From positions 2,912,001 to 2,976,000 of the forward strand of contig CM000208.1 of the NCBI GenBank assembly GCA_000002445.1: a DNA stretch of 64,000 nucleotides, read 5' to 3'. The notes below the pieces were generated by a model that saw nothing but the letters and a program-made list of their open reading frames with translations, was not told the origin of the DNA and made no database searches. Positions within the stretch are counted from its first letter, which is position 1, and each line of letters opens with the position of its first letter. The translations under genes were made by a program, and so were the position numbers. The stretch is from Trypanosoma brucei. Its lineage: Eukaryota. Shown piece by piece: positions 1 to 64,000 of this stretch.

Positions 1-2
1 GC

Positions 3-149
3 CACCCTTCGTCACCCGCTGGTTTCTGGAGAAGGGGCGAACTGCGATCACTGCTGGAGGATGCCGGTTACGACGTGATCCATGAGGAGGAAACGACGCT
101 TCCAGACACGAGGCCATTTTTGCACATTCTTGCCAGGCGGGCAGTCTGA
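3..149 (+). CDS. 3' end of a plus-strand gene truncated by the window edge. The frame-3 translation ...AGFWRRGELRSLLEDAGYDVIHEEETTLPDTRPFLHILARRAV* resembles the C-terminus of a class I SAM-dependent methyltransferase.
   Basis: Open frame runs from the window edge to TGA at 147-149. The motif W-R-x-GEL-x-x-LLEDAGYDV is typical of Rossmann-fold methyltransferase C-termini. Only 48 codons are visible, so this is weak. Confidence 0.3.
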   Translation, partial: HPSSPAGFWRRGELRSLLEDAGYDVIHEEETTLPDTRPFLHILARRAV

Positions 150-1573
150 TGACGGACACGTAAAAGCCACAACGCCCCCAGCGATCTTAAAGTTTGGAAT
201 GTGGTCCGAGCAACGCCCACGAGCGTAGGGCCGAACCATCCATCAGTGATGGGAGGGCGCTTGTGGTCCAGGAAGCGCAATAAGCACCGACGATGTGAGG
301 GACGGTACCCACTCTGTCACTCGTATGCTTGTGCCTACTCGGGCGTTGATTCCGTTTGCTTTTTTCTAACATTTGCGCCCGTTAAAGGCAAAGTAGTGAA
401 GTAATCTCCCCTTCCAAAGAAAGAAAAAAAAAAGGAAAACCACAAATCCCTTTGGGTGGAAGGTGTGGCCGGTTCAACCACTTCATTCCGCTATGCTGCC
501 TTGAAGTCTCCGCGGAAGCGGAGGCTACTTGTTCGCGCCTTTCTGTGGCGAAAATGAAAATTACTAAACCTCAAGTTTGGCGTCCCCACCACTCAAGCCA
601 TGCCTTGTTTCCTCTCTGTCGTCCGCAGCCGTTTCATGGAGCTCCGCCAGGAGGAGCCAAGCTCGCAACAACGCAGCAATTTTGTGCCTAAGAGTCCCAA
701 TCCATCCGCATTAATGCCGCTCCCGGGCGCCGGCATCCAGCCCATTTGCCCCCAGCTCCCAAATGCTAACCATGCGGAAACGGAGAGAAGCGCGATTCAA
801 GCTGGCAGGCATGCATTTTTCGCTACCAAATTCAGCAGCCGGCCCCATACCGCGGTGACGGCCAGGATGAGTGAAGGTAAGTCAGCCACCCTTGGCTACA
901 CTTTTTTGCTTCTCTGGGCTCTCTTAAGCCCTCACCTACTAATCCCACCCCCCAAAAAACAACAGTGCACCTGTCCAACCGGACCCGCCCAGTGACCCCT
1001 GCCTTCTACAAGTACGGTTATACAAGATTTGAAAAAAGGAAGTGAAGAGGGATATCGCTCCACAGGCATGTACGGTGCCGCCAACGCGGATGCGGGAAAG
1101 CCAGCAATGAAAAGGGAAGAGGGTTGGATCCCATCCGTTTAACGAGGTTCTGCAGTTCGTGCTCCTACCTTATCGGTAATTGGACATTTGTCCTTTCTTT
1201 CCTTTTAGGGGATGCTTGAGGGGGGGAAGGTCCACCAGCGGTATCGCTAAGGGCGGGTGGCGCGTGTCAACACGCTCAGGGGGTTTAGACTGCGACGACA
1301 AGGTGCCGACAACCGGCGGTTCTGTGTCATGGCTCGCTTCCCCAACTTCGTTCCCGTTTGCATCCGTAGCGGTAAACAAAAATACAACCGGAGGCAAACC
1401 GTGCGGCAACCGGTGAAGCGGGGATAGGATGCTGCTTGCTTTTTGCACTGCTCCACGACTTTCCGTCAATCCAGTCCAGTCGATTACATGTTGCTTCACA
1501 AAAACCCACGGCTAGTTCGTGCGAAAACGGCATCGAAACTACAGAACAGTCGCGACGTCCTTCCTCAGCTGAC

Positions 1574-2689
1574 TCACCGCTTGCCGCATGTTGCGTATAA
1601 CCGTCCTCTACGAACCTTGAAGCGCGAAGGTCTGTACTGCTTTTTCTCACCGAAGTACTCACGCAACTGCGCATACTCCTCCTCCTTAACATTGTGAATC
1701 ATCAATGAACTGTGACTAAGAGGCCCCACCCAACCCTTTCCGTGAAGGTTATGAAAACGGCACATTGGCTCGCCGACGAACAAGGGCTGGTAACCCATTT
1801 CGTAGAGTACACGCCCCATAAGTAAGTCTTCGTGTTGCATGTACAGGGAGGTAAATTCATCCTCCCGCTCTTTGCTGTACGGCACGTCGACAAGTTTCTT
1901 TAGGGGTTCGTATGTCAGGAATTGTTCTATCACCTCTCTCGAAGCGGTGTAAAGACCCCCAGTTGCGAACAACAAAGGCATGAAGCGTGCGTTAACAATG
2001 TTCCCCCAATATAAACGGCGACGTGGTAGAGCACGAAGGTCAGCAAGGTACTGCGGGGTGTGCACAAACATGTCGTCATCCGACTTGGCAACATAATTAA
2101 CATTAGGGAGGAGCCGCAGCATCAGACTAAACCACTTGTACATTTTACGACTCATACCGATCTCAGCATCGGGGCCCCAGTACCTGCCGTCCTGTCCAAT
2201 TACCTTGTTCGTACTTACACGGCCCTCCTTGATTGGGAGAGCGATGATATCTTGCCAACGCAACCCCTCCTCCACTAACTGGGGCGAATGCGTGTAGTTA
2301 TGATCTGGATGGCGCGCGAGAACAAAGGTAACGAGCAAATCTCCAGTAAAGTTATTACTCCTCCTCGCGACGCCTTGGTATTGCCAGCAGGTCAAACGCT
2401 GAAGATGGCGCCTGCGTCGTCTCACGGCATTATCGGGCGACAATACACCGAGCATGACGAGGAAATTTCGTTCCCTCCACGCACGCACAACATCCGGGGG
2501 CACGTACTGCAGAGACTCCCGATCCTTTTCGGTATAGTCGAACTCCGGGAGTGGCGGGGGGGCCGAGAAGCTCGCTTGGGAGGCCTCCCGTACAATACGT
2601 TTGCTCCTCGTTGAAAAAATCAATAGGATTGCCACGAAAGTAAGGCAGACGAGGATCAGTCCCCTCCTACTCAAAATTTGTCCAACCAT
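1574..2689 (-). CDS. Type II membrane glycosyltransferase of the trypanosome GT67 family (UDP-Gal/UDP-GlcNAc-dependent, beta3GnT-like)
   Basis: 371-aa ORF. It has an N-terminal signal anchor (LILVCLTFVAILLIF) and a DxD-type motif (YVAKSDDDMFVHT). The overall pattern matches the expanded T. brucei glycosyltransferase family, judged from memory of family signatures. Confidence 0.65.
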   Translation of the reverse strand: MVGQILSRRGLILVCLTFVAILLIFSTRSKRIVREASQASFSAPPPLPEFDYTEKDRESLQYVPPDVVRAWRERNFLVMLGVLSPDNAVRRRRRHLQRLTCWQYQGVARRSNNFTGDLLVTFVLARHPDHNYTHSPQLVEEGLRWQDIIALPIKEGRVSTNKVIGQDGRYWGPDAEIGMSRKMYKWFSLMLRLLPNVNYVAKSDDDMFVHTPQYLADLRALPRRRLYWGNIVNARFMPLLFATGGLYTASREVIEQFLTYEPLKKLVDVPYSKEREDEFTSLYMQHEDLLMGRVLYEMGYQPLFVGEPMCRFHNLHGKGWVGPLSHSSLMIHNVKEEEYAQLREYFGEKKQYRPSRFKVRRGRLYATCGKR

Positions 2690-3595
2690 GCTGGGGTCCT
2701 TTCTTTCCTTGTGTGGTGGGGCGGTGCAAGAGGGGATGAGGAGACGGATAATAGTTGAAGAGGAAGGATGCGAGGCGGGCGGTTACGCTTCCACTGAAAC
2801 AAGTAATGCCACACACAACCCCAACGGAACCCAATGATTCACTGTCGAATTAATCAACAATAATGCCAATCACAAGCACCATGAGCAACGAACGATATCA
2901 CCTTCTACCAAATCAGGCGCACCAACAACAACGCGTTCTGTCACACACAACAGATGTGTGCTGATTGGGTAAACCTGCTAGAACTCCCTCAACGGTTAGC
3001 AGCTAAACAATTGAAGGCGTCCGCATTACACAACCCCTCGACAACCGCAAAAAGATTTACAATGTTCCTGACCATTCACCGTTCTTGCAGGAGACGCAGC
3101 AAATGACTGCCATCCGTTCCCTCCCCGTACCATTCGGCGTCAACGTTGCCTTCGGTATCGCACTGGGGAACCTTGCTAACAGCGCCACCAACCCAACAAT
3201 TAGAACCGCCAGCAATACTTCACCTGGTTGCCGACTTTACTGCACGGTGGCGCCCACACGCTGAAGAAAAACAGTCGCGATGCAAGTAGAGGTTTACTCA
3301 TAAACTGGGCAACTTTGGATAAATGGTTGTACATTCGTGCCTCAGTAGTGACGAGCGGAACACAACTGCCCATACACCTACGCAGTGCGATAGAGCGCAG
3401 CGACTTGGTTGTCACCACAACCCGCGACTGCTCACCGTGGCCACCATTACCCGAATGCGAGGGGTTCGGATTCCTTGCACGTATATGGCGTCACAATCTT
3501 TACTTAGCGGTTGTCCTTTCGTCCAGGGCGGGAAAAAAAAAACACCCAAGCGAAGCGGCTTTCCAACCGACGCATTCCAAGAAACTTTTGATTGG

Positions 3596-3997
3596 CTAGT
3601 ACCCCGGCGGACGAGGGAGGTTCTGCACGCCTCTCACGACAGCACCTGCGCCATCTATGGGGGTGATGCCCCATAGCCTGTAGCGCAGGTAGCAAAAGGC
3701 AAAGTAAAGCAGAATCATAATTGGGCCCAAGACTGAGATGTTTGCCACCGTCAGCAATTTCTTAATTTTGAACTTTTGGTCCACGGGCACTTTCTCAAGT
3801 TTATCTTCGAAAACGGACAGCTCCTCCTTGCGCTGTTTCCATCGGCGGTAGGACCAGCGATTGATAGGGTGGCTATCCTTACTTACCTCCCAATAGCCGC
3901 GCTCGCGTAGTGTATCTTTCTTCAATGTTTTGTTGAATGCGTAAAGGCGCTCGGCGTTAATTCTTCCCATTGCGCCTTTGCGCACAAAGTTAGCCAT
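3596..3997 (-). CDS. Small hypothetical protein (133 aa) with a basic N-terminal region and one C-terminal hydrophobic segment, so possibly a tail-anchored membrane protein
   Basis: ORF in the same orientation as the polycistron. A purine-rich tract (polypyrimidine on the minus strand) lies upstream. No family recognised. Confidence 0.4.
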   Translation of the reverse strand: MANFVRKGAMGRINAERLYAFNKTLKKDTLRERGYWEVSKDSHPINRWSYRRWKQRKEELSVFEDKLEKVPVDQKFKIKKLLTVANISVLGPIMILLYFAFCYLRYRLWGITPIDGAGAVVRGVQNLPRPPGY

Positions 3998-4204
3998 CGG
4001 TGACGATGTCCGCTACTATTTCTTCCTACTGCACGGCGGTCTCCACAGAACACCGAGAATGAAAGAGGGAAAGGAGAAGGACAGTCTCTCACACTCTCTG
4101 TGAAGTGAAAGTGACACACTCCCCGCTCAATTTTTTCTTTAACCATGCCACCAACCCAGCCCCGAACTAAAAAAACAAACAAACGTTACCCAAAGGCCGA
4201 CTAT

Positions 4205-4220
4205 ACACACACACACACAC
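4205..4220. repeat. (AC)8 microsatellite
   Basis: Read directly. Confidence 0.85.
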
Positions 4221-4268
4221 AAATGCGGAGAGTAGTGACTGCACCAACGCAAGCAGCACCCCTTCCGC

Positions 4269-7037
4269 TCATTTCATGTTTTGTCGATGGGCCTTGCTCT
4301 TTAAGTGCTGTTCCCACACGCGCACTGCAACGTTTCGGCGGCAAACCCTACACATGACCTTTCCCGCCTTACGAGGGTTGGTAACTTCGTCCCTCGACAC
4401 GTGCCGTGGGGGCACACGATCCTTTCTTAAGTTCCGCGGGTCTTCCATACGTTCATGCTTCAAGGGATAACCAGGAAAGTGAGTGTCTAGATACTCCTGG
4501 AAGTTGTTCTTCTGACGGTCCTCGTAGAGCGCTTTAAAGCGATCATACGAGTCTGTGATGAAGGTAGCTTCCCCTGGGAGAATCTTTCCATCCTTGTCAC
4601 GTCCTTTCTTCCATTTGAGCCCGAAAGGTTTGCAGAGCCTGTCGAGCTGCTTCTGCTTGGCGGGGTCTAGTCGCAGTTTGGTGCATGCATCGCACTGGTT
4701 AACGTGCATCAGCACACCGCAGAGCCTCTCGAACGGGGTCGCATCCAGCCCAATGTAGCCGCCCTTGTGCACGTCGAGTGGAGGCACACTTCCATGGGCC
4801 TCCAGATACTCGCGAAGAGTATTCAAACACTCCTCCCACGGGTATGGACCGTGGAGTCCGTAAGTCCGCCACAGAGGGAGTGATTCCAGGTCGCGTATTT
4901 GGTGCATCCTCAAACAGGAGGGTTCTTTGTCCAAGTACTGACGGTATCCCTTTCGGCAGTAACGGTAAAAGAGAGCCATTGAAACCGATTTCTTTCCAAT
5001 AACCCAAGCATCGTTTGTTTTGGGATATCTATTGCACTCTAGCACAATGCGTTTCATTTCGTTGAAGGCATTCTTCCACGGAAGTCGCGTCGCGCGGTGC
5101 AATCGATCCGTGTTCTGGCTTGAGTAGCGCACCCCACGCCTGATGGCGGGAAGAACGAACCTTCGTAGCCGTTCAGATGACAGCTTGAGGGACCTCACAC
5201 CCACGACATCAACGTCGTAGGACACTTTATGAGGGTCAATCAAATACTCAAACAGCAGCGGATCTTCGTCCATCAAAGCATCTGTAAAGGGGACAAGCGT
5301 GGAAAACTTCTCCAGATTGACGGGGTGATCTTCCGGCAGCCTCTTGTTGATGGTGGCGGGAAGGAACACGTAGGAAATGGGCTTGTTTTCCATTTTATTG
5401 AGCGGTCGGCATATACTCTGAACAATGTCACGGGAGCTGTAGCGCGGGGCGGCAAAAAATACGGCGTTGAGGTCGGGAATCTCCACCCCTTCCTGGAGTA
5501 AACGAACGTTTAGCAATAGGCAACGTCTGGATGCTGAAAAATCTCTCAAAACACTAGCAACGGCGGCGCTCCCCATCCGAGAATGGGCGAGCAACACATC
5601 GAAGGGCGTTATATCATCAGGGAGGGGATGCTTCAGATCCGCCGCAAGCTTTGTCGCGTGCTCAATGCACCTACAGTAGACGATCATCTTGTCCACGGTA
5701 TTCATAGCTTCATAAAAGTATGGATTCATGTCATCCATGCTCTCGCCCAATACAATTCGCACCGCAAAAGGGTTCACGTAACCAGCGTCGATGCCCTCCC
5801 GCAAATAGTACCGATACGCTATGTCACCAAACAGATACGTGTTGTCCATTTTTAGTGGCGTATCGTATGCTGGTGTTGCAGTGAGGAATAATCTCCGTCC
5901 GCAGCGAGGTTGGAGGAGGACGTTATTGAAATTAGTGGGTAAGTCACTCCCACAAACGCGGTGACATTCATCAAATACGGTGAGTGCAAAATTTGGCATT
6001 TTTGAGATTATGTGCGAAGACTGATATGTGCTAATAACAATCAAATGTGAGGCACATGAGCTGATGGTGCTCCTAATCAATTCAGCGTCAGTCGTCATGT
6101 TACGAACACAGCCGTCCCCCATGAATATGCTTCCGCTGTCTGACCCTATAAGAAGAAATGGAACATCCTTCAAACCATAGCTATAAAGCTTCCGAGCTGT
6201 CTGCCGCAAAAGCGCAAGGCCTGGAACCAGGTAAAGAATGATGGAATTTGGTTTCATCTCCAAGTGCCGACGAATGAGATCATATGCCACTGGGGTCTTC
6301 CCGCAACGGCACGCCATTTGACAAATTGTGGCGCCACAACTATCGAGCTGCTCAAGGCAACGAGCTACAGCATCCTTTTGATACGGACGAAGCGCCGCCA
6401 AACTAAACGTCTCTTCTCCCAACGCATCCACAACCTCAAAATCACAGCCAATTTCATAGTCTTCCCCGTCTCCTGTCTCAACACTGTTGAAAATATCATC
6501 GTCAGTCGGTGCATCACATGGAGAATTGAGAGAAACCATGGACTCACGAAGCTTTTCCAGTGATCCCATGTACTTTTCCAGGGTGTGCAATTTCGGAGCC
6601 TCCGCCTCACGCCGGGAGTTTTTCTCAGTCGAGATCCGTCCACTGCTCGCATAGTCGGGTGGTAAGCTGTTCTTTTCAATATAAACGGGTGCCATGTTCA
6701 CCAGTGCGTTTAAGTTGAGCGTGCTACAAACACGTCGGGCACCCTCGGTAACATCTTGCGCATCGCCTTTTATAAGCTCTCGCTGTGGGACGCGCCTTTC
6801 TTTGAACAGAAACAGCACAGCTTGTTCAAGGAGGAACGCCTCTTTCATGCTTTCACAACGGAAAACAGCGTAGTACGACCATTCGGGTGTGAAGCACGTT
6901 GTGAACGAAGCCATTTCTAGGCGGCGGGTAAAGTCCGCTGTGCACCCAACCTTCACGTAGCCGGAGCCCGTCAACCATGGGTGGACGGCAACGTAAAAGC
7001 CAAGGCCACACCTAACGAGCACGGTCAGGCGGACCAT
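4269..7037 (-). CDS. Superfamily-2 DExH/DECH-box helicase (type III restriction Res-like or XPB-like core) with a C-terminal C2H2 U1/matrin-type zinc finger
   Basis: Walker A-like ACRCGKT, motif II VFDECHRV, motif III LFLTATP, motif VI QSICRPLN. The C-terminus has CRVCRRNVAVRVWEQHLKSKAHRQNMK (C-x2-C...H-x5-H). The true start may lie downstream of the first ATG. Confidence 0.7.
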   Translation of the reverse strand: MVRLTVLVRCGLGFYVAVHPWLTGSGYVKVGCTADFTRRLEMASFTTCFTPEWSYYAVFRCESMKEAFLLEQAVLFLFKERRVPQRELIKGDAQDVTEGARRVCSTLNLNALVNMAPVYIEKNSLPPDYASSGRISTEKNSRREAEAPKLHTLEKYMGSLEKLRESMVSLNSPCDAPTDDDIFNSVETGDGEDYEIGCDFEVVDALGEETFSLAALRPYQKDAVARCLEQLDSCGATICQMACRCGKTPVAYDLIRRHLEMKPNSIILYLVPGLALLRQTARKLYSYGLKDVPFLLIGSDSGSIFMGDGCVRNMTTDAELIRSTISSCASHLIVISTYQSSHIISKMPNFALTVFDECHRVCGSDLPTNFNNVLLQPRCGRRLFLTATPAYDTPLKMDNTYLFGDIAYRYYLREGIDAGYVNPFAVRIVLGESMDDMNPYFYEAMNTVDKMIVYCRCIEHATKLAADLKHPLPDDITPFDVLLAHSRMGSAAVASVLRDFSASRRCLLLNVRLLQEGVEIPDLNAVFFAAPRYSSRDIVQSICRPLNKMENKPISYVFLPATINKRLPEDHPVNLEKFSTLVPFTDALMDEDPLLFEYLIDPHKVSYDVDVVGVRSLKLSSERLRRFVLPAIRRGVRYSSQNTDRLHRATRLPWKNAFNEMKRIVLECNRYPKTNDAWVIGKKSVSMALFYRYCRKGYRQYLDKEPSCLRMHQIRDLESLPLWRTYGLHGPYPWEECLNTLREYLEAHGSVPPLDVHKGGYIGLDATPFERLCGVLMHVNQCDACTKLRLDPAKQKQLDRLCKPFGLKWKKGRDKDGKILPGEATFITDSYDRFKALYEDRQKNNFQEYLDTHFPGYPLKHERMEDPRNLRKDRVPPRHVSRDEVTNPRKAGKVMCRVCRRNVAVRVWEQHLKSKAHRQNMK

Positions 7038-7363
7038 TGGCTGCCCTCACAAAACAGTAAAAACGATCGAAAGAAGGTAAGAAAGGGGGAAATATTTTAA
7101 ATTTGTTACAATAAAGGAAGATGATCAAAAATGTAGCAGGGTTGTAGAACAAAACGGTCGCTACAGTTTGCCATAGGTAATGCAACGATCCCCATTTCTA
7201 ACCACTGTGGGTCTTGGTGAACTGCATCCTGAAGCTCCTAGCGAACCAAGAGGGCCGAATCCAAACTACACATCTAAGGATTAAACAAGACCAGAAACTG
7301 CATCTAAGGTGAAAAGGTGTTGGGGCGAGCTAACCGGGGTAATGTCGCCTGTCGTTACGATGG

Positions 7364-8587
7364 TTAGTCCCCAAAGAGGGCTTGTGAAGTGAGGCCCTCA
7401 CCTTCTGAAGGTAATTCTACCCATGATAAATCGTAGACGTAAGAAGCAGGTTGTTCTTTAGTTCCTTCTAGGACCGCCGTGCTGTCGGCGAGCAAGATCA
7501 CGCGAAGAGCAGGGTCTAGTTCCTGGGTTTGTGAAAACGCAACCAACCTTTCCGCAAACCCGCGGTCAGTCACAATCTCACACTCCTTTTCCCATCTCAA
7601 CTTAACCACGGCAAACGCAAAAACCGCACCAAGGTCTTGACAACTCGCACCGCGTAGAAACCCCTCACAACGCCGCATAATAGATTGAATAAACCTCACT
7701 GCCTCCACGCGTTTGGCGTTAAGCGTGCACTTCTCTTGGATCTGCTGCTGCGCCAACTCCTTCAGCATCTGCAAATCTTCTAGTGTCTTTGCGTGACGCG
7801 ATCGCATTAAGATGTCTCGCCTGGCTTCCTCCAGTTTGGTATCATGCGAATACCTCGCAAGCATGGAGAACCCAGCTGTAAGAGCAGACAAATAACAATA
7901 AAGCATGTCGGTATCGGGGAGACCCATCTGCCTACATTCCTGAAGGCGATCCTTCACACCGATTACCGCATTAGAGCCCTTTCCCTCCCCAAGCACAACC
8001 ACAAGCGGTAGGAGGTGCTGGAATTTTGCGTCGGAGAGGGTACAAGTCATCTTACCCCTAGACATGCGCAGAAAGGCTTCGAGCTCTTCCACAACGGCCG
8101 CCGCCGCGGGCTCAAGAACCGGGGATCGCCGCGTACTCCGTAGCAATCTACTGGCACCCTCATACGCACCCTGAGAAGCGTATGCCAGTGCAAGTTCTAT
8201 GGAAGCCATTCGACATTCCGGGGAGTGGAAACTGTACAGTAATTTATTAAGAGAGAAAGCCAACAGAAAAAGCGGAGATAACGCCATAAAATCCAGGAGT
8301 GAGATACCATTGGGGCCGCGCACGCGCTCAACTTCTGCGGAAAGGATACTAATTTTTGCGTGCGGTGACTTTGACGCATCTAAGGCGATGCAGTTGCACA
8401 ACTGGGTGCATTGATCCTCTTTCTCTCTGTAAGCTTCAGAAGAACCTACCGCACCATGCAGGACGCTGTTCTTCGAAGCGGCACCCCGTGCAATGACTAC
8501 TTGAAGTAATTCTACCACTACCTTCCGTTGAAGAATAAGGTGCACCAAGGAGCTGCGCTCTCCACTACTCAACATTAGGCGATGCAC
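7364..8587 (-). CDS. Hypothetical all-helical protein (407 aa)
   Basis: Long minus-strand ORF with typical coding complexity. No diagnostic motif recognised. A PCI-like helical repeat protein is only a guess. Confidence 0.5.
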   Translation of the reverse strand: MHRLMLSSGERSSLVHLILQRKVVVELLQVVIARGAASKNSVLHGAVGSSEAYREKEDQCTQLCNCIALDASKSPHAKISILSAEVERVRGPNGISLLDFMALSPLFLLAFSLNKLLYSFHSPECRMASIELALAYASQGAYEGASRLLRSTRRSPVLEPAAAAVVEELEAFLRMSRGKMTCTLSDAKFQHLLPLVVVLGEGKGSNAVIGVKDRLQECRQMGLPDTDMLYCYLSALTAGFSMLARYSHDTKLEEARRDILMRSRHAKTLEDLQMLKELAQQQIQEKCTLNAKRVEAVRFIQSIMRRCEGFLRGASCQDLGAVFAFAVVKLRWEKECEIVTDRGFAERLVAFSQTQELDPALRVILLADSTAVLEGTKEQPASYVYDLSWVELPSEGEGLTSQALFGD

Positions 8588-8923
8588 CTTTGGTGAGGTA
8601 AGGTAGAAAGTGAACCATCACAACGAGTTGAAAGATAGCAGCAAAGCAATACCCCAAAGTACGAAAAGCAAAAAAGAAAAAAAGAAAAAAAACGACGAAG
8701 GGGAGTCCCTTCTCCCACCCCTTCGCCTTATCCCCCAAGAATGGAGATAGGGGTGCTGATAAATAATATAGCAGTGGGAGCGATAAACCCCAACAAGCCC
8801 CGGACACCCACCATGCAAGAGGACGGTCGAGACCAAGTTAAAGAAAGTGGGAACAAGAAAATATTTTTGATTAATCATTCTCTGTTCCTAAATTACTCTT
8901 AATTACCTAGCTATTGCTTTTCA

Positions 8924-9574
8924 TTAGGGGGATTCGGCAGCCACATCATGTTTTCCATCGGCCTGGTCGCGACCGTCTACTGAATGGGAAGAGTGACGAT
9001 CCGCCTCTGCAGTGCCGTCGGCCTGTTTCACGCGATCCGCATGACCTACACGGCAGTGCTCACCATATTGACAAGGTCGTCTCCCATCGTCTTCATGCAG
9101 GAAACGGCATGCATCGTAGAATTTACAATTCTTTTGGAGAAAAAAGCAGCAAGTTGTCTCTTTCTCCCAGCGCCTCTGTGTTTCCAATGACCCACCAACA
9201 AACGGCTTCTTTTTTCGTGCGCGAAGACCGAACCCACCGCGACCACGGTCACCGGTAGTGCCTCCCACGTAGGCACCACGTCCGTAGCCTCCACCACCAC
9301 GCCCACCGTTGTAGGGAGCCCTCCCACGGCCCATGTGCCCCAGAACGGTATTTTGAAATCCCTGGAAGTGCACCGGGTTGTAAGCCCCCTGGGGGTACGA
9401 ATGGTAGTAACCCCCCTGCGGGTAGTGCGTTGGGGCGTGATACTGTTGAGGCGGGTAGCCCACATGGCTATAGGTGTTGTATCCACCGTATCCTCGGTTG
9501 GGTACAAGTTGCGTTTGACCAAATGGTTGCATTCCCACAGGTAGAAGATCAATGCGCGTACGAGTGCTATTCAA
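8924..9574 (-). CDS. CCCH-type zinc-finger RNA-binding protein with a Q/Y/G-rich low-complexity N-terminal half and RGG repeats
   Basis: C-x7-C-x5-C-x3-H finger (CCFFLQKNCKFYDACRFLH) plus a second partial C-x5-C-x3-H. The N-terminal half is Gly/Tyr/Pro/Gln-rich with GRGGGGYGRG and RGRGG motifs. Confidence 0.6.
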   Translation of the reverse strand: MNSTRTRIDLLPVGMQPFGQTQLVPNRGYGGYNTYSHVGYPPQQYHAPTHYPQGGYYHSYPQGAYNPVHFQGFQNTVLGHMGRGRAPYNGGRGGGGYGRGAYVGGTTGDRGRGGFGLRARKKKPFVGGSLETQRRWEKETTCCFFLQKNCKFYDACRFLHEDDGRRPCQYGEHCRVGHADRVKQADGTAEADRHSSHSVDGRDQADGKHDVAAESP

Positions 9575-9862
9575 AGGCGAGTGAACCCGCAGAAGAAAGA
9601 AGAGAGGAAGTGAGGGAAGAGAATGTGGAAATGTAGACGAATGGTTAGCGAATTATGTGCTTCACATTTTGCTGTCGGCACCCTCTCCTGCTTAAAGCGG
9701 GCAAAGAGGTTGGGGGCAAAAAAAATGAACGCAAGTACCGTAAGGATGAAGTCGAACGAACGTTACACACCGTAGCGTTCGCACACATAATGTACACTGG
9801 CACCTTAACCGACTGTTACATACCATTCCGCGGTGATCACTGTCCGCCTCCTGAAGAAGAAA

Positions 9863-12574
9863 TTAGATGTCCTCCTTAACAGTGCAGTCCAGTGATAGAT
9901 GCGGTAAACCGCAAACAGAACATTCGGGTGCCATTTGCAAACCATTTTCACAGTTAGGACACAGCAGCACGTCGGTGGGAAGATTATCGCTCCCGCAAGA
10001 GGCACAAACCCACGGAAGGAAGCGCGCCCTGCACTCATACTGACTTCGCGCCCGCGCTTCCCTACACGAAATGCAGTGGTCCGACCAACTATAATTCCAC
10101 TGCCCACAAACGTGCGTCCCCGTCACAGCAGTGGCGGGAGTTGTTTCGCGAAGGCATCTCCATACATACACGTCAGCTGCCGCAACATCCTCCCGTGGCG
10201 CGCGGCACGACGTGCACTGAAAACCAATCTGTGCAGGTTTCTGCCCACAGTGACTGCAGCAAAACGGTCTGAGTTCATCGTAACAAAGGCGTGTGTGGCA
10301 AACGTTGCAGCACTCCTCCGAGAGCATGCTTTCACGCGTGTACCCCACACCACACCTGTGGCAATGGCGAGGGAGAAATGGGGAGCAAAGTACATTACAA
10401 TCTCGGGGATGAACATTGCCACAACGCTCACACACAATCAAACGTAGTTTTGAGTTGTGCAGCGGAACCTCAATCGCTTTTTGGCATGTTGACACGATGC
10501 TGCAGCATGCACAAGTGTAAGCGCCGCGGTGCAACAGAGAGCAACTCTCGCAACTCGTCCGACAGGGATGGTTCCGCCCGCCACACCCGCACACCCACGG
10601 CTGCAACGGGGTCACAATGCAGCCCACCTTTCGTTTTCCGGGGCAATGCTGGCATTTCGACCAAGCCGAATGATTAAACTCACCACAAGCATCACAGTGC
10701 CAAAGCAAAGAACTCTTTGCCTCGTTGGCTGCATAGCAAGTGGGGCAGCACAGTGCTTGCTTACTGTATAAGCAACCACAGGAGGGGCATTCCCTCGTCG
10801 CTTGCTTCTCGCGATCTATTTCCCCACACTTGCCACATTCACCTGTGGGAGGTAATATCTCTCCGCAGCCCTCACAAACTCCGACATCCATCAACTCCGC
10901 CTCTCGCATCCTCGGGTGTGGTGAACCGCAGTTGCAAACCGTCTCAACGACCCTGCCGCTGTGCCGGGCGCCACAAACCCCACAAGTCCACGAAATATTC
11001 CCTTGTCGAAGGCAGGTTAAGCACCTCTGTGCGCAAGAGGGGAGTTGCGTACCACAACCGCAACGCCACCAAAACTGAGACCTTTCCATCACTTTGAAAT
11101 CTTCGAGTAGGCGCCGAACCATCGGATTATCACCCAGTCGTATCCCACTCAAACACCTCGAAGGAAAGTAGTCAGCCTGGAGGTTAGCAGTTATGTTCTG
11201 CACAATGGAACAACCAAGTTCACCGTGGGCCTTCCATATCTCGCTCATGATGGGAATAAGGCTGTCTATAACCCACAGAAAGTTGATACTTGGGTGCTCC
11301 TTCAGAAATCGATAGAATTCAGATACAGCAGTGGCCGTTTCCTTGAGGGAACGAACCCCAACAACGCTGACCAAAAGACGAACAACTTGAGAAAAGGCAG
11401 ACTTGTCCACGATAACCGGGTGTCCCAGGGAAGCACACACGTGATACGCTTCAACCACCCTTATGTACACCATGGATTGAGGCTTCAGTGTTATGGCGCC
11501 CTTGAAAAAGATAACCCAAACCGACTGCAAATTGGATTGGCAACTTCCGTAAAGACGAACCGCGAGAGTTGTTACCGCAACTATTTTACGCCAGATTCTG
11601 GCGTCATCACCACCGTCGTCGGCCTCCCCTGTCGCCCCTGCATCCACTAAGCTCCCAACGCAGCGAAGAAGGTACGACAGTGGAAGTTTGGTCTCAAGGG
11701 CTGGAATTTTTGCAAGAAGCTCATCGTGCAGAGACATTAGAGCCTCCCCCCGCCACTGTCGCATGTAAATCCGGCTCAGCTTGTTCAGTATAGGCGTCCA
11801 ACGAACTGACAAGTAGTCAAATGAGTCACCTATTTTACCAATGATGCAGCGAAGGATGGCGTCCATTTCATCGAAATGGTGAGATGTAAAGAAGTTGTCG
11901 CTCGACAACAATCCCTCTACACATGCACAAAACAACCCCTTGCTTATTCCTTCATCACTGCTACATCTTTCCAACTCACGACGAACAACACATTCAAGCA
12001 GAGTCGGGATTGCAGGCACTGACAGCAGCAACTGAACTATGTGGAGTGGAACAGGGCCACGAAACTCCTCTAACTCGGACGAGATTGTCGCGAACTGCTT
12101 TCCGCCATCGTCATTAGTTGAGGCCCATGCGGCATTCAGGAACGAAACCACCAGCTGAATACACCTTGTGTCACGATGTGGGCGAACAGCCGGGCACGAT
12201 GCGCCAAAACACCGTAATGTAAGTTGTGCATATCGACAGCCAGCAACAGATGTACCACCAAAAAGGTTTGCCTCATGTGCTGTCATAAAGGCGCCATCAG
12301 TTTTCAACGCCAATAGCAACAATGGAAGGCGCACATCGTCCGGAGAATGCGGTGCGCCTCCCGCCCACAGAGCAATCGCAGTAAAAGGATAAAAGCTATG
12401 CGACAGGCCCGTGATGCACACACCGCCATTTGCAAAATAATCACTTATGCCTCCCGAAATTTCTCGCTCAAACACCAGACGTTCCTCCATTTGAAACACT
12501 GACGATGACGGAAGGGTAAGTGCTTCTCTCGGTCGGCGCATCACTCTTTTTACTACAGGGCGCCATCTTCTCAT
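9863..12574 (-). CDS. Large protein with a helical N-terminal domain followed by an array of at least 10 RanBP2-type (ZnF_RBZ) or C2C2 zinc-finger modules
   Basis: Repeated W-x-C-x2-C-x3-N-x6-C-x2-C modules, for example WHCDACGEFNHSAWSKCQHC, WVCGCGGRNHPCRTSCESC, WRCGCGTQLPSCAQRCLTC and WVCASCGSDNLPTDVLLCPNC. Many further C-x2-C...C-x2-C units follow. 903-aa ORF. The start could be the internal Met at residue 29. Confidence 0.75.
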   Translation of the reverse strand: MRRWRPVVKRVMRRPREALTLPSSSVFQMEERLVFEREISGGISDYFANGGVCITGLSHSFYPFTAIALWAGGAPHSPDDVRLPLLLLALKTDGAFMTAHEANLFGGTSVAGCRYAQLTLRCFGASCPAVRPHRDTRCIQLVVSFLNAAWASTNDDGGKQFATISSELEEFRGPVPLHIVQLLLSVPAIPTLLECVVRRELERCSSDEGISKGLFCACVEGLLSSDNFFTSHHFDEMDAILRCIIGKIGDSFDYLSVRWTPILNKLSRIYMRQWRGEALMSLHDELLAKIPALETKLPLSYLLRCVGSLVDAGATGEADDGGDDARIWRKIVAVTTLAVRLYGSCQSNLQSVWVIFFKGAITLKPQSMVYIRVVEAYHVCASLGHPVIVDKSAFSQVVRLLVSVVGVRSLKETATAVSEFYRFLKEHPSINFLWVIDSLIPIMSEIWKAHGELGCSIVQNITANLQADYFPSRCLSGIRLGDNPMVRRLLEDFKVMERSQFWWRCGCGTQLPSCAQRCLTCLRQGNISWTCGVCGARHSGRVVETVCNCGSPHPRMREAELMDVGVCEGCGEILPPTGECGKCGEIDREKQATRECPSCGCLYSKQALCCPTCYAANEAKSSLLWHCDACGEFNHSAWSKCQHCPGKRKVGCIVTPLQPWVCGCGGRNHPCRTSCESCSLLHRGAYTCACCSIVSTCQKAIEVPLHNSKLRLIVCERCGNVHPRDCNVLCSPFLPRHCHRCGVGYTRESMLSEECCNVCHTRLCYDELRPFCCSHCGQKPAQIGFQCTSCRAPREDVAAADVYVWRCLRETTPATAVTGTHVCGQWNYSWSDHCISCREARARSQYECRARFLPWVCASCGSDNLPTDVLLCPNCENGLQMAPECSVCGLPHLSLDCTVKEDI

Positions 12575-12880
12575 TTAGCACCTTGAATAGTAGGAAGGGG
12601 GTTTACAGAGTGAAATGTGCCTGCATAACAACTGTAGGGTGTACAAATCGTCACAAAACCAAAACCAAAAACACTCAACAAATGGCATAGCGGAGCACTC
12701 GTGTTGTTCACTTGTATTATTACCTTCATTTTACCGCAAAAAAAAAACTGCAGCATACAGAGCCGCCACCAGGGAAAAAAATAGTTGTACTGACAAGAAT
12801 ACTGGGTGTAAGCAACGAACAACAGCTTCCACCGAGAGGTATGCAACAGAGTGGAAATAATAAGGCGCACAATTGAATAA

Positions 12881-13678
12881 TTATTTTTCACTACTCTGTT
12901 GGAAAAACTTTTTACTCACTTCGACCAACGAAGCCGCCCCTTCCACACTGCCAGTCGCAGTGTAATCCGTGGAGAGCACTTTCGAAATATAAGGATCTAA
13001 GGTGCTGCAACTTCTTTCTTCATCATATCCTCTTACGCGCACCCGCTCGAGGGTACCGGAGTCAATCGCCTCTAGCAACGCATGAAGGGACGGGAAGGCG
13101 CTCTTAATGATGGAGGCACGGTGTTCGGAAACCGTAGCAATTTCAGAAAGCATGTCAAGGTACAATGTGTCGAAATCCGTAGGGTCGCACTTACGCCGTC
13201 CATCCATGCGGACCAGATTCTGGCCGACTTTTGGGTCCTTAGTAGCTTTCATACCGTGGGCCACGACGATTTCGTCAGAACGCTCAACAGATGATGCGAA
13301 GTCGATTCCAACCAAAACATCCAGCAAGTGGGGGTCGGTGCATAACTGCGCCACACCCGTCCAGAAGGGGGGACACCTCGGCCCTGTTGGGTAGCCAATA
13401 ACAACAATGTATATGGGACAAGCGGTTGCACGATGTGCCGCCTTCAAATAGTCATGCGCACAATCACTTCGGAAGAGCAACTGCAAGTCACTGCACGTAA
13501 TAAGAAGGAGTAACAGATAGGGGTTTCCATCTCTTTCCACAACCACCGTGTTTGGTACAGCGTTATGCCTTTTGTTGACAACAAGAGAAGTGACACCGCC
13601 CTGGCCCGAAGCTACAATGCGTGAAACCGCCTCGAAAAGATCATCACACGTGCTATCAACAGTTAGCGCCACGCGCAT
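12881..13678 (-). CDS. Hypothetical protein (265 aa)
   Basis: Uninterrupted minus-strand ORF in polycistron orientation. No family recognised with confidence. Confidence 0.5.
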   Translation of the reverse strand: MRVALTVDSTCDDLFEAVSRIVASGQGGVTSLVVNKRHNAVPNTVVVERDGNPYLLLLLITCSDLQLLFRSDCAHDYLKAAHRATACPIYIVVIGYPTGPRCPPFWTGVAQLCTDPHLLDVLVGIDFASSVERSDEIVVAHGMKATKDPKVGQNLVRMDGRRKCDPTDFDTLYLDMLSEIATVSEHRASIIKSAFPSLHALLEAIDSGTLERVRVRGYDEERSCSTLDPYISKVLSTDYTATGSVEGAASLVEVSKKFFQQSSEK

Positions 13679-15334
13679 CTAGTTTCTGCACCTCCTCCCC
13701 TATGTCCTCACCTCTTCCTTTCCCTAAACCGTCGGGGGCGATAGAAACAAGCACTTCAAGGCGAGTTAGGAGTTACAAAGCCAGTGGTGCAGTTAAATGT
13801 TGTTGCAGAACCTCGAGGACAAACAGCCAGAAGAAGTTACATAAACAGTTCATCACGCACCACTAACATACCACCCGATACCACTCGTTCGTTCCAGTAA
13901 GTAGTAATGACAACAATATAAAAAAGGGGGTATGCAAATAAGAGAAAGACATTGGTAACAAAACGCGTGCAGCTACGAAAACAAGTATAGGTATGTTGAA
14001 AATAAGAAAGTGGAAAATATACGGGGCCACGTGGTCACCACTAACCACCCGCCGAGTTTACACATGTCCGCCGTTCGAAAGAACTAAAACAACATGGCAG
14101 CGAGGGCACGCACCAACGTGGAAGACCTCCTCCACGAAAAGCCGCTCACTTCTAAACCATACATATTTGCCACCTCCCGATACACCTCACGCACAACAGA
14201 ATTTTCACAACAACAAAAACGCACACACCAGTTTAAGGGAGGAAGGAAGAAAGGGGGTGGATCGCAAACTGCAGAGACCAGTGACCGACAGCAGTGTTTG
14301 GACACCATTTAAGCATCTCCAGTGCCATGAATTGTGCACAAATCCCTTGGTGTCGAACAATCCATCAGAAAAGGAACACCCTGAAGGTGCTGGAGCGTCT
14401 CGCAGTTCACGTATATGTGCTTACGTGCGTCATGAAGGTCGCTCAGCTCCTGATGTAAATATACATACCGCACAATAAAACAGAACAAGAATATCCACAC
14501 CACAAAAACATCACTAGGGGGTGTAACACAATATGTAAAAAAGGCAACGTATAACGTTGAGGCACTCTCGCATCATCCCCACAATAGCCACCCACCAAAA
14601 TCCCTGATTTCATCGCAAATATCGACTTTGGCTTTGCGCCGAAGGGGGCAACACACAACTGAGAGACCGAACGTACACGAAAGACCGGTGAGAACGAAGA
14701 ATTATAAGTGGTAAGAAAAATGAAAAAATGAAGGAAGACGGAGGGAGTCGAGACGAGGCGAGGTGAGGTGGAGATAAAAATCATTTGTTGCTGTGCCGGA
14801 GGAATCCCCTTTCCCCCGAAACGGTCTGACGCCACTGAATCCCTTACTTCGGGTACAACATTTAGATCCTTTTGGCGTCAAATAGAACAAAACACCTGGT
14901 ATGCAACGTAGAGCTTCCAAATAAAACTAACGAGATAAGCGTACTCTTCTCCATGTTACCTATGCACGCATTTCCCCATCTACAATTCCTCCCGCAGCGT
15001 GCTATGCCAGGAAACACGGCACCCAAACAAAACACGGACGACAGCAGCGAATAATGATGAAATACTCATAATATACTTCTTTGCGTGGAAAAAAAAAAAC
15101 ACGCTTCCCCAAGTTCCCAGAAGACCATCTCTGTTCGTTCACGAAATCCAACCACCTGGCTGTTATTGTTGCCGCCCCTTGCCAATTTATTTTTTTTCTT
15201 CTCTTGTATCCCCTCCAAATTCCCCCTTCCTATCATGTGGTACACCTGCTTGCTTTTTATCGTACCAAAGACCTCACATACGCAAACACATAAACCCACT
15301 CCCACAAATTTGAGCTTATATTTCAGTCACACGA

Positions 15335-15847
15335 TCAAATGTTGTTGGTATCGGAAAGCATTTGCAGCGCTTGCTTCACGTTAGCTTCCGTCAATCCAGT
15401 TGTCGCATTCGTGACGATGGCGTGCCGCGCGAAGAAGTTGCGATCAGGGGCGCTGAGTGGTAAGTTAATATCGTCCAGAGCAACGAAGTTGACAATATTG
15501 TACTTTCTTTTGTTAGAATCAATCCACGACAGTATTTCCACAGACCTTGGTTTATCCGGAAGCGTCGGGGTGCAGTCGATGAAAACTGGCATGCCAAACT
15601 GGGTGAGCTGACGGGCCACTTCTTTCCGCCCAAAATCTGTTGTGCGCCACGAGCTGCTCAACACAATTTGCGCTCCCGACCCGTTTATTATATCAGCGAG
15701 GAACTTCATCTGCCTTGGGGCAAACAGCGGCCCCCCAAAGGGTGACACAACGCCATCACAGTCAAGGAACACAATTTTAAGGGGTGCGTTGTTGAAGGGC
15801 ACAGCGTTTGTGGCCGTGTTTCCGGATTTTGCTTTTGTTGCTTTCAT
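15335..15847 (-). CDS. Small HAD-superfamily-like hydrolase or phosphatase domain protein (171 aa after start trimming)
   Basis: HAD motif I-like IVFLDCDGVVSPFGG near the N-terminus. The 252-aa six-frame ORF was trimmed to the Met of MKATKAKSG (ATG revcomp at 15845-15847). The upstream extension translates a T-rich tract. Confidence 0.5.
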   Translation of the reverse strand: MKATKAKSGNTATNAVPFNNAPLKIVFLDCDGVVSPFGGPLFAPRQMKFLADIINGSGAQIVLSSSWRTTDFGRKEVARQLTQFGMPVFIDCTPTLPDKPRSVEILSWIDSNKRKYNIVNFVALDDINLPLSAPDRNFFARHAIVTNATTGLTEANVKQALQMLSDTNNI

Positions 15848-16650
15848 GTCGCGGTTTACACTATTTAAAAAAAAATAATAAATAATAAATAAATGACAGA
15901 AGCGCTGGAGAAGATCAAACCAACGGAGATGTGTGAAGGAGGAAGGCGGAAGGTGTTCCTGGAAAATAATATGGGTGCTAGGAAGGTAAATAACTAAACG
16001 GAAGCAAACACACGAGTAGAAACTACACGAGAGGTTGCTGCGTATGTATATCCCTTTACTTCTGGCGGTCCCTTTTAATGGGAATATCACCAAAGCGGGA
16101 TTTCAACAAAGTGAAAAAAATTAAGGAGGGCAAAAAAAAAAGTTAAAGGTTAAAATAATGGTGACAGAACGGAAAAGGGGTTTAAACGCTAAGAATTGTG
16201 CTATCCTGTTTGCCCTTGTCAGGAAGCAGTCATGTTCTACCTTTCGTGCGCTCCGTTCTCGTTGAACAGTTTCACATATTAAAAAAAAAGTAAAACCAGA
16301 AGCAGAATTTTGAATATAAAAAAACTGATGAAAAGGTACATGGGTGTGTTAGTTTAGGTATATATAAAAGCTTGGGTGGGAGCAGGCGCATCGATGGATG
16401 CAACTGCCTCCCTGTAACAGTGTTACTACGTTAAAATTCCAGTAGGATGCCCCAAAATTCGATGACTGCGGCACTAGGATGGGGTTGAACGTAAAAGTGT
16501 GACTAAGCGATCTGCTACTCAACCGCAGCGACCCGTCCCCCAAACGCCGTAGGCACTCTCGCTCGTTTTACCGTAACCACCGGGTAGCTTTTACCCCAGT
16601 AATGTTTTTCCTTCGCCATTACCCCCTTTATTTAATGCGAATCCACCCTT

Positions 16651-18690
16651 TCACCCTTCGCGTTGTCTTTTACTCCCCAATGTATAAGCACCAATCATCG
16701 ACTCGCTCGCATTACCACCGCACGCGAGCTGATGAACGTGGTTAACCACATCATGGGCAATCTGTTCTGTCAATCGCGAATCTTCCCTGTAGTCAGGGTG
16801 CTTCTTAACAAAGTTCCTCAAGTACTGCGCCGCTGTTGGTATCTCCCCACACGCTCGTTTAGAAATAAAGTTTAAGTAGCCCTCGACCACATCGCTTTGA
16901 ATGTTTTCCTCCTCTAGGTACCGACGAACAAGTGGAATTAGGCCATAGTACTCACCAGGCTTTCCATTGATAACTTCCCCAACAGTGAGCTCACAGTTTT
17001 CGCTGGGATCAGTAGTTACTTTGGATGCGAATATGTCACGCCTCATGATATAATGCTGCTGGCACGGGTTGATGTTGTGCGCACGGCCCATATTTTCATC
17101 AACAATGCTTAATTTTGTGTAAAAAACGGCACCAAACCTCATAATGGCACGCGTAAGTAACACAACGAAAACAGAGTATGCTGCGTTTTCAAATGGTGTT
17201 GGCATCACGTCCATTACACGAAACTCCACACGCCACCCAAGCGTGCTGTCAAGCACGGGAAGTTTCAAACGAACAGTTTGCCAATTTGTGCTTTGAATAT
17301 TTTCAAAGTGGTCCACGTGTGTGTGGTCGTCTATGTCTATCATCTGGTCGTAGATGACAAGAGGGTCTCGAATGAAGAGATGCGCAATATGTGTGGCCAA
17401 ACGGGAGTCCACACCTTCCCTAGTGAGTAAATTGTAATAAGAGTCGTTTATCCTGAGCACCTCGTCGTTGAACTCCTCCAGGTTTGGCGTCAATGAACTG
17501 ACAAATACAGAAATTGAGTCATAACGCGACTTGATAATGTGCGGCACCTCCTCATACTTGCGGTCATCAACGGAGGCGGTGATCGTCAACCAGCGAACGT
17601 CCGACTCGCAGAGAATGCCCTTTTGAAACGGGGTTGCTGAGCTTAAGGCAAGAAATAAAGGGCATAATATCCCCAGTTGGTCGTATATATGACGCGCCTG
17701 CGCTTCATTAGGAAGCTGCATGGTAAGCTGAAGGCAGTTGCAGCCCATCCCAAAGGCCATACAATCCATGTAAATGCAAGGGTGGTTTACAGATGGAACG
17801 GGACAGGGGCAAGCCTGGTACCGCTGCTTCACTCGCTCCGCCTGAAGGTTTTGAAAGTATTGAGCATAGTAGTAGTGCGTAACAGGCGTGTAAAGATGTG
17901 TCATATTCGTTACTGCTTCATTTTCTAGAGGAACGCGTTTCGGAGTGATGGTATCACATGAAAATTTCTTTCCCTTCGAACTAGTCTTCTCACCCGAAAA
18001 CGTACAAACAATTTCAACGTTACGGGGATGTAGATCAATATTTACACGCGGGTCTACCGTCCTCTCCATGGTGTACCTGTCAATAAACATCGGTACCTGA
18101 ATGCAAACCTTTCGTCCACGGCGTAGACGAATATTGTTCGTGAGAGCCTTGAAACGAGGATGAGAATCATTGATACACGCATCCGGTACGAAAAGAGACT
18201 GGGAGCACGGTGATTCGGTTTCCGTTGACGTGGTGAAACCACCAACACCCATCAATGGAAACGTGACCAACGTAACAGCGAATGTGTTGTCACCAGCGGC
18301 AGCGTCCAACATGTGGTAACGCCGCCGCATGTTTACTTCCACAGAACACAATGAATCCACATTCGACGAGTATGGCTTGCCGGGGAGGCTCTCGACCATA
18401 AAACTCCCATATTCTGGGCGCCATTCTGCAGTACTCTCGCCGCTGCTTTGACTAAGGCGTTTGATAACGTCCGCAGCGTTAAGCGATAGTTTGACTTTGC
18501 GGCTCTCAAGGCGCACGAGCTGGTGTTCAATTTCGTCTCCCCATAGAAACGGGAAATCAGGTAGCTCCTTCTGTTTGTTGTACACCCACAGAAACTGTTG
18601 AATGCCATGTGCTGACACGTACTCTTTGGCACGATTGTTTTCCTCTGTACCCCACTGCAGAGGCTGGCCGCCAGTGGTTAGAAGACCCAT
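16651..18690 (-). CDS. GSH1: Gamma-glutamylcysteine synthetase (glutamate-cysteine ligase catalytic subunit)
   Basis: 679-aa ORF with a eukaryotic GCL catalytic-subunit signature throughout (N-terminal MGLLTxG...PLxWG..E). The length matches the reported T. brucei enzyme. Confidence 0.93.
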   Translation of the reverse strand: MGLLTTGGQPLQWGTEENNRAKEYVSAHGIQQFLWVYNKQKELPDFPFLWGDEIEHQLVRLESRKVKLSLNAADVIKRLSQSSGESTAEWRPEYGSFMVESLPGKPYSSNVDSLCSVEVNMRRRYHMLDAAAGDNTFAVTLVTFPLMGVGGFTTSTETESPCSQSLFVPDACINDSHPRFKALTNNIRLRRGRKVCIQVPMFIDRYTMERTVDPRVNIDLHPRNVEIVCTFSGEKTSSKGKKFSCDTITPKRVPLENEAVTNMTHLYTPVTHYYYAQYFQNLQAERVKQRYQACPCPVPSVNHPCIYMDCMAFGMGCNCLQLTMQLPNEAQARHIYDQLGILCPLFLALSSATPFQKGILCESDVRWLTITASVDDRKYEEVPHIIKSRYDSISVFVSSLTPNLEEFNDEVLRINDSYYNLLTREGVDSRLATHIAHLFIRDPLVIYDQMIDIDDHTHVDHFENIQSTNWQTVRLKLPVLDSTLGWRVEFRVMDVMPTPFENAAYSVFVVLLTRAIMRFGAVFYTKLSIVDENMGRAHNINPCQQHYIMRRDIFASKVTTDPSENCELTVGEVINGKPGEYYGLIPLVRRYLEEENIQSDVVEGYLNFISKRACGEIPTAAQYLRNFVKKHPDYREDSRLTEQIAHDVVNHVHQLACGGNASESMIGAYTLGSKRQREG

Positions 18691-18923
18691 CCCTTAATCC
18701 TGCCTTCCACTATTACTAAACACGGATTCACTCCAGGATTCCCTAATGTTGAAACGGCACAAGAAGGCATCAGAATGAAGTATGTATGATGAAAAGAAAT
18801 GCAAATTTTCGCCTCCAGCAACAAGGAATAAACTCCCCAAGTGTAAAAAAGAAAAGGAGAGTACGAAAAAAAAACATGAAAAAATACATCGAAAGAAGAG
18901 TACATTGCCAACTCAACCGAGTC

Positions 18924-20669
18924 TCAGTCTACGATGATGCCGATAAGCTGATCATAAGCTGCTTTCACTAACTTGAACTTTTCCTCAGCTTCCTTCTGCT
19001 CTTGGGCAGAGGCACTGCACCATTTGTCCGGATGCCACTTCATTGCCAGGGCACGATAACTTTTTCTAACCTTCTCTGCTCCAGCCCCATCAGGTAGGGC
19101 AAGTCGGGAATACAACTGCGCCAATGATGTGGGTGCAACAGGCTTTGTCCACTTTCTTTCTTCCTCCTTCTTTTCTCCCTGTCTCTCCCGCTGGTCCGAA
19201 GTCTTCTTTCGCCCCTTGAGTCGTCGCCACATATCAACGGCCGCCGGCAGGCGTTCCTCCCGCATGGACCTCTCCACGCTATGCATCGCATCCGTCCATC
19301 GGGAAAGTTTCTCCTCACAAAGAGCCTTCAACAGTAAGAGCTCAGCACGATCTCTCACGCCTTCAACGTTTCTTAGCGCGACGTCAAGATCATCTACACA
19401 TTCATAAAGGCAGCCAGAATGATAAAGTGCCTGTGCTCGCTGCGACAAAACCGCAGCACGAAGGCGGTCACCAATGAACGGACGCTGAAGAGCCTTCGTA
19501 CACAACTCAACAAGTTGCGGCCAATTTTTCGCCGCAGAAGTCTTCTCCAACTCACGACATAAGTCGATGCATTGCTGTATACGGCTGTTTACCTGCCGGA
19601 ACCGGGCCGCGCAGTCTGCTGAGGCACTCACGCGCGAAAGAGAAAGAATTGCCACTAACTCGCTTTCGTTGCTGCATTCAAGAAATCGCAACTGCACGTT
19701 CCAGTACATGAGTTCCGGAAAGTTAGGGTAGCGTCGAAGGCATTCCTCAGCATGCAGCAAAGCAGCTCGGCTCCCCAATTCGACGGCCACAAGTTGTACC
19801 TTTAAGGCCTCAAAGGGTGCACATGGTGCCCGCTTCAGTAGTTCGTTCAACTGTTTAAGTGCCGTCGCGTGCTCGTTTCTGTCAAAAAGGGCAGTAGAGT
19901 TTTCATATAAAGTGATATTCGCCAACTCTTCTTCAAAACCGTGCCCACACGTTTTGCTGTACGTGTCAATGAGCCCCCTGGCCTCCGAGCACTTTCCGCA
20001 ACAAATGTGTATGCGCACTGCACGCCTGGCACCCAAAACGTATTGATTATTCATCTCGCAGGAACGTATGGCGTCCCGGAGGCTACAACGATAGCTGCCG
20101 CAGCAAAGATAGCACATTGCCCTGTTGCTTACCATGGCAGCGTTCAACACGGTTGGCAGACAGGAATCTATCACCGCCGAAAAGTTTCTGGCAGCTTCGC
20201 TGTAATCACCCACTTTGTATAGCTCGGCCGCCTTTTGACACAGACTTAGTTGTTTGTCATCAAGTGATGCTGAATACATAGAGGAGTCGAGAGTGTAGAG
20301 GTCATGTTTGGCCCCGGAGTGGCAGCAATCGTTACTACCAGCCCCATCTCCTCCATCACTAAAAGTAGGGCCTGGTAGGGCCGCCGAAGGCCCCGCGATG
20401 GCCGACGTTATCTCCTCCAACTGCTGAGTCAATTTCAGGAATTCTTCGTCGCTGAACTGAGTCAGTTTGTTCCCAGGTGCATATTCCCCTTTGGGCTCAG
20501 GGGGTTTCTGCCTTTGGAGTGATACCCTTGCTTGCTTTTGCTCACGCCACTCCTGCACTGCCGCATTCCAGTCGTTGTATATTGAGGCATCAATAAACTG
20601 GTGGATCCGTTCATCACACGCAAGCAGAACCTTCGCTGGAAACGTACGGTATTTCGCATCTTCCATCAA
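18924..20669 (-). CDS. TPR-repeat protein with a C-terminal DnaJ (J) domain
   Basis: The C-terminus has a J-domain with the HPD motif (YRALAMKWHPDK). The body has TPR-like helical repeats. 581 aa. Confidence 0.8.
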   Translation of the reverse strand: MMEDAKYRTFPAKVLLACDERIHQFIDASIYNDWNAAVQEWREQKQARVSLQRQKPPEPKGEYAPGNKLTQFSDEEFLKLTQQLEEITSAIAGPSAALPGPTFSDGGDGAGSNDCCHSGAKHDLYTLDSSMYSASLDDKQLSLCQKAAELYKVGDYSEAARNFSAVIDSCLPTVLNAAMVSNRAMCYLCCGSYRCSLRDAIRSCEMNNQYVLGARRAVRIHICCGKCSEARGLIDTYSKTCGHGFEEELANITLYENSTALFDRNEHATALKQLNELLKRAPCAPFEALKVQLVAVELGSRAALLHAEECLRRYPNFPELMYWNVQLRFLECSNESELVAILSLSRVSASADCAARFRQVNSRIQQCIDLCRELEKTSAAKNWPQLVELCTKALQRPFIGDRLRAAVLSQRAQALYHSGCLYECVDDLDVALRNVEGVRDRAELLLLKALCEEKLSRWTDAMHSVERSMREERLPAAVDMWRRLKGRKKTSDQRERQGEKKEEERKWTKPVAPTSLAQLYSRLALPDGAGAEKVRKSYRALAMKWHPDKWCSASAQEQKEAEEKFKLVKAAYDQLIGIIVD

Positions 20670-21600
20670 ACACCCTACTGCCAGTCACGCTAGAAAATGT
20701 AACGAAAACGTAGTGCCAGGGAAAAGCAGAGAGGCGAGAATGAAAGAAACACAAACCTTGGTGAAGGGCCTTCGCGACCTCATTTTTCAAAAGAAGGGAG
20801 GGTCACGGCGAAATATCCACTATGGGGAAAGCTAACTGCCCACGAGTGAAAGTACAAAGGTGCGTCCAACGCTGGATAAAGAGACCGAATGTAAGCAAAC
20901 ATTCTTTATTGCAACGGGGCTTTTCAGGATGGATACCGTATTTGTGTATTTGCACATATGTATATGCGCCTGATCACATGTACTGAAGGATATTTATAGC
21001 TCACAATGGCGGCGAACACACATCTGTCCACAGTTCAATGGAGGGGTAGGAATAACCACTGCATTAGGTGCCCTCCCCTATGGTTTTGAACTGGTCGGTC
21101 TTTGAAAAAGTTCGTGACTACGTTATCTCCGCATTAGTCGGGGTTGAAGCCGAGTCGCTACTGCTCGCCTCGCGTCTCGCCTTTGAGATCGACGGCTGCC
21201 CAACAGTGGAACGAACCGTTGTCAAACACAACAAAATAAATCACTCGTGACATTAGTGACGGTGCGAAGATTGCTATTGCAATGCGCCTCTCCCATGACT
21301 GTCCACATTTCCTCCTCTGCCTAACTAGCTTTGTTGGACGCCACAGAAATCAAGTATGGAAAGTACAGAGTTACCGCCGGCCACTGGTGCACCGCATGGA
21401 TGGCACAGCAACGTGAAGAGTATTGCAACAATAGCGAGTCGTATCAACATTTGACAGGAAAAGGTATTCTAACGCTCCCCACAGGCGCGGACAAGTACAC
21501 ACACAGAGAGAGATAAAAGCAAAAAAGAAAGTTAGGGGACCGGGAAGGAAAAAAAGGAGTAAAGAACCAGGTCACTCCTGAATATGTACATGGTAGAGAT

Positions 21601-22377
21601 TTATACTAACGGCATAGCATCGTCCGCAGCGGCCTTTGCTGCGGCTTCCTGCTGCCGTCGTCTCTCAATCTCCTCAAATGCCGCCCGCTCTAGTTCCTCC
21701 TTTGTAGGTGGGACATATGTTCCCTGCAACCGAGAGGCCAATTCCGGTAAGCTACATTCTTTAGGGAGGAGCGAACGGAGTTGTTGCACCTCCGCGGGAT
21801 TCAAAACGCTCTCCCCATTGGTTGTGACCAACTCGACTAATTCATCGATGGTAATGCTGTCATCGCCTTCCGTGTCCAGAATTCTTAGCGCCCCCAATAC
21901 CTCTTTTTGCTCAGTCACCGCGTCGCGATAAATTTCCTCAACGCATGATATAAATATATTCCAGTCAATGTTCTTTACCTCTTCAGCAGGTGTAATCTTT
22001 ACGGGCTGCTGCGGATTTTGCCCATCCTGCACTGTTCCTTCAGCAGAGCGATCCCCAGCTAATTTCGTGTTTTTCTTCATTGCAACTGTACCTATTCGCT
22101 TCCTATCCTTCATCTCCTCGCGCCGCTGCTCCTTGTCTCGTCTTATTTCCTCGTTGCGTCGCCACTCCTCCAGTCGAAGCACGGGCTCCGCCATCCGCTC
22201 ACGCAAATAGTCGATATCATCTTGTGTTGGATTCATCCCCATGGCCCGCAGTAGCGTCACGCAGTCCAAAAGTGAAACCAGCTTCTCCTTGTTTTCAAGC
22301 AGGTTGAACGTGACCTCCGCGTCATTGTACACTTCACTTGTCAACACACGGGGGTGGCGCCGCTGACGTTCTTCCAT
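21601..22377 (-). CDS. EF-hand-like domain protein with a charged coiled region (259 aa after trimming)
   Basis: EF-loop-like DTEGDDSITIDE and an upstream helix-loop-helix. The six-frame ORF (to 22698) was trimmed to MEERQRR (ATG revcomp at 22375-22377). The upstream part translates low-complexity UTR. Confidence 0.45.
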   Translation of the reverse strand: MEERQRRHPRVLTSEVYNDAEVTFNLLENKEKLVSLLDCVTLLRAMGMNPTQDDIDYLRERMAEPVLRLEEWRRNEEIRRDKEQRREEMKDRKRIGTVAMKKNTKLAGDRSAEGTVQDGQNPQQPVKITPAEEVKNIDWNIFISCVEEIYRDAVTEQKEVLGALRILDTEGDDSITIDELVELVTTNGESVLNPAEVQQLRSLLPKECSLPELASRLQGTYVPPTKEELERAAFEEIERRRQQEAAAKAAADDAMPLV

Positions 22378-23247
22378 TCCCGCGACGCTGCTGCGTATCT
22401 GTATCTTCACACTTCCTCTACAATACGCTATCAAAACAACAAAAATAAATCCTGTGCACAACCAAAGTGGATACCAAACAAGGACAGGATAGCTAGAGAA
22501 GGGACAAACTGGGGAATCTAGCACAGAACAAAAGTTTTGAATGTCGAGAGGCGTAGCCCAACTCCGTTCTGAAACCTGGAGAGTAACTCGCAGGGACATG
22601 AAAGAGTAAAATACAATAAAAATTATTATATCCAAGAACAAAAATGAAAACGAACGTGGCCCCTCCGCGGACCAGCCGGTGCCCAACTTAGTACTCATAT
22701 CTCCTCATGCAGTACACGGAGGTGAATAAATTCGTAATGATGGTAGTGATAACAGCGGTGGAAGCGGAAAGGAGAATGGGGAATATCAATCTAATAAAAG
22801 TCTAACCCAGTTGAGCAGATGAATTTTCTCCACAACGAAAAGCTCGTTTCGACTGTCTCGCTCCCATTCCTTCTCTTTCGTCCCTTTCACTGTCATTACC
22901 TGCCCCGTGTTTCTCTTTTCGTTTCTCCTTCTTTTAAAATTTGTCATAAGTCAACACACCTGCGAGTGGCATGTATTTGGCAACGGTAACGATCCTATTA
23001 ATAATTACAACATCAAATTAATAACGATGATGATCATAATATTAATAATACGCTACATGTTGGACGAATATACAAATGAAGAATTATTATGCAGTCAAAA
23101 TAAAATGGAATGAAAAGAATGGGCATCATGTCACCACAAGCATTAGGTTTTTCTTTCGCATATTCATTTTCATTTGCTCACTCATTTACTTTTCACTGCT
23201 TTATTACACGTTACTGGCTCGTTTTCTGTTTGATGCTTATGAAGAAA

Positions 23248-23263
23248 ATATATATATATATAT
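23248..23263. repeat. (AT)8 dinucleotide repeat in a 1-kb AT-rich intergenic region
   Basis: Read directly. Confidence 0.85.
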
Positions 23264-23751
23264 GGAGGCAATGGTAATTATAACAAAAAGTGTGGGAAGT
23301 CTCCCCAGTTTGATATCATGATGAAAATTCCCGGGTCATGTTCAGTTTCGGACAACTTCAAAAAAAAAAGAAACGAAGAGTAGACGAGCACACAGACGCA
23401 CACACGCACACACACGCCAAAGCAAGCCAAACCAGGCACACGCTTATGATACTTTTGATAAACCCATTACTGTTGGAAAAAATGATCTGTGTGTTCAGGA
23501 AAGAAAAAAAATACGAAGGAAGGAAGAAAATCTGATACCTACCGCTGAACGCGGTGTCAAACAATATTAACGATTTATTTCGGTTTGTTTCAGTTTTCCC
23601 ACCTCCCTATCTCCTTTCCCTGTGCGCAGGCCCGCATACACACGCGGTAAGGTTGCTGCTTACCGTAAGTTGAATTTTATTCCTCTTCCATTTATCAAGC
23701 TACACCTTGACATGTGAAGTTGTTCACATCGCCGTGTACGTGGCCACGACG

Positions 23752-25200
23752 TCAGTTAGTGGAAAGCAGGGCCTTTTCCTCACCTTCTGTCAACTCAAGA
23801 GCTTTTTGTGCGAGTTTCTTCCAATCCCAGCGGCTCATCAGACAATAAAGCAAAATCACTTCAAACACCATACCGGTTAGTAAACCCCCGATTACGCCCT
23901 TCACACCCCATTTGAAGACAAGAACATACAAGGCAATAGAGGGGATGCCCACAAACCATAAAGTGAGAAGCACACCTTGAGCCGCTTGCTTGGGTTGACC
24001 AGCACCTCGGAAAATTCCCTGCAAGCAGAGCTGCAGCGAATCTGCCATGTGAGTTAAGGCAACAAGTGGCATTGTCGATTCAACAGCCTTCGCCACACTG
24101 GGAACGTTAGTGTAGAGACGTGCGACAAATGCCCCATTGTAAACAAGGGCAGCAGCCGTTGCTACACCTAATACAATATCACAAATGATTATAAATTTAG
24201 CATAACGCTTAGAAAACTTGTATCGCCCGGACCCCAACGCATTTCCTACTATGACACTTGCAGAAACGCTTATTCCAAGGGACAGAGCGAACAACAAAGA
24301 TAATATGTTCATAAAGACGCCAACAACCGCCAGTGCGAGAGGTGATATGGTAACTGCAAAACACGCTTGCAGCTCGAATGCCCACCACTCAGCACATACA
24401 GCCACTAGCGACGGTAGTCCCACTCTAAGGAAAGTTATCCATTCATCTTTCCTCAGAAGTGCGGGAGACGGCCACGGGGCGTCAAAGATTACGACAGCGG
24501 GGTGAAACGCAGCGATCAGCGAGACGGCGATAGCACATACACTCACTGTGCAGCCAAGGGCCCAAGCCGCGCCATGAACCCCCAATGGTGTTAGATAATA
24601 GTTAATGAAAGGAGAAGCCACAGCTGACACGAAGTTAGCCAAGGCGACAAGAGACGGCTGCCGCTGTGCAAGTAATGTTTTGCTAACAACACCGCTTACG
24701 ATCTGCGCTAGTAAGTAGAGCGGACAGTGTGCGAGAAACAGAGCACCTCCCTCGCCGAGACCTTCACCGAACGAAAACACCATGAAAGGTTTGCTTGTGA
24801 TGAAGAAGATACTCATTAAAGCCCATAAGACAAGATCAATAACGAGAGCTCTTTGTAGCGTTTCGCCAATCAGAGGGGAATGTGGGTCGTGACCATAGGC
24901 CTGTGAGCTAATAGTATCGATTGCAGCGCCCAACCCACAAACGATGGACATGGCAAGGACATTGAAGACGAGAAGCCCAGCACTGTACTCAGACATCCCC
25001 TTTTCCCCAAGATGGTTTCCGACGAACATCAGCGTAATCGTTTGAGACGCCATCATGAGAATTCCACTAATATCCGTCGGTATCAAAATTTTCAGCGTTT
25101 GGATTAACAACGTAACGAGGCCTTCGTCACCGTCAGCACAACGATCCTGTACACGACCCTCCTTACCTTCCTTGCATTGTGATGCAGGCTTGGCTGTCAT
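23752..25200 (-). CDS. MATE-family (multidrug and toxin extrusion) transporter
   Basis: 12-TM-like hydrophobic profile and MATE-like motifs (QTITLMFVGNHLGE...AAIDTISSQAYG). Start trimmed to MTAKPAS (ATG revcomp at 25198-25200). The upstream FLFLLLLL is a polypyrimidine translation. Confidence 0.8.
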   Translation of the reverse strand: MTAKPASQCKEGKEGRVQDRCADGDEGLVTLLIQTLKILIPTDISGILMMASQTITLMFVGNHLGEKGMSEYSAGLLVFNVLAMSIVCGLGAAIDTISSQAYGHDPHSPLIGETLQRALVIDLVLWALMSIFFITSKPFMVFSFGEGLGEGGALFLAHCPLYLLAQIVSGVVSKTLLAQRQPSLVALANFVSAVASPFINYYLTPLGVHGAAWALGCTVSVCAIAVSLIAAFHPAVVIFDAPWPSPALLRKDEWITFLRVGLPSLVAVCAEWWAFELQACFAVTISPLALAVVGVFMNILSLLFALSLGISVSASVIVGNALGSGRYKFSKRYAKFIIICDIVLGVATAAALVYNGAFVARLYTNVPSVAKAVESTMPLVALTHMADSLQLCLQGIFRGAGQPKQAAQGVLLTLWFVGIPSIALYVLVFKWGVKGVIGGLLTGMVFEVILLYCLMSRWDWKKLAQKALELTEGEEKALLSTN

Positions 25201-25596
25201 GATTATTTCCTTCAGACTCTTATGGTGAGGAGGGAAGCGTACAAGAAAAAAAATTCCCCTGCGAGAAGTGCGGAGAAGAAGCAAAAGAAAAAGAAAAAGA
25301 CAGAAAGGAAAGGAAACGGGTAGATAATCACCAACAGAAATAAGAGATGCCTTCATCGTACAAAGAAAAATAGGTATTCCCCTCCATGTGGTAGACACCG
25401 TCAACTTAAAACATAATCCATTTTACATGTGCTGTCTAGGTATCGACAAAAGACTCTTTGCATCCAGTCTTTCATTCTTTCCTTTCGCCGTGCGCAAACG
25501 TGCAGGTTCAATCACCGGTGTGGAGCTGACCTTCATATTCTTATGGCGCTCTAAAGTGAAAAGAATGAGAAAAGCCAAGCGGTGAACAGGGGATTA

Positions 25597-26283
25597 TTAT
25601 GACTCAAGCAGTAATACAGACGCCGCAAGACCCGCCTTAGCGTCGTTTACAGAAGACATGACATCCTCTAAACGCACCGCGAAAAGTGAGGCATCTGCCG
25701 TCCCTGCGGAAATCTTCTGAAGCTGCTCAAACTCTTCAGACGACATCCCCTTCTTAATGGTGTGCAACGTGTATGGCGGCAAACCCTCGTTTCCCACAGA
25801 GTATTCACCAAACCCCAACTTTCTCACATCCCTTAGGTCAAATCCAGCAGAAGTGAGGAGTTCGTGGTTTTGCCACGTTATGTTGTCACCACTGTCTTTC
25901 GCACCGCAGAATGCCTCGGTGGTGAGGCCACATCCGACGGCTACGCAACGGCGTTGAAGAAGTAGGGCGTACCTCACAGTCTCCACAATGACAACAGGCA
26001 GAAGTATTGCGGGAGAAAAATCAGACATCTCGACAGGTTGAACAATTTTTCCAGTGGGTGTGTTACACTCCACGTCCATAATAACCCCTACAACACGCCG
26101 TGCAATGTGTCGGACGTTGCGTACGAGAAACGCAGAAGGCACCAGCCCACTTGACTCACACGCAGCCACATAGTTCATGAAAGGCACATACGTCGCCACC
26201 GCTTTCACCATGTCTTCTCCGTCATCACGATACGTCTTATGTGCCGTAAGCAGCGCAACATCCTTTCCAATCTTAACCTCCAT
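25597..26283 (-). CDS. Hypothetical protein (228 aa after trimming)
   Basis: The ORF continues from MEVKIGKD (ATG revcomp at 26281-26283). The upstream 75 codons translate a C/T-rich tract. No family recognised. Confidence 0.5.
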   Translation of the reverse strand: MEVKIGKDVALLTAHKTYRDDGEDMVKAVATYVPFMNYVAACESSGLVPSAFLVRNVRHIARRVVGVIMDVECNTPTGKIVQPVEMSDFSPAILLPVVIVETVRYALLLQRRCVAVGCGLTTEAFCGAKDSGDNITWQNHELLTSAGFDLRDVRKLGFGEYSVGNEGLPPYTLHTIKKGMSSEEFEQLQKISAGTADASLFAVRLEDVMSSVNDAKAGLAASVLLLES

Positions 26284-26577
26284 TCCCTTTTCTACCCTCG
26301 ATTTTCTAGTAGTAAGTCCGTTACCACCTCTTGAGACTCGCACGAAAAAGATCACAAGTTGGGGAAACCGATACAAAAAAGGTAAGATAAAAGTAAAGGT
26401 ACGCCGCAAATCGACACCCACCAACACGAATGGGTGTACACAAGTAAATGATGGTAGCCGTGCAGATATATGCCGAAGCACACACAGAGAGAACGAGGAG
26501 CAGGTCAATGATCGTTTGCACCTCAGTTTCTGCTTAATTCCATCATCCTTTAATTAACTCTCAAAGGCGCCTTGGGG

Positions 26578-27006
26578 TTACACATTTCGGTTACCCCGGG
26601 CCTGCAAACCGAGCAATGACAATAACTTTTGTACGGGCGGCGAAAGCATTACCGGTCCGAGAAGCGGGACAGACTCTAAAACGCGCGCTACCATCGGAAA
26701 GAAGTTTCCGAAGAGGTTCAGGGTACCAAACCCCTGTATCATGAGACCTATGAGTGACCGTCCCAACATGATGAGAAGCATCCCAATGAAGAAGCAGCAG
26801 GACGCACGGCGGCGAAACAGGAAGAAGGACTTGAATCGACTTGGACCCATAACTAATGCGATGCCAGCAACGAAAAGAACGTTTCCCATAGTCAAAAGAA
26901 CACTATCCAGAAACATCACGATGCCTATAAAGTTGAAGAACACTCCTAGCGAGGTAAGAGCAATGCCAATCTTCGTTGAATCATTCCAGCTGTATAAAGA
27001 GTCCAT
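26578..27006 (-). CDS. GOT1: Got1/Sft2-like Golgi vesicle-transport protein
   Basis: 142 aa with four predicted TM helices. The hydrophobic-segment pattern and spacing (LTSLGVFFNFIGIVMF...LFVAGIALVMG) match the Got1 family. Confidence 0.7.
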   Translation of the reverse strand: MDSLYSWNDSTKIGIALTSLGVFFNFIGIVMFLDSVLLTMGNVLFVAGIALVMGPSRFKSFFLFRRRASCCFFIGMLLIMLGRSLIGLMIQGFGTLNLFGNFFPMVARVLESVPLLGPVMLSPPVQKLLSLLGLQARGNRNV

Positions 27007-27222
27007 TTGGCAGTGTCAGGATATCACCTGTTTTTTTTTTCACCCTAGTTGCAATGCCAACCGCGAATGATCCGTGTGGGTCAACGTATGAGTTTGACAA
27101 TAAAGTATCAAAGGTGTAAATACTCGTTGAAAGGAAAGAAAGAAACAAGGAATGAAAAGATTCGGTGTTGTTATACATAAATGTGAAGCAAACAAAAAGA
27201 TAATTTACTAGTGATAAGACTT

Positions 27223-27234
27223 CCCCCCCCCCCC
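27223..27234. repeat. C12 homopolymer (G12 on the transcribed strand) in the Got1-NOC2 intergenic region
   Basis: Read directly. Confidence 0.9.
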
Positions 27235-27396
27235 GCATCCTGGAGGAGGAGCCTCACGACGGTTGAAATTAGAACGAGAAGGGGAACTTCCTTTTTTTTT
27301 TTACACTTCCTTGCGCATGCGTGTTACACGAACTCATTTTTATGTTACTTACTGTTTATCCGTTGCACACCTTTCGTACAACCCTCAATTTTAACT

Positions 27397-29346
27397 CTAG
27401 GAGTTGTGGTCGCTCCTTTGTCGCTTGCGATTCTTTTTGCTCTTTTCCCTCTCCACGGTGGCCTCCAACGTAACCCTTTCTTCCCCATTTGCATCTTTCT
27501 GTTTAGCAGCGAAGGCCTCAATACGCTGCTGCCGCAGCGATTGGTAGTATGTAATCAATGGGTTTCCAGATGCTTTCAGTTCGTCCTCCATTTGTTTTAC
27601 TGCAGCCAAATCACATGGGCCGGGCCCGGATTGCTCGCGCTTCGATACGATTTTTTGGTTTGTAGTTTGAATGTGGCGCAAGAGGGCGCTTAATTGGGCA
27701 TGCACCTTTGGTACCTTTACCTCCGTGCGCAGTCGTTTCAAAGTCACTTCAACAGACCAAAAAGCCTCAGGAAAGCCGACCGTGTGGCTGTGCGTCGCCA
27801 GGTGTTCCGAAAGAAGATAAAGACATTCAGACCACACACTTCGATGATAGGAGAAGTTGCGTGCCTGAGACTTCTTTACACGAATTGTGAAGCGCAAATC
27901 CACCGGGTCGCCTGTTTCCCCCCGTCCACTACCATTACTGTGGTGACCCAAGGCAATGCTTGGTGACGTGAGAATACGCAGGAGGTAAGGCGCCACAGGT
28001 ATAAAAACACCATCAGCACGAAGTGCAATGTGGTTGAGCACTTCAATAACCTGGAGGTGCATGGGGAACATGCGTGGAGAGGAAAAAAGGTCCATAAGCC
28101 CAGTAGCGAGTTGGACGACAGGATGAATAAGGGGCCCGAGTTGCGATGCTTCGGAATAATTTGACACAACAGCGCCCCATGCGCGCAGTGCGTTGAGGTA
28201 TTGCCAGTTTACCACAGCACGTACATTACTCTGCGATTGTTGCTGCAGGGCCCCGCGAAGATAAATCGCCAGCTGACGCAGGTATACGAATGCGTGCTGA
28301 TAAGCTGCTTCCATGTCAGTCCCATAGAGGTCAACCACACAGTTGGTGAGAAACGCTAACAGAGGAGCGTTGCGGATGTTATAACTGTGCGCCGTGCGTA
28401 TGAGTGTGAGAAACACACCCTTAAAGGCCGTTGACTGATACATAGAACGGGTACCCGTCGCACGCGTCGCAATTGAGCGAACAACAACATAAGCAGCGAC
28501 GCGGACAGACTCCTCTGTTGCACAACAAAGTAAAAGGGATGCCTTCAAAACAGATTTTGTCATACCCTTTAGGAAATGGAGGATGGGTACAAAAGCTACT
28601 AAAGCGTGAAGCAGGCCAGCCGCCAGCGCAGCGTCAGTGTTGCTCTCGTCCAAGCTGACCACCAAAGACGACAATATACGCCTCACCAAATGCCGTGTTT
28701 TGGGCGTTTTGAACGCTCCTTTACCGGTGATGACGGTGCTAAGGTTCGAGCCAATAAACTGGGCAACACGTAGCATGGACTCTTTCACCAGCGATGGGTC
28801 TTCGAATTTGCGCCTGGTGCTTGCCCTGGGGCTCTCTTTTACACGGTACCCGAGTTCACGCAGCGCGCTTACAAAAATGTTAACACACGCTTCCACATTC
28901 TTCTCCTTAATCAGGCGGTCGAGCTCCCCACTTGTGACACGTGACTCCTGAATCGACTGCTCTCCATTCCCCTCGTCAGCGATCCCGCTTATGTTATCAT
29001 CGCCATCGTCTATGTCGTTACCATCCTCTTCTTCATCTGGCTCCGTTTCAGCGTCACTGCCCTCGTTCTCATCCACAATATCCATGTCCTTGTCCCCAAA
29101 CTGCAGTAAAGTGGGATCCTCTTCCTCGAGGTACGAATAAAACTCCGGGTCCGTATCCTTCAGCCGCTCCAGTTGCTCTTGATGCTCCCGCTCCTCACGC
29201 TCTGCCTCCTTTTCTTCCCGCACCTTTTTCCTTTCCACACGCTCCAGCTTCTCCTTCTTCGCCTTGGCGCCCTTACGTCGGTTTTCAATCACAGTCGCCA
29301 AATGCTTCTTCGCATACTTCTTGAACGATTTTTTTTCCTTTGCCAT
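27397..29346 (-). CDS. NOC2: Nucleolar complex protein 2 (NOC2) homolog
   Basis: The N-terminal lysine-rich KKFKKYAKKHL motif and DPEFYSYLEEEDPTLLQF are both hallmark NOC2 motifs. An acidic stretch and a C-terminal helical domain follow. 649 aa. Confidence 0.8.
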   Translation of the reverse strand: MAKEKKSFKKYAKKHLATVIENRRKGAKAKKEKLERVERKKVREEKEAEREEREHQEQLERLKDTDPEFYSYLEEEDPTLLQFGDKDMDIVDENEGSDAETEPDEEEDGNDIDDGDDNISGIADEGNGEQSIQESRVTSGELDRLIKEKNVEACVNIFVSALRELGYRVKESPRASTRRKFEDPSLVKESMLRVAQFIGSNLSTVITGKGAFKTPKTRHLVRRILSSLVVSLDESNTDAALAAGLLHALVAFVPILHFLKGMTKSVLKASLLLCCATEESVRVAAYVVVRSIATRATGTRSMYQSTAFKGVFLTLIRTAHSYNIRNAPLLAFLTNCVVDLYGTDMEAAYQHAFVYLRQLAIYLRGALQQQSQSNVRAVVNWQYLNALRAWGAVVSNYSEASQLGPLIHPVVQLATGLMDLFSSPRMFPMHLQVIEVLNHIALRADGVFIPVAPYLLRILTSPSIALGHHSNGSGRGETGDPVDLRFTIRVKKSQARNFSYHRSVWSECLYLLSEHLATHSHTVGFPEAFWSVEVTLKRLRTEVKVPKVHAQLSALLRHIQTTNQKIVSKREQSGPGPCDLAAVKQMEDELKASGNPLITYYQSLRQQRIEAFAAKQKDANGEERVTLEATVEREKSKKNRKRQRSDHNS

Positions 29347-29858
29347 GGCGGTCTGAGGCTGTCGCCGTATTATGAGCTAAATTGCAGAAAGGAAAAAAAA
29401 AAAAAATGGCGTCTCCCTATCACCGACACCAATATTTAGGTACTCTCGCTTGCTCTGTGCTACCACTTTTGCTATTTTCGTATCCGCTTTTAGCCTATCC
29501 GGGGAAGGGCCTTGTTGCGCACAGTTATGGCAAGTCCTAACAGAAAAGGGGGAAAAAAGGCGAACAGAACGGAACGGAAAATTCCTTGGTTCAGTTGGAA
29601 CAAGGTCAGCGGAGAAGTTACAAATAACCGTCAAACATATTCCAGTGAGGCGGAGAAAAGTCAAAAACATACCGCGCAAACCGAGTTTAAGGTCTAAACA
29701 GAAGCACCTTTTTATCCCCCAACCAGATAAGCTTCCCCTTCTCTTTTTTTCCCAAAAAAAAAAAAACTGTATCATTTCGGAGAAGCTCGGCATCTTCAAA
29801 CAACTGTAGCTTACAACGAGGAACCAGGCTTCCTTTTGTATTGTTTCTATGCGAGTGT

Positions 29859-32462
29859 CTACATTATTACACAGTAATGGCAACCCTGTTTAACAGGGTC
29901 TCTGTCTCTATGGTTATCTCTATTTTCCCGCTTCGTTTTCTTTCCTTTTCCTTTGTGAACCTCGGGGGACTCACTTGCAAGAGTACCACTAAGCTCGAGG
30001 ATTTCACCACGCGGACAGTCCAGGCGGTTCTCTTCTTCACAAGCGACTAATATGTGTGAACTCTTTGGCTGAGATTCCAATAACCCGGGAGACGAAGACG
30101 TATTAGCCGTCGTTCCAACGGTCAGCTCCACTTCCTTGAAGGAAATTTCGCTCTCGTCTCCGCCCGCATGCAGAGAAGGTTGATCATCAAGTGTCTCAAC
30201 GTCACACTGATCAGCACTGTCAGTAATGATTTGCTCACCAACACTTTGAGGTGATTGTTCTCCCTTTTCGGGGTCTATATCACACGATACCGCACGTACC
30301 GCGACCGAATTCGGCAGGGGCACTGGATTGAGCTCCTTTTCCTCACCGCAAAAGGTGGAAGGCGATGATAATGACGATGGTTCTGGATCATCAGCCTCAT
30401 CAATGTCAGCAGAGCCCACAGCCCGACAACACACCATCTCAGTCAAATCCTCTTGGAACTGTACGCTTTCCCATGATATTTGTGAGCGAAAGCCATCACC
30501 ATTTTGTCCTTCATTATGGTCTGTAAGAGCCTTTCGTTGGGGCCCAACTGGACTCCCTATCAAACTGTCCTCCCCCACTTCATAATGATAGGAATAATCC
30601 GACAGCGCATCGAGTACCTCTGAGTTGAAAAAAGGTACAGAGCCATGCGAATCGTTACTTTTCTTGTGTACTGATTGGGACGCATCGGTGTCATTGGAGG
30701 CACCCGCTGGTTGATGCTGTTCTGACTGAAGTGTGACTAAATGTTGGAGAACATTCTCCTTCACCTCGTTTGGTGCATTAAGGGGTGCACCAAACACCAG
30801 TGCTAAAGGCATCAGTGGTTCGAGGGTTAAAAGGCCACCGCAGCACGCAAACGGGCTCCCAGAGGCTCCCAATGGTTCCACAAGTTGTTCGTCCACCTTG
30901 AAGAAAGCCAATAAAAAGATGTTATTGGTCTCGTTATATTCATGCACTTCCCACGAGTGAACCTCTTTACAACTTAGTTTGTGAAGTCCAACACATGCAG
31001 GTATCCCTGCATCAAGCATTGAAAGACCAATTGAAGGGTCACCAACGTCCAGAAAAGCTAAACCGTTTAGTGCCTCAGTCTTGCTGCACGGAGGCAGGCA
31101 TGCCATTAGTGAAACAAAACCAACTACTTGAATCTCCCCAGGCAAGTAGTCATCAAAGTAGTCATCAAAACCTACAGAAAGCTGTGGAAGCATGCTAAGA
31201 GTGCGGCTGACAAGCCAACCCGCAACACGCCTTATGTCTTTCGAACGAAGCAGCCGTTGCTTGTGCCTCATTATTGACCTCTCGCTTCGATCAGGACCTT
31301 CCACTCTGGGGGCAGCATCCTGTGGCGGCGCCGGTGGGGCACAGTTGTCCTGGTATAGCTTAGTTTTCAAAGTGTCGTCATTTCCTGCTGCCACACCGGC
31401 GCATGGATTTATACCCACAATCTTGCGTAATGCTAACAGCTCTTCCAACAGGTTTTTGTGTTCCTTCGGATGAAACAGGGACGAGTCATCATTGGGCTTT
31501 TGGGGCGGTGGCTTTGTCTTGATGTGTTTCAAGCGCTGGGTGTAGCGCATGGTGCTCATAGTCTCCTGTACAAACTGCACATCGGGGTGAATGCAAGCCA
31601 CAAACACAGTCATGGAGGCGCCACATAGATACCGTTGGAGAAGCACTGTAAGTGTCGTGTCACGAAAGTTAACATAAGAAGAAGAACCATCTGGCCTTCG
31701 GCGAATCGTGCTGAGGGCCTCCAAAACAGTGCTAAGACGGGAGAGCGACTTATTTATCGCAATACTCTCACTATTCAGCTGCGGGGAATATGTGGTTTGA
31801 CGCTCACTTCCCGCTAAGTCAACCATACAGAGCCTAAGACCACGACTCTTGATAGTAAAAAGCGCATGGCTCCGACTGCTTCGAGAGTTACGTTCGGTTG
31901 GAGCCGTACGTCTTGTCTCCATGCCGAACGCCGAAACTGCTTCCCATTCCTGCAGAGTTGAAAGCGAACAGGTAGTCAGATCCTCTACTATAATTGCAAC
32001 TCCATCAGGCCCGGCTCGACGCCGAATTAGGCGCCGCTCCCCTTGCGCAAGTAGATCGTGCACATTCTCTCCGTAAACCTCAATCATTGCAACCTCCAAG
32101 TAACCATACATGTCAAGCACAGCCCTCGCCGCGAGAGAAAGGAGACCCGCCTCACGCCGTCCTCCGGCGATCGTATGAGTTTTCCCGCTGTTTGTGTGTC
32201 CATACGCCAGGAAGCATGAGGTGTCAGGCTGCTCCGCAGAAGAAAGAATGCGGTCGTACACGAGTTTCTCAAAAAGCTCTTCATTGCTGCACCTTTCATC
32301 CAAAACCTGGTCCACGCGAAAAATATGAGGGATAGATATCGCATATATACCCGACATATCCGCAACCACAACCTCCTTTCCCTTGTCATCTTTGACGTCT
32401 ACACATGTAGGACTGCCTTCACTTGGTCGTAGACGAACAACCACATGTGTCCTTCGTCCCAT
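29859..32462 (-). CDS. Kinesin with an N-terminal motor domain and an acidic C-terminal region
   Basis: P-loop GHTNSGKTHTI, switch I SSRSHALF, switch II DLAGSER. 867 aa. Confidence 0.9.
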   Translation of the reverse strand: MGRRTHVVVRLRPSEGSPTCVDVKDDKGKEVVVADMSGIYAISIPHIFRVDQVLDERCSNEELFEKLVYDRILSSAEQPDTSCFLAYGHTNSGKTHTIAGGRREAGLLSLAARAVLDMYGYLEVAMIEVYGENVHDLLAQGERRLIRRRAGPDGVAIIVEDLTTCSLSTLQEWEAVSAFGMETRRTAPTERNSRSSRSHALFTIKSRGLRLCMVDLAGSERQTTYSPQLNSESIAINKSLSRLSTVLEALSTIRRRPDGSSSYVNFRDTTLTVLLQRYLCGASMTVFVACIHPDVQFVQETMSTMRYTQRLKHIKTKPPPQKPNDDSSLFHPKEHKNLLEELLALRKIVGINPCAGVAAGNDDTLKTKLYQDNCAPPAPPQDAAPRVEGPDRSERSIMRHKQRLLRSKDIRRVAGWLVSRTLSMLPQLSVGFDDYFDDYLPGEIQVVGFVSLMACLPPCSKTEALNGLAFLDVGDPSIGLSMLDAGIPACVGLHKLSCKEVHSWEVHEYNETNNIFLLAFFKVDEQLVEPLGASGSPFACCGGLLTLEPLMPLALVFGAPLNAPNEVKENVLQHLVTLQSEQHQPAGASNDTDASQSVHKKSNDSHGSVPFFNSEVLDALSDYSYHYEVGEDSLIGSPVGPQRKALTDHNEGQNGDGFRSQISWESVQFQEDLTEMVCCRAVGSADIDEADDPEPSSLSSPSTFCGEEKELNPVPLPNSVAVRAVSCDIDPEKGEQSPQSVGEQIITDSADQCDVETLDDQPSLHAGGDESEISFKEVELTVGTTANTSSSPGLLESQPKSSHILVACEEENRLDCPRGEILELSGTLASESPEVHKGKGKKTKRENRDNHRDRDPVKQGCHYCVIM

Positions 32463-32685
32463 TCACTGGAGTGATGACCGCAACTGAGTCTTCCCAGGGG
32501 GAGAACCAAAGTAAACAAAAGAGAGAGGAATACAAAAAGGGATTCAACAAAGCAGCTAAATTTCATGAGACAACCCTTAAGTCAGGTGGCAACTCTAATG
32601 GACAGATGCTGTAAGGGAACAGTATAAGGGAATAAGAGAAACGGAAACGGCACATTACGGTGGCCACCGAAGAAACGCCCCTCCA

Positions 32686-32710
32686 CCCCCCCCCCCAAAA
32701 AAAAAAAAAA
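32686..32710. repeat. C11 followed by A14 (T14G11 on the transcribed strand) between the longin gene and the kinesin start
   Basis: Read directly. Confidence 0.9.
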
Positions 32711-32985
32711 TATTTCTTGCTTTTTCTGGGTATCTGCGCAACACGTCCTTTAAGTCACCATCCCACAGGGTGGTTGTGAAGTAGGCTCGGAAGCAACCGC
32801 TGACGCTTCAGTTGTGTTACTCACTATGGAGGTTAATGAAGTTAAGAGCCATCACACCAACAAGTCCACTTCCCCCACCCCCGTCAAGGCCTGTTTCCCA
32901 TAACACGGCCCCTGAATTTCCCACTGTCCCTAGTTTCTACCAAATCAGCCTTCGAAACGGGAAAGTAGGTGTGGTCACCCTGAGT

Positions 32986-33606
32986 TCAAGCGGAGAGGTA
33001 AAATACGTATACCAAAATGATCAGTATGGCAACCGCTAGAAGACACAAAGTGGCCACCCAAAAAAAATAGTTCCCATCATCTGCCGCACTCGACGGCAGC
33101 GACGACGGTGTTGGCTTGTTTTGAATCCCCGACATAATTTCCTGATAACTCCGCTTGACAGGCATCGGCCGCCCGCTACGTGCTATGTTTAGGCGCGAGG
33201 AACTAGGAGCCGTGAACACCTTCTTCGTACGTAGCAGGTAAAGATCAAATTTAATAAAGCAATAGGGTCTGGTCGCTGCCTCTACCTGCGAACCATATTG
33301 TAGAAGAAACTCTCGTGCCACATCTTCCAAATACGCCTGCGGTATACTTGCCGGTGTAGCCACATCACACATGGTAAGAAACAGCACACCAGACTCGGCA
33401 AGGATGTAGAATAGATAATTTTTCCATGAAACAGTGAGTAATGGTGGCATATCTACAGAGAGTTTTTTACCATCCAGCGTCAACTTACGAAGCAGTCCCT
33501 TAGCCGTAGCTTTACACTGCTCAATTTCCTCACTGCATGTATCAGTGTCAGCTGCTAAAACAAGTGCATTTTGTTGTCGGACAATCAAGGTAAAATACAG
33601 CATCAA
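32986..33606 (-). CDS. Longin-domain, tail-anchored protein (SEC22/VAMP7-like N-terminus) without a recognisable SNARE heptad region
   Basis: The N-terminus MMLYFTLIVRQQNALVLAADTD fits the longin fold start. A single C-terminal TM (FFWVATLCLLAVAILIILVYVFYL) is present. The linker is Ser/Pro-rich rather than coiled-coil. Confidence 0.55.
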   Translation of the reverse strand: MMLYFTLIVRQQNALVLAADTDTCSEEIEQCKATAKGLLRKLTLDGKKLSVDMPPLLTVSWKNYLFYILAESGVLFLTMCDVATPASIPQAYLEDVAREFLLQYGSQVEAATRPYCFIKFDLYLLRTKKVFTAPSSSRLNIARSGRPMPVKRSYQEIMSGIQNKPTPSSLPSSAADDGNYFFWVATLCLLAVAILIILVYVFYLSA

Positions 33607-34070
33607 AGTGCTGCGACTGAATTCCCGCCTACACCAACGATGTACTGAAAACTGTGTGGAATTTTTGGTGGTGTACCATGTACCAAAAAAAAAAAAAGAG
33701 AGGGGGCCGAAAAGGAAGAAGAAGAGATGGTGCTATCAAAGATCAATCAGTCAAGAGCATGACAGGCAGAGCAACCTGAAGAGAAAGAAAAAAAAGAGGA
33801 CAAGGGAATAAATTACAAGAAAAAACAACAAGAAGAGAACATGGGAGAACGTGTTGAAGAGGCAGCAGAGAATGCGTGCACTTATAAGCGTGCACATTTT
33901 TTCACTCCTTGCAGCTTAAGAAACAAACAAAGAAAAGAAGAACTTGTTTTAGAGACAATAAAAGGCAAAATGGGGGTGGAAATATAGAAAATTTTTTCTT
34001 TGAGCTCGACAACCCTGCTATATTCGTCAACATGCACACGCAAGATGTGTGGGGGAGGAGGGGGGACTTT

Positions 34071-34517
34071 TCACGAATTGAATGTATGTATCCGCGTGGT
34101 GATGTGGCTTCTACACGTTGGACAACTATTAAGACCGGTGGAGCATGCCCAGCAAACCTGCAGGTGGCGGCACGGTTGCAGTAGTGTATCCCGTCGATTT
34201 TGCAAGCACACAACACACTCTTCCTTTTCGTTTCGCGCTGGCGAAGGTTCGTATGAAGTTGGGGGTGCCGTCCAGTCAGAACCCGTGGGTTCCTCTCTGA
34301 AAGTTCTCAACTTCGTGTATAGAAAGTACAACCCCGCTCCCACAGCAGCTGATGTTCCTAAGATTGCACACAGGTGTGAGAAACGCGAAAGTCGATACAA
34401 CTCGACCTCCTGACGCACAATAGTCTCTTGGAGTATGTTTATCCTTTTTCGCTGCATTAAGTCCATACCTAACCAGCCTCCCGCAATAGCCCCAATCATC
34501 AATAATGTGTCCATCAC
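34071..34517 (-). CDS. Small membrane-anchored C3HC4 RING-finger protein (putative E3 ubiquitin ligase)
   Basis: The C-terminus has CVVCLQNRRDTLLQPCRHLQVCWACSTGLNSCPTCR. There are two N-terminal hydrophobic segments. 148 aa. Confidence 0.7.
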   Translation of the reverse strand: MMDTLLMIGAIAGGWLGMDLMQRKRINILQETIVRQEVELYRLSRFSHLCAILGTSAAVGAGLYFLYTKLRTFREEPTGSDWTAPPTSYEPSPARNEKEECVVCLQNRRDTLLQPCRHLQVCWACSTGLNSCPTCRSHITTRIHTFNS

Positions 34518-35500
34518 CGCTGCCTAATCAAAGTGGTCGACAGTATCGTCACACTAACAAGCAAAGCAGGTGAAAAAAGAAAAGAAAAAGGGGGCATTGT
34601 TTGGCCCTACAAGGAAGAATGTGCGGTCTCCACGTTCGAATGGGGGAATCAACTTCACATATCCACGCTGCTGCGATCTACACCTTCCTCAAATTTCATC
34701 GAAAACTTCACAAAACCAGCCGCAAGCTAAAAAAGCGGTTGCAACACACACACAAAAAAAAACACGTGTACATAAACATATATAAAGGAAGAACACACAT
34801 AACATGGCAGACCTTTGAGGGTCTGTGTTGGTCTCCTAACGAGTGGAGAGCGCGTCAACCACACGGAAGCCATGATTTTGCCTTTTGTGGGTTTTCCCCC
34901 AGTAAATCAAGGAAATCATCGTTGCGAGCGTTGCAACAATAAATGCACTCGCGCCGGTCTACATGCCCCGGAAAACTCCTTTTTTGATATTTCCGACAAT
35001 TTACAATATGCTGGAGATATTTCCTTTTCGGTGTCCGCTACCGCCGCTGCCACCGTTCAGCATCCCCAACTTTGTCTGCTGCTTGGTGAAAACCGGATCT
35101 AACTCTCTTTAAAATCCTTTGTTCCCTCCGTAGAGTCTCTTGACGTTTCCTATAATTCCCTCCAAGGTGGAATAAAGGGAGTCGCAACTGCACTCGGTGC
35201 GTCGCGCACTTAGATGCTCAGGTCGGAGCACATCACCTTCAAGTGTGTGTGGACAATATACAAGCAAACCCCCCTCTCGGATACGGTAAAAGGTACCAGT
35301 AAGCGAATGGTGCAAATACACGGTATCTCACACGTATGCATGCGTGTTCCTGGTGGTCACACACGTGCCTCGCCGTCCCCGGTTCAAGCGGTTGTAGCCA
35401 ATGTCATAAAACAAAATCAGACACAGTTTATTTTTTTAAAAGTTTTACACCGGGAGGAGCACGGTCAGACGCGGTGTGGTCGATAGTAGAGTTACAACTA

Positions 35501-37084
35501 TTACGGTTTCGTGTGCATGTTGAAGCAGCGCCAGAGTATCATCGTGAAAACGGAGTCGTCACTACAAGCAGCGGAAATAGAGTTCCAGAAATAAAAAAAA
35601 CGATCATACGCGAATTTTTCTCCGAGGCACGATGACATAACATGGCGCCATTCCTCACCGCTCACAAGTCCCCCCTCGGCATTTCCAGGGTGGAAAGAGG
35701 CCAGCAGATGTTCAGTTGTAACGTTCACAACTCCTCCTGAAGCGTCGCAACCACCTGCCATCCTCCCGAACAGCTGTTTGATCAGTGCTTCTCGCTTTGC
35801 AGAGCACTTGCCGCCCAGCAGCGCTATTAGTTGAGTTTTGTTTCTAGCCTTGAACCGTAACCACTCGACCTCTACATCACTAACAGTATCTGGTACCCCG
35901 GCCTTGCGAAAAGAGGCCACAAATGTTTCAATTGGGAGCTCACCATCGGGGAGGTTGAGATAAAGACGCGGTAGAGCCAGCATACCTCCTTCTTTGACCA
36001 CGTAGCGCCTCACAGCTTCTACGACAATGGCAAAAAGCGACTCACCAACGGGGGCGAAGTGGCACACAAACTCTTGCATGAGGGTTTTTACCGATAATAC
36101 CTCGTGGAAGCCACCCTCTCTACCCCGGAGGTAGCTAAAAAGTTCACGTATATCATCCTTCGTCAGCCCGACACGAATGCCGCTGCATAGCTTTTCAAAA
36201 GAAGAAGCACTCAGGCCACATCTCACCAAATCCTGATCTATGTCAGCGCAGGCTCTCGATAATTCTGTTCCACCCGATGTGTCAAGGGGCTCTAGCGGCA
36301 CCTGCCGCAACTCTGTGATGAGGGCCAGGGTACCAGAGTGGCCTTCCCTGTTTGGGTCACCGACCGCCTCCGCGAAGACAGATAAAATCAACTGATAATG
36401 AAGCTCAGCAGGAAGCGGTCGAAGATATAGCAGCGCATAGAGGTAAGGTGCCTCAATTGCGACCTTCGTCGCCGACGGCGCTGTGTTTGTGGAGCAGTAG
36501 TCAATCAAGAAAAATGCTTCCGAAAGGGTAAGACCATGTGTCTGCGTTAAATGATCTACGAGCATAGCGGAGTCAAGGACGCACATGTCCTCTTTCCCCA
36601 CTTGAGTGTGTGCTGCAAGTTCCCTGCCACAAGGGAACTCCGAAGCATGAGGCCTAGGTGATTTTGCGTCCATCCCACGGAGCGTCTCGTACAACATAGA
36701 AGAACGCATAGGACACATCTGCCGTAAGCACCGAAGTAGTGTCACAGGGCTAACACGAATACATCCCTCCTCCGACGCTGCAGCGCCACTGTACTCGCTT
36801 AGTGGAAGAGCCGCTAGAAGTATAGCCAACTCTCTATCACTGAAAGATTTGACGGGGAATATTTGGCGTAGAATTCCTTTCAGAAGCCAAAGCTCTGTGC
36901 TTTGCTCGCGATCCCGTGCGCGGTATTTCGAGTCGATAGCCGTGAATGCTGTTGACATGGACCTCACGAAAGTTGAGGGGTTACAGTTCCTAAGACACTG
37001 TGCCACACGGTGGTGGAGCTTCAGGAGGTACTGGGGGTCACGAAGCAGGGACTCCGCTGCCGAATCAAGCTCCGGTAAACTCAT
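35501..37084 (-). CDS. Hypothetical protein (527 aa)
   Basis: Long clean minus-strand ORF. No motif recognised. Confidence 0.55.
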   Translation of the reverse strand: MSLPELDSAAESLLRDPQYLLKLHHRVAQCLRNCNPSTFVRSMSTAFTAIDSKYRARDREQSTELWLLKGILRQIFPVKSFSDRELAILLAALPLSEYSGAAASEEGCIRVSPVTLLRCLRQMCPMRSSMLYETLRGMDAKSPRPHASEFPCGRELAAHTQVGKEDMCVLDSAMLVDHLTQTHGLTLSEAFFLIDYCSTNTAPSATKVAIEAPYLYALLYLRPLPAELHYQLILSVFAEAVGDPNREGHSGTLALITELRQVPLEPLDTSGGTELSRACADIDQDLVRCGLSASSFEKLCSGIRVGLTKDDIRELFSYLRGREGGFHEVLSVKTLMQEFVCHFAPVGESLFAIVVEAVRRYVVKEGGMLALPRLYLNLPDGELPIETFVASFRKAGVPDTVSDVEVEWLRFKARNKTQLIALLGGKCSAKREALIKQLFGRMAGGCDASGGVVNVTTEHLLASFHPGNAEGGLVSGEEWRHVMSSCLGEKFAYDRFFYFWNSISAACSDDSVFTMILWRCFNMHTKP

Positions 37085-37398
37085 CTCCGCTTTTTGGAGT
37101 TTCCTCTTTTGTTTGTTTGCTTGTCCCCCCTTCTGGTGTCCCTGCGCGCCTTCGCGTTGCCCTCAACAACCTCTACACCACAAGCGAAAGTTACTGGTTA
37201 GGGAACGAGGGAGGAAGAAAAAAAAAATGAACAAGGATTAGGACGAGCTAGCAGCCATTTAGTCTCAAAAATGTCCCCATTCCCCTCCGGCATCCTTAGC
37301 TTTCTCATTTCTTCATCGATCAGATGAAACCCCGTGCTAAACCCTCATCTGGGCTCGAGTAACTGGTAAACCATTGACTATAGTTTGGTAAGATAACA

Positions 37399-37416
37399 AA
37401 TAATAATAATAATAAT
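37399..37416. repeat. (TAA)6 microsatellite
   Basis: Read directly. Confidence 0.85.
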
Positions 37417-38700
37417 GTTAGTTTTCAGCGTGTGGCACACGTGACGGCACATCATGCGGTAATGAAGGCCCAAAGAGGAGTATTACTCACGCAGCATAAC
37501 ACCACATTTTAGTTTGCCATTGGTCCCCCATGGAAGTCCCGCAACAAATGATGAGAACAGAACCCCTTTGATGGGTGGCTACGCGGTACACACACGCACA
37601 CACACCCTCCGGGCAAGCCATCAAGTTAAAAAAAAAAAGTAACAGAACTTTCCATCGAGCAAGGTAATCGATCACTGCCTTTTCATGTGCCTGTCATCTT
37701 TCTTGGAAGGAGTTTCCGTCCATGTATCCCAAATACACTAACTTTGAGGTGCACGTATTTTGTAATGGAGAACAAAGACACCCACTTACAGCCACCTCCA
37801 CAATTCAGTTAACAACAAACGAGTTGAACCCCCCCCCTCCCCGAATCTTACAGAACTATCCGCTCTTCCTTGCTTCTTCCACGGGAAATGTTGTGCAGCT
37901 GAACCTCGTCATTGTGGATCGACTCTAGAGCGTCGTGTACGGCCCCAAGTCCATATAAGACAAGGGAAAGATCTCGCCTTCACCAGGAAAGCAGCCCACA
38001 GCTTGACGTAAACACACCCGACCGATGCCGCTTGCCGTTACCAAACTGCTTTCACCCTTGTCCTCATTAAAAAACAAAAACGGTGGCACCTGGTAGTCCT
38101 TTCCCTCCGTCCCCCCCCACACAGATAGCAGATGTGATCCCCTGGAGTTTAGACAGCGTTAATTATCGACATCGGCGGAAGCTATCTTCGGGAAGTTATT
38201 TCTACTCAAGCAAAACAATTTTGATGTTCGCCACCCAGCCTCACTGGGGCCCAAGAGCTAACGACGGTAGCGGCTTAATCCGTCCATCATTTAACCGACC
38301 AAGCCAACATCAACTCAGGTGAACACTGGAACCCTTAGGCAGTTTGATGAGATGTATTTGTCATACGTGGTCTCTCATACCCGTTGTTAGAGTCAGATTT
38401 TCGTTTCCACATACATAAAGACGCAGTTAGTCGAGGAAAGCGGGAGCAATGATGGCCGTTCACACACTCCAAAATGTCAAGCCGGCATCACTCGAAACAG
38501 GACGTTGCAATACGGAAGCGAGGGCAAATAGTGCGGTTCACAACAGTGCCTACGATGCCTCATCCAGGTCGGCAAACAGGCGAAATAACAACAACAAGGT
38601 GGTTAGTGTTAAAGGAAAAAGAGTAAGGAATGCAAAAATATATTTATTAGTATAAATCTGGACCTACTCCCAAACCCTCAGCCACATTTTTGCCACATTC

Positions 38701-39753
38701 CTAAGCCTTTGGTAGAAGAGGGTACAATACGCTTGCTCCTAGCGCTCCAAACATCGCTATCCACTCCGTGGTGTTGAAGTGTCGGTAATGTCCAAAGTAA
38801 ATAACTGAGAGGGTAAATGTGCCCAACTTGCGTAGCGTCAGTATCAGCACTAATGTGAACGCCGATGTTTTGTTGTTCAACACATACACACCCATCACAC
38901 ACATATATTGTGTAACAGCATTCAAAAGAAAGTATACGTAATTTTCCGATGAGACGGAAGCAAACTCAGTAAAAAGTCGACTAGGCTGCGACAAAAAAAG
39001 TGGAATGCCAACGGCATGGGAGAAAAACAGCGCCTCCGCCCACATCGGAGCCGGGGACGTTTCCGTTGCCTCTTCCACGGAACGTGGCATTTTCGGGTTG
39101 TCCGTCTTCTTCGACTCAGTCTCCAGCGCCTTTTCGCGACGCTCAGCTGTCTTGTACATGTGCTCCTGCATGAGGCTAAGAGCAGTTGACAGAACCGTTG
39201 TGAACAAAAGGATCAACATTCCACACAAACACCAGAAGTACTCACTCGTGTCCTGAGTTCCACTACTACCGTCTGTGGTCGACCGCGAAGACCGGCGGGA
39301 CTTCTCCACCGTCAACAGTACAAGTCCTACCGTTATCATGGAAACACATGCCACCTGCAGAAATGTGTACCGTTTATTTAAAAAGAAGAACCCAACCAAC
39401 ATATTCAGAAGAAGGGGCAGTGATCGGAATGTCGAGTGGACGGGGACGGAGACATGCATATTGAAGGCAAGATTGGTGGCTACGCCCATAACCCACGCGG
39501 TCACACCGACTGCCAGCTTGTGTAACGTGGAAAGCCTCCCAGGTCGCATCTGCAACGGAAGCAAGTGCGCTTTCCCAGGCACCTTTCTAAACGTACACAC
39601 GTAAGGAAGTGAAAGTAAGGCAACGGCCACATATTGAGCAAACGTCATGGCATACATAGTATCTCGGTTCTTCGCCACAATAAGTTCTAGCAAAAACATA
39701 TTTGCCTGGCAACCACCAAGTACGAGACACACTGCGGGGGCCGCATCGAGCAT
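38701..39753 (-). CDS. Multi-pass membrane protein, possibly a UAA/SLC35-type nucleotide-sugar transporter
   Basis: About 8-10 hydrophobic segments. LSLMQEHMYK and C-terminal LTLRKLGTFTLSVIYFGH resemble SLC35B/UAA-family conserved blocks. A charged cytosolic loop interrupts the helices. Confidence 0.5.
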   Translation of the reverse strand: MLDAAPAVCLVLGGCQANMFLLELIVAKNRDTMYAMTFAQYVAVALLSLPYVCTFRKVPGKAHLLPLQMRPGRLSTLHKLAVGVTAWVMGVATNLAFNMHVSVPVHSTFRSLPLLLNMLVGFFFLNKRYTFLQVACVSMITVGLVLLTVEKSRRSSRSTTDGSSGTQDTSEYFWCLCGMLILLFTTVLSTALSLMQEHMYKTAERREKALETESKKTDNPKMPRSVEEATETSPAPMWAEALFFSHAVGIPLFLSQPSRLFTEFASVSSENYVYFLLNAVTQYMCVMGVYVLNNKTSAFTLVLILTLRKLGTFTLSVIYFGHYRHFNTTEWIAMFGALGASVLYPLLPKA

Positions 39754-40357
39754 CTTTCCTACTGATCAACTACTTGTTTACTACCCTCAAACAACAACAC
39801 ACGATTTTCTCAGAGTCCCTCAAAGAAAGCAAAGGAAATGAGTACAGCGGTAAAAAACAAAAAAAGAAAAGAGTAACACTTGCTGTCTAACACACAAAAC
39901 GCAACACTTCAACAGTTTACCTGCTAGATCCCCCACAAGAGGGGGGAAAGTGATCGCCGCCAGAAACTGCCGTATGTCCCCGCCTTCGGAATTAAGGACG
40001 CAAGGGGAAAAAGTGCTCAGTACAGACAAAGCCGCATCAAAACCCCGGACCGGCTAATGTGTTGAGTTTCAAATGAATTGTTTTCCCAATGCTTTTTCGT
40101 TCATCTCAGAAAACAGAGGGACGGACAAGGCGAATCGCAAAACAAAGCGGAGGAGTAACCTTAGCAATAGACGAAACATTTGGAGGGGAGAAGGTTGTGA
40201 CGCCCCCGGGAGCGGCGCTGCCACAGGGGTTCTTACATGGTCGTACGCATGCGTCTCCTAAACGGTCCAGTGGGCAGCTCAGTGCCTTCGCTTTGTCGTC
40301 ACCGGCAACATAAGCAAAGGGTGCGAGAAGGTAAAGAAAAGAGGAATACGGGTTGCA

Positions 40358-40380
40358 CCCCCCCCCCCCCACACACACAC
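40358..40380. repeat. C13 homopolymer followed by (AC)5. This is G13(GT)5 on the transcribed strand, within the 3' flank of the 1135-aa kinesin.
   Basis: Read directly. Confidence 0.9.
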
Positions 40381-40479
40381 ATATTAAATGTCCTTGAGCA
40401 AACCTAAAGGCAAAAGGAGGTAAACGATGTTCCCTGGTCTTTTTTGTAGATCCGCCAGGTGCGTGCAGCCCTTGACTGC

Positions 40480-43400
40480 TCAGAAGAAAAGAGCGGGCCT
40501 CTCCACCAAGGTCGAGTTTGTGCGTGCAAATTTGCTACGTGCCGGTGCATCACGCTGCTTATTCAGTGAAAAGGTCCGTCGCCGCACATAACCATTCTGG
40601 TTGTTGCTACTGCTTCGGGAATCCCAACGCATCCCTGCAGCAGCATCAACCGACACTGAAGACCTCGACCGCAACAATCCTTTGGGTGCGTCACGCTGCG
40701 GGCGCTGGGAATGTCCTCTCTTTAACGAAGTTTGAAGGGATGTAGCGCGTATCAATTGGGAAGTGGTGATGGGCTGTCCAACCTGACACCGCAGCAACTC
40801 AGGATTCCGTTTCATTGCCTTCCGCCTGACAAGGTCGCTATGGTGCTTGTGGGCTGTTACGGTTGCCGTTACGTGCTGTCGCCGCCGTTCCGCGAGTCCG
40901 AGTCGGCGTGACACCTCATCGGTCGTACGCTGCTTCACCGCCAGTTGGTGCTGAAGCACAGCTAATTTCATGTCCCGTTCCCGAGACTCGTGCTGGTGGC
41001 GGTTTTTCAGTACGTGTTTATTAGCCTCCTGAATGCGTATTTCCTCTTTTGCCTTATTCAGTTTAGCAGTCAGCTCCGCCACTTCACGCTGAGAATTGCA
41101 ATATTCTTCGTTCAACTTTTCCCACTCAATCTGCACTTCACGCAGTTGCCTCTCAGATGTGCGTTGCTTCATATTGTGCTCCTCAATGTATGTGTAGAGG
41201 TGAGCAATTTGTCCTTCCATCTGTTCCCGTTCATCCATATAATCCTGGTCAAGTGCAACGAGGCTCTTGTATTCGTTCTCTCGGTGTAGCAATCGCTCTT
41301 GCAAGAGCCGGTTCTCACACTCCAAGTCCTCAATCCGATAGTCGCGCTCTCTACTGCAAAGGATTTCATCTTCTAGTTGCTTCTTCAGGGTTCGCACCTG
41401 GCTGCGCAACTGCACATTCTCGTGGCCCTGGTGTAGCGATGCGGATCCAGAGTTTTCCACTACGTCACCACCATACCCCACTGACATGAAGCGTGCCTTC
41501 TGTTGTGGAGTTAGCAGAATCCATATACTACGAAATGCCTCGTCTTTTTTCTGCATCTCCTGAAGTAAGGCGCAGTGCTCCTTGTTGCCTCGTTCAAGTT
41601 CCTCCTCTGTACTCGTCAAACGACTTTGCAGTACATCACAGAGATTTCTCTGATCCTCAAAGGCAGTTGTCAATCGTTCACATTCTTCAGCGCGCTCACC
41701 AGACGCCTTGAACCACGCAACTGTCTCTTCACGAATAACACGTTCAGTATATTCATGAAGAAGTTTAAGGTTGAGCTCTTCCAATTGGTCCGTTAATCCC
41801 GTGTTTTCGTTCGTCACCCTCTCTAACCGTTGCCGAAGTTCCTCGCAGCTTTTTTCCGTCTGCACAATATGTTTTCTTGCCTCCAGGAGCTCTGCCATAG
41901 TACGCTTCTGCTCACTGCGCATCGCTTCCACGGTCTTCGCCATTACCTGCTTTTGCTCGCTCATGCTATCAAACTGTTCTTGCATCCACCGAAAAGTGTC
42001 CGTTACCTTATGAAGCAACTCACTAGTTCCTACCTCCAATACGGCCTCTTCAAGAGTTTGTTGCGCTTCATCGCACTGCCGTACTCGTTGCTCCAGTTCC
42101 TGCCGAAGCTCCTCGGCTACGTCCCCACGCGACTCCAGTGAACAGAGATCCCGTTCGCGTTCACGCAAGACACTCTGGAAAATAGCACACTGGCGCTCTA
42201 GAGCCACCACATGGTCCCGAATCACTGGATCTTCGGCGCTGTTGGCGCCAGATGCATTGGCTAGTGAGTTTTCCGTGTTCGTTGCCGCATCACCATTTAC
42301 CTTCTGGGGTTGTTCAGGTTCCTTTCCTTCATGATCCATACCATCGTTTGAATTGGGAGCATGCTTCTCCCTTCGTGTTAGGGATGAAAGTTGCTTTTCA
42401 ATGTTCACCTCTTCTTGAAGTGTGGCGACACGGTGGCGCAAAGTTTCAATTTCCCGCGTAAGATTTCCATAAGCTTCCTCAAAACTACACCCATTCCTCA
42501 TAAGCAAATCTCTTACTCTTTCTTTTGTCTTTGTTAGAACGCACCGTTTTGCCGTTGTAGCAAAGTCAAGCGAACTCTTTGTTTCCGCAGCACTGCGTTT
42601 GTCGAGTGACACAGTCGCGATAAGAAGAAGATAACAGTCAGCGAGAGTCGATGCAAGGTAAAGCGTGAGCATCGACTCTCGGACTGGAAGTACATCCGCC
42701 TCCTCGGCCGTAGCCCTAATTACGGAGTGCAGAACTGAAAGTGACTTGTTTATGGCAATAGCTTCCCCTAGTTCGTCACCCACCACTCCTGTTCGCTTTA
42801 CACGCTCCGACCCTGCCAAATCACCCAAAGTTAAGCGACTCGTAAACACTGGAATACCGCCAACACACTTTGTTACATGTAGGGAAAGCAGTACATGCGA
42901 CCGGGAACTGCGTGCGTTTAACGCGTGGTGACTGACAAAACGCTTTCTCTGCGCTTCAGCGATGCGTGCAATTGCAAGAGTTGCATTCTGCACGAGGTAA
43001 CGGGGCTCGGGAACCGCGGTGCCCAAAGGTTTTTGGAGCAGCATACCGTGTTCTGATTTCCCTCTCCCCAGCAAGTTGTAGGCATTGTTGGTGTATATTT
43101 GTATATACCACAATTCTATAATGTCGTTCTCAGCGTCAAGGTTGTCAAACAAAGCATTGATAAAGGCGGGTGCCAAAACGTTAATTGTGTGCGTCTTCCC
43201 GCTCCCCGTTTGCCCGTAGCAGAGGACACAAGCATTGAAGCCAGCCCTCAGCTGCTCAACTATACCCGGAACTATCGACTCACATATTTCGCTATCACTC
43301 ACTGACGGGCCAAAGACACGACCAAACTCATACGTACGTTGCACCTCTTTTGCCCCATCGGCAGTTGGTGTTATGACTGTAAGCATGTTCCCCTCTTCGG

Positions 43401-43887
43401 TTCCGGCGATGGGTGCGAAACAGGGTACCGGCCGAGTTGCGCCCCTTCCGGTCACCACAGGCCCGCCGTTAATATTGGAACTACTAGAAAGGCTCATGTT
43501 TGAGAGACTACCCCTCTCATCGCCCTGTCCGCCACCACCAATATTTGCTGCCTCTTCGGCACTTTTGGCACATTGGTTGGCACTGCCGAGACGGGCACTT
43601 TCTCGCCGACAACCTGTCCGTGGTGTTGTTGCTAACGTTCCAGTTTCAATAACGTACCTCAGGAGATTGCTATTGTCACTAGAAGGTTTTACACGGACTG
43701 CAACCCTCACAGCATCCTGGCTACTCTGCGACCCCCGCGGTGTCCGCTCAACCTTTCCACGGCAGCGGACAGGCGTACTCCCCTCCCGTTTCACTGTTGA
43801 CTGAGTTGTCACCGGTGTCGTCGCACCGATTTGAGGTATACCCGCCAGTACCTGAGCTGAGGATGAAGAAGACATCATCTGCCTCAC
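40480..43887 (-). CDS. Kinesin with a motor domain in the N-terminal third (after an extension of about 50 aa) and a long coiled-coil stalk
   Basis: GQTGSGKTHTI, SSRSHVLLSL, LGDLAGSERV. The C-terminal half is heptad-rich (EEL/QQL repeats). 1135 aa. Confidence 0.9.
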   Translation of the reverse strand: MRQMMSSSSSAQVLAGIPQIGATTPVTTQSTVKREGSTPVRCRGKVERTPRGSQSSQDAVRVAVRVKPSSDNSNLLRYVIETGTLATTPRTGCRRESARLGSANQCAKSAEEAANIGGGGQGDERGSLSNMSLSSSSNINGGPVVTGRGATRPVPCFAPIAGTEEGNMLTVITPTADGAKEVQRTYEFGRVFGPSVSDSEICESIVPGIVEQLRAGFNACVLCYGQTGSGKTHTINVLAPAFINALFDNLDAENDIIELWYIQIYTNNAYNLLGRGKSEHGMLLQKPLGTAVPEPRYLVQNATLAIARIAEAQRKRFVSHHALNARSSRSHVLLSLHVTKCVGGIPVFTSRLTLGDLAGSERVKRTGVVGDELGEAIAINKSLSVLHSVIRATAEEADVLPVRESMLTLYLASTLADCYLLLIATVSLDKRSAAETKSSLDFATTAKRCVLTKTKERVRDLLMRNGCSFEEAYGNLTREIETLRHRVATLQEEVNIEKQLSSLTRREKHAPNSNDGMDHEGKEPEQPQKVNGDAATNTENSLANASGANSAEDPVIRDHVVALERQCAIFQSVLRERERDLCSLESRGDVAEELRQELEQRVRQCDEAQQTLEEAVLEVGTSELLHKVTDTFRWMQEQFDSMSEQKQVMAKTVEAMRSEQKRTMAELLEARKHIVQTEKSCEELRQRLERVTNENTGLTDQLEELNLKLLHEYTERVIREETVAWFKASGERAEECERLTTAFEDQRNLCDVLQSRLTSTEEELERGNKEHCALLQEMQKKDEAFRSIWILLTPQQKARFMSVGYGGDVVENSGSASLHQGHENVQLRSQVRTLKKQLEDEILCSRERDYRIEDLECENRLLQERLLHRENEYKSLVALDQDYMDEREQMEGQIAHLYTYIEEHNMKQRTSERQLREVQIEWEKLNEEYCNSQREVAELTAKLNKAKEEIRIQEANKHVLKNRHQHESRERDMKLAVLQHQLAVKQRTTDEVSRRLGLAERRRQHVTATVTAHKHHSDLVRRKAMKRNPELLRCQVGQPITTSQLIRATSLQTSLKRGHSQRPQRDAPKGLLRSRSSVSVDAAAGMRWDSRSSSNNQNGYVRRRTFSLNKQRDAPARSKFARTNSTLVERPALFF

Positions 43888-44336
43888 CTAGCAGGCAGGT
43901 GTACACTATTGTCACACTTCTTCCGTCTGATTCCCTCACCCCTTACGGTTCCAAGTAATGTCACGGGATTCCAAACCCTTATTTACTAAAAACAGGGTCA
44001 GATCTGTTGAGCGGTTCACCAAGTAGGTCCCAACCGCCTTTCGGAGCCCAGTGCGTCTTACCTACTTTATCCCTTGGGCGTTAAACCAATATAATTGACG
44101 TAGATCTTTGCCTGAAGCTAACTCTACAGAGTAATACAGCTCTCCAGCTACACCTAAAAAGAAGTGAGTTGCCCAACCAATTTAACTCTCTTCGTTTCTT
44201 CCATTTAATAAAGCAGAAATACATGTGAAAACAACATTTGGAAAGAGAGTTGCACAACCAAGTACATAAGCAGTCTCCACAGTAAAGCAAAATTAAAAGC
44301 GCATGCCCGTGAGCTTAGAGCATAGGAGGGCAATGG

Positions 44337-44655
44337 CCGTCGCCTCAACTTCACCACGTACGACATTCGACCCCATCTTCGGCATGTGATCCGTTCCCAT
44401 CGTCACAGGAAGTGACTCACCGGTCAGTGCTGCTTCGTCAACGTCAATCACACCTTCGTTAATCGTGCAGTCAGCGGGAACGGCGGAACCAGACCCAAGC
44501 TTCACAAGGTCACCGGGAACCAGTAATGCGGCGTCTATCTGCTGCCAGGTACCGTCACGGTAAGCGGTCGCAATAGGTTTCAAAGAGTTCTTCAGTGCAG
44601 CGACCGCATCACCAGCTTTTATCGTCTCATACCACCCAATGAGAGCGTTAGCGAG
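44337..44655 (-). pseudogene. 319-bp relic of a P-type H+-ATPase gene (codons about 119-224 of the intact copies), flanked by unrelated sequence
   Basis: About 99% nucleotide identity to 53224-53541 and 49512-49830. The homology ends abruptly at both sides. It carries MGTDHMPK where both intact copies have MGTEHMPK. Confidence 0.85.
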
Positions 44656-46631
44656 TAATGTTAGAACACCGAACCACCATGTTCTGGCTATTTTTTTGTA
44701 CTACTAATACTCCTTTCCACCCCTTTGTTCGTGTGTGTGGAGGGAGTATTAAAACCAGAGCACGAACACTGCGTGCACTGCAGAGAACATATGTGGAAAT
44801 TCAAATATTAACTGTGACGAGATTGAACATTTGGTGCGGTTCCTTCTTGACATAACCGCGTATCAGAAGGAACACGTTAGGGAATTTCCTAACCGACCAT
44901 AGTTTTTCGCCACATGCACACGTGGCTTATTCCTTTGCTACCTCCTTCATGCGGCAATTGCCGCCGCGCACCGTAACGGTAAACCCAGTGTATGACCTCT
45001 CAAGAAATACAATGGTATGCATTTTCGCAGGATGACAAAAGAAGAGGACCTATATCATCTTTGTCCCTTCGCAATTTGCTCCGCTCCCCTTGAAAAAAAA
45101 AAAATCACATGACCGTACCGCCAAGAAACTTTCACCGCGAGAAGAAAAAAGAGAAGAATAAAATGAGCTTCGAGGGTCAGAAGCAGTTTGAAGGTAACAG
45201 GTGAGCGTAGCGAAAGGAACAACGGCCTAAATAGAGTGATATTCTCCCACAATAACCTTTTCCTCTTCGCTTATTTGGCGTTCCCTTACTGATAGCACTT
45301 TTACCGGTAAACAAACTACCACGCATGCGACCGACCACAGGTTTTGAAAAAAAAAAGCTTTAGATTTTATTTAACAATCTCATTTTCCCCTCTGACTACG
45401 TCCGCACGGAAAAAAAATCAGAAAATAATTTAAGAGAAAGGTACAAAAAAATAAAGGAAAAACGTGCCAACACATTGCCCTCGTTTCTACTGGTTTTGTT
45501 TTATTTGATACCTTCGATACTGCGCCCCAAAACGACGGAAACCGCGAGTCAGTTCAGTAAAAGATTTGTGCACGATCCAAGGTTTGTAAGATTTCTTTTT
45601 CATCCTTTACCGTTTCTTTGGGAAGGATGGATGGAAATGCGACCGTCATCTCCCTTTTTTCTGTCTCCACGCGCTCCCGCTCAAATTTCCCTTTACTCCT
45701 CCTCTTTTTTCTTCGAAAGGGTGGGGCATTCGCATACGCGTACGTGCAGAAATACACTTACGGATATTTGCAATAATGTGCAAAGGGAGATGATCGGCAC
45801 GTTAAAGGAGAAAACGAAAAATATTGCATCACAACCGAATTACTCCCGCGGCGCCACTCGCCCCTTTTTTTTCTCCCAAGTACCCAATACCACAAACCAC
45901 CCACTTTGAAAAGTTCCCCCCCTTTTTTTCCTTAGCCTCTGCTTTTTCCTAACCTCACTCCCCTGGCAATAATGTAGTTCCTCTTCTCCATTTCTCTTTC
46001 TCTCCCCATAAATGCCCGGGTTACACTGAGCACCAAAATATTTCACACAATGGTGCGGTGCTACTACGATGAAGCGAAGGAAAAAAAAAAGATGGATAAC
46101 CTCACAAATTTCACTCGTGTTTTCTTCTCAATTTCTCATTGATTGCATTCGTAAGCTTTCCCCCTTTTACATATATCTTAAAATCTTTTTACAATAAACA
46201 CTACTCGCTTCCCTCCTCTTTCCGCTATCATCAATGTAAGTACAACAAAATTACGCAAGCACCCAAGCTGTAAACGCGTGCTTCGTTCATAAGAAAATGA
46301 CGCTCTATCTTTTTTTTCCTTTACCTTTCATTACATTATCAATCTTTCGCAGTGTGTCAGTCCTATCGTTTGCCCTCCCACACACACACTTACACACACA
46401 CCATCATTACCAACTACTAAAAGTTCAAAACAAATAAACAATAACAACGATAATAAAGTCACCTCGTCATCTCTCCACTTTACGAGAGGGAATCATGACC
46501 GGTCCATCGAAATAATGCCGAGGCACATCGGAGGTTGCGAAATGGCCAGTTTTTTTCTCATTACACTTCGTCCCGTGTTTAGGAATTTTTTTAAACTGAA
46601 GGCTCTAATTACAGAGTCGACCGCGCGAGAA

Positions 46632-46670
46632 CCACCACCACCACCACTACCACCACCACCACCACCACCA
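46632..46670. repeat. (CCA)n trinucleotide microsatellite, about 13 units with one CTA interruption, followed by an A-rich tract
   Basis: Read directly from the sequence. Confidence 0.9.
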
Positions 46671-47444
46671 AAAAAACAAACAAACAAACAAAGCGTTTAC
46701 GATAAAAAAAAAAAAGAATTAAGGAAAAGATCTTTTATTTCTCAGCATACACTCATGCTACTGCTGAAGCGTGCGACTGGGGTGACAAAATTAGAGGTTT
46801 ACGCTGCCGCTAATGGACAGGAGAACATCAGGCAACTGTTGAAATGCATATGGATGAGAACAATACCACACGCATGCAGCTCGCTACGTCCACGGTTGCG
46901 AGGGGAAATTGAATTATAACGACGGAACAATACCAAAAAAATCCGCTTTCCCACAAGTTAATGCACTGAAACATCGCAAAAAAAAGATGCATGAAAAGAA
47001 TATCCTCTCCAACAACAATACCCCACCTCTAGAGTTACCGATCACAGCCATGTCGCACACATAAAATACTCACAATAAAGACCGTTATATGTCTTTTCAT
47101 TAAAGAAAAGAAAAAAAATTAATAAAGCCAACATATAAGGGAAATAATGAGGATGAGGCAACAACGGAAGCGCACTGTTCAACCCCACAACAGCTTCGTG
47201 ATTCCCCACCTTCACCCACCCACCTTCACGCTCATTCAAAGAAAAAAAACATACACAAAAACTTACTAAGCATCCCTGATTAAAATGAAGGCCAACAGAT
47301 ACCACATTTCTAACCCCAATTCGCGAAAAGGAAAATAACACACGCACGCGCCTCCATATTAGCACAAACCAAACGAGAAAAGCGCAGCTTTATAAAAAAA
47401 AATCAATGTGATTGTTCCGAAAGGAGAAAAAAAATATAATATTT

Positions 47445-50183
47445 TTAAATAGGTTCCTTAGACGACTTAGCATTATAAACAATTTCTTTCCCACCGCTTG
47501 CACGAGACACACAGCCAAATATGTCGAAGGCCTCCATTAGCATGTGAGTCAAAACCTTCACGACATCTTGGACGATCCACCACAAAATGCAATATATCCA
47601 AACCCAAAGTGGATACAATCTATCCGCAACAGTTTCACCTCGTGCAAGACCCTCGACAGGAACACCATCAGAACTTGATTTCTTCCAAACCGAGGCGGCG
47701 ATCGTCGAGATTACCAGTGAGATCACCGCACCGACCAGCAGTATAGTGCCCGGAGCCATCGAGAAAAAGAACCTTCCACCAGTACGTGAGGAGAATAGAG
47801 TCAAGAAGTCAGAAATCGATATCTTGAGGTACAGGAGAGTAACTATTTTGCCCTCCTTCAAGGAAGGAATGTTGAGTTTGCCAAACCAAGAGTTGGGGTA
47901 CCTTTTCTCATCATAAGCATCAAGAGCCATCCACAGCAGTAGTAGAGACGAGGCACAGGCAACAACAGACATAATTATAGCGCTTGTGAACACAACAGGA
48001 ATGTTCCAACGCTGCGGAAGCTTCGAGGGCACCACACGGTCATATCCAATGGTCATCAGGCACCCGTCGTTCAGGAGCGTGATCAGCATGAACATCATCA
48101 CTGGGAGGTAGAAAACCTGGAATTCGGGGTTCTCAATTCCATAGTCGTGAGGTGTCAACGAGAAGCAGGCGATAAAAAAGAAGCACACCAACTGCATTGT
48201 GGCGGAAATACGGTATGTTAGAAAAGACAACATACGTTGGAACACCTGGCGCGATACAAACATCGCATCAACAACAACACTCAAACCAGGGTCTGTCAGC
48301 ACCATGTCTGCCGCGGCACGAGCGGCGTCTGTCGCGCCCTGTACAGCAATACCGACGTCCGCACGTTTCAGGGCAGGCGCGTCGTTCACACCATCACCAG
48401 TCATCGCGCACGTGTACCCGCGCTGCCGAAGCGCCTCAACGATCAAAAACTTGTGCTCGGGGAAGACCTGTGCGAACCCGCCGACACTCAGCATCATGTC
48501 ACCGTACTTCTCGCCAAGGTCGCTGGGCATATCGTTGACATCCACCTTGGGAAGCTTCTCGGCGGTTAGGATGTTCGGATCAAGGTCCAGCATGCGGCAC
48601 ATTTCCTTCGCAATGAGCACATGGTCACCAGTGATCATCTTTACATCCACGCCATACTGCCTACTACGGCGAATTGTCTCCTTCGTGTCCGGGCGCGGGG
48701 GATCGAGGAACGTCAGGATTCCACAGAGATGCCAACGACCCGCGGAGTCTGTTTTCGCCACAGAGAGGCATCGGATACCGCGCGACGCCAATTTGTCAAT
48801 GATATCGACCACAGAGTCATTGATCTCATCTTGATTGTGCACCATCTCTATAATAACGTGTGGTGCGCCTTTCGTCACACTGAACTTCTCACCACTTCGC
48901 TTATCAACCAATGTAGCGGCCGTTCGTTTCGTCGTTGGATCAAATGGCACGAACTCAAGCTGCTCGTAGTTGTCGCACTCGTCCAGATCTGCAGCACCAA
49001 GTACCATCGTGTCCAGTGCATCACGGGGAGGCTCACGCCACTTTGCTGCAAGCGCGGAAAGTACAAGCAGTGAACGCAGATCGTGACCCTTCTCAAATGT
49101 GAAGCACTGTTCCTGAATCTCCATCTTGTTCAACGTCAGAGTACCGGTTTTGTCAGAGCAAAGCATGTTCACACCAGACATTGTCTCAATGGCTGTCAGT
49201 CTCGTCACAATGATTTTGTGCTTCGACAGCTTCTTTGAACCCACAGCGAGAGTGGTCGTCACAACAATCTCCAAAGCAATAGGAATGGATACCACAAGCA
49301 CTACAACAGCGAACTGCAAGGCATCACGGAACTTTTGCTTGAAATTTACCATCAGATAGATGAAGCAAATCAAGCAAAGTACGAACGAGAAACTCGACAA
49401 GATGACCATCACGCGCATGAGAATTATACGGATACTGCCAATGTCAGCCTCCACAGACTGAAGTAGCGTTGCCGTCTTGCCAAAAAAGGTGCTCTGACCT
49501 GTGTATTGCACCGTCGCATCAACTTCACCACGTACGACATTCGACCCCATCTTCGGCATGTGTTCCGTTCCCATCGTCACAGGAAGTGACTCACCGGTCA
49601 GTGCTGCTTCGTCAACGTCAATCACACCTTCGTTAATCGTGCAGTCAGCGGGAACGGCGGAACCAGACCCAAGCTTCACAAGGTCACCGGGAACCAGTAA
49701 TGCGGCGTCTATCTGCTGCCAGGTACCGTCACGGTAAGCGGTCGCAATAGGTTTCAAAGAGTTCTTCAGTGCAGCGACCGCATCACCAGCTTTTATCGTC
49801 TCATACCACCCAATGAGAGCGTTAGCGAGCTGAATGCCGAGCAGGACGGCACCATCAGCAAAGTGCTGTAACGCAAACTGGATTATTATGACAATCCACA
49901 AAACAATCGGCATAGGGCCCCATAGATTCCGCAAAAATATCAGCCAACTGGGTGTTTTCTTTTCCGGCAGCTCGTTACGACCGTATTTAAGCAACAACTC
50001 CTCTGCTTCCGCGGATGTCAATCCCTTCGAGGGCGGCACCAGTGGTACACTGCCATCATCACCCTCACGGTGCTCACTGATAGCCTTTGATAGCACAGAT
50101 TGGCGGCGTTGCGGTTTCTGTGGCTTGTGCACTTCACCGGCGTCGTTGGTTCCCGGAACACCCTTTGGTCCAGTATCCCCCAT
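47445..50183 (-). CDS. Plasma-membrane-type P3A H+-ATPase (proton pump), tandem copy A, 912 aa
   Basis: TGES (ALTGESLPV), DKTGTLT phosphorylation site, TGDGVNDAPAL and MITGDHV motifs, 10 TM segments. Matches trypanosomatid HA1/HA2/HA3 and Leishmania H1A/H1B. Confidence 0.95.
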   Translation of the reverse strand: MGDTGPKGVPGTNDAGEVHKPQKPQRRQSVLSKAISEHREGDDGSVPLVPPSKGLTSAEAEELLLKYGRNELPEKKTPSWLIFLRNLWGPMPIVLWIVIIIQFALQHFADGAVLLGIQLANALIGWYETIKAGDAVAALKNSLKPIATAYRDGTWQQIDAALLVPGDLVKLGSGSAVPADCTINEGVIDVDEAALTGESLPVTMGTEHMPKMGSNVVRGEVDATVQYTGQSTFFGKTATLLQSVEADIGSIRIILMRVMVILSSFSFVLCLICFIYLMVNFKQKFRDALQFAVVVLVVSIPIALEIVVTTTLAVGSKKLSKHKIIVTRLTAIETMSGVNMLCSDKTGTLTLNKMEIQEQCFTFEKGHDLRSLLVLSALAAKWREPPRDALDTMVLGAADLDECDNYEQLEFVPFDPTTKRTAATLVDKRSGEKFSVTKGAPHVIIEMVHNQDEINDSVVDIIDKLASRGIRCLSVAKTDSAGRWHLCGILTFLDPPRPDTKETIRRSRQYGVDVKMITGDHVLIAKEMCRMLDLDPNILTAEKLPKVDVNDMPSDLGEKYGDMMLSVGGFAQVFPEHKFLIVEALRQRGYTCAMTGDGVNDAPALKRADVGIAVQGATDAARAAADMVLTDPGLSVVVDAMFVSRQVFQRMLSFLTYRISATMQLVCFFFIACFSLTPHDYGIENPEFQVFYLPVMMFMLITLLNDGCLMTIGYDRVVPSKLPQRWNIPVVFTSAIIMSVVACASSLLLLWMALDAYDEKRYPNSWFGKLNIPSLKEGKIVTLLYLKISISDFLTLFSSRTGGRFFFSMAPGTILLVGAVISLVISTIAASVWKKSSSDGVPVEGLARGETVADRLYPLWVWIYCILWWIVQDVVKVLTHMLMEAFDIFGCVSRASGGKEIVYNAKSSKEPI

Positions 50184-50225
50184 TTGTATATTCCTTTGGC
50201 CTTTACTACCTTAGATGTTACAAGT

Positions 50226-50247
50226 CTTCGGGAAGGGAAGAAACGAG
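50226..50247 (-). promoter_or_regulatory. Polypyrimidine tract plus AG acceptor region (trans-splicing signal) immediately upstream of H+-ATPase copy A
   Basis: Minus-strand sequence ctcgtttcttcccttcccgaag is followed by AG dinucleotides within 40 nt of the ATG. The same block is conserved upstream of copy B. Confidence 0.4.
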
Positions 50248-51132
50248 TGCACAAGTCAGTGTTTCAGCAGTTGCACGACACCGGTTAATTCGCGACACGG
50301 AACGTCGAAAGAAAGGACGCAAAATCCCCCAGGATACGTTGTTGGGCCAAGTGACCTCAATGGTTATCAAAGGTATTAATGAACTATAGGTCCGGAAGTT
50401 GTTGGTAAACTCGACCCTCCCGCATTGAAAGTGTACATACAAGTAGCCACATGCACATTAGAGCTGCAATGAGCAACATCACAAAAACGCCTTTACACTC
50501 TCCATCCAATTCCCTTTCTTTTCAGTATTTTTCTTACTTTTGCTTGCAATTATTCTCTTATTAATGTTGGATACATTATTCGGTGTTGGTGGCACCAATA
50601 CCCTGCCCCCCCTTACTGCACTTTCCCATACTTTCCCCCCACCCATCATGCAAAGTTATACATCACTTATGCGATGTTGTTTACATTACCCCGTACACAT
50701 CCACTTCTTGTGTCCCTCCATCCCCCCACAGGCCATTCGTCGCGGGTTCTCCACCAAATGTCCCTGCTGCGTTGCGGGTCCCTCTGCACACACGCTGAGT
50801 TGTCGCACAGCATCCAATCACCCAACTCAAACAACCGGAGAAGAGGGAAGGTAAAGAGTTAAACGCTCTGCAGTACGCAACGCATCAAAAGCACATCTGA
50901 AATGAGAAACACATGGACGTGTAATTGACTGAATCCATGACACGGCCTATAAACTCGGTAAAGCATCCACTTTGCGTGCCACACAAGTGCAGCACGCGAA
51001 GTTCTTCCTTTCCCACTCCAGTCCGTTGCTACCGAGATCGCAGAGGAACATTCCACTCACAACGAGCAGGAAACAAACTAGGGCACGTCAGACGGAGGAA
51101 CATCATTGTCACGTCATGTTACTTTAGATTCA

Positions 51133-53895
51133 TTATAGCGTAGGTTCTTTAGGTGCACCACCCTCACCATCTTTACACACGCTGCCACACTCAACATCGG
51201 CCCCTCTCCCAGAACGCGACACACAGCCAAATATGTCGAAGGCCTCCATTAGCATGTGAGCAAGAACCTTCACGACATCTTGGACGATCCACCACAAAAT
51301 GCAATATATCCAAACCCAAAGCGGCAACAGCTTCGCTGCGGTATCTCCTCCAACCGCAAGACCCTCCGTCGGCACACCATCAGAACTTGATTTCTTCCAA
51401 ACCGAGGCGGCGATCGTCGAGATTACCAGTGAGATCACCGCACCGACCAGCAGTATAGTGCCCGGAGCCATCGAGAAAAAGAACCTTCCACCAGTACGTG
51501 AGGAGAATAGAGTCAAGAAGTCAGAAATCGATATCTTGAGGTACAGGAGAGTAACTATTTTGCCCTCCTTCAAGGAAGGAATGTTGAGTTTGCCAAACCA
51601 AGAGTTGGGGTACCTTTTCTCATCATAAGCATCAAGAGCCATCCACAGCAGTAGTAGAGACGAGGCACAGGCAACAACAGACATAATTATAGCGCTTGTG
51701 AACACAACAGGAATGTTCCAACGCTGCGGAAGCTTCGAGGGCACCACACGGTCATATCCAATGGTCATCAGGCACCCGTCGTTCAGGAGCGTGATCAGCA
51801 TGAACATCATCACTGGGAGGTAGAAAACCTGGAATTTGGGGTCCTCAATTCCATAGTCGTGAGGTGTCAACGAGAAGCAGGCGATAAAAAAGAAGCACAC
51901 CAACTGCAGCGTGGCGGAAATACGGTATGTTAGAAAAGACAACATACGTTGGAACACCTGGCGCGATACAAACATCGCATCAACAACAACACTCAAACCA
52001 GGGTCTGTCAGCACCATGTCTGCCGCGGCACGAGCGGCGTCTGTCGCGCCGTGTACAGCAATACCGACGTCCGCACGTTTCAGGGCAGGCGCGTCGTTCA
52101 CACCATCACCAGTCATCGCGCACGTGTACCCGCGCTGCCGAAGCGCCTCAACGATCAAAAACTTGTGCTCGGGGAAGACCTGTGCGAACCCGCCGACACT
52201 CAGCATCATGTCACCGTACTTCTCGCCAAGGTCGCTGGGCATATTATTGACATCCACCTTGGGAAGCTTCTCAACGGTTAGGATGTTCGGATCAAGGTCC
52301 AGCATGCGGCACATTTCCTTCGCAATGAGCACATGGTCACCAGTGATCATCTTTACATCCACGCCATACTGCCTACTACGGCGAATTGTCTCCTTCGTGT
52401 CCGGGCGCGGGGGATCGAGGAACGTCAGGATTCCACAGAGATGCCAACGACCCGCGGAGTCTGTTTTCGCCACAGAGAGGCATCGGATACCGCGCGACGC
52501 CAATTTGTCAATGATATCGACCACAGAGTCATTGATCTCATCTTGATTGTACACCATTTGTAGTATCACGTGTGGTGCGCCTTTCGTCACACTGAACTTC
52601 TCACCACTTCGCTTATCAACCAATGTAGCGGCCGTTCGTTTCGTCGTTGGATCAAATGGCACGAACTCAAGCTGCTCGTAGTTGTCGCACTCGTCCAGAT
52701 CTGCAGCACCAAGTACCATCGTGTCCAGTGCATCACGGGGAGGCTCACGCCACTTTGCTGCAAGCGCGGAAAGTACAAGCAGTGAACGCAGATCGTGACC
52801 CTTCTCAAATGTGAAGCACTGTTCCTGAATCTCCATCTTGTTCAACGTCAGAGTACCGGTTTTGTCAGAGCAAAGCATGTTCACACCAGACATTGTCTCA
52901 ATGGCTGTCAGTCTCGTCACAATGATTTTGTGCTTCGACAGCTTCTTTGAACCCACAGCGAGAGTGGTCGTCACAACAATCTCCAAAGCAATAGGAATGG
53001 ATACCACAAGCACTACAACAGCGAACTGCAAGGCATCACGGAACTTTTGCTTGAAATTTACCATCAGATAGATGAAGCAAGCCAAGCAAAGTACGAACGA
53101 GAAACTCGACAAGATGACCATCACGCGCATGAGAATTATACGGATACTGCCAATGTCAGCCTCCACAGACTGAAGTAGCGTTGCCGTCTTGCCAAAAAAG
53201 GTGCTCTGACCTGTGTATTGCACCGTCGCCTCAACTTCACCACGTACGACATTCGACCCCATCTTCGGCATGTGTTCCGTTCCCATCGTCACAGGAAGTG
53301 ACTCACCGGTCAGTGCTGCTTCGTCAACGTCAATCACACCTTCGTTAATCGTGCAGTCAGCGGGAACGGCGGAACCAGACCCAAGCTTCACAAGGTCACC
53401 GGGAACCAGTAATGCGGCGTCTATCTGCTGCCAGGTACCGTCACGGTAAGCGGTCGCAATAGGTTTCAAAGAGTTCTTCAGTGCAGCGACCGCATCACCA
53501 GCTTTTATCGTCTCATACCACCCAATGAGAGCGTTAGCGAGCTGAATGCCGAGCAGGACGGCACCATCAGCAAAGTGCTGTAACGCAAACTGGATTATTA
53601 TGACAATCCACAAAACAATCGGCATAGGGCCCCATAGATTCCGCAAAAATATCAGCCAACTGGGTGTTTTCTTTTCCGGCAGCTCGTTACGACCGTATTT
53701 AAGCAACAACTCCTCTGCTTCCGCGGATGTCAATCCCTTCGAGGGCGGAAGCAGCGGTACACTGCCATCATCACCCTCACGGTGCTCACTGATAGCCTTT
53801 GATAGCACAGATTGGCGGCGTTGCGGTTTCTGTGGCTTGTGCACTTCACCGGCGTCGTTGGTTCCCGGAACACCCTTTGGTCCAGTATCCCCCAT
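51133..53895 (-). CDS. Plasma-membrane-type P3A H+-ATPase (proton pump), tandem copy B, 920 aa, with a different C-terminal tail
   Basis: Same motifs as copy A and near-identical over about the first 860 codons. The last 60 codons diverge (..GSVCKDGEGGAPKEPTL versus ..KEIVYNAKSSKEPI). Confidence 0.95.
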   Translation of the reverse strand: MGDTGPKGVPGTNDAGEVHKPQKPQRRQSVLSKAISEHREGDDGSVPLLPPSKGLTSAEAEELLLKYGRNELPEKKTPSWLIFLRNLWGPMPIVLWIVIIIQFALQHFADGAVLLGIQLANALIGWYETIKAGDAVAALKNSLKPIATAYRDGTWQQIDAALLVPGDLVKLGSGSAVPADCTINEGVIDVDEAALTGESLPVTMGTEHMPKMGSNVVRGEVEATVQYTGQSTFFGKTATLLQSVEADIGSIRIILMRVMVILSSFSFVLCLACFIYLMVNFKQKFRDALQFAVVVLVVSIPIALEIVVTTTLAVGSKKLSKHKIIVTRLTAIETMSGVNMLCSDKTGTLTLNKMEIQEQCFTFEKGHDLRSLLVLSALAAKWREPPRDALDTMVLGAADLDECDNYEQLEFVPFDPTTKRTAATLVDKRSGEKFSVTKGAPHVILQMVYNQDEINDSVVDIIDKLASRGIRCLSVAKTDSAGRWHLCGILTFLDPPRPDTKETIRRSRQYGVDVKMITGDHVLIAKEMCRMLDLDPNILTVEKLPKVDVNNMPSDLGEKYGDMMLSVGGFAQVFPEHKFLIVEALRQRGYTCAMTGDGVNDAPALKRADVGIAVHGATDAARAAADMVLTDPGLSVVVDAMFVSRQVFQRMLSFLTYRISATLQLVCFFFIACFSLTPHDYGIEDPKFQVFYLPVMMFMLITLLNDGCLMTIGYDRVVPSKLPQRWNIPVVFTSAIIMSVVACASSLLLLWMALDAYDEKRYPNSWFGKLNIPSLKEGKIVTLLYLKISISDFLTLFSSRTGGRFFFSMAPGTILLVGAVISLVISTIAASVWKKSSSDGVPTEGLAVGGDTAAKLLPLWVWIYCILWWIVQDVVKVLAHMLMEAFDIFGCVSRSGRGADVECGSVCKDGEGGAPKEPTL

Positions 53896-53937
53896 TTGTA
53901 TATTCCTTTGACCTTTACTACCTTAGATGTTACAAGT

Positions 53938-53959
53938 CTTCGGGAAGGGAAGAAACGAG
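53938..53959 (-). promoter_or_regulatory. Conserved polypyrimidine tract and splice-acceptor region upstream of H+-ATPase copy B
   Basis: Identical to the copy A block. 5' flank homology between the copies extends about 100 nt upstream of the ATG and then breaks. Confidence 0.4.
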
Positions 53960-54033
53960 TGCACAAGTCAGTGTTTCAGCAGTTGCACGACACCGGTGGA
54001 TTTGCATCATCTGATCTGAATCTCTTTGTTTCT

Positions 54034-54187
54034 ATACCACCCAATGAGAGCGTTAGGGAGCTGAATGCCGAGCAGGACGGCACCATCAGCAAAGTGCTGT
54101 AACGCAAACTGGATTATTATGACAATCCACATAACAATCGGCATAGGGCGCCATAGATTCCGCAAAAATATCAGCCAACTGGGTGTT
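54034..54187 (-). pseudogene. 154-bp relic of H+-ATPase (codons about 75-126) located just upstream of copy B's 5' flank
   Basis: 4 mismatches in 154 bp against 53516-53669. It is followed directly by a (GTT)7T9 microsatellite and is in sense orientation relative to the intact genes. Confidence 0.8.
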
Positions 54188-54214
54188 GTTGTTGTTGTTG
54201 TTGTTTTTTTTTTT
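54185..54214. repeat. (GTT)7 followed by T9
   Basis: Read directly. It abuts the right-hand ATPase relic. Confidence 0.9.
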
Positions 54215-54321
54215 GCGGAAGCTTGTTGAGTTGTTATTTGAGTATCGTCGCAGTTCTCTTTTGTTTTATTACCATTTTTGTTATTTTGACGGGGTTTTTT
54301 TTGCTGCTTTTACTGTGATTT

Positions 54322-64000: not shown

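What the first reader, a model, noticed from the sequence alone, without database searches (positions are those of the whole stretch)
9863..12574. 903-aa protein with an unusually long array of RanBP2-type or C2C2 zinc fingers
At least six canonical W-x-C-x2-C-x3-N-x6-C-x2-C RanBP2 fingers and several additional C2C2 variants are packed into the C-terminal roughly 450 residues, after a helical N-terminal domain. RanBP2 fingers bind ssRNA, ubiquitin or Ran. An array of this size is rare and suggests a polyvalent RNA- or ubiquitin-binding scaffold. In kinetoplastids, where gene regulation is post-transcriptional, such a protein is a candidate RNA-processing or nuclear pore-associated factor.
Basis: partly seen in the sequence, partly recalled or inferred. 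Interest (0 to 1): 0.5.

Follow-up and report, generated by a model that had tools for sequence, protein, structure and literature searches.

The report
Kinetoplastid solenoid protein with twelve zinc fingers
This uncharacterised Trypanosoma brucei gene encodes a probably mitochondrial, kinetoplastid-only protein in which a helical repeat domain is fused to a rigid, fixed-order array of twelve zinc-binding modules that are diverged relatives of RanBP2-type fingers; it is not a nuclear-pore or ubiquitin-binding protein.

Summary
The 903-aa ORF (9863-12574, minus strand) is real. It is T. brucei Q389A9, inferred to be Tb927.10.12340, a "hypothetical protein, conserved". Its C-terminal 400 residues hold 60 cysteines in 12 four-ligand modules, almost all invariant across 28 family members down to 18% identity. 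The claim of "at least six canonical RanBP2 fingers" is overstated. Only one module (aa 625-644) fits the strict pattern, and no module reaches Pfam's zf-RanBP threshold (best 19.0 bits, cut-off 27). Family profiles nevertheless hit mainly solved RanBP2/NZF fingers (Nup153, RanBP2, HOIP, FUS; E 4e-4 to 1e-3), so these are diverged RanBP2-like ribbons. None carries the ZRANB2 RNA signature or the T-F/L-V dipeptides of the ubiquitin and Ran signatures. New findings: the array looks like a duplicated five-finger block plus one finger and a CCHC knuckle; AlphaFold2 predicts one compact body (pLDDT 85.9, pTM 0.83); the N-termini look like mitochondrial presequences; every named relative is a kinetoplastid; no paper or proteome table searched here reports the protein. 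Most likely role: an adaptor in mitochondrial RNA or kDNA metabolism. That function is inferred only.

The parts
9863..12574 (-). Complete CDS, 903 aa plus stop. It is T. brucei Q389A9, inferred to be Tb927.10.12340.
   Evidence: ORF list. 100% identity to T. brucei, T. b. gambiense and T. equiperdum proteins. It lies between ZC3H34 (Tb927.10.12330 = Q389B0) and GSH1 (Tb927.10.12370).
12455..12574 (-). aa 1-40: basic, acid-poor N-terminus (MRRWRPVVKRVMRRPREALTLPSSS...), a putative cleavable mitochondrial presequence. M1, not the annotated M12, is the likely start.
   Evidence: MRRWxxVxKRxLxRR is conserved in 7 Trypanosoma species. Family N-termini average 0.8 D/E and 5.9 K/R in the first 25 aa, against 2.0 and 3.1 in window controls (p=6e-5). 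pLDDT is below 50. The NDUFS1-like mitochondrial protein in the same window starts MRRF.... A polypyrimidine tract plus AG lies upstream of M1.
11090..12454 (-). aa 41-495: all-alpha helical-repeat (alpha-solenoid) domain. The core at about aa 160-495 is confidently modelled. The best conserved residues are L222, K265, Y270, W328 and R372.
10619..11086 (-). aa 497-652: finger block 1.
   Evidence: Motif and ortholog analysis. hhalign against block 2 gives P=99.6%, E=7e-25, with all five fingers in register.
10634..10711 (-). [not shown]
   Evidence: Regex match. Pfam Zn_ribbon_RanBP scores 19.0 bits, E=8e-4, below the 27-bit cut-off. Weak phmmer hits to TAB2/TAB3 NZF.
10040..10618 (-). aa 653-845: finger block 2, paralogous to block 1.
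10055..10171 (-). [not shown]
   Evidence: N16 in 22/23, W19 in 23/23, no R20. The family profile's best match for this stretch is the FUS ZnF (E about 1e-3). Pfam zf-RanBP scores 13.9 bits.
9941..10021 (-). [not shown]
   Evidence: The unbiased family profile hits HOIP/RNF31 NZF (E=7.6e-4), then Nup153, RanBP2, YAF2, MDM4, NPL4 and TAB2/3. Pfam zf-RanBP scores 12.1 bits and Zn_ribbon_3 21.6 bits.
9878..9931 (-). [not shown]

Best explanation

Shown: the anatomy, the conservation, the class of the fingers, the duplication, the predicted rigidity, and that every relative whose source organism is named is a kinetoplastid. Inferred: mitochondrial location (about 0.7) and nucleic-acid binding (about 0.4).
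For: Anatomy and conservation.

Duplication.

Mitochondrial targeting: compositional bias of otherwise unconserved N-termini across the family (p=6e-5). aa 1-40 are disordered. The same MRR+aromatic start occurs on the NDUFS1-like complex I subunit in this window, which is listed in the importome.

Lineage restriction: 38 relatives in 1.84e9 proteins. All named ones are Kinetoplastea, from Apiculatamorpha (Prokinetoplastina) to Trypanosoma.

Precedents for organellar RanBP2-finger proteins acting on RNA: MRB6070, with 5-6 RanBP2-type fingers and RNA-dependent association with the MRB1 editing accessory complex (PMC3384329). Plant OZ1 and OZ2 act in chloroplast editing and mitochondrial splicing (PMC4359148, PMC8034646, PMC7154859).

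CCHC knuckles commonly bind single-stranded nucleic acid (own knowledge).
Against: No experimental localisation or interaction data could be retrieved. The protein is absent from the mitochondrial importome tables and from every hyperLOPIT protein table searched.

No finger in any of 28 members has the ZRANB2/FET RNA signature. The Arg20 kept in all known RNA binders is missing (criteria from PMC6384913).

The finger region is only mildly basic (mean +2.6 per 100 aa; +4 overall in T. brucei). A rigid, tightly packed array is equally compatible with a purely structural or protein-binding role.

The presequence call rests on composition, not on a trained predictor. MRB6070 is not detectably homologous (it does not appear among the 38 hits).
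Confidence: 0.4

Rival explanations
1. A mitochondrial protein-protein scaffold or assembly factor, for example for the mitoribosome, a respiratory complex or the import machinery. The zinc ribbons would be structural or protein-binding modules only, with no nucleic-acid contact.
For: RanBP2/NZF fingers often bind proteins; the top structural-class hits are Nup153, RanBP2, HOIP and NPL4. No RNA-binding signature is present. Net charge is weak. The predicted architecture is rigid and compact. The solenoid resembles generic protein-docking repeats. The same presequence evidence applies as for the best explanation.
Confidence: 0.3
2. A kDNA-associated factor (replication, segregation or packaging) that binds DNA rather than RNA.
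For: Restriction to Kinetoplastea matches the distribution of kDNA. Low abundance is typical of kDNA factors. CCHC knuckles occur in the minicircle-origin binding protein UMSBP, which co-purified with the RanBP2-finger protein MRB6070 (PMC3384329).
Against: The gene is not mentioned in the supplementary files held for the genome-wide kDNA-maintenance screen, nor in any main text of the library. RanBP2-type fingers have no established DNA-binding mode (own knowledge). The array is not strongly basic.
Confidence: 0.15
3. One reading: a nuclear or cytosolic polyvalent RNA- or ubiquitin-binding scaffold, or a nuclear-pore-associated factor with canonical RanBP2 fingers.
For: One finger fits the PROSITE pattern, and UniProt auto-names the protein 'RanBP2-type domain-containing'. 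The finger class is shared with Nup153 and RanBP2. A basic N-terminus could in principle be an NLS.
Against: All zf-RanBP scores are below threshold. RNA, ubiquitin and Ran contact residues are absent. There are no FG repeats. The N-terminal composition is presequence-like across highly diverged homologs. The fixed, non-interchangeable fingers and the rigid model argue against a flexible polyvalent scaffold.
Confidence: 0.08
4. A generic Cys-rich region that does not form zinc ribbons, for example disulfide-rich or Fe-S binding.
For: Every Pfam zinc-ribbon score is below threshold.
Against: The ligands come in regular C-x(1-2)-C...C-x(1-2)-C quartets, far above chance. Ligand quartets are invariant over deep divergence. 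The class-specific W and N are conserved. Profile hits go to solved Zn ribbons. AF2 models the region confidently with short beta-hairpins.
Confidence: 0.03

Closest known systems
RanBP2/NZF-type C4 zinc fingers (Pfam PF00641, PROSITE PS01358), as in Nup153, RanBP2/Nup358, NPL4, HOIP and TAB2/3
   Same: Modules of about 25-30 aa with W-x-C-x2-C...N...C-x2-C, four Cys ligands, and the conserved Trp and Asn. Family profiles retrieve almost only these solved fingers. RanBP2 itself carries a cluster of eight (PMC7154859).
ZRANB2 / FUS-EWS-TAF15 / RBM5-RBM10 ssRNA-binding RanBP2 fingers
   Different: Arg20 is absent, although all tested RNA binders keep it (PMC6384913). N14, N24 and the Asp preceding the Trp are also absent. 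0 of 28 members carry the full signature in any finger.
MRB6070 (Tb927.2.6070), T. brucei mitochondrial RNA-editing accessory (MRB1-associated) protein
   Same: A kinetoplastid mitochondrial protein predicted to carry 5-6 RanBP2-type fingers. It associates with the editing machinery through RNA (PMC3384329). It is the nearest functional precedent in the same organelle.
   Different: MRB6070 is about 31 kDa, with no solenoid reported. It is not among the 38 hits of the exhaustive family-profile search, so it is not detectably homologous. I could not obtain its sequence for a direct comparison.
Plant Organelle Zinc finger proteins OZ1 and OZ2
   Same: Organelle-targeted proteins whose RanBP2 fingers serve organellar RNA editing (OZ1) or intron splicing (OZ2) (PMC4359148, PMC8034646, PMC7154859).
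   Different: OZ proteins have 2-4 fingers that closely resemble ZRANB2, including its RNA-contact residues (PMC7154859). The fingers here lack those residues, number 11 plus 1, and are fused to a solenoid. Any relationship is analogy, not shown homology.
DZANK1 / double-zinc-ribbon (DZR) arrays
   Different: Scores are below threshold. DZANK1 has ankyrin repeats and a different context. There is no evidence of orthology.

Membership tests
Pfam Zn_ribbon_RanBP (PF00641) | HMM score at or above the gathering cut-off (27 bits) | tested here: not met
   [not shown]
PROSITE-type RanBP2 pattern W-x-C-x(2,4)-C-x3-N-x6-C-x2-C | Exact pattern match | tested here: met
   [not shown]
RanBP2/NZF finger class (broad sense) | C4 ligand quartet with about 10-residue spacer, Trp two residues before Cys1, Asn four residues after Cys2, and profile similarity to solved fingers | tested here: met
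   [not shown]
ZRANB2/FET ssRNA-binding subclass | Aromatic at position 17, Arg (or Trp) at 19, Arg at 20, plus N14, N24 and an Asp before the Trp (PMC6384913) | tested here: not met
   [not shown]
NZF ubiquitin-binding fingers (NPL4, TAB2/3, HOIP) | T-F dipeptide directly after Cys2 (visible in TAB2/3), plus a hydrophobic residue near Cys3/4 (own knowledge) | tested here: not met
   No T-F-like dipeptide occurs in any W-type finger of the 28 members. Those positions are mostly G-A, G-x or E-E.
Nucleoporin RanBP2-finger proteins (Nup153, RanBP2/Nup358) | L-V Ran-contact dipeptide after Cys2 and FG-repeat regions (own knowledge) | tested here: not met
   No L-V or M-V dipeptide. There are only two isolated FG dipeptides and no GLFG or FxFG. 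The N-terminus is presequence-like.
Nucleoporin RanBP2-finger proteins (Nup153, RanBP2/Nup358) | Localisation at the nuclear pore | not testable with these tools
   The TrypTag table is truncated in the stored supplement. No paper's main text mentions the gene.
Mitochondrial presequence-targeted proteins | N-terminal basic, hydroxylated, acid-poor segment that is unstructured in the mature fold | tested here: met
   The family averages 0.8 D/E and 5.9 K/R in the first 25 aa, against 2.0 and 3.1 in controls (p=6e-5). aa 1-40 have pLDDT below 50. Positive control: the NDUFS1-like ORF in the window starts MRRF.... No trained predictor or import assay was available.
Mitochondrial presequence-targeted proteins | Detection in mitochondrial proteomes | tested here: not met
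   The protein is absent from the importome tables and from the hyperLOPIT protein tables, whose lists jump from Tb927.10.12330 to 12360. Some files are truncated, and absence may simply reflect low abundance.
MRB6070-like editing accessory proteins | Sequence homology to MRB6070 and RNA-dependent association with MRB1/RESC | tested here: inconclusive
   No protein of MRB6070's size appears among the 38 profile hits. The sequence could not be retrieved, and association cannot be tested here.
Plant OZ family | Organelle targeting plus ZRANB2-like RanBP2 fingers required for editing or splicing | tested here: not met
   Targeting is plausible, but the ZRANB2-like residues are absent. No OZ protein appears among the family hits. 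This is an analogy only.

The most novel reading that the evidence does not exclude
The protein is a previously unrecognised core factor of kinetoplastid mitochondrial gene expression. In this reading a rigid ruler of ten paralogous RanBP2-like fingers (two five-finger blocks), plus an extra finger and a CCHC knuckle, reads an extended single-stranded RNA or kDNA element. It would use a recognition mode (aromatic W-N-Y-S-W faces, no Arg-Arg) unlike any described for this finger class. That would be a kinetoplastid-specific counterpart of the modular organellar RNA readers (PPR, OZ).
Probability: 0.1. Interest if true: 0.8.

Novelty: new variant of a known kind. Interest (0 to 1): 0.45.

Why it matters
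Roughly half of trypanosome genes have no known function. Kinetoplastid-specific mitochondrial proteins are where the lineage's oddest biology sits (kDNA, U-insertion/deletion editing), and they are candidate drug targets.

This family is conserved from Prokinetoplastina to Trypanosoma, has no Pfam domain, matches no solved structure or paper searched here, and escapes the proteomes searched here. It also shows that RanBP2-like fingers can be built into a rigid, fixed-order 12-module body. In that body none of the tested contact signatures (ZRANB2-type RNA residues, the ubiquitin T-F dipeptide, the Ran L-V dipeptide) survives.

If the fingers do read RNA or DNA, that would be a new recognition mode for the class. 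If they do not, it is a clean example of zinc ribbons used as structural bricks. Either way, the work turns a vague 'RanBP2-type domain-containing protein' label into a testable domain map, with a corrected start codon.

Tried and rejected
- Pfam on the whole protein, on 10 isolated modules and on 28 family members gave no zf-RanBP hit above threshold.
- Word-indexed homolog searches with the sequence and with the profile found only Trypanosoma. The exhaustive profile search was needed to find the rest.
- The first AF2 run, with 7 sequences, was poor in the finger region (pLDDT 62, pTM 0.47) and was superseded by the 28-sequence run.
- Sequence and profile searches against all PDB chains found no family member in any solved complex.
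- Literature: no main-text mention of Tb927.10.12340, Tb10.389.1400 or Q389A9. The gene is not in the supplements of the importome, TrypTag (truncated file), kDNA screen or structure-based annotation papers. In the hyperLOPIT supplements it appears only in an orthogroup table, not in the protein tables. No supplements are held for the MRB1 paper or the kinetoplast-protein preprint.
- Retrieving MRB6070 through its published antibody peptide failed because the query was too short.
- Pfam on the long, finger-poor relatives gave nothing.
- I considered and rejected a flexible beads-on-a-string scaffold (pTM 0.83, position-specific conservation), an Fe-S or disulfide-rich region (W/N signatures, PDB hits to Zn ribbons), and an NPC protein (no FG repeats, presequence-like N-terminus).

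Full report
**Observation**

The ORF is real. It runs ATG to stop at 9863-12574 on the minus strand and encodes 903 aa. Every large ORF listed in the first 30 kb of the window is on the same strand, as expected for a kinetoplastid polycistronic unit.

Cysteines are concentrated in the C-terminal part: 15 in aa 1-500 and 60 in aa 501-903. Shuffles of aa 497-903 that keep composition give on average 8.6 CxxC motifs (19 observed; 2 of 20,000 shuffles reach that). They give 3.2 paired C-x(1-2)-C...C-x(1-2)-C modules (16 observed; 0 of 20,000) and 0.4 W-x-C-x(1-2)-C starts (5 observed; 0 of 20,000).

The strict pattern W-x-C-x2-C-x3-N-x6-C-x2-C matches only once, at aa 625-644. 'At least six canonical fingers' is therefore an overcount. 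The general description, a helical N-terminal domain followed by a very long finger array, is correct.

**Identity**

The protein is 100% identical to T. brucei TREU927 XP_823439/EAN78611 (UniProt Q389A9) and to T. equiperdum and T. b. gambiense entries. All are annotated 'hypothetical protein, conserved'. UniProt adds an automatic 'RanBP2-type domain-containing protein' name.

Neighbouring ORFs are a CCCH protein at 8924-9574 and glutamate-cysteine ligase at 16651-18690. GSH1 is Tb927.10.12370 (PMC8292159). ZC3H34 is Tb927.10.12330 (PMC4055773) and has UniProt accession Q389B0, adjacent to Q389A9. With three ORFs between them, the target is inferred to be Tb927.10.12340. That ID exists, with single-copy orthologs in T. 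congolense, T. vivax and T. cruzi.

The TREU927 model starts at M12 (892 aa). M1 is preferred because MRRWxxVxKRxLxRR is conserved in seven Trypanosoma species, and a polypyrimidine tract plus AG lies just upstream.

**Anatomy of the array**

Alignment of seven Trypanosoma orthologs (48-54% identity) and of 28 family members down to 18% identity resolves twelve four-ligand modules:

**Class of the fingers**

**Ligand signatures**

The criteria come from PMC6384913. RNA binders have an aromatic at position 17 and Arg19/Arg20. Arg20 is kept in all binders, and a K19/S20 finger does not bind RNA. N14 and N24 also belong to the signature. Using these criteria, I tabulated every W-type finger in the 28 sequences.

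**Internal duplication and rigidity**

**N-terminal half**

aa 1-40 are disordered in the model. Across 27 family members the N-terminal sequences are unrelated but share composition. The first 25 aa average 0.8 acidic and 5.9 basic residues, against 2.0 and 3.1 for 18 other ORFs of this window (net-charge Mann-Whitney p=6e-5). Examples are MLRRVAKRTTAVRPRIAPK and MSLRPAIAARRPKSFGRAVL.

An internal positive control exists. The NDUFS1-like Fe-S protein at 58599-59510 starts MRRFSNCLL and corresponds to the importome-listed Tb927.10.12540. I infer a mitochondrial presequence with probability about 0.7.

**Distribution and data**

An exhaustive profile search of 1.84 billion representative proteins gives 38 relatives. 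The named ones are Trypanosoma, Strigomonas, Leptomonas, Phytomonas and Apiculatamorpha spiralis. The last belongs to Prokinetoplastina, per the NCBI taxonomy lookup. The rest are unnamed environmental or transcriptome sequences.

**Mechanism and rivals**

Support:
- Organellar precedents: MRB6070 in the same organelle (PMC3384329) and plant OZ1/OZ2 (PMC4359148, PMC8034646).
- A Kinetoplastea-only distribution among named relatives, which parallels kDNA and U-indel editing.

Against:
- No Arg20 in any finger.
- Only a mild positive charge.
- A rigid architecture.

**Novelty**

The gene is in the databases as hypothetical, and the finger class is known, so this is not categorically new. Several features appear undescribed and together amount to a new variant of a known kind: the family-level definition, the 5+5+1+1 architecture, the variant knuckles, the loss of the tested ligand signatures, the predicted rigid body, the probable mitochondrial targeting and the corrected start codon.

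Noticed in passing
window 12542-12574 (-), aa 1-11: The TREU927 and T. equiperdum gene models (892 aa) start at M12. T. b. gambiense (903 aa) and all other Trypanosoma orthologs start at the conserved MRRW... M1. The reference annotation probably truncates the presequence by 11 residues.
   Followed up: partly
window 4269-7037 (-): A 922-aa protein combines an N-terminal T5orf172/MUG113 (GIY-YIG-like) domain with a ResIII/DEAD SF2 helicase core. This is an unusual nuclease-like plus helicase fusion in a trypanosome.
   Followed up: no
window 15335-16093 (-): A 252-aa protein has a strong match (97 bits) to HAD_SAK_2, the HAD domain of 'Swiss Army Knife' RNA repair proteins. It is probably Tb927.10.12360.
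   Followed up: no
window 8924-9574 (-): A small CCCH zinc-finger protein with a Gly/Arg/Tyr-rich N-terminal half, immediately downstream of the target. It is identified as ZC3H34 (Tb927.10.12330), an activator in the tethering screen and classed as 'ribonucleoproteins' in hyperLOPIT.
   Followed up: partly
window ORFs starting at about 53895 and 50183 (-): Two adjacent ORFs of 920 and 912 aa have identical first 30 residues (MGDTGPKGVPGTNDAGEVHKPQKPQRRQSV). This looks like a tandem gene duplication.
   Followed up: no
window 58599-59510 (-) and 54322-56874 (-): A 303-aa NDUFS1/Nqo3-like Fe-S protein (only the N-terminal Fe-S domains) starts MRRFSNCLL. An 850-aa ORF with no Pfam domain starts MRRYSTRMLPRAK. 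Both have presequence-like N-termini. The first matches the importome-listed Tb927.10.12540, and the second is possibly Tb927.10.12520.
   Followed up: partly
[not shown]
   Followed up: partly
[not shown]
   Followed up: no
whole window: GC skew on the + strand is negative in every 2-kb bin, and every large ORF in the first 30 kb is on the minus strand. This is consistent with a single polycistronic transcription unit spanning the window.
   Followed up: no

What the first reader, a model, noticed from the sequence alone, without database searches (positions are those of the whole stretch)
44337..44655. Relic of a third, slightly divergent H+-ATPase copy stranded 2.8 kb downstream of the array
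A 319-bp segment covering codons about 119-224 is about 99% identical to the intact genes. It carries a D-for-E change in the conserved MGTEHMPK block that neither intact copy has, and at the gcctc/gcatc polymorphism near its low-coordinate end it resembles copy B rather than copy A. It is therefore not a simple copy of A or B. It more likely descends from a third paralog that was largely deleted. That is relevant because T. brucei is reported to have three HA genes. It also suggests an ongoing birth-and-death process in this array.
Basis: seen in the sequence. Interest (0 to 1): 0.5.

Follow-up and report, generated by a model that had tools for sequence, protein, structure and literature searches.

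The report
Stranded proton-pump gene fragment, ordinary relic
A 319-base internal piece of the trypanosome plasma-membrane proton-pump gene sits as non-coding debris between the two-gene array and the next gene; it is real and shared by all Trypanosoma brucei-group assemblies checked, but it is an ordinary gene fragment kept similar to the working genes by sequence exchange, not evidence of a distinct third pump gene.

Summary
Window 44337..44655 (gene sense on the - strand) copies codons 119-224 of the P-type H+-ATPase genes. It has 1 mismatch to copy B (TbHA3) and 2 to copy A (TbHA1), and unrelated sequence on both sides. The window is T. b. brucei TREU927 chromosome 10.

The same fragment, with the same two junctions, is present in T. 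b. gambiense DAL972, T. b. equiperdum IVM-t1 and T. equiperdum OVI. It is therefore real and older than the subspecies split. No assembly has an intact third copy at this position.

The argument for a divergent third paralog fails:
- The D-for-E change is private to TREU927.
- The other variable sites carry the same two alleles in the fragment and in the intact genes, in strain-specific combinations. That is the signature of ectopic gene conversion.

The published third gene, TbHA2, maps to a different fragment. A second fragment (F2, 54034..54187, codons about 70-128) lies upstream of copy B. TbHA2 equals the flank upstream of F2, then F2, then the body of copy B.

The fragment cannot encode a pump. 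How it arose is unresolved: truncated terminal array copy or one-step copied patch. T. cruzi has a truncated copy at the same array edge. This is an ordinary pseudogene relic of low interest.

The parts
44337..44655 (-). F1, the finding: an internal fragment of the P-type H+-ATPase gene (codons 119-224; end of TM2 and first half of the actuator/E1-E2 domain). It is non-coding debris in the intergenic region between TbHA1 and the kinesin gene.
   Evidence: 99.4-99.7% identical to both intact genes, sharp ends; tblastn codons 119-224; Pfam PF00122; stop codons 15 codons upstream in frame, no in-frame ATG before the fragment, stop 15 codons after it.
49511..49829 (-). Homologous segment in intact copy A (TbHA1).
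   Evidence: 2 mismatches to F1.
53223..53541 (-). Homologous segment in intact copy B (TbHA3).
   Evidence: 1 mismatch to F1.
47445..50183 (-). Intact H+-ATPase copy A, 912 aa (TbHA1, XP_823455).
   Evidence: review PMC6884021.
51133..53895 (-). Intact H+-ATPase copy B, 920 aa (TbHA3, XP_823456).
   Evidence: review PMC6884021.
54034..54187 (-). F2: a second stranded H+-ATPase fragment (codons 77-128; with a (CAA)n expansion the homology reaches about codon 70). It lies 138 bp upstream of the copy B ATG. In gene coordinates it overlaps F1 by 27 bp. It encodes the part of published TbHA2 that differs from TbHA3.
   Evidence: 98.05% to both genes.
44656..47444 (-). 2.8-kb unique spacer between the copy A stop codon and F1. 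No repeat, no Rfam family, no Pfam domain.
43879..44336 (-). 458-bp unique sequence between F1 and the kinesin start codon. It contains polypyrimidine tracts followed by AG, the expected trans-splicing signals for the kinesin mRNA (inferred).
40480..43878 (-). Kinesin gene, identical to T. b. brucei TREU927 XP_823454. It identifies the window and was the single-copy anchor used to fetch orthologous loci.

Best explanation
F1 is a dead, doubly truncated remnant of H+-ATPase coding sequence at the kinesin-proximal edge of the TbHA3-TbHA1 array.

Most likely origin (inferred): a partial or whole extra array copy once lay downstream of TbHA1, made by tandem duplication or unequal exchange, and later deletions removed all but 320 bp. 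This happened before the T. brucei subspecies diverged.

Current state (shown by comparison):
- It has no coding function. It lacks a start codon, TM1, the DKTGT phosphorylation site and everything after codon 224.
- It is still a recombination partner of the intact genes. Ectopic gene conversion keeps moving alleles between the intact genes and F1. This is why F1 is about 99.5% identical to them and why its variable sites mirror theirs.
- The D-for-E difference is a private, recent point change in the TREU927 fragment.

Practical effects: the fragment is a 319-bp direct repeat 5.2 and 8.9 kb from its sources. That can mediate deletions, and it confuses assemblers.
For: Reality and age: the same fragment with identical 5' and 3' junctions is found in DAL972 (L002 9224-9543), IVM-t1 (L008 18954-19273, collinear with window 63616..43048 at 98.6%) and OVI (both junctions present). 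T. vivax and T. grayi have no fragment between the H+-ATPase gene and the kinesin gene.

No coding capacity: frame closed on both sides; only half of one domain.

Gene conversion:
- F1 is polymorphic among strains at alignment positions 22 (C/T) and 319 (G/T). Those are exactly the two sites, with the same two alleles, that vary among intact copies.
- At position 22 all three paralogous sites are C in TREU927 and all three are T in IVM-t1.
- DAL972 and IVM-t1 differ at 3 of 1,968 flank positions but at 3 of 319 fragment positions. The Poisson probability of 3 or more is about 0.013.

D-for-E is private: (DAL972 and IVM-t1 F1 both have GAA).

Same-sense orientation of both F1 and F2 is what duplication-derived relics require.

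Precedent at the syntenic edge: in T. cruzi GCA_015033625.1 the H+-ATPase copy next to the kinesin gene is cut off after codon 513.

Background: concerted evolution and mosaic copies are usual in T. brucei tandem arrays (PMC1855330, PMC2854126).
Against: - Neither flank of F1 retains any trace of array-unit sequence: no 5' flank, no codons 1-118 or 225 onward, no 3' UTR. This holds in sensitive DNA searches, anchored extension alignment and tblastn.
- The relic model therefore needs at least two further deletions with breakpoints inside the coding sequence. A one-step insertion would explain the same picture with fewer events.
- No strain with a longer remnant or an empty site was available, so the order of events is inferred, not observed.
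- One of the three DAL972/IVM-t1 differences in the fragment could be a long-read error. Without it the excess is weaker (P about 0.09), although the allele-identity argument stands.
Confidence: 0.55

Rival explanations
1. One-step templated patch. A break in the intergenic DNA upstream of the kinesin gene was repaired by copying about 320 bp from a nearby H+-ATPase gene through template switching or microhomology-mediated replication-based repair. No third gene copy ever existed there. F2 would be a second such patch.
For: The edges are sharp, both flanks are unique, and no other array-unit sequence is present. This needs one event per fragment instead of two or three. The two fragments copy adjoining, overlapping parts of the gene, codons about 70-128 and 119-224. 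End joining in trypanosomes relies on microhomology (general knowledge, not tested here).
Against: Both patches are in the same orientation as the source. Template switching would give that only about one time in four, whereas duplication relics always give it. No empty-site allele is available to read microhomology. 154-320 bp is long for typical templated insertions. T. cruzi shows that real truncated copies form at this edge.
Confidence: 0.27
2. One reading: F1 descends from a distinct, slightly divergent third paralog (the third HA gene of the literature) that was largely deleted.
For: F1 differs from both intact TREU927 copies. Three HA genes were reported for T. brucei (PMC6884021).
Against: The only unique coding difference (D) is absent from the F1 orthologues of DAL972 and IVM-t1. 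The other differences are alleles shared with the intact genes. TbHA2 has E at that site, and its distinctive N-terminus maps to F2 and the flank upstream of F2 at 54031..54368, not to F1. IVM-t1, a chromosome-level long-read assembly, has two intact copies plus F1 and F2, exactly as in TREU927.
Confidence: 0.05
3. F1 and F2 are the two halves of a single older H+-ATPase segment (codons about 70-224), or footprints of one complex rearrangement that rebuilt the array between them. The 27-bp overlap would be the duplicated break site.
For: In gene coordinates F2 ends at 49803 and F1 starts at 49829, so together they are contiguous with a 27-bp overlap. They bracket the array on either side in the same orientation.
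Against: Two random segments of these lengths in a 2.7-kb gene would touch or overlap about 18% of the time (my estimate). The gene is ancestral at this locus: T. vivax has the same order of DnaJ gene, 829-aa gene, H+-ATPase gene and kinesin gene. The array was therefore not inserted from elsewhere. F2 is more diverged than F1 (3 of 154 versus 1 of 319), and the two share no derived variant in the overlap.
Confidence: 0.08
4. Assembly artefact: a misplaced read or chimeric clone put H+-ATPase sequence into the spacer.
For: Repeats of this kind do mislead assemblers. The OVI scaffold contains a 5,174-bp loop contig created by collapsing F1 onto the intact gene, joined by 10 Ns.
Against: Identical junctions occur in four independent assemblies.
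Confidence: 0.01

Closest known systems
TbHA1 / TbHA3 (Tb927 chromosome 10 tandem P3A-type plasma-membrane H+-ATPase genes; XP_823455, XP_823456)
   Same: F1 is 99.4-99.7% identical in DNA to codons 119-224 of both genes, has the same orientation, lies in the same transcription direction, and shares their polymorphic alleles.
   Different: F1 is only 106 of 912-920 codons. It has no start codon, no TM1, no phosphorylation or nucleotide-binding domains, and none of the array's 5' flank or 3' UTR.
TbHA2 (Q7Z1X2 / AAM55480, 905 aa), the third H+-ATPase reported from T. brucei
   Same: It is also built with a stranded fragment of the same gene family at the edge of the same array.
   Different: TbHA2 uses the other fragment, F2, plus the A-rich intergenic sequence upstream of it as its N-terminus. 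It is then identical to TbHA3. It has E, not D, at the site that marks F1. In TREU927, DAL972 and IVM-t1, F2 is separated from the gene by a 519-bp repeat period and the upstream frame is closed.
Truncated terminal H+-ATPase copy next to the kinesin gene in T. cruzi (L009 7061-8545, assembly GCA_015033625.1)
   Same: It is a partial copy of the same gene at the same (kinesin-proximal) edge of the syntenic array, in the same orientation.
   Different: The T. cruzi copy keeps its own start and codons 19-513 and is cut only at the 3' side. F1 is cut on both sides and keeps 106 codons. There is no evidence that the two share an origin.
Gene fragments and mosaic copies in T. brucei tandem arrays that evolve in concert by gene conversion (Jackson 2007, PMC1855330; Jackson et al. 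2010, PMC2854126)
   Same: Paralogous sequences share strain-specific alleles. Identity is maintained by recombination rather than by selection on the fragment.
   Different: Those studies analysed complete array members. F1 is a non-coding orphan piece outside the array unit.

Membership tests
Functional P3A-type plasma-membrane H+-ATPase gene | Complete open reading frame of about 900 codons with a start codon | tested here: not met
   in-frame stops 15 codons upstream and 15 codons downstream of the fragment, and no in-frame ATG before it; the longest ORF across it is 96 aa from a TTG.
Functional P3A-type plasma-membrane H+-ATPase gene | Cation_ATPase_N domain, full E1-E2 (actuator and membrane) domain, and HAD-type phosphorylation domain with DKTGT | tested here: not met
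   the intact copies hit PF00690, PF00122 (profile positions 3-181) and PF00702. F1 hits only PF00122 positions 3-83.
Member (third unit) of the TbHA tandem array | Shares the array-unit flanks (the 110-bp 5' flank, the rest of the coding sequence, the 3' region) with the other units | tested here: not met
   no similarity beyond 44337..44655 at DNA or protein level.
Member (third unit) of the TbHA tandem array | An intact or longer copy occupies this position in other strains or subspecies | tested here: not met
   DAL972 and IVM-t1 have the same 320-bp fragment. The longer version in OVI is a scaffolded loop contig with an N gap.
Relic of TbHA2 (the reported third gene) | Carries TbHA2-specific sequence | tested here: not met
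   the TbHA2-specific residues map to 54031..54368 (F2 and its upstream flank). Across codons 119-224 TbHA2 equals TbHA3 (E at the D site).
Unprocessed pseudogene fragment (duplication relic) | Derived from a nearby parent gene, same orientation, no poly(A) or retroposition marks, non-coding, fixed at an orthologous position | tested here: met
   It is an internal gene piece with no A-tail at either junction.
Paralogue taking part in concerted evolution (ectopic gene conversion) | Shares the same segregating alleles with its paralogues, in strain-specific combinations, beyond what flank divergence predicts | tested here: met
   (positions 22 and 319). (DAL972 versus IVM-t1: 3 of 319 in the fragment against 3 of 1,968 in the flanks).
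Expressed element (part of a mature mRNA or small RNA) | Lies inside a mapped UTR or matches an RNA family | tested here: inconclusive
   There is no Rfam match. Four Logan contigs carrying the kinesin gene start at window 44174-44197 and do not reach F1, but their library type is unknown. Splice-site and poly(A) maps are not available with these tools.

The most novel reading that the evidence does not exclude
F1 and F2 are not independent debris. They would be the two ends of one rearrangement: a single ancestral segment (codons about 70-224) split with a 27-bp duplication, or one replication-based event that rebuilt the array. These orphan fragments would act as live recombination partners that create new pump isoforms. 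TbHA2 would be such a product of F2 recombining with TbHA3, and F1 could donate its D207 variant to the working genes.
Probability: 0.1. Interest if true: 0.35.

Novelty: new member of a known kind. Interest (0 to 1): 0.17.

Why it matters
On its own this matters little. It is one more pseudogene fragment beside a trypanosome tandem array.

It has three practical consequences:
1. It is a 319-bp direct repeat of the pump genes that demonstrably breaks short-read assemblies, as in the T. equiperdum OVI loop contig. It can also mislead read mapping, copy-number estimates and RNAi or CRISPR target design for TbHA genes.
2. It shows that non-coding orphan fragments take part in the concerted evolution of the array.
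3. Following it up clarified what the third H+-ATPase gene, TbHA2, is. TbHA2 is the other orphan fragment and its upstream intergenic sequence fused to TbHA3. That arrangement is absent from the three T. brucei-group assemblies that cover this junction (TREU927, DAL972, IVM-t1). This bears on how many pump genes T. brucei really has.

Tried and rejected
- Exact-sequence look-ups of the window's kinesin and both H+-ATPase proteins found nothing. The TREU927 locus is not in the contig index. Orthologous loci had to be reached through cluster relatives.
- I searched for decayed homology in the flanks with sensitive blastn, with extension alignment anchored at each junction and scored against 400 random window positions, and with tblastn at E up to 10. 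Nothing was found for F1. For F2, only a short collinear match (AGCTTCCG.AAAA.AAA) seen by eye suggests the homology extends about 19 nt behind a (CAA)n expansion.
- The apparently longer remnant in T. equiperdum OVI (2,136 bp of gene following the F1 5' junction) was rejected as real. The piece is exactly the 5,174-bp cycle expected from collapsing F1 onto the intact gene. It starts and ends at adjacent bases (47693/47694) and is joined to the kinesin contig by 10 Ns.
- Logan contigs for a 1131-aa kinesin variant stop about 300 bp upstream of the ATG and do not reach F1.
- Canonical cis-splicing as a way to make TbHA2 from the TREU927 arrangement was considered and rejected. The shared 154 bp contains no AG|GT at which an intron of one repeat period could be removed (read).
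- No ncRNA and no protein domain were found in the 2.8-kb spacer.
- The primary TbHA paper (doi 10.1074/jbc.M601057200) is not held, so how TbHA2 was cloned could not be checked.
- T. congolense proteins are in the protein database but have no contig on record, so the closest outgroup locus could not be examined.

Full report
**Identity of the window**

The 1132-aa kinesin encoded at 40480..43878 (- strand) is identical to XP_823454 of Trypanosoma brucei brucei TREU927. The window is therefore chromosome 10 of that strain. All genes in the region lie on the - strand. In the direction of transcription the order is:

- a DnaJ/CSL protein;
- an 850-aa protein with no known domain;
- H+-ATPase copy B (51133..53895, 920 aa, TbHA3);
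- H+-ATPase copy A (47445..50183, 912 aa, TbHA1);
- a 3.5-kb gap;
- the kinesin gene (names from review PMC6884021).

The two pump genes are 98.1% identical from 110 bp upstream of the ATG to about codon 893. Beyond that they have unrelated C-termini and 3' regions.

**The observation**

It is correct in every detail.

- Window 44337..44655 matches 53223..53541 with one mismatch and 49511..49829 with two, in the same orientation, with E about 1e-163.
- Identity stops abruptly on both sides.
- The piece corresponds to codons 119-224 and hits only the first half of Pfam E1-E2_ATPase.
- The private base is at 44389 (GAT, Asp, instead of GAA, Glu, in MGTEHMPK).
- The site where the fragment agrees with copy B and not copy A is 44344.

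I call this fragment F1.

**Is it real, and how old is it?**

Using the kinesin gene as a single-copy anchor, and a short H+-ATPase gene model found with the F1 peptide, I fetched the orthologous interval from other assemblies.

- T. b. gambiense DAL972 (L002) has F1 at 9224-9543 with the same junctions.
- T. b. equiperdum IVM-t1, a chromosome-level assembly (L008), is collinear with window 63616..43048 at 98.6%. It has the same layout: F2, copy B, copy A, spacer, F1.
- T. equiperdum OVI (L001) at first seemed to carry a much longer remnant. That stretch is a 5,174-bp loop contig, exactly the cycle formed when F1 is collapsed onto the intact gene. It begins and ends at adjacent bases and is scaffolded to the kinesin contig through 10 Ns. 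It is an artefact, but both F1 junctions are present in it.

F1 is thus genuine and predates the split of the T. brucei subspecies. T. vivax (L007) and T. grayi (L010) have no pump-gene fragment between the pump gene and the kinesin gene. T. congolense could not be examined.

**The third-paralog argument**

One search aligned F1 from three genomes with the intact copies.

- The D-for-E base is found only in TREU927. F1 of DAL972 and IVM-t1 has GAA, like every intact copy.
- The base at 44336 is also private to TREU927, so the ancestral fragment was 320 bp.
- These are exactly the two sites that vary among intact copies, with the same two alleles, but in different combinations per genome. At position 22 all three paralogous sites are C in TREU927 and all three are T in IVM-t1. 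DAL972 has C in F1 and T in its gene. At position 319 F1 is G in TREU927 and IVM-t1 and T in DAL972. Copy B of TREU927 is G, and copy A of TREU927, both IVM-t1 copies and the DAL972 gene are T.
- All F1 copies share one origin, because their junctions are identical. The same alleles at the same sites therefore cannot be independent mutations. They must have moved between F1 and the genes by ectopic gene conversion.
- A rate comparison points the same way. DAL972 and IVM-t1 differ at 3 of 1,968 aligned flank positions but at 3 of 319 F1 positions. The Poisson probability of three or more is about 0.013, or about 0.09 if one difference is discounted as a possible long-read error.

The near-identity of F1 to the genes therefore says nothing about its age, and its differences say nothing about a separate ancestor.

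**The three reported genes**

The review lists TbHA1 (912 aa, identical to the 912-aa genome gene TB9), TbHA3 (920 aa, identical to the 920-aa genome gene TB8) and TbHA2 (905 aa, 92% identical to the TbHA3 genome gene). I retrieved TbHA2 (Q7Z1X2) from the protein cluster and aligned it.

- From residue 62 onward it is TbHA3 apart from two residues.
- Its first 61 residues are unrelated to any pump.
- tblastn maps residues 1-24 to window 54368..54297 and residues 21-113 to 54309..54031.

That region contains a second orphan fragment that the self-comparison had already shown. F2 (54034..54187) is 98% identical to codons 77-128 of both genes and lies 138 bp upstream of the copy B start codon. 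The two odd residues of TbHA2 (Arg and Met in LWRPMPIVMW) are the F2-specific substitutions. Its run of seven threonines is the (CAA)n microsatellite next to F2.

TbHA2 is therefore the intergenic flank upstream of F2, then F2, then TbHA3. It is the product expected if the 154-bp direct repeats F2 and copy B recombined and deleted the 519 bp between them.

In TREU927, DAL972 and IVM-t1 that deletion is absent, and the upstream frame is closed by a frameshift or a stop. Whether TbHA2 is a strain-specific recombinant allele or a cloning chimera cannot be decided here, because the primary paper is not held. Either way, the third gene of the literature is linked to F2 and not to F1. TbHA2 has Glu at the position that marks F1.

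**What F1 is and does**

- It cannot make a pump. The reading frame is closed 15 codons upstream and 15 codons downstream, with no in-frame ATG before it. It lacks TM1, the phosphorylation site and all later domains.
- The spacer around it contains no Rfam family and no protein domain.
- It lies 458 bp upstream of the kinesin ATG, before polypyrimidine-AG signals. The 3.56-kb TbHA1 mRNA quoted in the review is too short to reach it. It is therefore probably removed during polycistronic RNA processing. That step is an inference.
- Its demonstrable activity is passive. It is a partner in gene conversion with the working genes, and it is a direct repeat that can cause deletions and assembly errors.

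**Origin**

Neither flank keeps any trace of the array unit in sensitive DNA, anchored-extension or protein searches. The data therefore do not show that a full third copy once stood there. Two histories fit.

1. An extra partial or whole copy arose at the 3' edge of the array by tandem duplication or unequal exchange and was later whittled down by deletions.
2. A single templated-patch repair event copied 320 bp into a break.

I favour the first, for two reasons. F1 and F2 both have the orientation of the source, which is required for duplication relics and only a one-in-four expectation for two independent patches. And T. cruzi has a copy truncated after codon 513 at exactly this edge of the syntenic array (L009 7061-8545). 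The preference is moderate (0.55 against 0.27).

One curiosity remains. In gene coordinates F2 ends 27 bp after F1 begins, so together they cover codons about 70-224 contiguously and bracket the array. This could mark a single rearrangement. By my estimate, however, two random segments of these sizes would touch or overlap in about 18% of trials. In addition, T. vivax synteny shows the gene is ancestral at this locus, and F2 is more diverged than F1. I give this reading about 0.08-0.10.

**Verdict**

The sequence observation is confirmed. The relic label is reasonable. The inference of a distinct third paralog, and the link to the three published genes, are not supported.

The feature is an ordinary pseudogene fragment that evolves in concert with its parent genes: a new example of a well-known kind, of low interest. 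The most useful by-products are the explanation of TbHA2 and the warning about assembly and mapping artefacts at this locus.

Noticed in passing
window 54034..54187 (- strand): A second orphan H+-ATPase fragment (F2, codons 77-128, 98% identical to both genes) lies 138 bp upstream of the copy B start codon, 28 bp beyond the end of the array repeat. It is also present in DAL972 and IVM-t1. In gene coordinates it overlaps F1 by 27 bp.
   Followed up: yes
window 54031..54368 plus 51133..53667 (- strand): Published TbHA2 (Q7Z1X2, 905 aa) equals the intergenic sequence upstream of F2, then F2, then the TbHA3 body. That is the product of deleting the 519 bp between the F2 and copy B direct repeats. 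This arrangement is absent from TREU927, DAL972 and IVM-t1, and the upstream frame is closed in all three. TbHA2 may be a strain-specific recombinant or a cloning chimera.
   Followed up: partly
L001 1..5171 (T. equiperdum OVI, CZPT02000209.1): The scaffold end is a 5,174-bp loop contig made by collapsing F1 onto the intact gene. It is joined to the kinesin contig by 10 Ns and mimics a long truncated third copy.
   Followed up: yes
L002 3692..6430 (T. b. gambiense DAL972): Only one H+-ATPase gene is assembled. It has copy B context upstream and copy A context downstream. This is either a collapsed array or a real one-copy allele made by unequal crossover. The DAL972 genome paper notes that assembled copy numbers can be arbitrary.
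   Followed up: no
L009 7061..8545 (T. cruzi GCA_015033625.1): The H+-ATPase copy nearest the kinesin gene is truncated after about codon 513 (called as a 501-aa product). A full copy lies upstream at 1492..4148, with an apparent frameshift near codon 570.
   Followed up: partly
window 54188..54215 (- strand): An A-run plus a (CAA)6 microsatellite sits at the 5' edge of F2 and varies in length between strains. It encodes the poly-Thr run of TbHA2. Homopolymer length differences nearby change the reading frame between strains.
   Followed up: partly
window 47445..47501 versus 51133..51213, and the downstream 3' regions: The two intact genes are homogenised from -110 to about codon 893. After that they have unrelated C-termini (912 versus 920 aa) and unrelated 3' regions. 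Differences between the copies pile up in the last 600 nt: 68 of 93.
   Followed up: no
L006 1..16 (Logan ERR7929159 contig; equivalent to window about 44205): The contig begins with 16 nt that are the reverse complement of the spliced-leader 3' end (AATATAGTACAGAAAC), fused to sense sequence upstream of the kinesin gene. This is probably a library or assembly chimera. The four Logan contigs all stop at window 44174-44197.
   Followed up: no
codon 207 of the H+-ATPase (window 44389 in F1): The Asp seen in the TREU927 fragment is the normal residue at this position in the T. congolense and T. rangeli pumps (MGTDHMPK). The change would be tolerated if it were ever converted into a working gene.
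   Followed up: no

What the first reader, a model, noticed from the sequence alone, without database searches (positions are those of the whole stretch)
47445..53997. Two tandem H+-ATPase genes kept near-identical over most of the gene and 5' flank, with divergent C-terminal tails and 3' flanks
Copies A (912 aa) and B (920 aa) differ by only a handful of substitutions across about the first 860 codons (for example GEVDAT/GEVEAT, LCLICF/LCLACF, HVIIEMVHNQ/HVILQMVYNQ, VQGATD/VHGATD). About 100 nt of 5' flank, including the polypyrimidine tract, are also conserved. The last 60 codons (the cytosolic regulatory tail) and the 3' flanks are unrelated. This pattern indicates concerted evolution or gene conversion that homogenises the catalytic core while isoform-specific tails and 3' UTRs are preserved. 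That fits established knowledge for trypanosomatid H+-ATPase isoforms (TbHA1-3, L. donovani H1A/H1B), which differ mainly in the C-terminal autoinhibitory region and in stage regulation. The conversion tract boundaries are unusually sharp here and can be mapped to the nucleotide.
Basis: partly seen in the sequence, partly recalled or inferred. Interest (0 to 1): 0.55.

Follow-up and report, generated by a model that had tools for sequence, protein, structure and literature searches.

The report
Known trypanosome proton-pump gene pair
These are the two already-characterised plasma-membrane proton-pump genes of Trypanosoma brucei (TbHA3 then TbHA1), kept almost identical by gene conversion except for an outward-facing loop, the last ~20 codons and the 3' UTRs: a real but ordinary case of concerted evolution in a trypanosome tandem array.

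Summary
The window is T. brucei brucei TREU927 chromosome 10. Copy B (51133-53895, minus strand, 920 aa) is TbHA3 (Tb927.10.12510). Copy A (47445-50183, 912 aa) is TbHA1 (Tb927.10.12500). Identity starts sharply 102 nt upstream of each ATG. Codons 1-841 differ at 22 nt (dS 0.015). The 3' end is a mosaic, not 60 unrelated codons. Codons 842-857, a loop between membrane helices M9 and M10, are saturated (pS 0.69). Codons 858-894 are 95.5% identical. Only the last 18/26 codons diverge, and both tails still end in K-E-P. The 3' flanks are unalignable. Orthologues are saturated at silent sites, so the core was homogenised after the ends diverged, which supports gene conversion or unequal crossover. 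Both the genes and the phenomenon are already described.

New details lie outside the finding. Two ATPase coding fragments flank the pair (f1 54031-54187, f2 44337-44655). f2 co-varies with the resident genes between subspecies. The published third isoform, TbHA2, is exactly what a crossover between f1 and TbHA3 would produce, and its start codon lies inside the upstream gene. The T. b. gambiense assembly has one B/A hybrid gene here. Low novelty.

The parts
51133..53895 (-). Copy B = TbHA3 (Tb927.10.12510, XP_823456.1 = AAP86973.1), 920 aa P3A H+-ATPase; the upstream member of the pair in the direction of transcription
   Evidence: ORF; exact match to the named proteins; TIGR01647 1043 bits against a cutoff of 615.5; identification in review PMC6884021
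47445..50183 (-). Copy A = TbHA1-type (Tb927.10.12500, XP_823455.1), 912 aa P3A H+-ATPase; the downstream member
   Evidence: ORF; exact match; one residue different from the strain 427 TbHA1 clone P0001; TIGR01647 1048 bits
53896..53997 (-). Shared 5' flank of B (102 nt) with polypyrimidine tract and first AG (putative spliced-leader acceptor, inferred)
   Evidence: Identical to A's flank except one mismatch; identity drops to background within 2 nt upstream
50184..50285 (-). Shared 5' flank of A (102 nt)
50286..51132 (-). B-specific 3' flank / internal spacer (847 nt), unrelated to A's 3' flank; absent from the T. b. gambiense DAL972 assembly
   Evidence: Smith-Waterman score no better than shuffles; DAL972 collinearity jumps from 51214 to 50285
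44656..47444 (-). A-specific 3' flank (2789 nt, no long ORF)
47613..47660 (-). A codons 842-857: hypervariable patch in the M9-M10 loop (the B equivalent is 51325-51372)
   Evidence: pS 0.69, pN 0.40. Lies between predicted helices 813-832 and 857-886, where block-mean pLDDT is 72-90. The AHA2 alignment ends at M9
51325..51372 (-). B codons 842-857: hypervariable loop patch
47502..47612 (-). A codons 858-894 (M10 and the start of the cytosolic tail): second, older homogenised block, 5 nt differences from B 51214-51324
   Evidence: pS 0.135
47445..47501 (-). A-specific tail, codons 895-912 plus stop (...RASGGKEIVYNAKSSKEPI*)
   Evidence: predicted disordered, pLDDT below 50
51133..51213 (-). 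B-specific tail, codons 895-920 plus stop (...RSGRGADVECGSVCKDGEGGAPKEPTL*)
54031..54187 (-). f1: relic ATPase fragment, CDS nt 228-385 (codons 76-129), 97.5% identical to A and B. It lies between the upstream gene and B and supplies the junction of the published TbHA2
54188..54368 (-). X: sequence that encodes the 'TbHA2-specific' N-terminus in strain 427. It is frameshifted in TREU927. Its ATG (54368) lies inside the upstream 850-aa ORF (stop at 54322-54324). The 35 nt 5' of an A11(CAA)6 run are a 69%-identical, collinear relic of CDS nt 192-227
53998..54030 (-). j1: 33-nt unique joint between f1 and B's shared 5' flank; unrelated to the 33 nt upstream of A's flank
44337..44655 (-). f2: isolated ATPase fragment, CDS nt 355-673 (codons 119-225), 99.7% identical to B and 99.4% to A. 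It sits 449 nt upstream of the kinesin ATG, has sharp edges and shows no residual homology in its flanks
54322..56874 (-). Upstream neighbour U (850-aa conserved hypothetical); syntenic in T. b. gambiense, T. vivax and T. cruzi
40480..43887 (-). Downstream neighbour, kinesin-like gene; syntenic in T. b. gambiense and T. vivax

Best explanation
This is the T. brucei TREU927 chromosome 10 proton-pump locus. TbHA3 (B) is followed 3712 nt downstream by TbHA1 (A), inside one long minus-strand polycistron.

The two genes are old paralogues. Their 3' ends (M9-M10 loop patch, last ~20 codons, 3' UTR) have diverged to saturation. Everything from -102 to codon 841, and separately codons 858-894, has been overwritten by non-reciprocal recombination between the copies (gene conversion and/or unequal crossover).

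On the 5' side, homogenisation stops where homology ends. B's upstream sequence is the neighbouring gene's 3' region, and A's upstream sequence is B's 3' UTR. On the 3' side, it stops where the sequences are too diverged, or where selection disfavours exchange.

The few core differences are small islands, and almost all of them contain an amino-acid replacement. That is the pattern expected if isoform-specific residues resist homogenisation.

The locus is still recombining. T. b. gambiense carries a single B-5'/A-3' hybrid gene. A relic fragment (f2) tracks the resident genes. TbHA2 of strain 427 has the structure of a relic f1 x TbHA3 crossover.

Shown here: sequence identities, boundaries, dS heterogeneity, synteny, the hybrid structures and family membership. 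Inferred: the recombination mechanism itself, selection on the islands, the splice-site role of the shared flank, and differential regulation through the distinct 3' UTRs.
For: Identity:
- Exact protein matches to XP_823455.1 and XP_823456.1/AAP86973.1.
- Review PMC6884021 Tables 1, 2 and 4.
- TIGR01647 equivalog at 1048 and 1043 bits against a cutoff of 615.5.

Homogenisation:
- Core A-B dS 0.015 and dN 0.007. Patch pS 0.69. Tail pS 0.61. Codons 858-894 pS 0.135. Orthologue core pS 0.67-0.76.
- Fisher p = 1e-71 for all differing columns and 1e-20 for synonymous differences; 518-nt identical run.
- 3' flanks unalignable.
- B's tail is a genuine diverged ATPase tail. It shares the terminal K-E-P motif found across trypanosomatids.
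- T. brucei has no other P3A locus that could act as an ectopic donor (review).

Continuing exchange:
- The DAL972 single gene is B-type at codons 47-49 and 615 and A-type elsewhere.
- f2 has G at CDS nt 666 in TREU927 (B = G) but T in DAL972 (gene = T).
- TbHA2 equals X + f1 + B, carrying the two f1-specific residues.

Islands:
- 12 of 22 gaps between differences are <= 10 nt; 0 of 200000 permutations reach this.
- 9 of 10 islands carry a replacement. MK-like contrast against orthologues gives p = 0.02 and 0.004.

Generality:
- The T. cruzi syntenic array shows the same mosaic. Copies 1 and 2 are 99.6% identical including the spacer. Copy 3 diverges at CDS nt 2721 into a different tail and 3' flank. 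Copy 4 diverges 5' of nt 60.
- L. donovani H1A/H1B differ at 20 residues, 15 of them in the last 37 (review).
- Gene conversion in T. brucei arrays is documented generally in PMC1855330.
Against: - Only two intact copies and two T. brucei-group assemblies were available, so conversion tracts cannot be tested phylogenetically.
- Orthology of the B-type tail or spacer in another species could not be shown. The tails are too short, no T. congolense DNA was obtainable, and loop characters conflict: A shares E-x-V-A-D-R with T. congolense, but A and B share a derived 'VP'.
- TbHA3 of strain 427 is identical in protein to B, and the strain 427 TbHA1 clone differs from A at one residue. So no exchange has scrambled the 12 core differences since those strains split. 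Conversion is therefore infrequent or counter-selected.
- The 5' boundary may simply be the original duplication boundary.
- The f2 evidence rests on one site.
- The single gene in DAL972 could be an assembly collapse rather than a real crossover.
- Copy number in TREU927 could be under-assembled, and read depth was not testable.
Confidence: 0.85

Rival explanations
1. One historical event produced the chimera, rather than repeated concerted evolution. A single long conversion tract or unequal crossover between two old paralogues is assumed, with no further exchange afterwards.
For: The A/B-specific residues are stable between strains 927 and 427. The core is one nearly continuous block.
Against: - There are three tiers of divergence: the core at 0.87% (isolated single-site differences only ~0.15%), codons 858-894 at 4.5%, and the patch and tail at about 35-50%. 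That implies at least two events of different age.
- f2 site 666 co-varies with the resident genes.
- DAL972 is B-type at codon 615 inside an A-type stretch.
- The TbHA2 structure shows further exchange.
Confidence: 0.12
2. The duplication is recent and there was no conversion. The loop and tail diverged quickly under positive or relaxed selection, and one copy's 3' flank was replaced by a rearrangement.
For: B's tail is strongly derived compared with T. congolense, T. vivax and T. cruzi. T. vivax has one gene, and only one T. congolense protein was recovered. The core is about as diverged as the two subspecies are from each other.
Against: - Silent sites are saturated in the patch and tail (pS 0.6-0.7), which selection on the protein cannot explain.
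- A 111-nt near-identical block lies between two saturated blocks.
- Both tails retain homologous ends.
- Multi-nucleotide islands such as 6 differences in 17 nt do not fit recent point mutation.
Confidence: 0.06
3. The pattern is an assembly artefact, either a duplicated or a collapsed repeat in the TREU927 assembly.
For: Tandem arrays are often mis-assembled. The gambiense genome paper notes that assembled repeat number can be arbitrary (PMC2854126). Read depth could not be checked here.
Against: - Both copies have independent counterparts cloned from another strain. AAP86973.1 is identical to B, and AAP30857.1 is one residue from A.
- The Lister 427 genome also has the pair (review).
- The copies differ by fixed islands, distinct tails and distinct flanks.
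Confidence: 0.02
4. Purifying selection alone keeps two ancient copies alike, without recombination.
For: The protein is highly conserved, with dN of about 0.1 even between T. brucei and T. cruzi.
Against: Silent sites and the 102-nt non-coding 5' flank are also nearly identical (dS 0.015), whereas orthologues are saturated at silent sites.
Confidence: 0.01

Closest known systems
T. brucei TbHA1/TbHA2/TbHA3 (Luo, Fang & Docampo 2006, J Biol Chem 281:21963, as summarised in review PMC6884021)
   Same: These are the same genes. B is identical in protein to TbHA3 (920 aa). A is one residue from the strain 427 TbHA1 clone (912 aa). According to the review, they are plasma-membrane P3A proton pumps that complement yeast lacking its own pump, and they form a tandem pair on chromosome 10.
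   Different: TREU927 holds no intact TbHA2. It holds only X + f1, the 5' part from which TbHA2 can be made by crossover with TbHA3. The review does not mention gene conversion, the flanking fragments or the mosaic 3' end. The primary paper could not be read.
Leishmania donovani LDH1A/LDH1B tandem pair (Meade et al. 1987, 1989)
   Same: This is a tandem P3A pump pair with almost identical cores. Its differences are concentrated at the C-terminus (15 of 20 in the last 37 residues), and the two copies are differentially expressed (review).
   Different: Leishmania tails are longer and were shown to be regulatory. In T. brucei there is an extra hypervariable loop patch, and no functional data on the tail were found.
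T. cruzi TcHA1/TcHA2 array at the syntenic locus
   Same: It has the same flanking genes and several copies homogenised over the core, with sharp breaks near both ends of the CDS. The long ...KEPTV* tail is upstream and a short tail with its own 3' flank is downstream.
   Different: There are more copies (at least 4), and whole repeat units including the spacer are homogenised between copies 1 and 2. C-terminal truncation of TcHA1 had no effect on complementation (review).
Concerted evolution in T. brucei tandem arrays (Jackson 2007, PMC1855330), for example the PGK A/B/C and THT1/THT2 arrays
   Same: It describes gene conversion among array members, mosaic copies, end copies with curtailed or different UTRs, and functional isoforms kept within arrays.
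   Different: That survey does not mention this array ('ATPase' occurs 0 times in its text). Here, relic fragments outside the intact genes also take part in exchange.

Membership tests
P3A plasma-membrane H+-ATPase (TIGR01647) | Scores above the curated equivalog cutoff over the full model | tested here: met
   A 1047.8 bits and B 1043.3 bits against a cutoff of 615.5; residues 54-830 cover model positions 1-753 of 755
P3A plasma-membrane H+-ATPase (TIGR01647) | P-type catalytic motifs (DKTGT phosphorylation site, TGES, GDGVND) | tested here: met
   CSDKTGTLT, LTGESLP and TGDGVNDAPALK are present in both translations and invariant in the 36-sequence alignment
P3A plasma-membrane H+-ATPase (TIGR01647) | Closest solved structures are plant and fungal proton pumps | tested here: met
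   AHA2 5ksd at E = 2e-148; PMA1 1mhs and 7vh5 at E = 1e-135. The next family (Mg-ATPase) is at 5e-75
P3A plasma-membrane H+-ATPase (TIGR01647) | Proton pumping / complementation of yeast pma1 | not testable with these tools
   Reported for TbHA1-3 in the literature as summarised by PMC6884021
Tandem array under concerted evolution (gene conversion / unequal crossover) | Paralogues within a genome are far more alike than orthologues between species, at silent sites | tested here: met
   Core dS A-B is 0.015, against pS 0.67-0.76 to T. vivax and T. cruzi. T. cruzi copies 1 and 2 have dS 0.008
Tandem array under concerted evolution (gene conversion / unequal crossover) | Mosaic divergence with sharp breakpoints along the same gene | tested here: met
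   Breaks at -102, at codons 841/842, 857/858 and 894/895; Fisher p = 1e-71
Tandem array under concerted evolution (gene conversion / unequal crossover) | Unconverted parts retain orthology across species (tails group by type, not by species) | tested here: inconclusive
   Long KEPT[LV]* upstream and short tail downstream occur in both T. brucei and T. cruzi. However, the tails are short, the K/N-E-P motif is general, and the loop characters conflict
Tandem array under concerted evolution (gene conversion / unequal crossover) | Evidence of exchange since a dated split (co-variation within genomes) | tested here: inconclusive
   f2 nt 666 follows the resident gene in each subspecies. Eight core sites have A = B differing from the DAL972 gene. 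DAL972 is mosaic at codons 47-49 and 615. These are few sites, and lineage polarity is unknown for most
C-terminal autoinhibitory R-domain of plant and fungal H+-ATPases | Tail truncation or phosphorylation activates the pump; 14-3-3 binding to a penultimate phospho-Thr in plants | not testable with these tools
   The post-M10 tail is only about 34 aa (A) or 42 aa (B), and residues 896-912 are predicted disordered. B ends ...KEPTL* with a penultimate Thr, while A ends ...KEPI*. The review reports no effect of truncating TcHA1

The most novel reading that the evidence does not exclude
The locus is the remnant of a larger array whose decayed end copies (f1 and f2) still exchange sequence with the intact genes.

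The published 'third isoform' TbHA2 would then not be an independent gene. It would be a 519-bp-deletion recombinant (or a PCR chimera) between relic f1 and TbHA3. Its 'unique N-terminus' would be the translated 3' end and 3' UTR of the upstream gene.

The handful of core differences and the M9-M10 loop patch would be isoform-specific residues that selection protects from homogenisation. This includes TbHA1-specific changes at otherwise invariant positions next to the KGAP nucleotide-binding motif.
Probability: 0.45. Interest if true: 0.35.

Novelty: already known. Interest (0 to 1): 0.2.

Why it matters
For the scan, this finding can be closed. It is a real, well-behaved example of a known phenomenon in a published gene pair.

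For trypanosome biology, three points have modest practical value.

1. TbHA1 and TbHA3 can only be told apart in short-read, RNAi or proteomic data by about 22 core nucleotides, a 48-nt loop patch, the last ~60-80 nt of the CDS and the UTRs. Gene-specific claims need care. These include stage-specific translation of Tb927.10.12500 (PMC4210626) and the pentamidine-sensitivity RNAi hit assigned to HA1-3 (PMC6071061).
2. TbHA2 probably should not be counted as a separate locus.
3. The residues that resist homogenisation are the natural candidates for any functional difference between the two pumps. They are the M9-M10 loop, the M5-M6 loop (N685D, E687K), residues 445-449 next to KGAP, and the extreme C-terminus with or without a penultimate Thr.

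Tried and rejected
- Exact-sequence look-ups for TREU927 A and B, the strain 427 TbHA1 and TbHA2 clones, and the T. congolense protein found no contigs. No further T. brucei-group or T. congolense DNA could be compared.
- A protein search with B's last 114 residues returned nothing. This probably reflects the word index rather than true absence.
- The primary TbHA paper (Luo 2006) is not held.
- I considered that f1 and f2 are two halves of one fragment split by insertion of the 9.4-kb gene pair, with a 29-31-nt target duplication, because they overlap at CDS nt 355-385. I rejected this as the preferred model. T. vivax and T. cruzi have functional genes at the same syntenic position, so no insertion is needed. 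f1 also continues 5' into a decayed, collinear relic of CDS nt 192-227, as expected of a decayed array member. The overlap remains unexplained; by my own rough estimate, about 2% by chance.
- I considered deriving TREU927's arrangement from a three-gene array by simple deletion. I rejected it because the 33-nt joint j1 is unrelated to the end of the B-A spacer, and because DAL972 shares the f1-j1 arrangement.
- I considered that B's tail is read-through into former intergenic DNA. I rejected it because of the shared CTAA[G/A]GAACCTA / K-E-P ending and the homologous but saturated loop patch.
- I tested f2's flanks against the CDS, the spacer and A's 3' flank and found no residual homology.
- The AlphaFold model is poor overall (mean pLDDT 63.5, pTM 0.47). 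I used it only for the C-terminal helices, where block-mean pLDDT is 72-90, and did not run a fold search.

Full report
WHAT IS THERE

Every ORF of at least 280 aa in the window lies on the minus strand, which is one trypanosomatid-style polycistron. Two ORFs of 912 aa (A, 47445..50183) and 920 aa (B, 51133..53895) lie head to tail. B is upstream in the direction of transcription, and the ATG-to-ATG distance is 3712 nt.

Both proteins are exact matches to T. brucei brucei TREU927 proteins: XP_823455.1 for A and XP_823456.1 for B. B is also identical to AAP86973.1. The review PMC6884021 identifies the 920-aa protein as TbHA3 (TB8; its Lister 427 counterpart is Tb427.10.12510). It identifies the 912-aa protein as TbHA1 (TB9; Tb427.10.12500). 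According to the review these are a tandem pair on chromosome 10 that complement yeast lacking its proton pump. Both copies pass the curated equivalog cutoff for P3A proton pumps (TIGR01647, 1048 and 1043 bits against 615.5). Their closest solved structures are plant AHA2 and fungal PMA1. The finding therefore concerns a published, characterised gene pair.

CHECKING THE OBSERVATION

Nucleotide alignment confirms the core claim. Identity is 98.35% over 2789 columns, A 50285-47502 against B 53997-51214. Identity starts within 2 nt at position -102 from each ATG. The shared flank has one mismatch and contains the polypyrimidine tract and the first AG.

Codons 1-841 differ at 22 nucleotides and 12 residues.

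The description of the 3' end is not accurate:
- Codons 842-857 are saturated (pS 0.69, pN 0.40).
- Codons 858-894 are again nearly identical (5 nt and 1 aa difference, pS 0.135).
- Only the last 18 (A) or 26 (B) codons diverge (pS 0.61), and both tails end K-E-P on a shared CTAA[G/A]GAACCTA.

The 3' flanks are truly unrelated. The local alignment score is 13, against 13.8 +/- 1.2 for shuffles.

The heterogeneity is overwhelming. Differing columns are 22/2523 in the core and 81/237 elsewhere (p = 1e-71). For synonymous differences, p = 1e-20. A 518-nt identical run is reached by 0 of 20000 permutations.

TOPOLOGY

The AHA2 alignment ends at residue 831, the end of M9. Hydropathy shows M9 at about residues 810-833.

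An AlphaFold model is poor overall (mean pLDDT 63.5) but has block-mean pLDDT of 72-90 for residues 811-890. It gives helices 813-832 and 857-886 with a short hairpin and loop between them. Residues 896-912 have pLDDT below 50.

The hypervariable patch therefore lies in the M9-M10 loop. That loop is extracytoplasmic under the standard ten-helix P-type topology (established knowledge). The variable cytosolic tail is only the last ~18-26 residues.

IS IT CONCERTED EVOLUTION?

Silent-site divergence between A and B is 0.015 in the core. Both copies are saturated against T. vivax and T. cruzi orthologues (pS 0.67-0.76), and the A-B patch and tail are as diverged as orthologues are.

Selection on the protein cannot erase silent differences or keep a 102-nt non-coding flank identical. 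Point mutation after a recent duplication cannot leave a near-identical 111-nt block between two saturated blocks.

B's 3' end is a genuine ATPase 3' end, with a homologous loop and the shared K-E-P terminus that recurs across trypanosomatids. T. brucei has no second P3A locus that could have donated it (review).

The best reading is therefore old paralogues whose 5' 2.6 kb, and separately codons 858-894, were overwritten by recombination between the copies. The three tiers of divergence (core 0.87%, codons 858-894 at 4.5%, patch and tail ~35-50%) indicate more than one event.

The same architecture occurs at the syntenic T. cruzi locus, between the same neighbouring genes. There, copies 1 and 2 are 99.6% identical including the spacer. 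Copy 3 breaks at CDS nt 2721 into a short ...ITEPAN* tail with its own 3' flank. Copy 4 breaks 5' of nt 60. It also occurs in Leishmania H1A/H1B (review). Gene conversion in T. brucei arrays is documented in general by Jackson 2007 (PMC1855330), although that text does not mention this array.

I could not show cross-species orthology of the B-type tail. The tails are short and the loop characters conflict.

THE CORE DIFFERENCES ARE ISLANDS

Twelve of the 22 gaps between successive differences are <= 10 nt, which 0 of 200000 permutations reach. One example is six differences within 17 nt at codons 443-449.

Nine of the ten islands contain an amino-acid change. Replacements are over-represented relative to orthologue divergence (p = 0.02 and 0.004, conservative because orthologue silent sites are saturated).

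A carries unique derived residues at positions invariant elsewhere (V49, E446, H449, M663, N685). B carries A272, L445 and K687.

These differences are stable between strains. The strain 427 TbHA3 clone equals B, and the strain 427 TbHA1 clone differs from A at one residue. This fits selection protecting isoform-specific residues from homogenisation. Relaxed constraint on one copy is not excluded.

Two extra ATPase coding fragments, both in gene orientation, flank the pair.
- f1 (54031-54187) is CDS nt 228-385, 97.5% identical to the genes. It lies between the upstream 850-aa gene U and B.
- f2 (44337-44655) is CDS nt 355-673, 99.7% identical to B. It lies 2.8 kb downstream of A and 449 nt upstream of the kinesin gene.

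Both are present in T. b. gambiense DAL972 and absent from T. vivax.

The 35 nt 5' of f1, beyond an A11(CAA)6 run, are a 69%-identical, collinear relic of CDS nt 192-227 (4 of 300 shuffles reach that score). So f1 looks like the still-converted part of a decayed array member. f2 has no residual homology in its flanks.

At the only A/B-variable site inside f2 (nt 666), f2 has G in TREU927, where B has G. It has T in DAL972, where the sole gene has T. By my own rough estimate the chance of this coincidence is about 0.002, so f2 has probably exchanged sequence with the genes since the subspecies split.

f1 and f2 overlap by about 30 nt of CDS (nt 355-385). I have no convincing explanation for that.

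TbHA2

The third published isoform is AAM55480.1 (905 aa, from the Lister 427 29-13 cell line according to the review). It has B's body and tail but a different N-terminus.

That N-terminus is encoded at 54368-54188, directly upstream of f1. It is frameshifted in TREU927, and its ATG lies inside the U coding sequence, whose stop is at 54322-54324.

From TPSWLIF onward, TbHA2 differs from B at exactly two residues, G89R and L95M. These are the two f1-specific states. The third f1 state, at codon 120, is B-type. TbHA2 is therefore precisely the product of a crossover between f1 and B within codons 96-119, which is a 519-bp deletion. It is either a real allele or a PCR chimera, not a separate locus.

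T. b. gambiense

DAL972 has one gene here. It is collinear with B's upstream side and A's downstream side. It is B-type at codons 47-49 and 615 and A-type elsewhere. That is what an unequal B x A crossover would give. An assembly collapse cannot be excluded, and PMC2854126 itself notes that assembled repeat number can be arbitrary.

A and the DAL972 gene differ at 14 sites. At eight core sites A equals B but differs from the DAL972 gene. At nt 369, the fragments show the gambiense state to be the derived one.

VERDICT

The core and the 5' flank are right. The 3' anatomy and the copy inventory are not.

Conversion and concerted evolution are supported. The 'cytosolic autoinhibitory 60-codon tail' and the description of how TbHA1-3 differ are not.

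The genes, their tandem arrangement and the phenomenon are all already known, so novelty and interest are low. The fragments, the origin of TbHA2 and the replacement-bearing islands are useful but minor additions.

Noticed in passing
window 54031-54368 (f1 + X), compared with protein P0124: The published TbHA2 isoform equals the upstream gene's 3' end and UTR (X), plus relic f1, plus TbHA3. It carries the two f1-specific residues (R89, M95). Its ATG lies inside the upstream 850-aa ORF, and X is frameshifted in TREU927. A 519-bp deletion by f1 x B crossover, or a PCR jump, would create it.
   Followed up: yes
window 44337-44655 (f2); L001 15528-15852: An isolated 319-nt ATPase coding fragment (CDS nt 355-673) lies in the spacer before the kinesin gene and is 99.7% identical to B. 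At nt 666 it matches the resident gene copy in each subspecies (G in TREU927, T in DAL972), which suggests it is still being gene-converted.
   Followed up: yes
window 54031-54060 and 44625-44655: f1 ends and f2 begins within the same ~30 nt of coding sequence (CDS nt 355-385). The two fragments therefore look like one piece split around the 9.4-kb gene pair. No model tested explains this, and coincidence (my rough estimate, about 2%) is not excluded.
   Followed up: partly
L001 (T. b. gambiense DAL972) 9577-16309: There is a single ATPase gene at the locus. It is a B-5'/A-3' hybrid with an extra B-type site at codon 615, and the B-A spacer and B tail are missing. This is either an unequal-crossover deletion or an assembly collapse.
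   Followed up: partly
window 48839-48855 / 52551-52567 (codons 443-449) and the other core islands: Differences in the homogenised core come in tiny clusters that almost always include a replacement. TbHA1 has unique residues at otherwise invariant positions (V49, E446, H449 next to the KGAP motif, M663, N685).
   Followed up: partly
window 47445-47462 and 51133-51153 (C-termini): Both tails end with K-E-P. B ends ...KEPTL* and the T. cruzi 925-aa form ends ...KEPTV*, each with a penultimate Thr as in the plant pump's 14-3-3 site (recalled from memory, not tested). A and T. congolense end ...EPI*. A [K/N/T]-E-P motif recurs in most of the trypanosomatid tails aligned.
   Followed up: partly
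L005 (T. cruzi) 6092-22778: The syntenic T. cruzi array has at least 4 copies with the same kind of sharp homogenisation boundaries, at CDS nt 60 and nt 2721. Copies 3 and 4 carry frameshifts in this assembly, which could be pseudogenes or long-read indel errors.
   Followed up: partly
window 54188-54207: An A11(CAA)6 microsatellite sits exactly at the 5' edge of f1's high-identity block. It separates the 97.5%-identical part from the 69%-identical older relic, so an interruption of homology appears to set the conversion boundary.
   Followed up: partly
window 47445-50183 (Tb927.10.12500): A ribosome-profiling study (PMC4210626) lists only Tb927.10.12500 in a table in its section on changes in translational efficiency. 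I did not see the table legend or the direction of the change. Because the coding sequences are nearly identical, copy-specific read assignment depends on very few positions.
   Followed up: no

What the first reader, a model, noticed from the sequence alone, without database searches (positions are those of the whole stretch)
54034..54187. Second ATPase relic upstream of the array breaks at the same 27-nt site as the downstream relic, and the two relics cover complementary gene segments
The right relic (codons about 75-126) begins its homology exactly at ataccacccaatgagagcgttagggag. The left relic (codons about 119-224) ends its homology exactly after ataccacccaatgagagcgttagcgag. The two relics therefore overlap only by this 27-nt block, and together they would reconstitute a contiguous stretch covering codons 75-224. 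The intact A-B array (about 9.4 kb) sits between them. This geometry looks like a single ancestral gene copy split at that site, or a recombination or break hotspot that was used twice. It is not what independent random deletions would be expected to produce. The right relic is fused to a (GTT)7T9 microsatellite.
Basis: seen in the sequence. Interest (0 to 1): 0.6.

Follow-up and report, generated by a model that had tools for sequence, protein, structure and literature searches.

The report
Split proton-pump gene fragments flanking array
Two short, non-coding leftovers of the Trypanosoma brucei proton-pump gene sit on either side of the two working copies and meet at the same 27-base site. 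They are debris of an old rearrangement, but the upstream one also supplies the first 112 residues of the published "third" pump gene, TbHA2.

Summary
The window is T. b. brucei TREU927 chromosome 10. TbHA3 (51133-53895) and TbHA1 (47445-50183) lie on the minus strand.

- **The fragments.** A 154-nt fragment (54034-54187; third base of codon 76 to codon 127) lies 5' of the pair. A 319-nt fragment (44337-44655; codon 119 to first base of codon 225) lies 3' of it. They overlap by exactly 27 nt, codons 119-127 in frame. There is no residual homology outside any of the four junctions.
- **Conservation.** The same junctions occur in T. b. gambiense DAL972, T. equiperdum OVI and the gap-free IVM-t1 chromosome assembly. 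T. vivax and T. cruzi have no fragments.
- **Age.** The fragments share polymorphisms with the intact genes, so gene conversion keeps them similar and identity does not date them.
- **TbHA2 (new here).** Published TbHA2 (905 aa) is the A-rich flank plus this right fragment, fused to the TbHA3 body. It carries both amino-acid changes private to the fragment.
- **Origin (inferred).** I favour one break in a gene copy at codons 119-127, with a whole gene unit placed between the ends and later trimming, over two independent events. This cannot be proven here. No hairpin or hotspot evidence was found.

Modest interest.

The parts
54034..54187 (-). Right (5'-side) H+-ATPase gene fragment, third base of codon 76 to codon 127. 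This is the feature in the finding.
   Evidence: 98.05% identical to HA3 53515-53668 and HA1 49803-49956. tblastn places it at aa 77-127. Translation carries G89R, L95M and A120P relative to HA1/HA3.
54034..54060 (-). 27-nt shared block (codons 119-127) as it appears in the right fragment; it has one private change (A120P).
54006..54033 (-). 28-nt A-rich spacer between the right fragment and the conserved HA3 upstream region. The fragment's reading frame ends here (…IGWY RNKEIQIR*).
53896..54005 (-). 110-nt upstream region shared by HA3 and HA1 (96%). It contains a polypyrimidine tract and an AG that I read as the likely splice-acceptor region; this is inference.
51133..53895 (-). TbHA3 (Tb927.10.12510-type, 920 aa), intact.
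53515..53541 (-). 27-nt block inside TbHA3.
47445..50183 (-). TbHA1 (912 aa), intact.
49803..49829 (-). 27-nt block inside TbHA1.
44656..47444 (-). 2789-nt non-coding stretch between the TbHA1 stop codon and the left fragment. It has no homology to the ATPase gene or to the HA3 3' flank.
44337..44655 (-). Left (3'-side) H+-ATPase gene fragment, codon 119 to first base of codon 225.
   Evidence: 99.4% and 99.7% identical to HA1 and HA3. tblastn places it at aa 119-224.
44629..44655 (-). 27-nt block at the gene-5' end of the left fragment.
54185..54214 (+). (GTT)7T9 microsatellite, which reads A9(AAC)7 on the gene strand. It encodes the KKKTTTTTTT of TbHA2 and shares 4 nt (AACA) with the gene at the junction.
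54188..54368 (-). A-rich flank whose translation matches TbHA2 residues 1-61. It is interrupted by a frameshift in this strain. Its ATG (54366-54368) lies inside the 3' end of the preceding 850-aa coding sequence.

Best explanation
**What it is (shown).** The feature is one of two truncated, sense-oriented, non-coding fragments of the P-type H+-ATPase gene. They bracket the TbHA3-TbHA1 pair on T. brucei chromosome 10.

**How it arose (inferred).** One ATPase gene copy was broken once, at codons 119-127. A complete gene unit, from 138 nt upstream of the start codon to 2.8 kb downstream of the stop codon, came to lie between the two ends. Both ends kept the 27 nt.

This is what a staggered break would leave. 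It is also what replication would leave if it left the template at codon 127, copied a whole unit, and re-entered at codon 119. The interrupted copy was junk, so later deletions trimmed it to codons 76-127 on the 5' side and 119-225 on the 3' side. The 5' deletion used AACA microhomology at an (AAC)n tract.

**What has happened since (shown).** Gene conversion with the live genes has kept both fragments 98-100% identical to them.

**TbHA2 (composition shown, mechanism inferred).** Published TbHA2 has exactly the sequence expected from a homologous crossover between the right fragment and TbHA3 that removes 519 nt: intergenic flank plus fragment, fused to the TbHA3 body.

The confidence given (0.45) is for the single-break origin. 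That these are real, conserved, non-coding gene fragments kept similar by conversion, and that TbHA2 has this composition, I hold at above 0.9.
For: - **Geometry.** The overlap is exactly 27 nt. The 5' piece is on the 5' side, the 3' piece on the 3' side, both in sense orientation.
- **Sharp junctions.** There is no residual homology outside any of the four junctions.
- **Conservation.** Identical junction flanks occur in DAL972, OVI and IVM-t1. IVM-t1 is one gap-free stretch colinear with the window over 20.6 kb.
- **Lineage-specific.** T. vivax (single gene) and T. cruzi (three regular copies) are syntenic and have no fragments. So the event happened in the brucei lineage at a locus that already held the gene.
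- **Gene conversion.**
  - The block's C>T variant is in the IVM-t1 genes and the IVM-t1 left fragment, but not in the DAL972 left fragment.
  - The E222D site varies among left fragments with the same two bases that segregate in the genes.
  - The OVI gene copy next to the right fragment carries the fragment's G89R and L95M.
  - The intact copies themselves are mosaics.
- **TbHA2.**
  - Residues 1-112 map colinearly to 54368-54034.
  - Residues 62-905 equal HA3 residues 77-920 except for G89R and L95M, the two changes private to the fragment.
- **Literature.** T. brucei repairs breaks by homologous recombination and microhomology-mediated joining, with no classical end joining reported (PMC3045614).
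Against: - The single-break origin is inference from geometry only. No intermediate was found, such as longer halves covering codons 1-127 or codon 119 to the stop.
- The model needs three events: one insertion or template switch plus two trimming deletions.
- Microhomology can be seen only at the outer 5' junction (4 nt), and the three other junctions cannot be tested because the ancestral partners are gone.
- Two weak hints favour simple insertion of copied patches into intact intergenic DNA:
  - The A-rich composition runs straight across from the (AAC)n flank into the 28-nt spacer.
  - The intergenic region without the fragment would be 272 nt, close to the 229 nt in T. cruzi.
- TbHA2 could be a PCR or cloning chimera rather than a real allele. 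Its reading frame through the flank is closed in all four assemblies, and its ATG lies inside the preceding gene.
Confidence: 0.45

Rival explanations
1. Two independent events. Each fragment is a short stretch copied from the gene and pasted into a broken intergenic region (templated 'filler' during microhomology-mediated repair), or the remnant of a separate tandem duplication (519 nt and 5174 nt). That both end in the same 27 nt is chance or local fragility.
For: - The repeat spacings of 519 and 5174 nt are what two nested tandem duplications would give.
- There is AACA microhomology at the (AAC)n junction.
- The A-rich composition is continuous across the flank and the 28-nt spacer.
- One-sided microhomology-mediated gene conversion is documented in T. 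brucei (PMC3045614).
- A patch model needs only two events.
Against: - It needs a coincidence of about 1-2% in breakpoint position. For patches it also needs both in sense orientation, with the 5' piece upstream and the 3' piece downstream.
- The 27-nt block shows no significant structure that would make it fragile (z -0.03; with 30-nt flanks, z -1.3 to -1.6).
- No fragments or breakpoints occur at this site in the T. vivax or T. cruzi arrays.
Confidence: 0.35
2. The fragments are the decayed outer members of a once longer regular array (four or more copies). Each outer copy was reduced by two unrelated deletions.
For: - Copy number at this locus varies: one in the DAL972 assembly, two in TREU927 and IVM-t1, three genes reported in Lister 427, three to four in T. 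cruzi.
- The review notes gene fragments at such loci in other species (PMC6884021).
Against: - It needs four independent deletions plus the 27-nt coincidence.
- The region between the preceding gene and TbHA3 is only 426 nt, and no trace of other parts of a copy remains.
- The sequences next to the inner junctions do not resemble the HA3-HA1 intergenic region.
Confidence: 0.1
3. Assembly artefact: the fragments are mis-joined reads from the repeated genes.
For: Repeats do disturb assemblies here. The OVI scaffold runs from the left fragment into gene sequence and then has a 10-N gap. The DAL972 copy number may be collapsed (PMC2854126).
Against: The same four junctions occur in four independent assemblies, including one gap-free chromosome-level assembly. 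The fragments carry private, strain-specific variants.
Confidence: 0.02

Closest known systems
TbHA2 (GenBank AAM55480 / UniProt Q7Z1X2; Luo, Fang & Docampo 2006, as cited in PMC6884021)
   Same: Residues 1-112 are encoded colinearly by window 54368-54034, which is the A-rich flank, the A9(AAC)7 tract and the right fragment. It carries the fragment's private G89R and L95M changes.
   Different: - TbHA2 runs on without interruption into a TbHA3-identical body. In TREU927, DAL972, OVI and IVM-t1 the fragment instead stops at codon 127 and is followed by 28 nt and the normal TbHA3 5' end.
- The flank's reading frame is closed in all four assemblies.
- TbHA2 lacks A120P.
Partial copies and pseudogenes at trypanosomatid P-type ATPase arrays, and concerted evolution of T. 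brucei tandem arrays (PMC6884021; Jackson 2007, PMC1855330; PMC2854126)
   Same: Gene fragments lie next to a tandem pair. The copies are mosaics and share polymorphisms, as expected from gene conversion. Copy number differs between strains.
   Different: I found no description of these two T. brucei fragments or of their complementary 27-nt overlap in the papers read.
Target-site duplication left by an insertion
   Same: A short direct repeat (27 nt) flanks a 9.4-kb insert that interrupts a coding sequence.
   Different: - 27 nt is longer than the roughly 12-nt duplications I recall for ingi/RIME elements (from memory, not tested).
- The 'insert' is the host's own gene unit.
- There is no poly(A) tail at its 3' end and no other repeat in the window.
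Microhomology-mediated repair and one-sided MMEJ gene conversion in T. brucei (Glover, Jun & Horn, PMC3045614)
   Same: Illegitimate junctions next to homologous tracts, and a short microhomology (AACA) at one junction.
   Different: The typical microhomologies reported are 5-20 bp. Only 4 nt is visible here, at one junction, and the others cannot be scored.

Membership tests
Fragment (pseudogene piece) of the P3A plasma-membrane H+-ATPase gene family TbHA1/TbHA3 | Nucleotide and protein homology to a defined part of the gene | tested here: met
   154 nt at 98% identity, aa 77-127; 319 nt at 99.4-99.7% identity, aa 119-224.
Fragment (pseudogene piece) of the P3A plasma-membrane H+-ATPase gene family TbHA1/TbHA3 | Cannot encode a pump: both ends of the gene are missing and homology ends abruptly | tested here: met
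   No homology beyond the four junctions. The right fragment's frame stops 8 codons after codon 127.
Concerted evolution by gene conversion with the intact copies | The same polymorphic bases segregate in fragments and genes, in different combinations among strains | tested here: met
   Four sites: left-fragment positions 15 and 312, and right-fragment positions 38 and 56. There are few sites, and the OVI evidence comes from the end of a fragmented, gap-containing assembly.
Transposon or retroposon insertion with target-site duplication | Mobile-element sequence, a poly(A) tail or terminal repeats inside the duplicated site | tested here: not met
   The insert is HA3, HA1 and their flanks. No poly(A) lies next to the left fragment, and the window has no other repeat.
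MMEJ junctions | Microhomology of about 5-20 bp at the junction (PMC3045614) | tested here: inconclusive
   4 nt (AACA) at the outer 5' junction. The other junctions cannot be scored without the ancestral partner sequences.
Structure-prone break hotspot | Hairpin or other stable structure at the shared site, or reuse of the site in other arrays | tested here: not met
   DNA folding z-scores of -0.03 (27 nt) and -1.3 to -1.6 (87-147 nt). No fragments in T. vivax or T. cruzi.
Single template-switch or staggered-break event (split gene copy) | An intermediate or outgroup showing the two halves as longer pieces of one copy | not testable with these tools
   T. congolense DNA and further T. brucei long-read assemblies were not retrievable.

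The most novel reading that the evidence does not exclude
The flanking fragments may be working recombination substrates rather than debris. Crossover or conversion between them and the live genes would repeatedly create pump variants with altered N-terminal regions. Candidates are a TbHA2-type allele in Lister 427 and the G89R/L95M TbHA3 in T. equiperdum OVI. The 27-nt direct repeats could also let the whole array loop out and back. That would be a small-scale version of mosaic gene formation, applied to a housekeeping transporter.
Probability: 0.07. Interest if true: 0.6.

Novelty: new member of a known kind. Interest (0 to 1): 0.33.

Why it matters
- **TbHA2.** The right fragment explains an oddity in the literature. 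TbHA2 was characterised as a third T. brucei proton pump with a unique N-terminus. Its sequence equals intergenic DNA plus this fragment joined to TbHA3. So it is either a recombinant allele of TbHA3 or a cloning chimera, not an independent third gene. This affects how the RNAi and localisation work on 'three' pumps is read.
- **Repair footprint.** The locus is a clean, datable-by-comparison example of how illegitimate breaks and gene conversion shape trypanosome tandem arrays. The 27-nt overlap is a possible footprint of the repair mechanism.
- **Function.** It has no evident functional role of its own.

Tried and rejected
- **Exact-protein look-ups** for HA1, HA3 and the kinesin found no contig. 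Cluster members and neighbouring genes gave the loci instead.
- **OVI left side.** The scaffold seemed to show a longer left fragment, but a 10-N gap follows it, so I treat it as unresolved.
- **More strains.** A search with the TbHA2 N-terminus returned only an IVM-t1 gene model. A Logan contig ended 17 nt after the preceding gene. T. congolense proteins have no contig on record.
- **Primary paper.** Luo et al. 2006 is not held, so how TbHA2 was cloned is unknown to me.
- **Structure and RNA.** A hairpin or other structure at the 27-nt block is not significant. Rfam found nothing in the window.
- **Rejected models.**
  - Retroposition of a gene unit, because there is no poly(A).
  - Campbell-type integration of a circle by homologous crossover: it would give in-register fusions, not the observed junctions, and no junction between the 2.8-kb stretch and the 28-nt spacer exists anywhere.
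  - Old diverged copies with a conversion patch, because there is no residual similarity.

Full report
**Where we are.** The window is Trypanosoma brucei brucei TREU927 chromosome 10. The 912-aa ORF at 47445-50183 (minus strand) is XP_823455, 100% identical in BLASTP to Q86DE0 (TbHA1). The 920-aa ORF at 51133-53895 (minus) is XP_823456 (TbHA3). The neighbours are a kinesin (40483-43878, minus) and an 850-aa protein (54325-56874, minus). The two pump genes are 98.1% identical from 110 nt upstream of the ATG to about codon 855 (47502-50293 against 51214-54005). They differ completely in C-terminal tail and 3' flank.

**Checking the observation.**
- The 27-mer occurs at 44629, 49803, 53515 and 54034, with none expected by chance.
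- The left fragment, 44337-44655, matches HA1 49511-49829 and HA3 53223-53541 at 99.4% and 99.7%.
- The right fragment, 54034-54187, matches HA1 49803-49956 and HA3 53515-53668 at 98.05%.
- The window contains no other repeat.
- In gene coordinates the two fragments overlap by exactly 27 nt. These are codons 119-127 (LANALIGWY), in frame.
- The right fragment runs from the third base of codon 76 to codon 127. The left runs from codon 119 to the first base of codon 225.
Word-7 blastn finds nothing beyond any junction. Semi-global alignment of the 150 nt outside each of the four junctions to the matching gene segment scores no better than shuffles (z from -1.0 to +0.4).
- The (GTT)7T9 tract is at 54185-54214, and its first unit belongs to the homology. 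So the junction carries 4 nt of microhomology, AACA on the gene strand.

**Other genomes.**
- A 20.6-kb gap-free stretch of the T. b. equiperdum IVM-t1 chromosome (L006) is colinear with window 63616-43048. It has the order: right fragment, two genes, 2.8 kb, left fragment.
- T. b. gambiense DAL972 (L003) has both fragments around a single gene. That gene is TbHA3-like at its 5' end and TbHA1-like from between coding nt 148 and 665 onward. It is either an unequal-crossover product or a collapsed assembly. The genome paper itself warns about copy number in arrays (PMC2854126).
- T. equiperdum OVI has the right fragment and its junctions on one contig (L001). The left junctions are on another (L002). 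There the sequence runs from the left fragment into gene sequence and then meets a 10-N gap, so that stretch is unresolved.
- The 20 nt flanking each junction are the same in DAL972 and IVM-t1, apart from one C/T difference at the base next to the outer left junction. In OVI the two right-fragment junctions and the inner left junction match in the same comparison; the outer left junction lies after the 10-N gap and was read directly.
- T. vivax (single gene) and T. cruzi (three regular copies, unit 3861 nt) are syntenic, with the order Fer2, DnaJ, 850-aa homologue, ATPase; in T. vivax the kinesin follows, while the T. cruzi locus ends before it. Neither has ATPase fragments in its flanks.
- The fragments therefore arose in the brucei lineage, at a locus that already held the gene. 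T. congolense DNA could not be retrieved.

**The fragments are not evolving alone.** Four variable sites are shared between fragments and genes in strain-specific combinations.
- The C>T change inside the 27-nt block is in the DAL972 and IVM-t1 genes and in the IVM-t1 left fragment. It is not in the DAL972 left fragment or in any right fragment.
- The E222D site is G in the TREU927 and IVM-t1 left fragments and T in the DAL972 one. The same two bases segregate in the genes.
- G89R and L95M, private to the right fragment in TREU927, are also in the OVI gene copy next to it.

This is the pattern of gene conversion already described for T. brucei arrays (PMC1855330). So the 98-100% identity of the fragments says nothing about their age.

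**An unexpected link: TbHA2.** The published TbHA2 protein is 905 aa (AAM55480/Q7Z1X2) and comes from a Lister 427 29-13 cell line. The review lists it as a third pump at this locus (PMC6884021).
- It begins MTYGLPRNHSLEKK…QQASAKKKTTTTTTTPSWLIF.
- tblastn maps residues 1-24 to window 54368-54297 and residues 23-112 to 54303-54034. That is the A-rich flank, the A9(AAC)7 tract (KKKTTTTTTT) and the right fragment, ending exactly at the fragment's last base.
- Residues 62-905 equal TbHA3 residues 77-920 except for G89R and L95M, the two coding changes private to the right fragment.
- TbHA2 is therefore the flank plus fragment fused in register to the TbHA3 body. This is the product expected from a homologous crossover between 54034-54187 and 53515-53668, which removes 519 nt.
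- Whether the crossover happened in the parasite, giving an allele of TbHA3, or during PCR or cloning cannot be decided here.
- In all four assemblies the flank's frame is closed: A-run lengths differ, and DAL972 and IVM-t1 have a stop codon. The proposed ATG lies inside the preceding coding sequence, 45 nt before its stop. So the 'unique N-terminus' is translated intergenic DNA.
- The primary paper is not held.

**How the geometry arose (inference).** All four junctions are illegitimate, and in-register homologous events cannot make them. According to PMC3045614, T. brucei repairs breaks by homologous recombination and microhomology-mediated joining, and no classical end joining has been reported.

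- **Preferred model.** One gene copy was broken in codons 119-127. A whole unit (28 nt, 110-nt upstream region, gene(s), 2789 nt) came to lie between the ends, and both ends kept the 27 nt. A staggered break would do this. So would a replication template switch that re-entered 27 nt behind its exit. The interrupted copy was then trimmed by two deletions. This reading requires, and so accounts for, the orientation, the 5'/3' order and the overlap.
- **Main rival.** Two independent events: templated patches, or nested tandem duplications of 519 and 5174 nt. It needs a positional coincidence of about 1-2%. For patches it also needs the right orientation and order. It does need fewer events. It is weakly favoured by the A-rich composition running from the (AAC)n flank into the 28-nt spacer, and by an intergenic length without the fragment (272 nt) close to the 229 nt of T. 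cruzi.
- **Hotspot.** The 27-nt block has no significant DNA structure (z -0.03; with 30-nt flanks, z -1.3 to -1.6). No other array shows breaks there. A structural hotspot is therefore unsupported.
- **Rejected.** Retroposition, because there is no poly(A). Campbell-type circle integration, because it gives the wrong junctions. Old diverged copies with conversion patches, because there is no residual similarity.

**Verdict.**
- The fragments have no evident function. Rfam finds nothing in the window, and both fragments lie in sense orientation in intergenic DNA.
- The useful by-product is that TbHA2 is a fragment-TbHA3 fusion.
- This is a new example of a known kind of thing: partial copies at the edges of a concertedly evolving trypanosome array. 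It is of modest general interest.

Noticed in passing
window 54034-54368 (minus strand): Published TbHA2 (Q7Z1X2) residues 1-112 are encoded here, by intergenic flank plus the right fragment. The rest of TbHA2 is identical to TbHA3. Its proposed ATG (54366-54368) lies inside the 3' end of the preceding 850-aa coding sequence (stop codon at 54322-54324).
   Followed up: yes
L003 10001-12739 (T. b. gambiense DAL972): The single pump gene is a hybrid: TbHA3-like upstream region and first ~147 nt of coding sequence, TbHA1-like from at most nt 666 onward. It is either an unequal-crossover product or a collapsed assembly.
   Followed up: partly
L002 3026-5171 (T. equiperdum OVI scaffold CZPT02000209): After the inner left-fragment junction the sequence continues 2.1 kb into gene sequence. 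It stops at a 10-N gap exactly where HA1 and HA3 diverge, then resumes inside the left fragment. This is probably mis-threading through the 319-nt repeat, but a longer truncated copy is not excluded.
   Followed up: partly
L001 12254-12407 (T. equiperdum OVI): The gene copy next to the right fragment carries G89R and L95M, which are private to the fragment in TREU927. This suggests conversion from fragment to gene, though it lies at the very end of a contig in a fragmented, gap-containing assembly.
   Followed up: partly
window 47502-50293 vs 51214-54005: Homology between TbHA1 and TbHA3 has razor-sharp ends: 110 nt upstream of the ATG and near codon 855. The C-terminal tails and 3' flanks are unrelated. 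This pattern is compatible with long-term conversion confined to a fixed tract.
   Followed up: partly
window 44656-47444: The 2.8-kb stretch downstream of TbHA1 is AT-rich and low in complexity: (ACC)13 at 46631-46670, (CAAA)6, (CA)11 and many A/T runs. By the transcript sizes in the review's table (3.56 kb), it is far longer than the 3' UTR. DAL972 annotates a 113-aa hypothetical gene on the opposite strand here (L003 14189-14530).
   Followed up: no
L006 (T. b. equiperdum IVM-t1): The alignment to the window has 98 gap positions over 20.6 kb. The pump genes are annotated only as a 186-aa piece (P0129), probably because of frameshifts introduced by sequencing errors.
   Followed up: no
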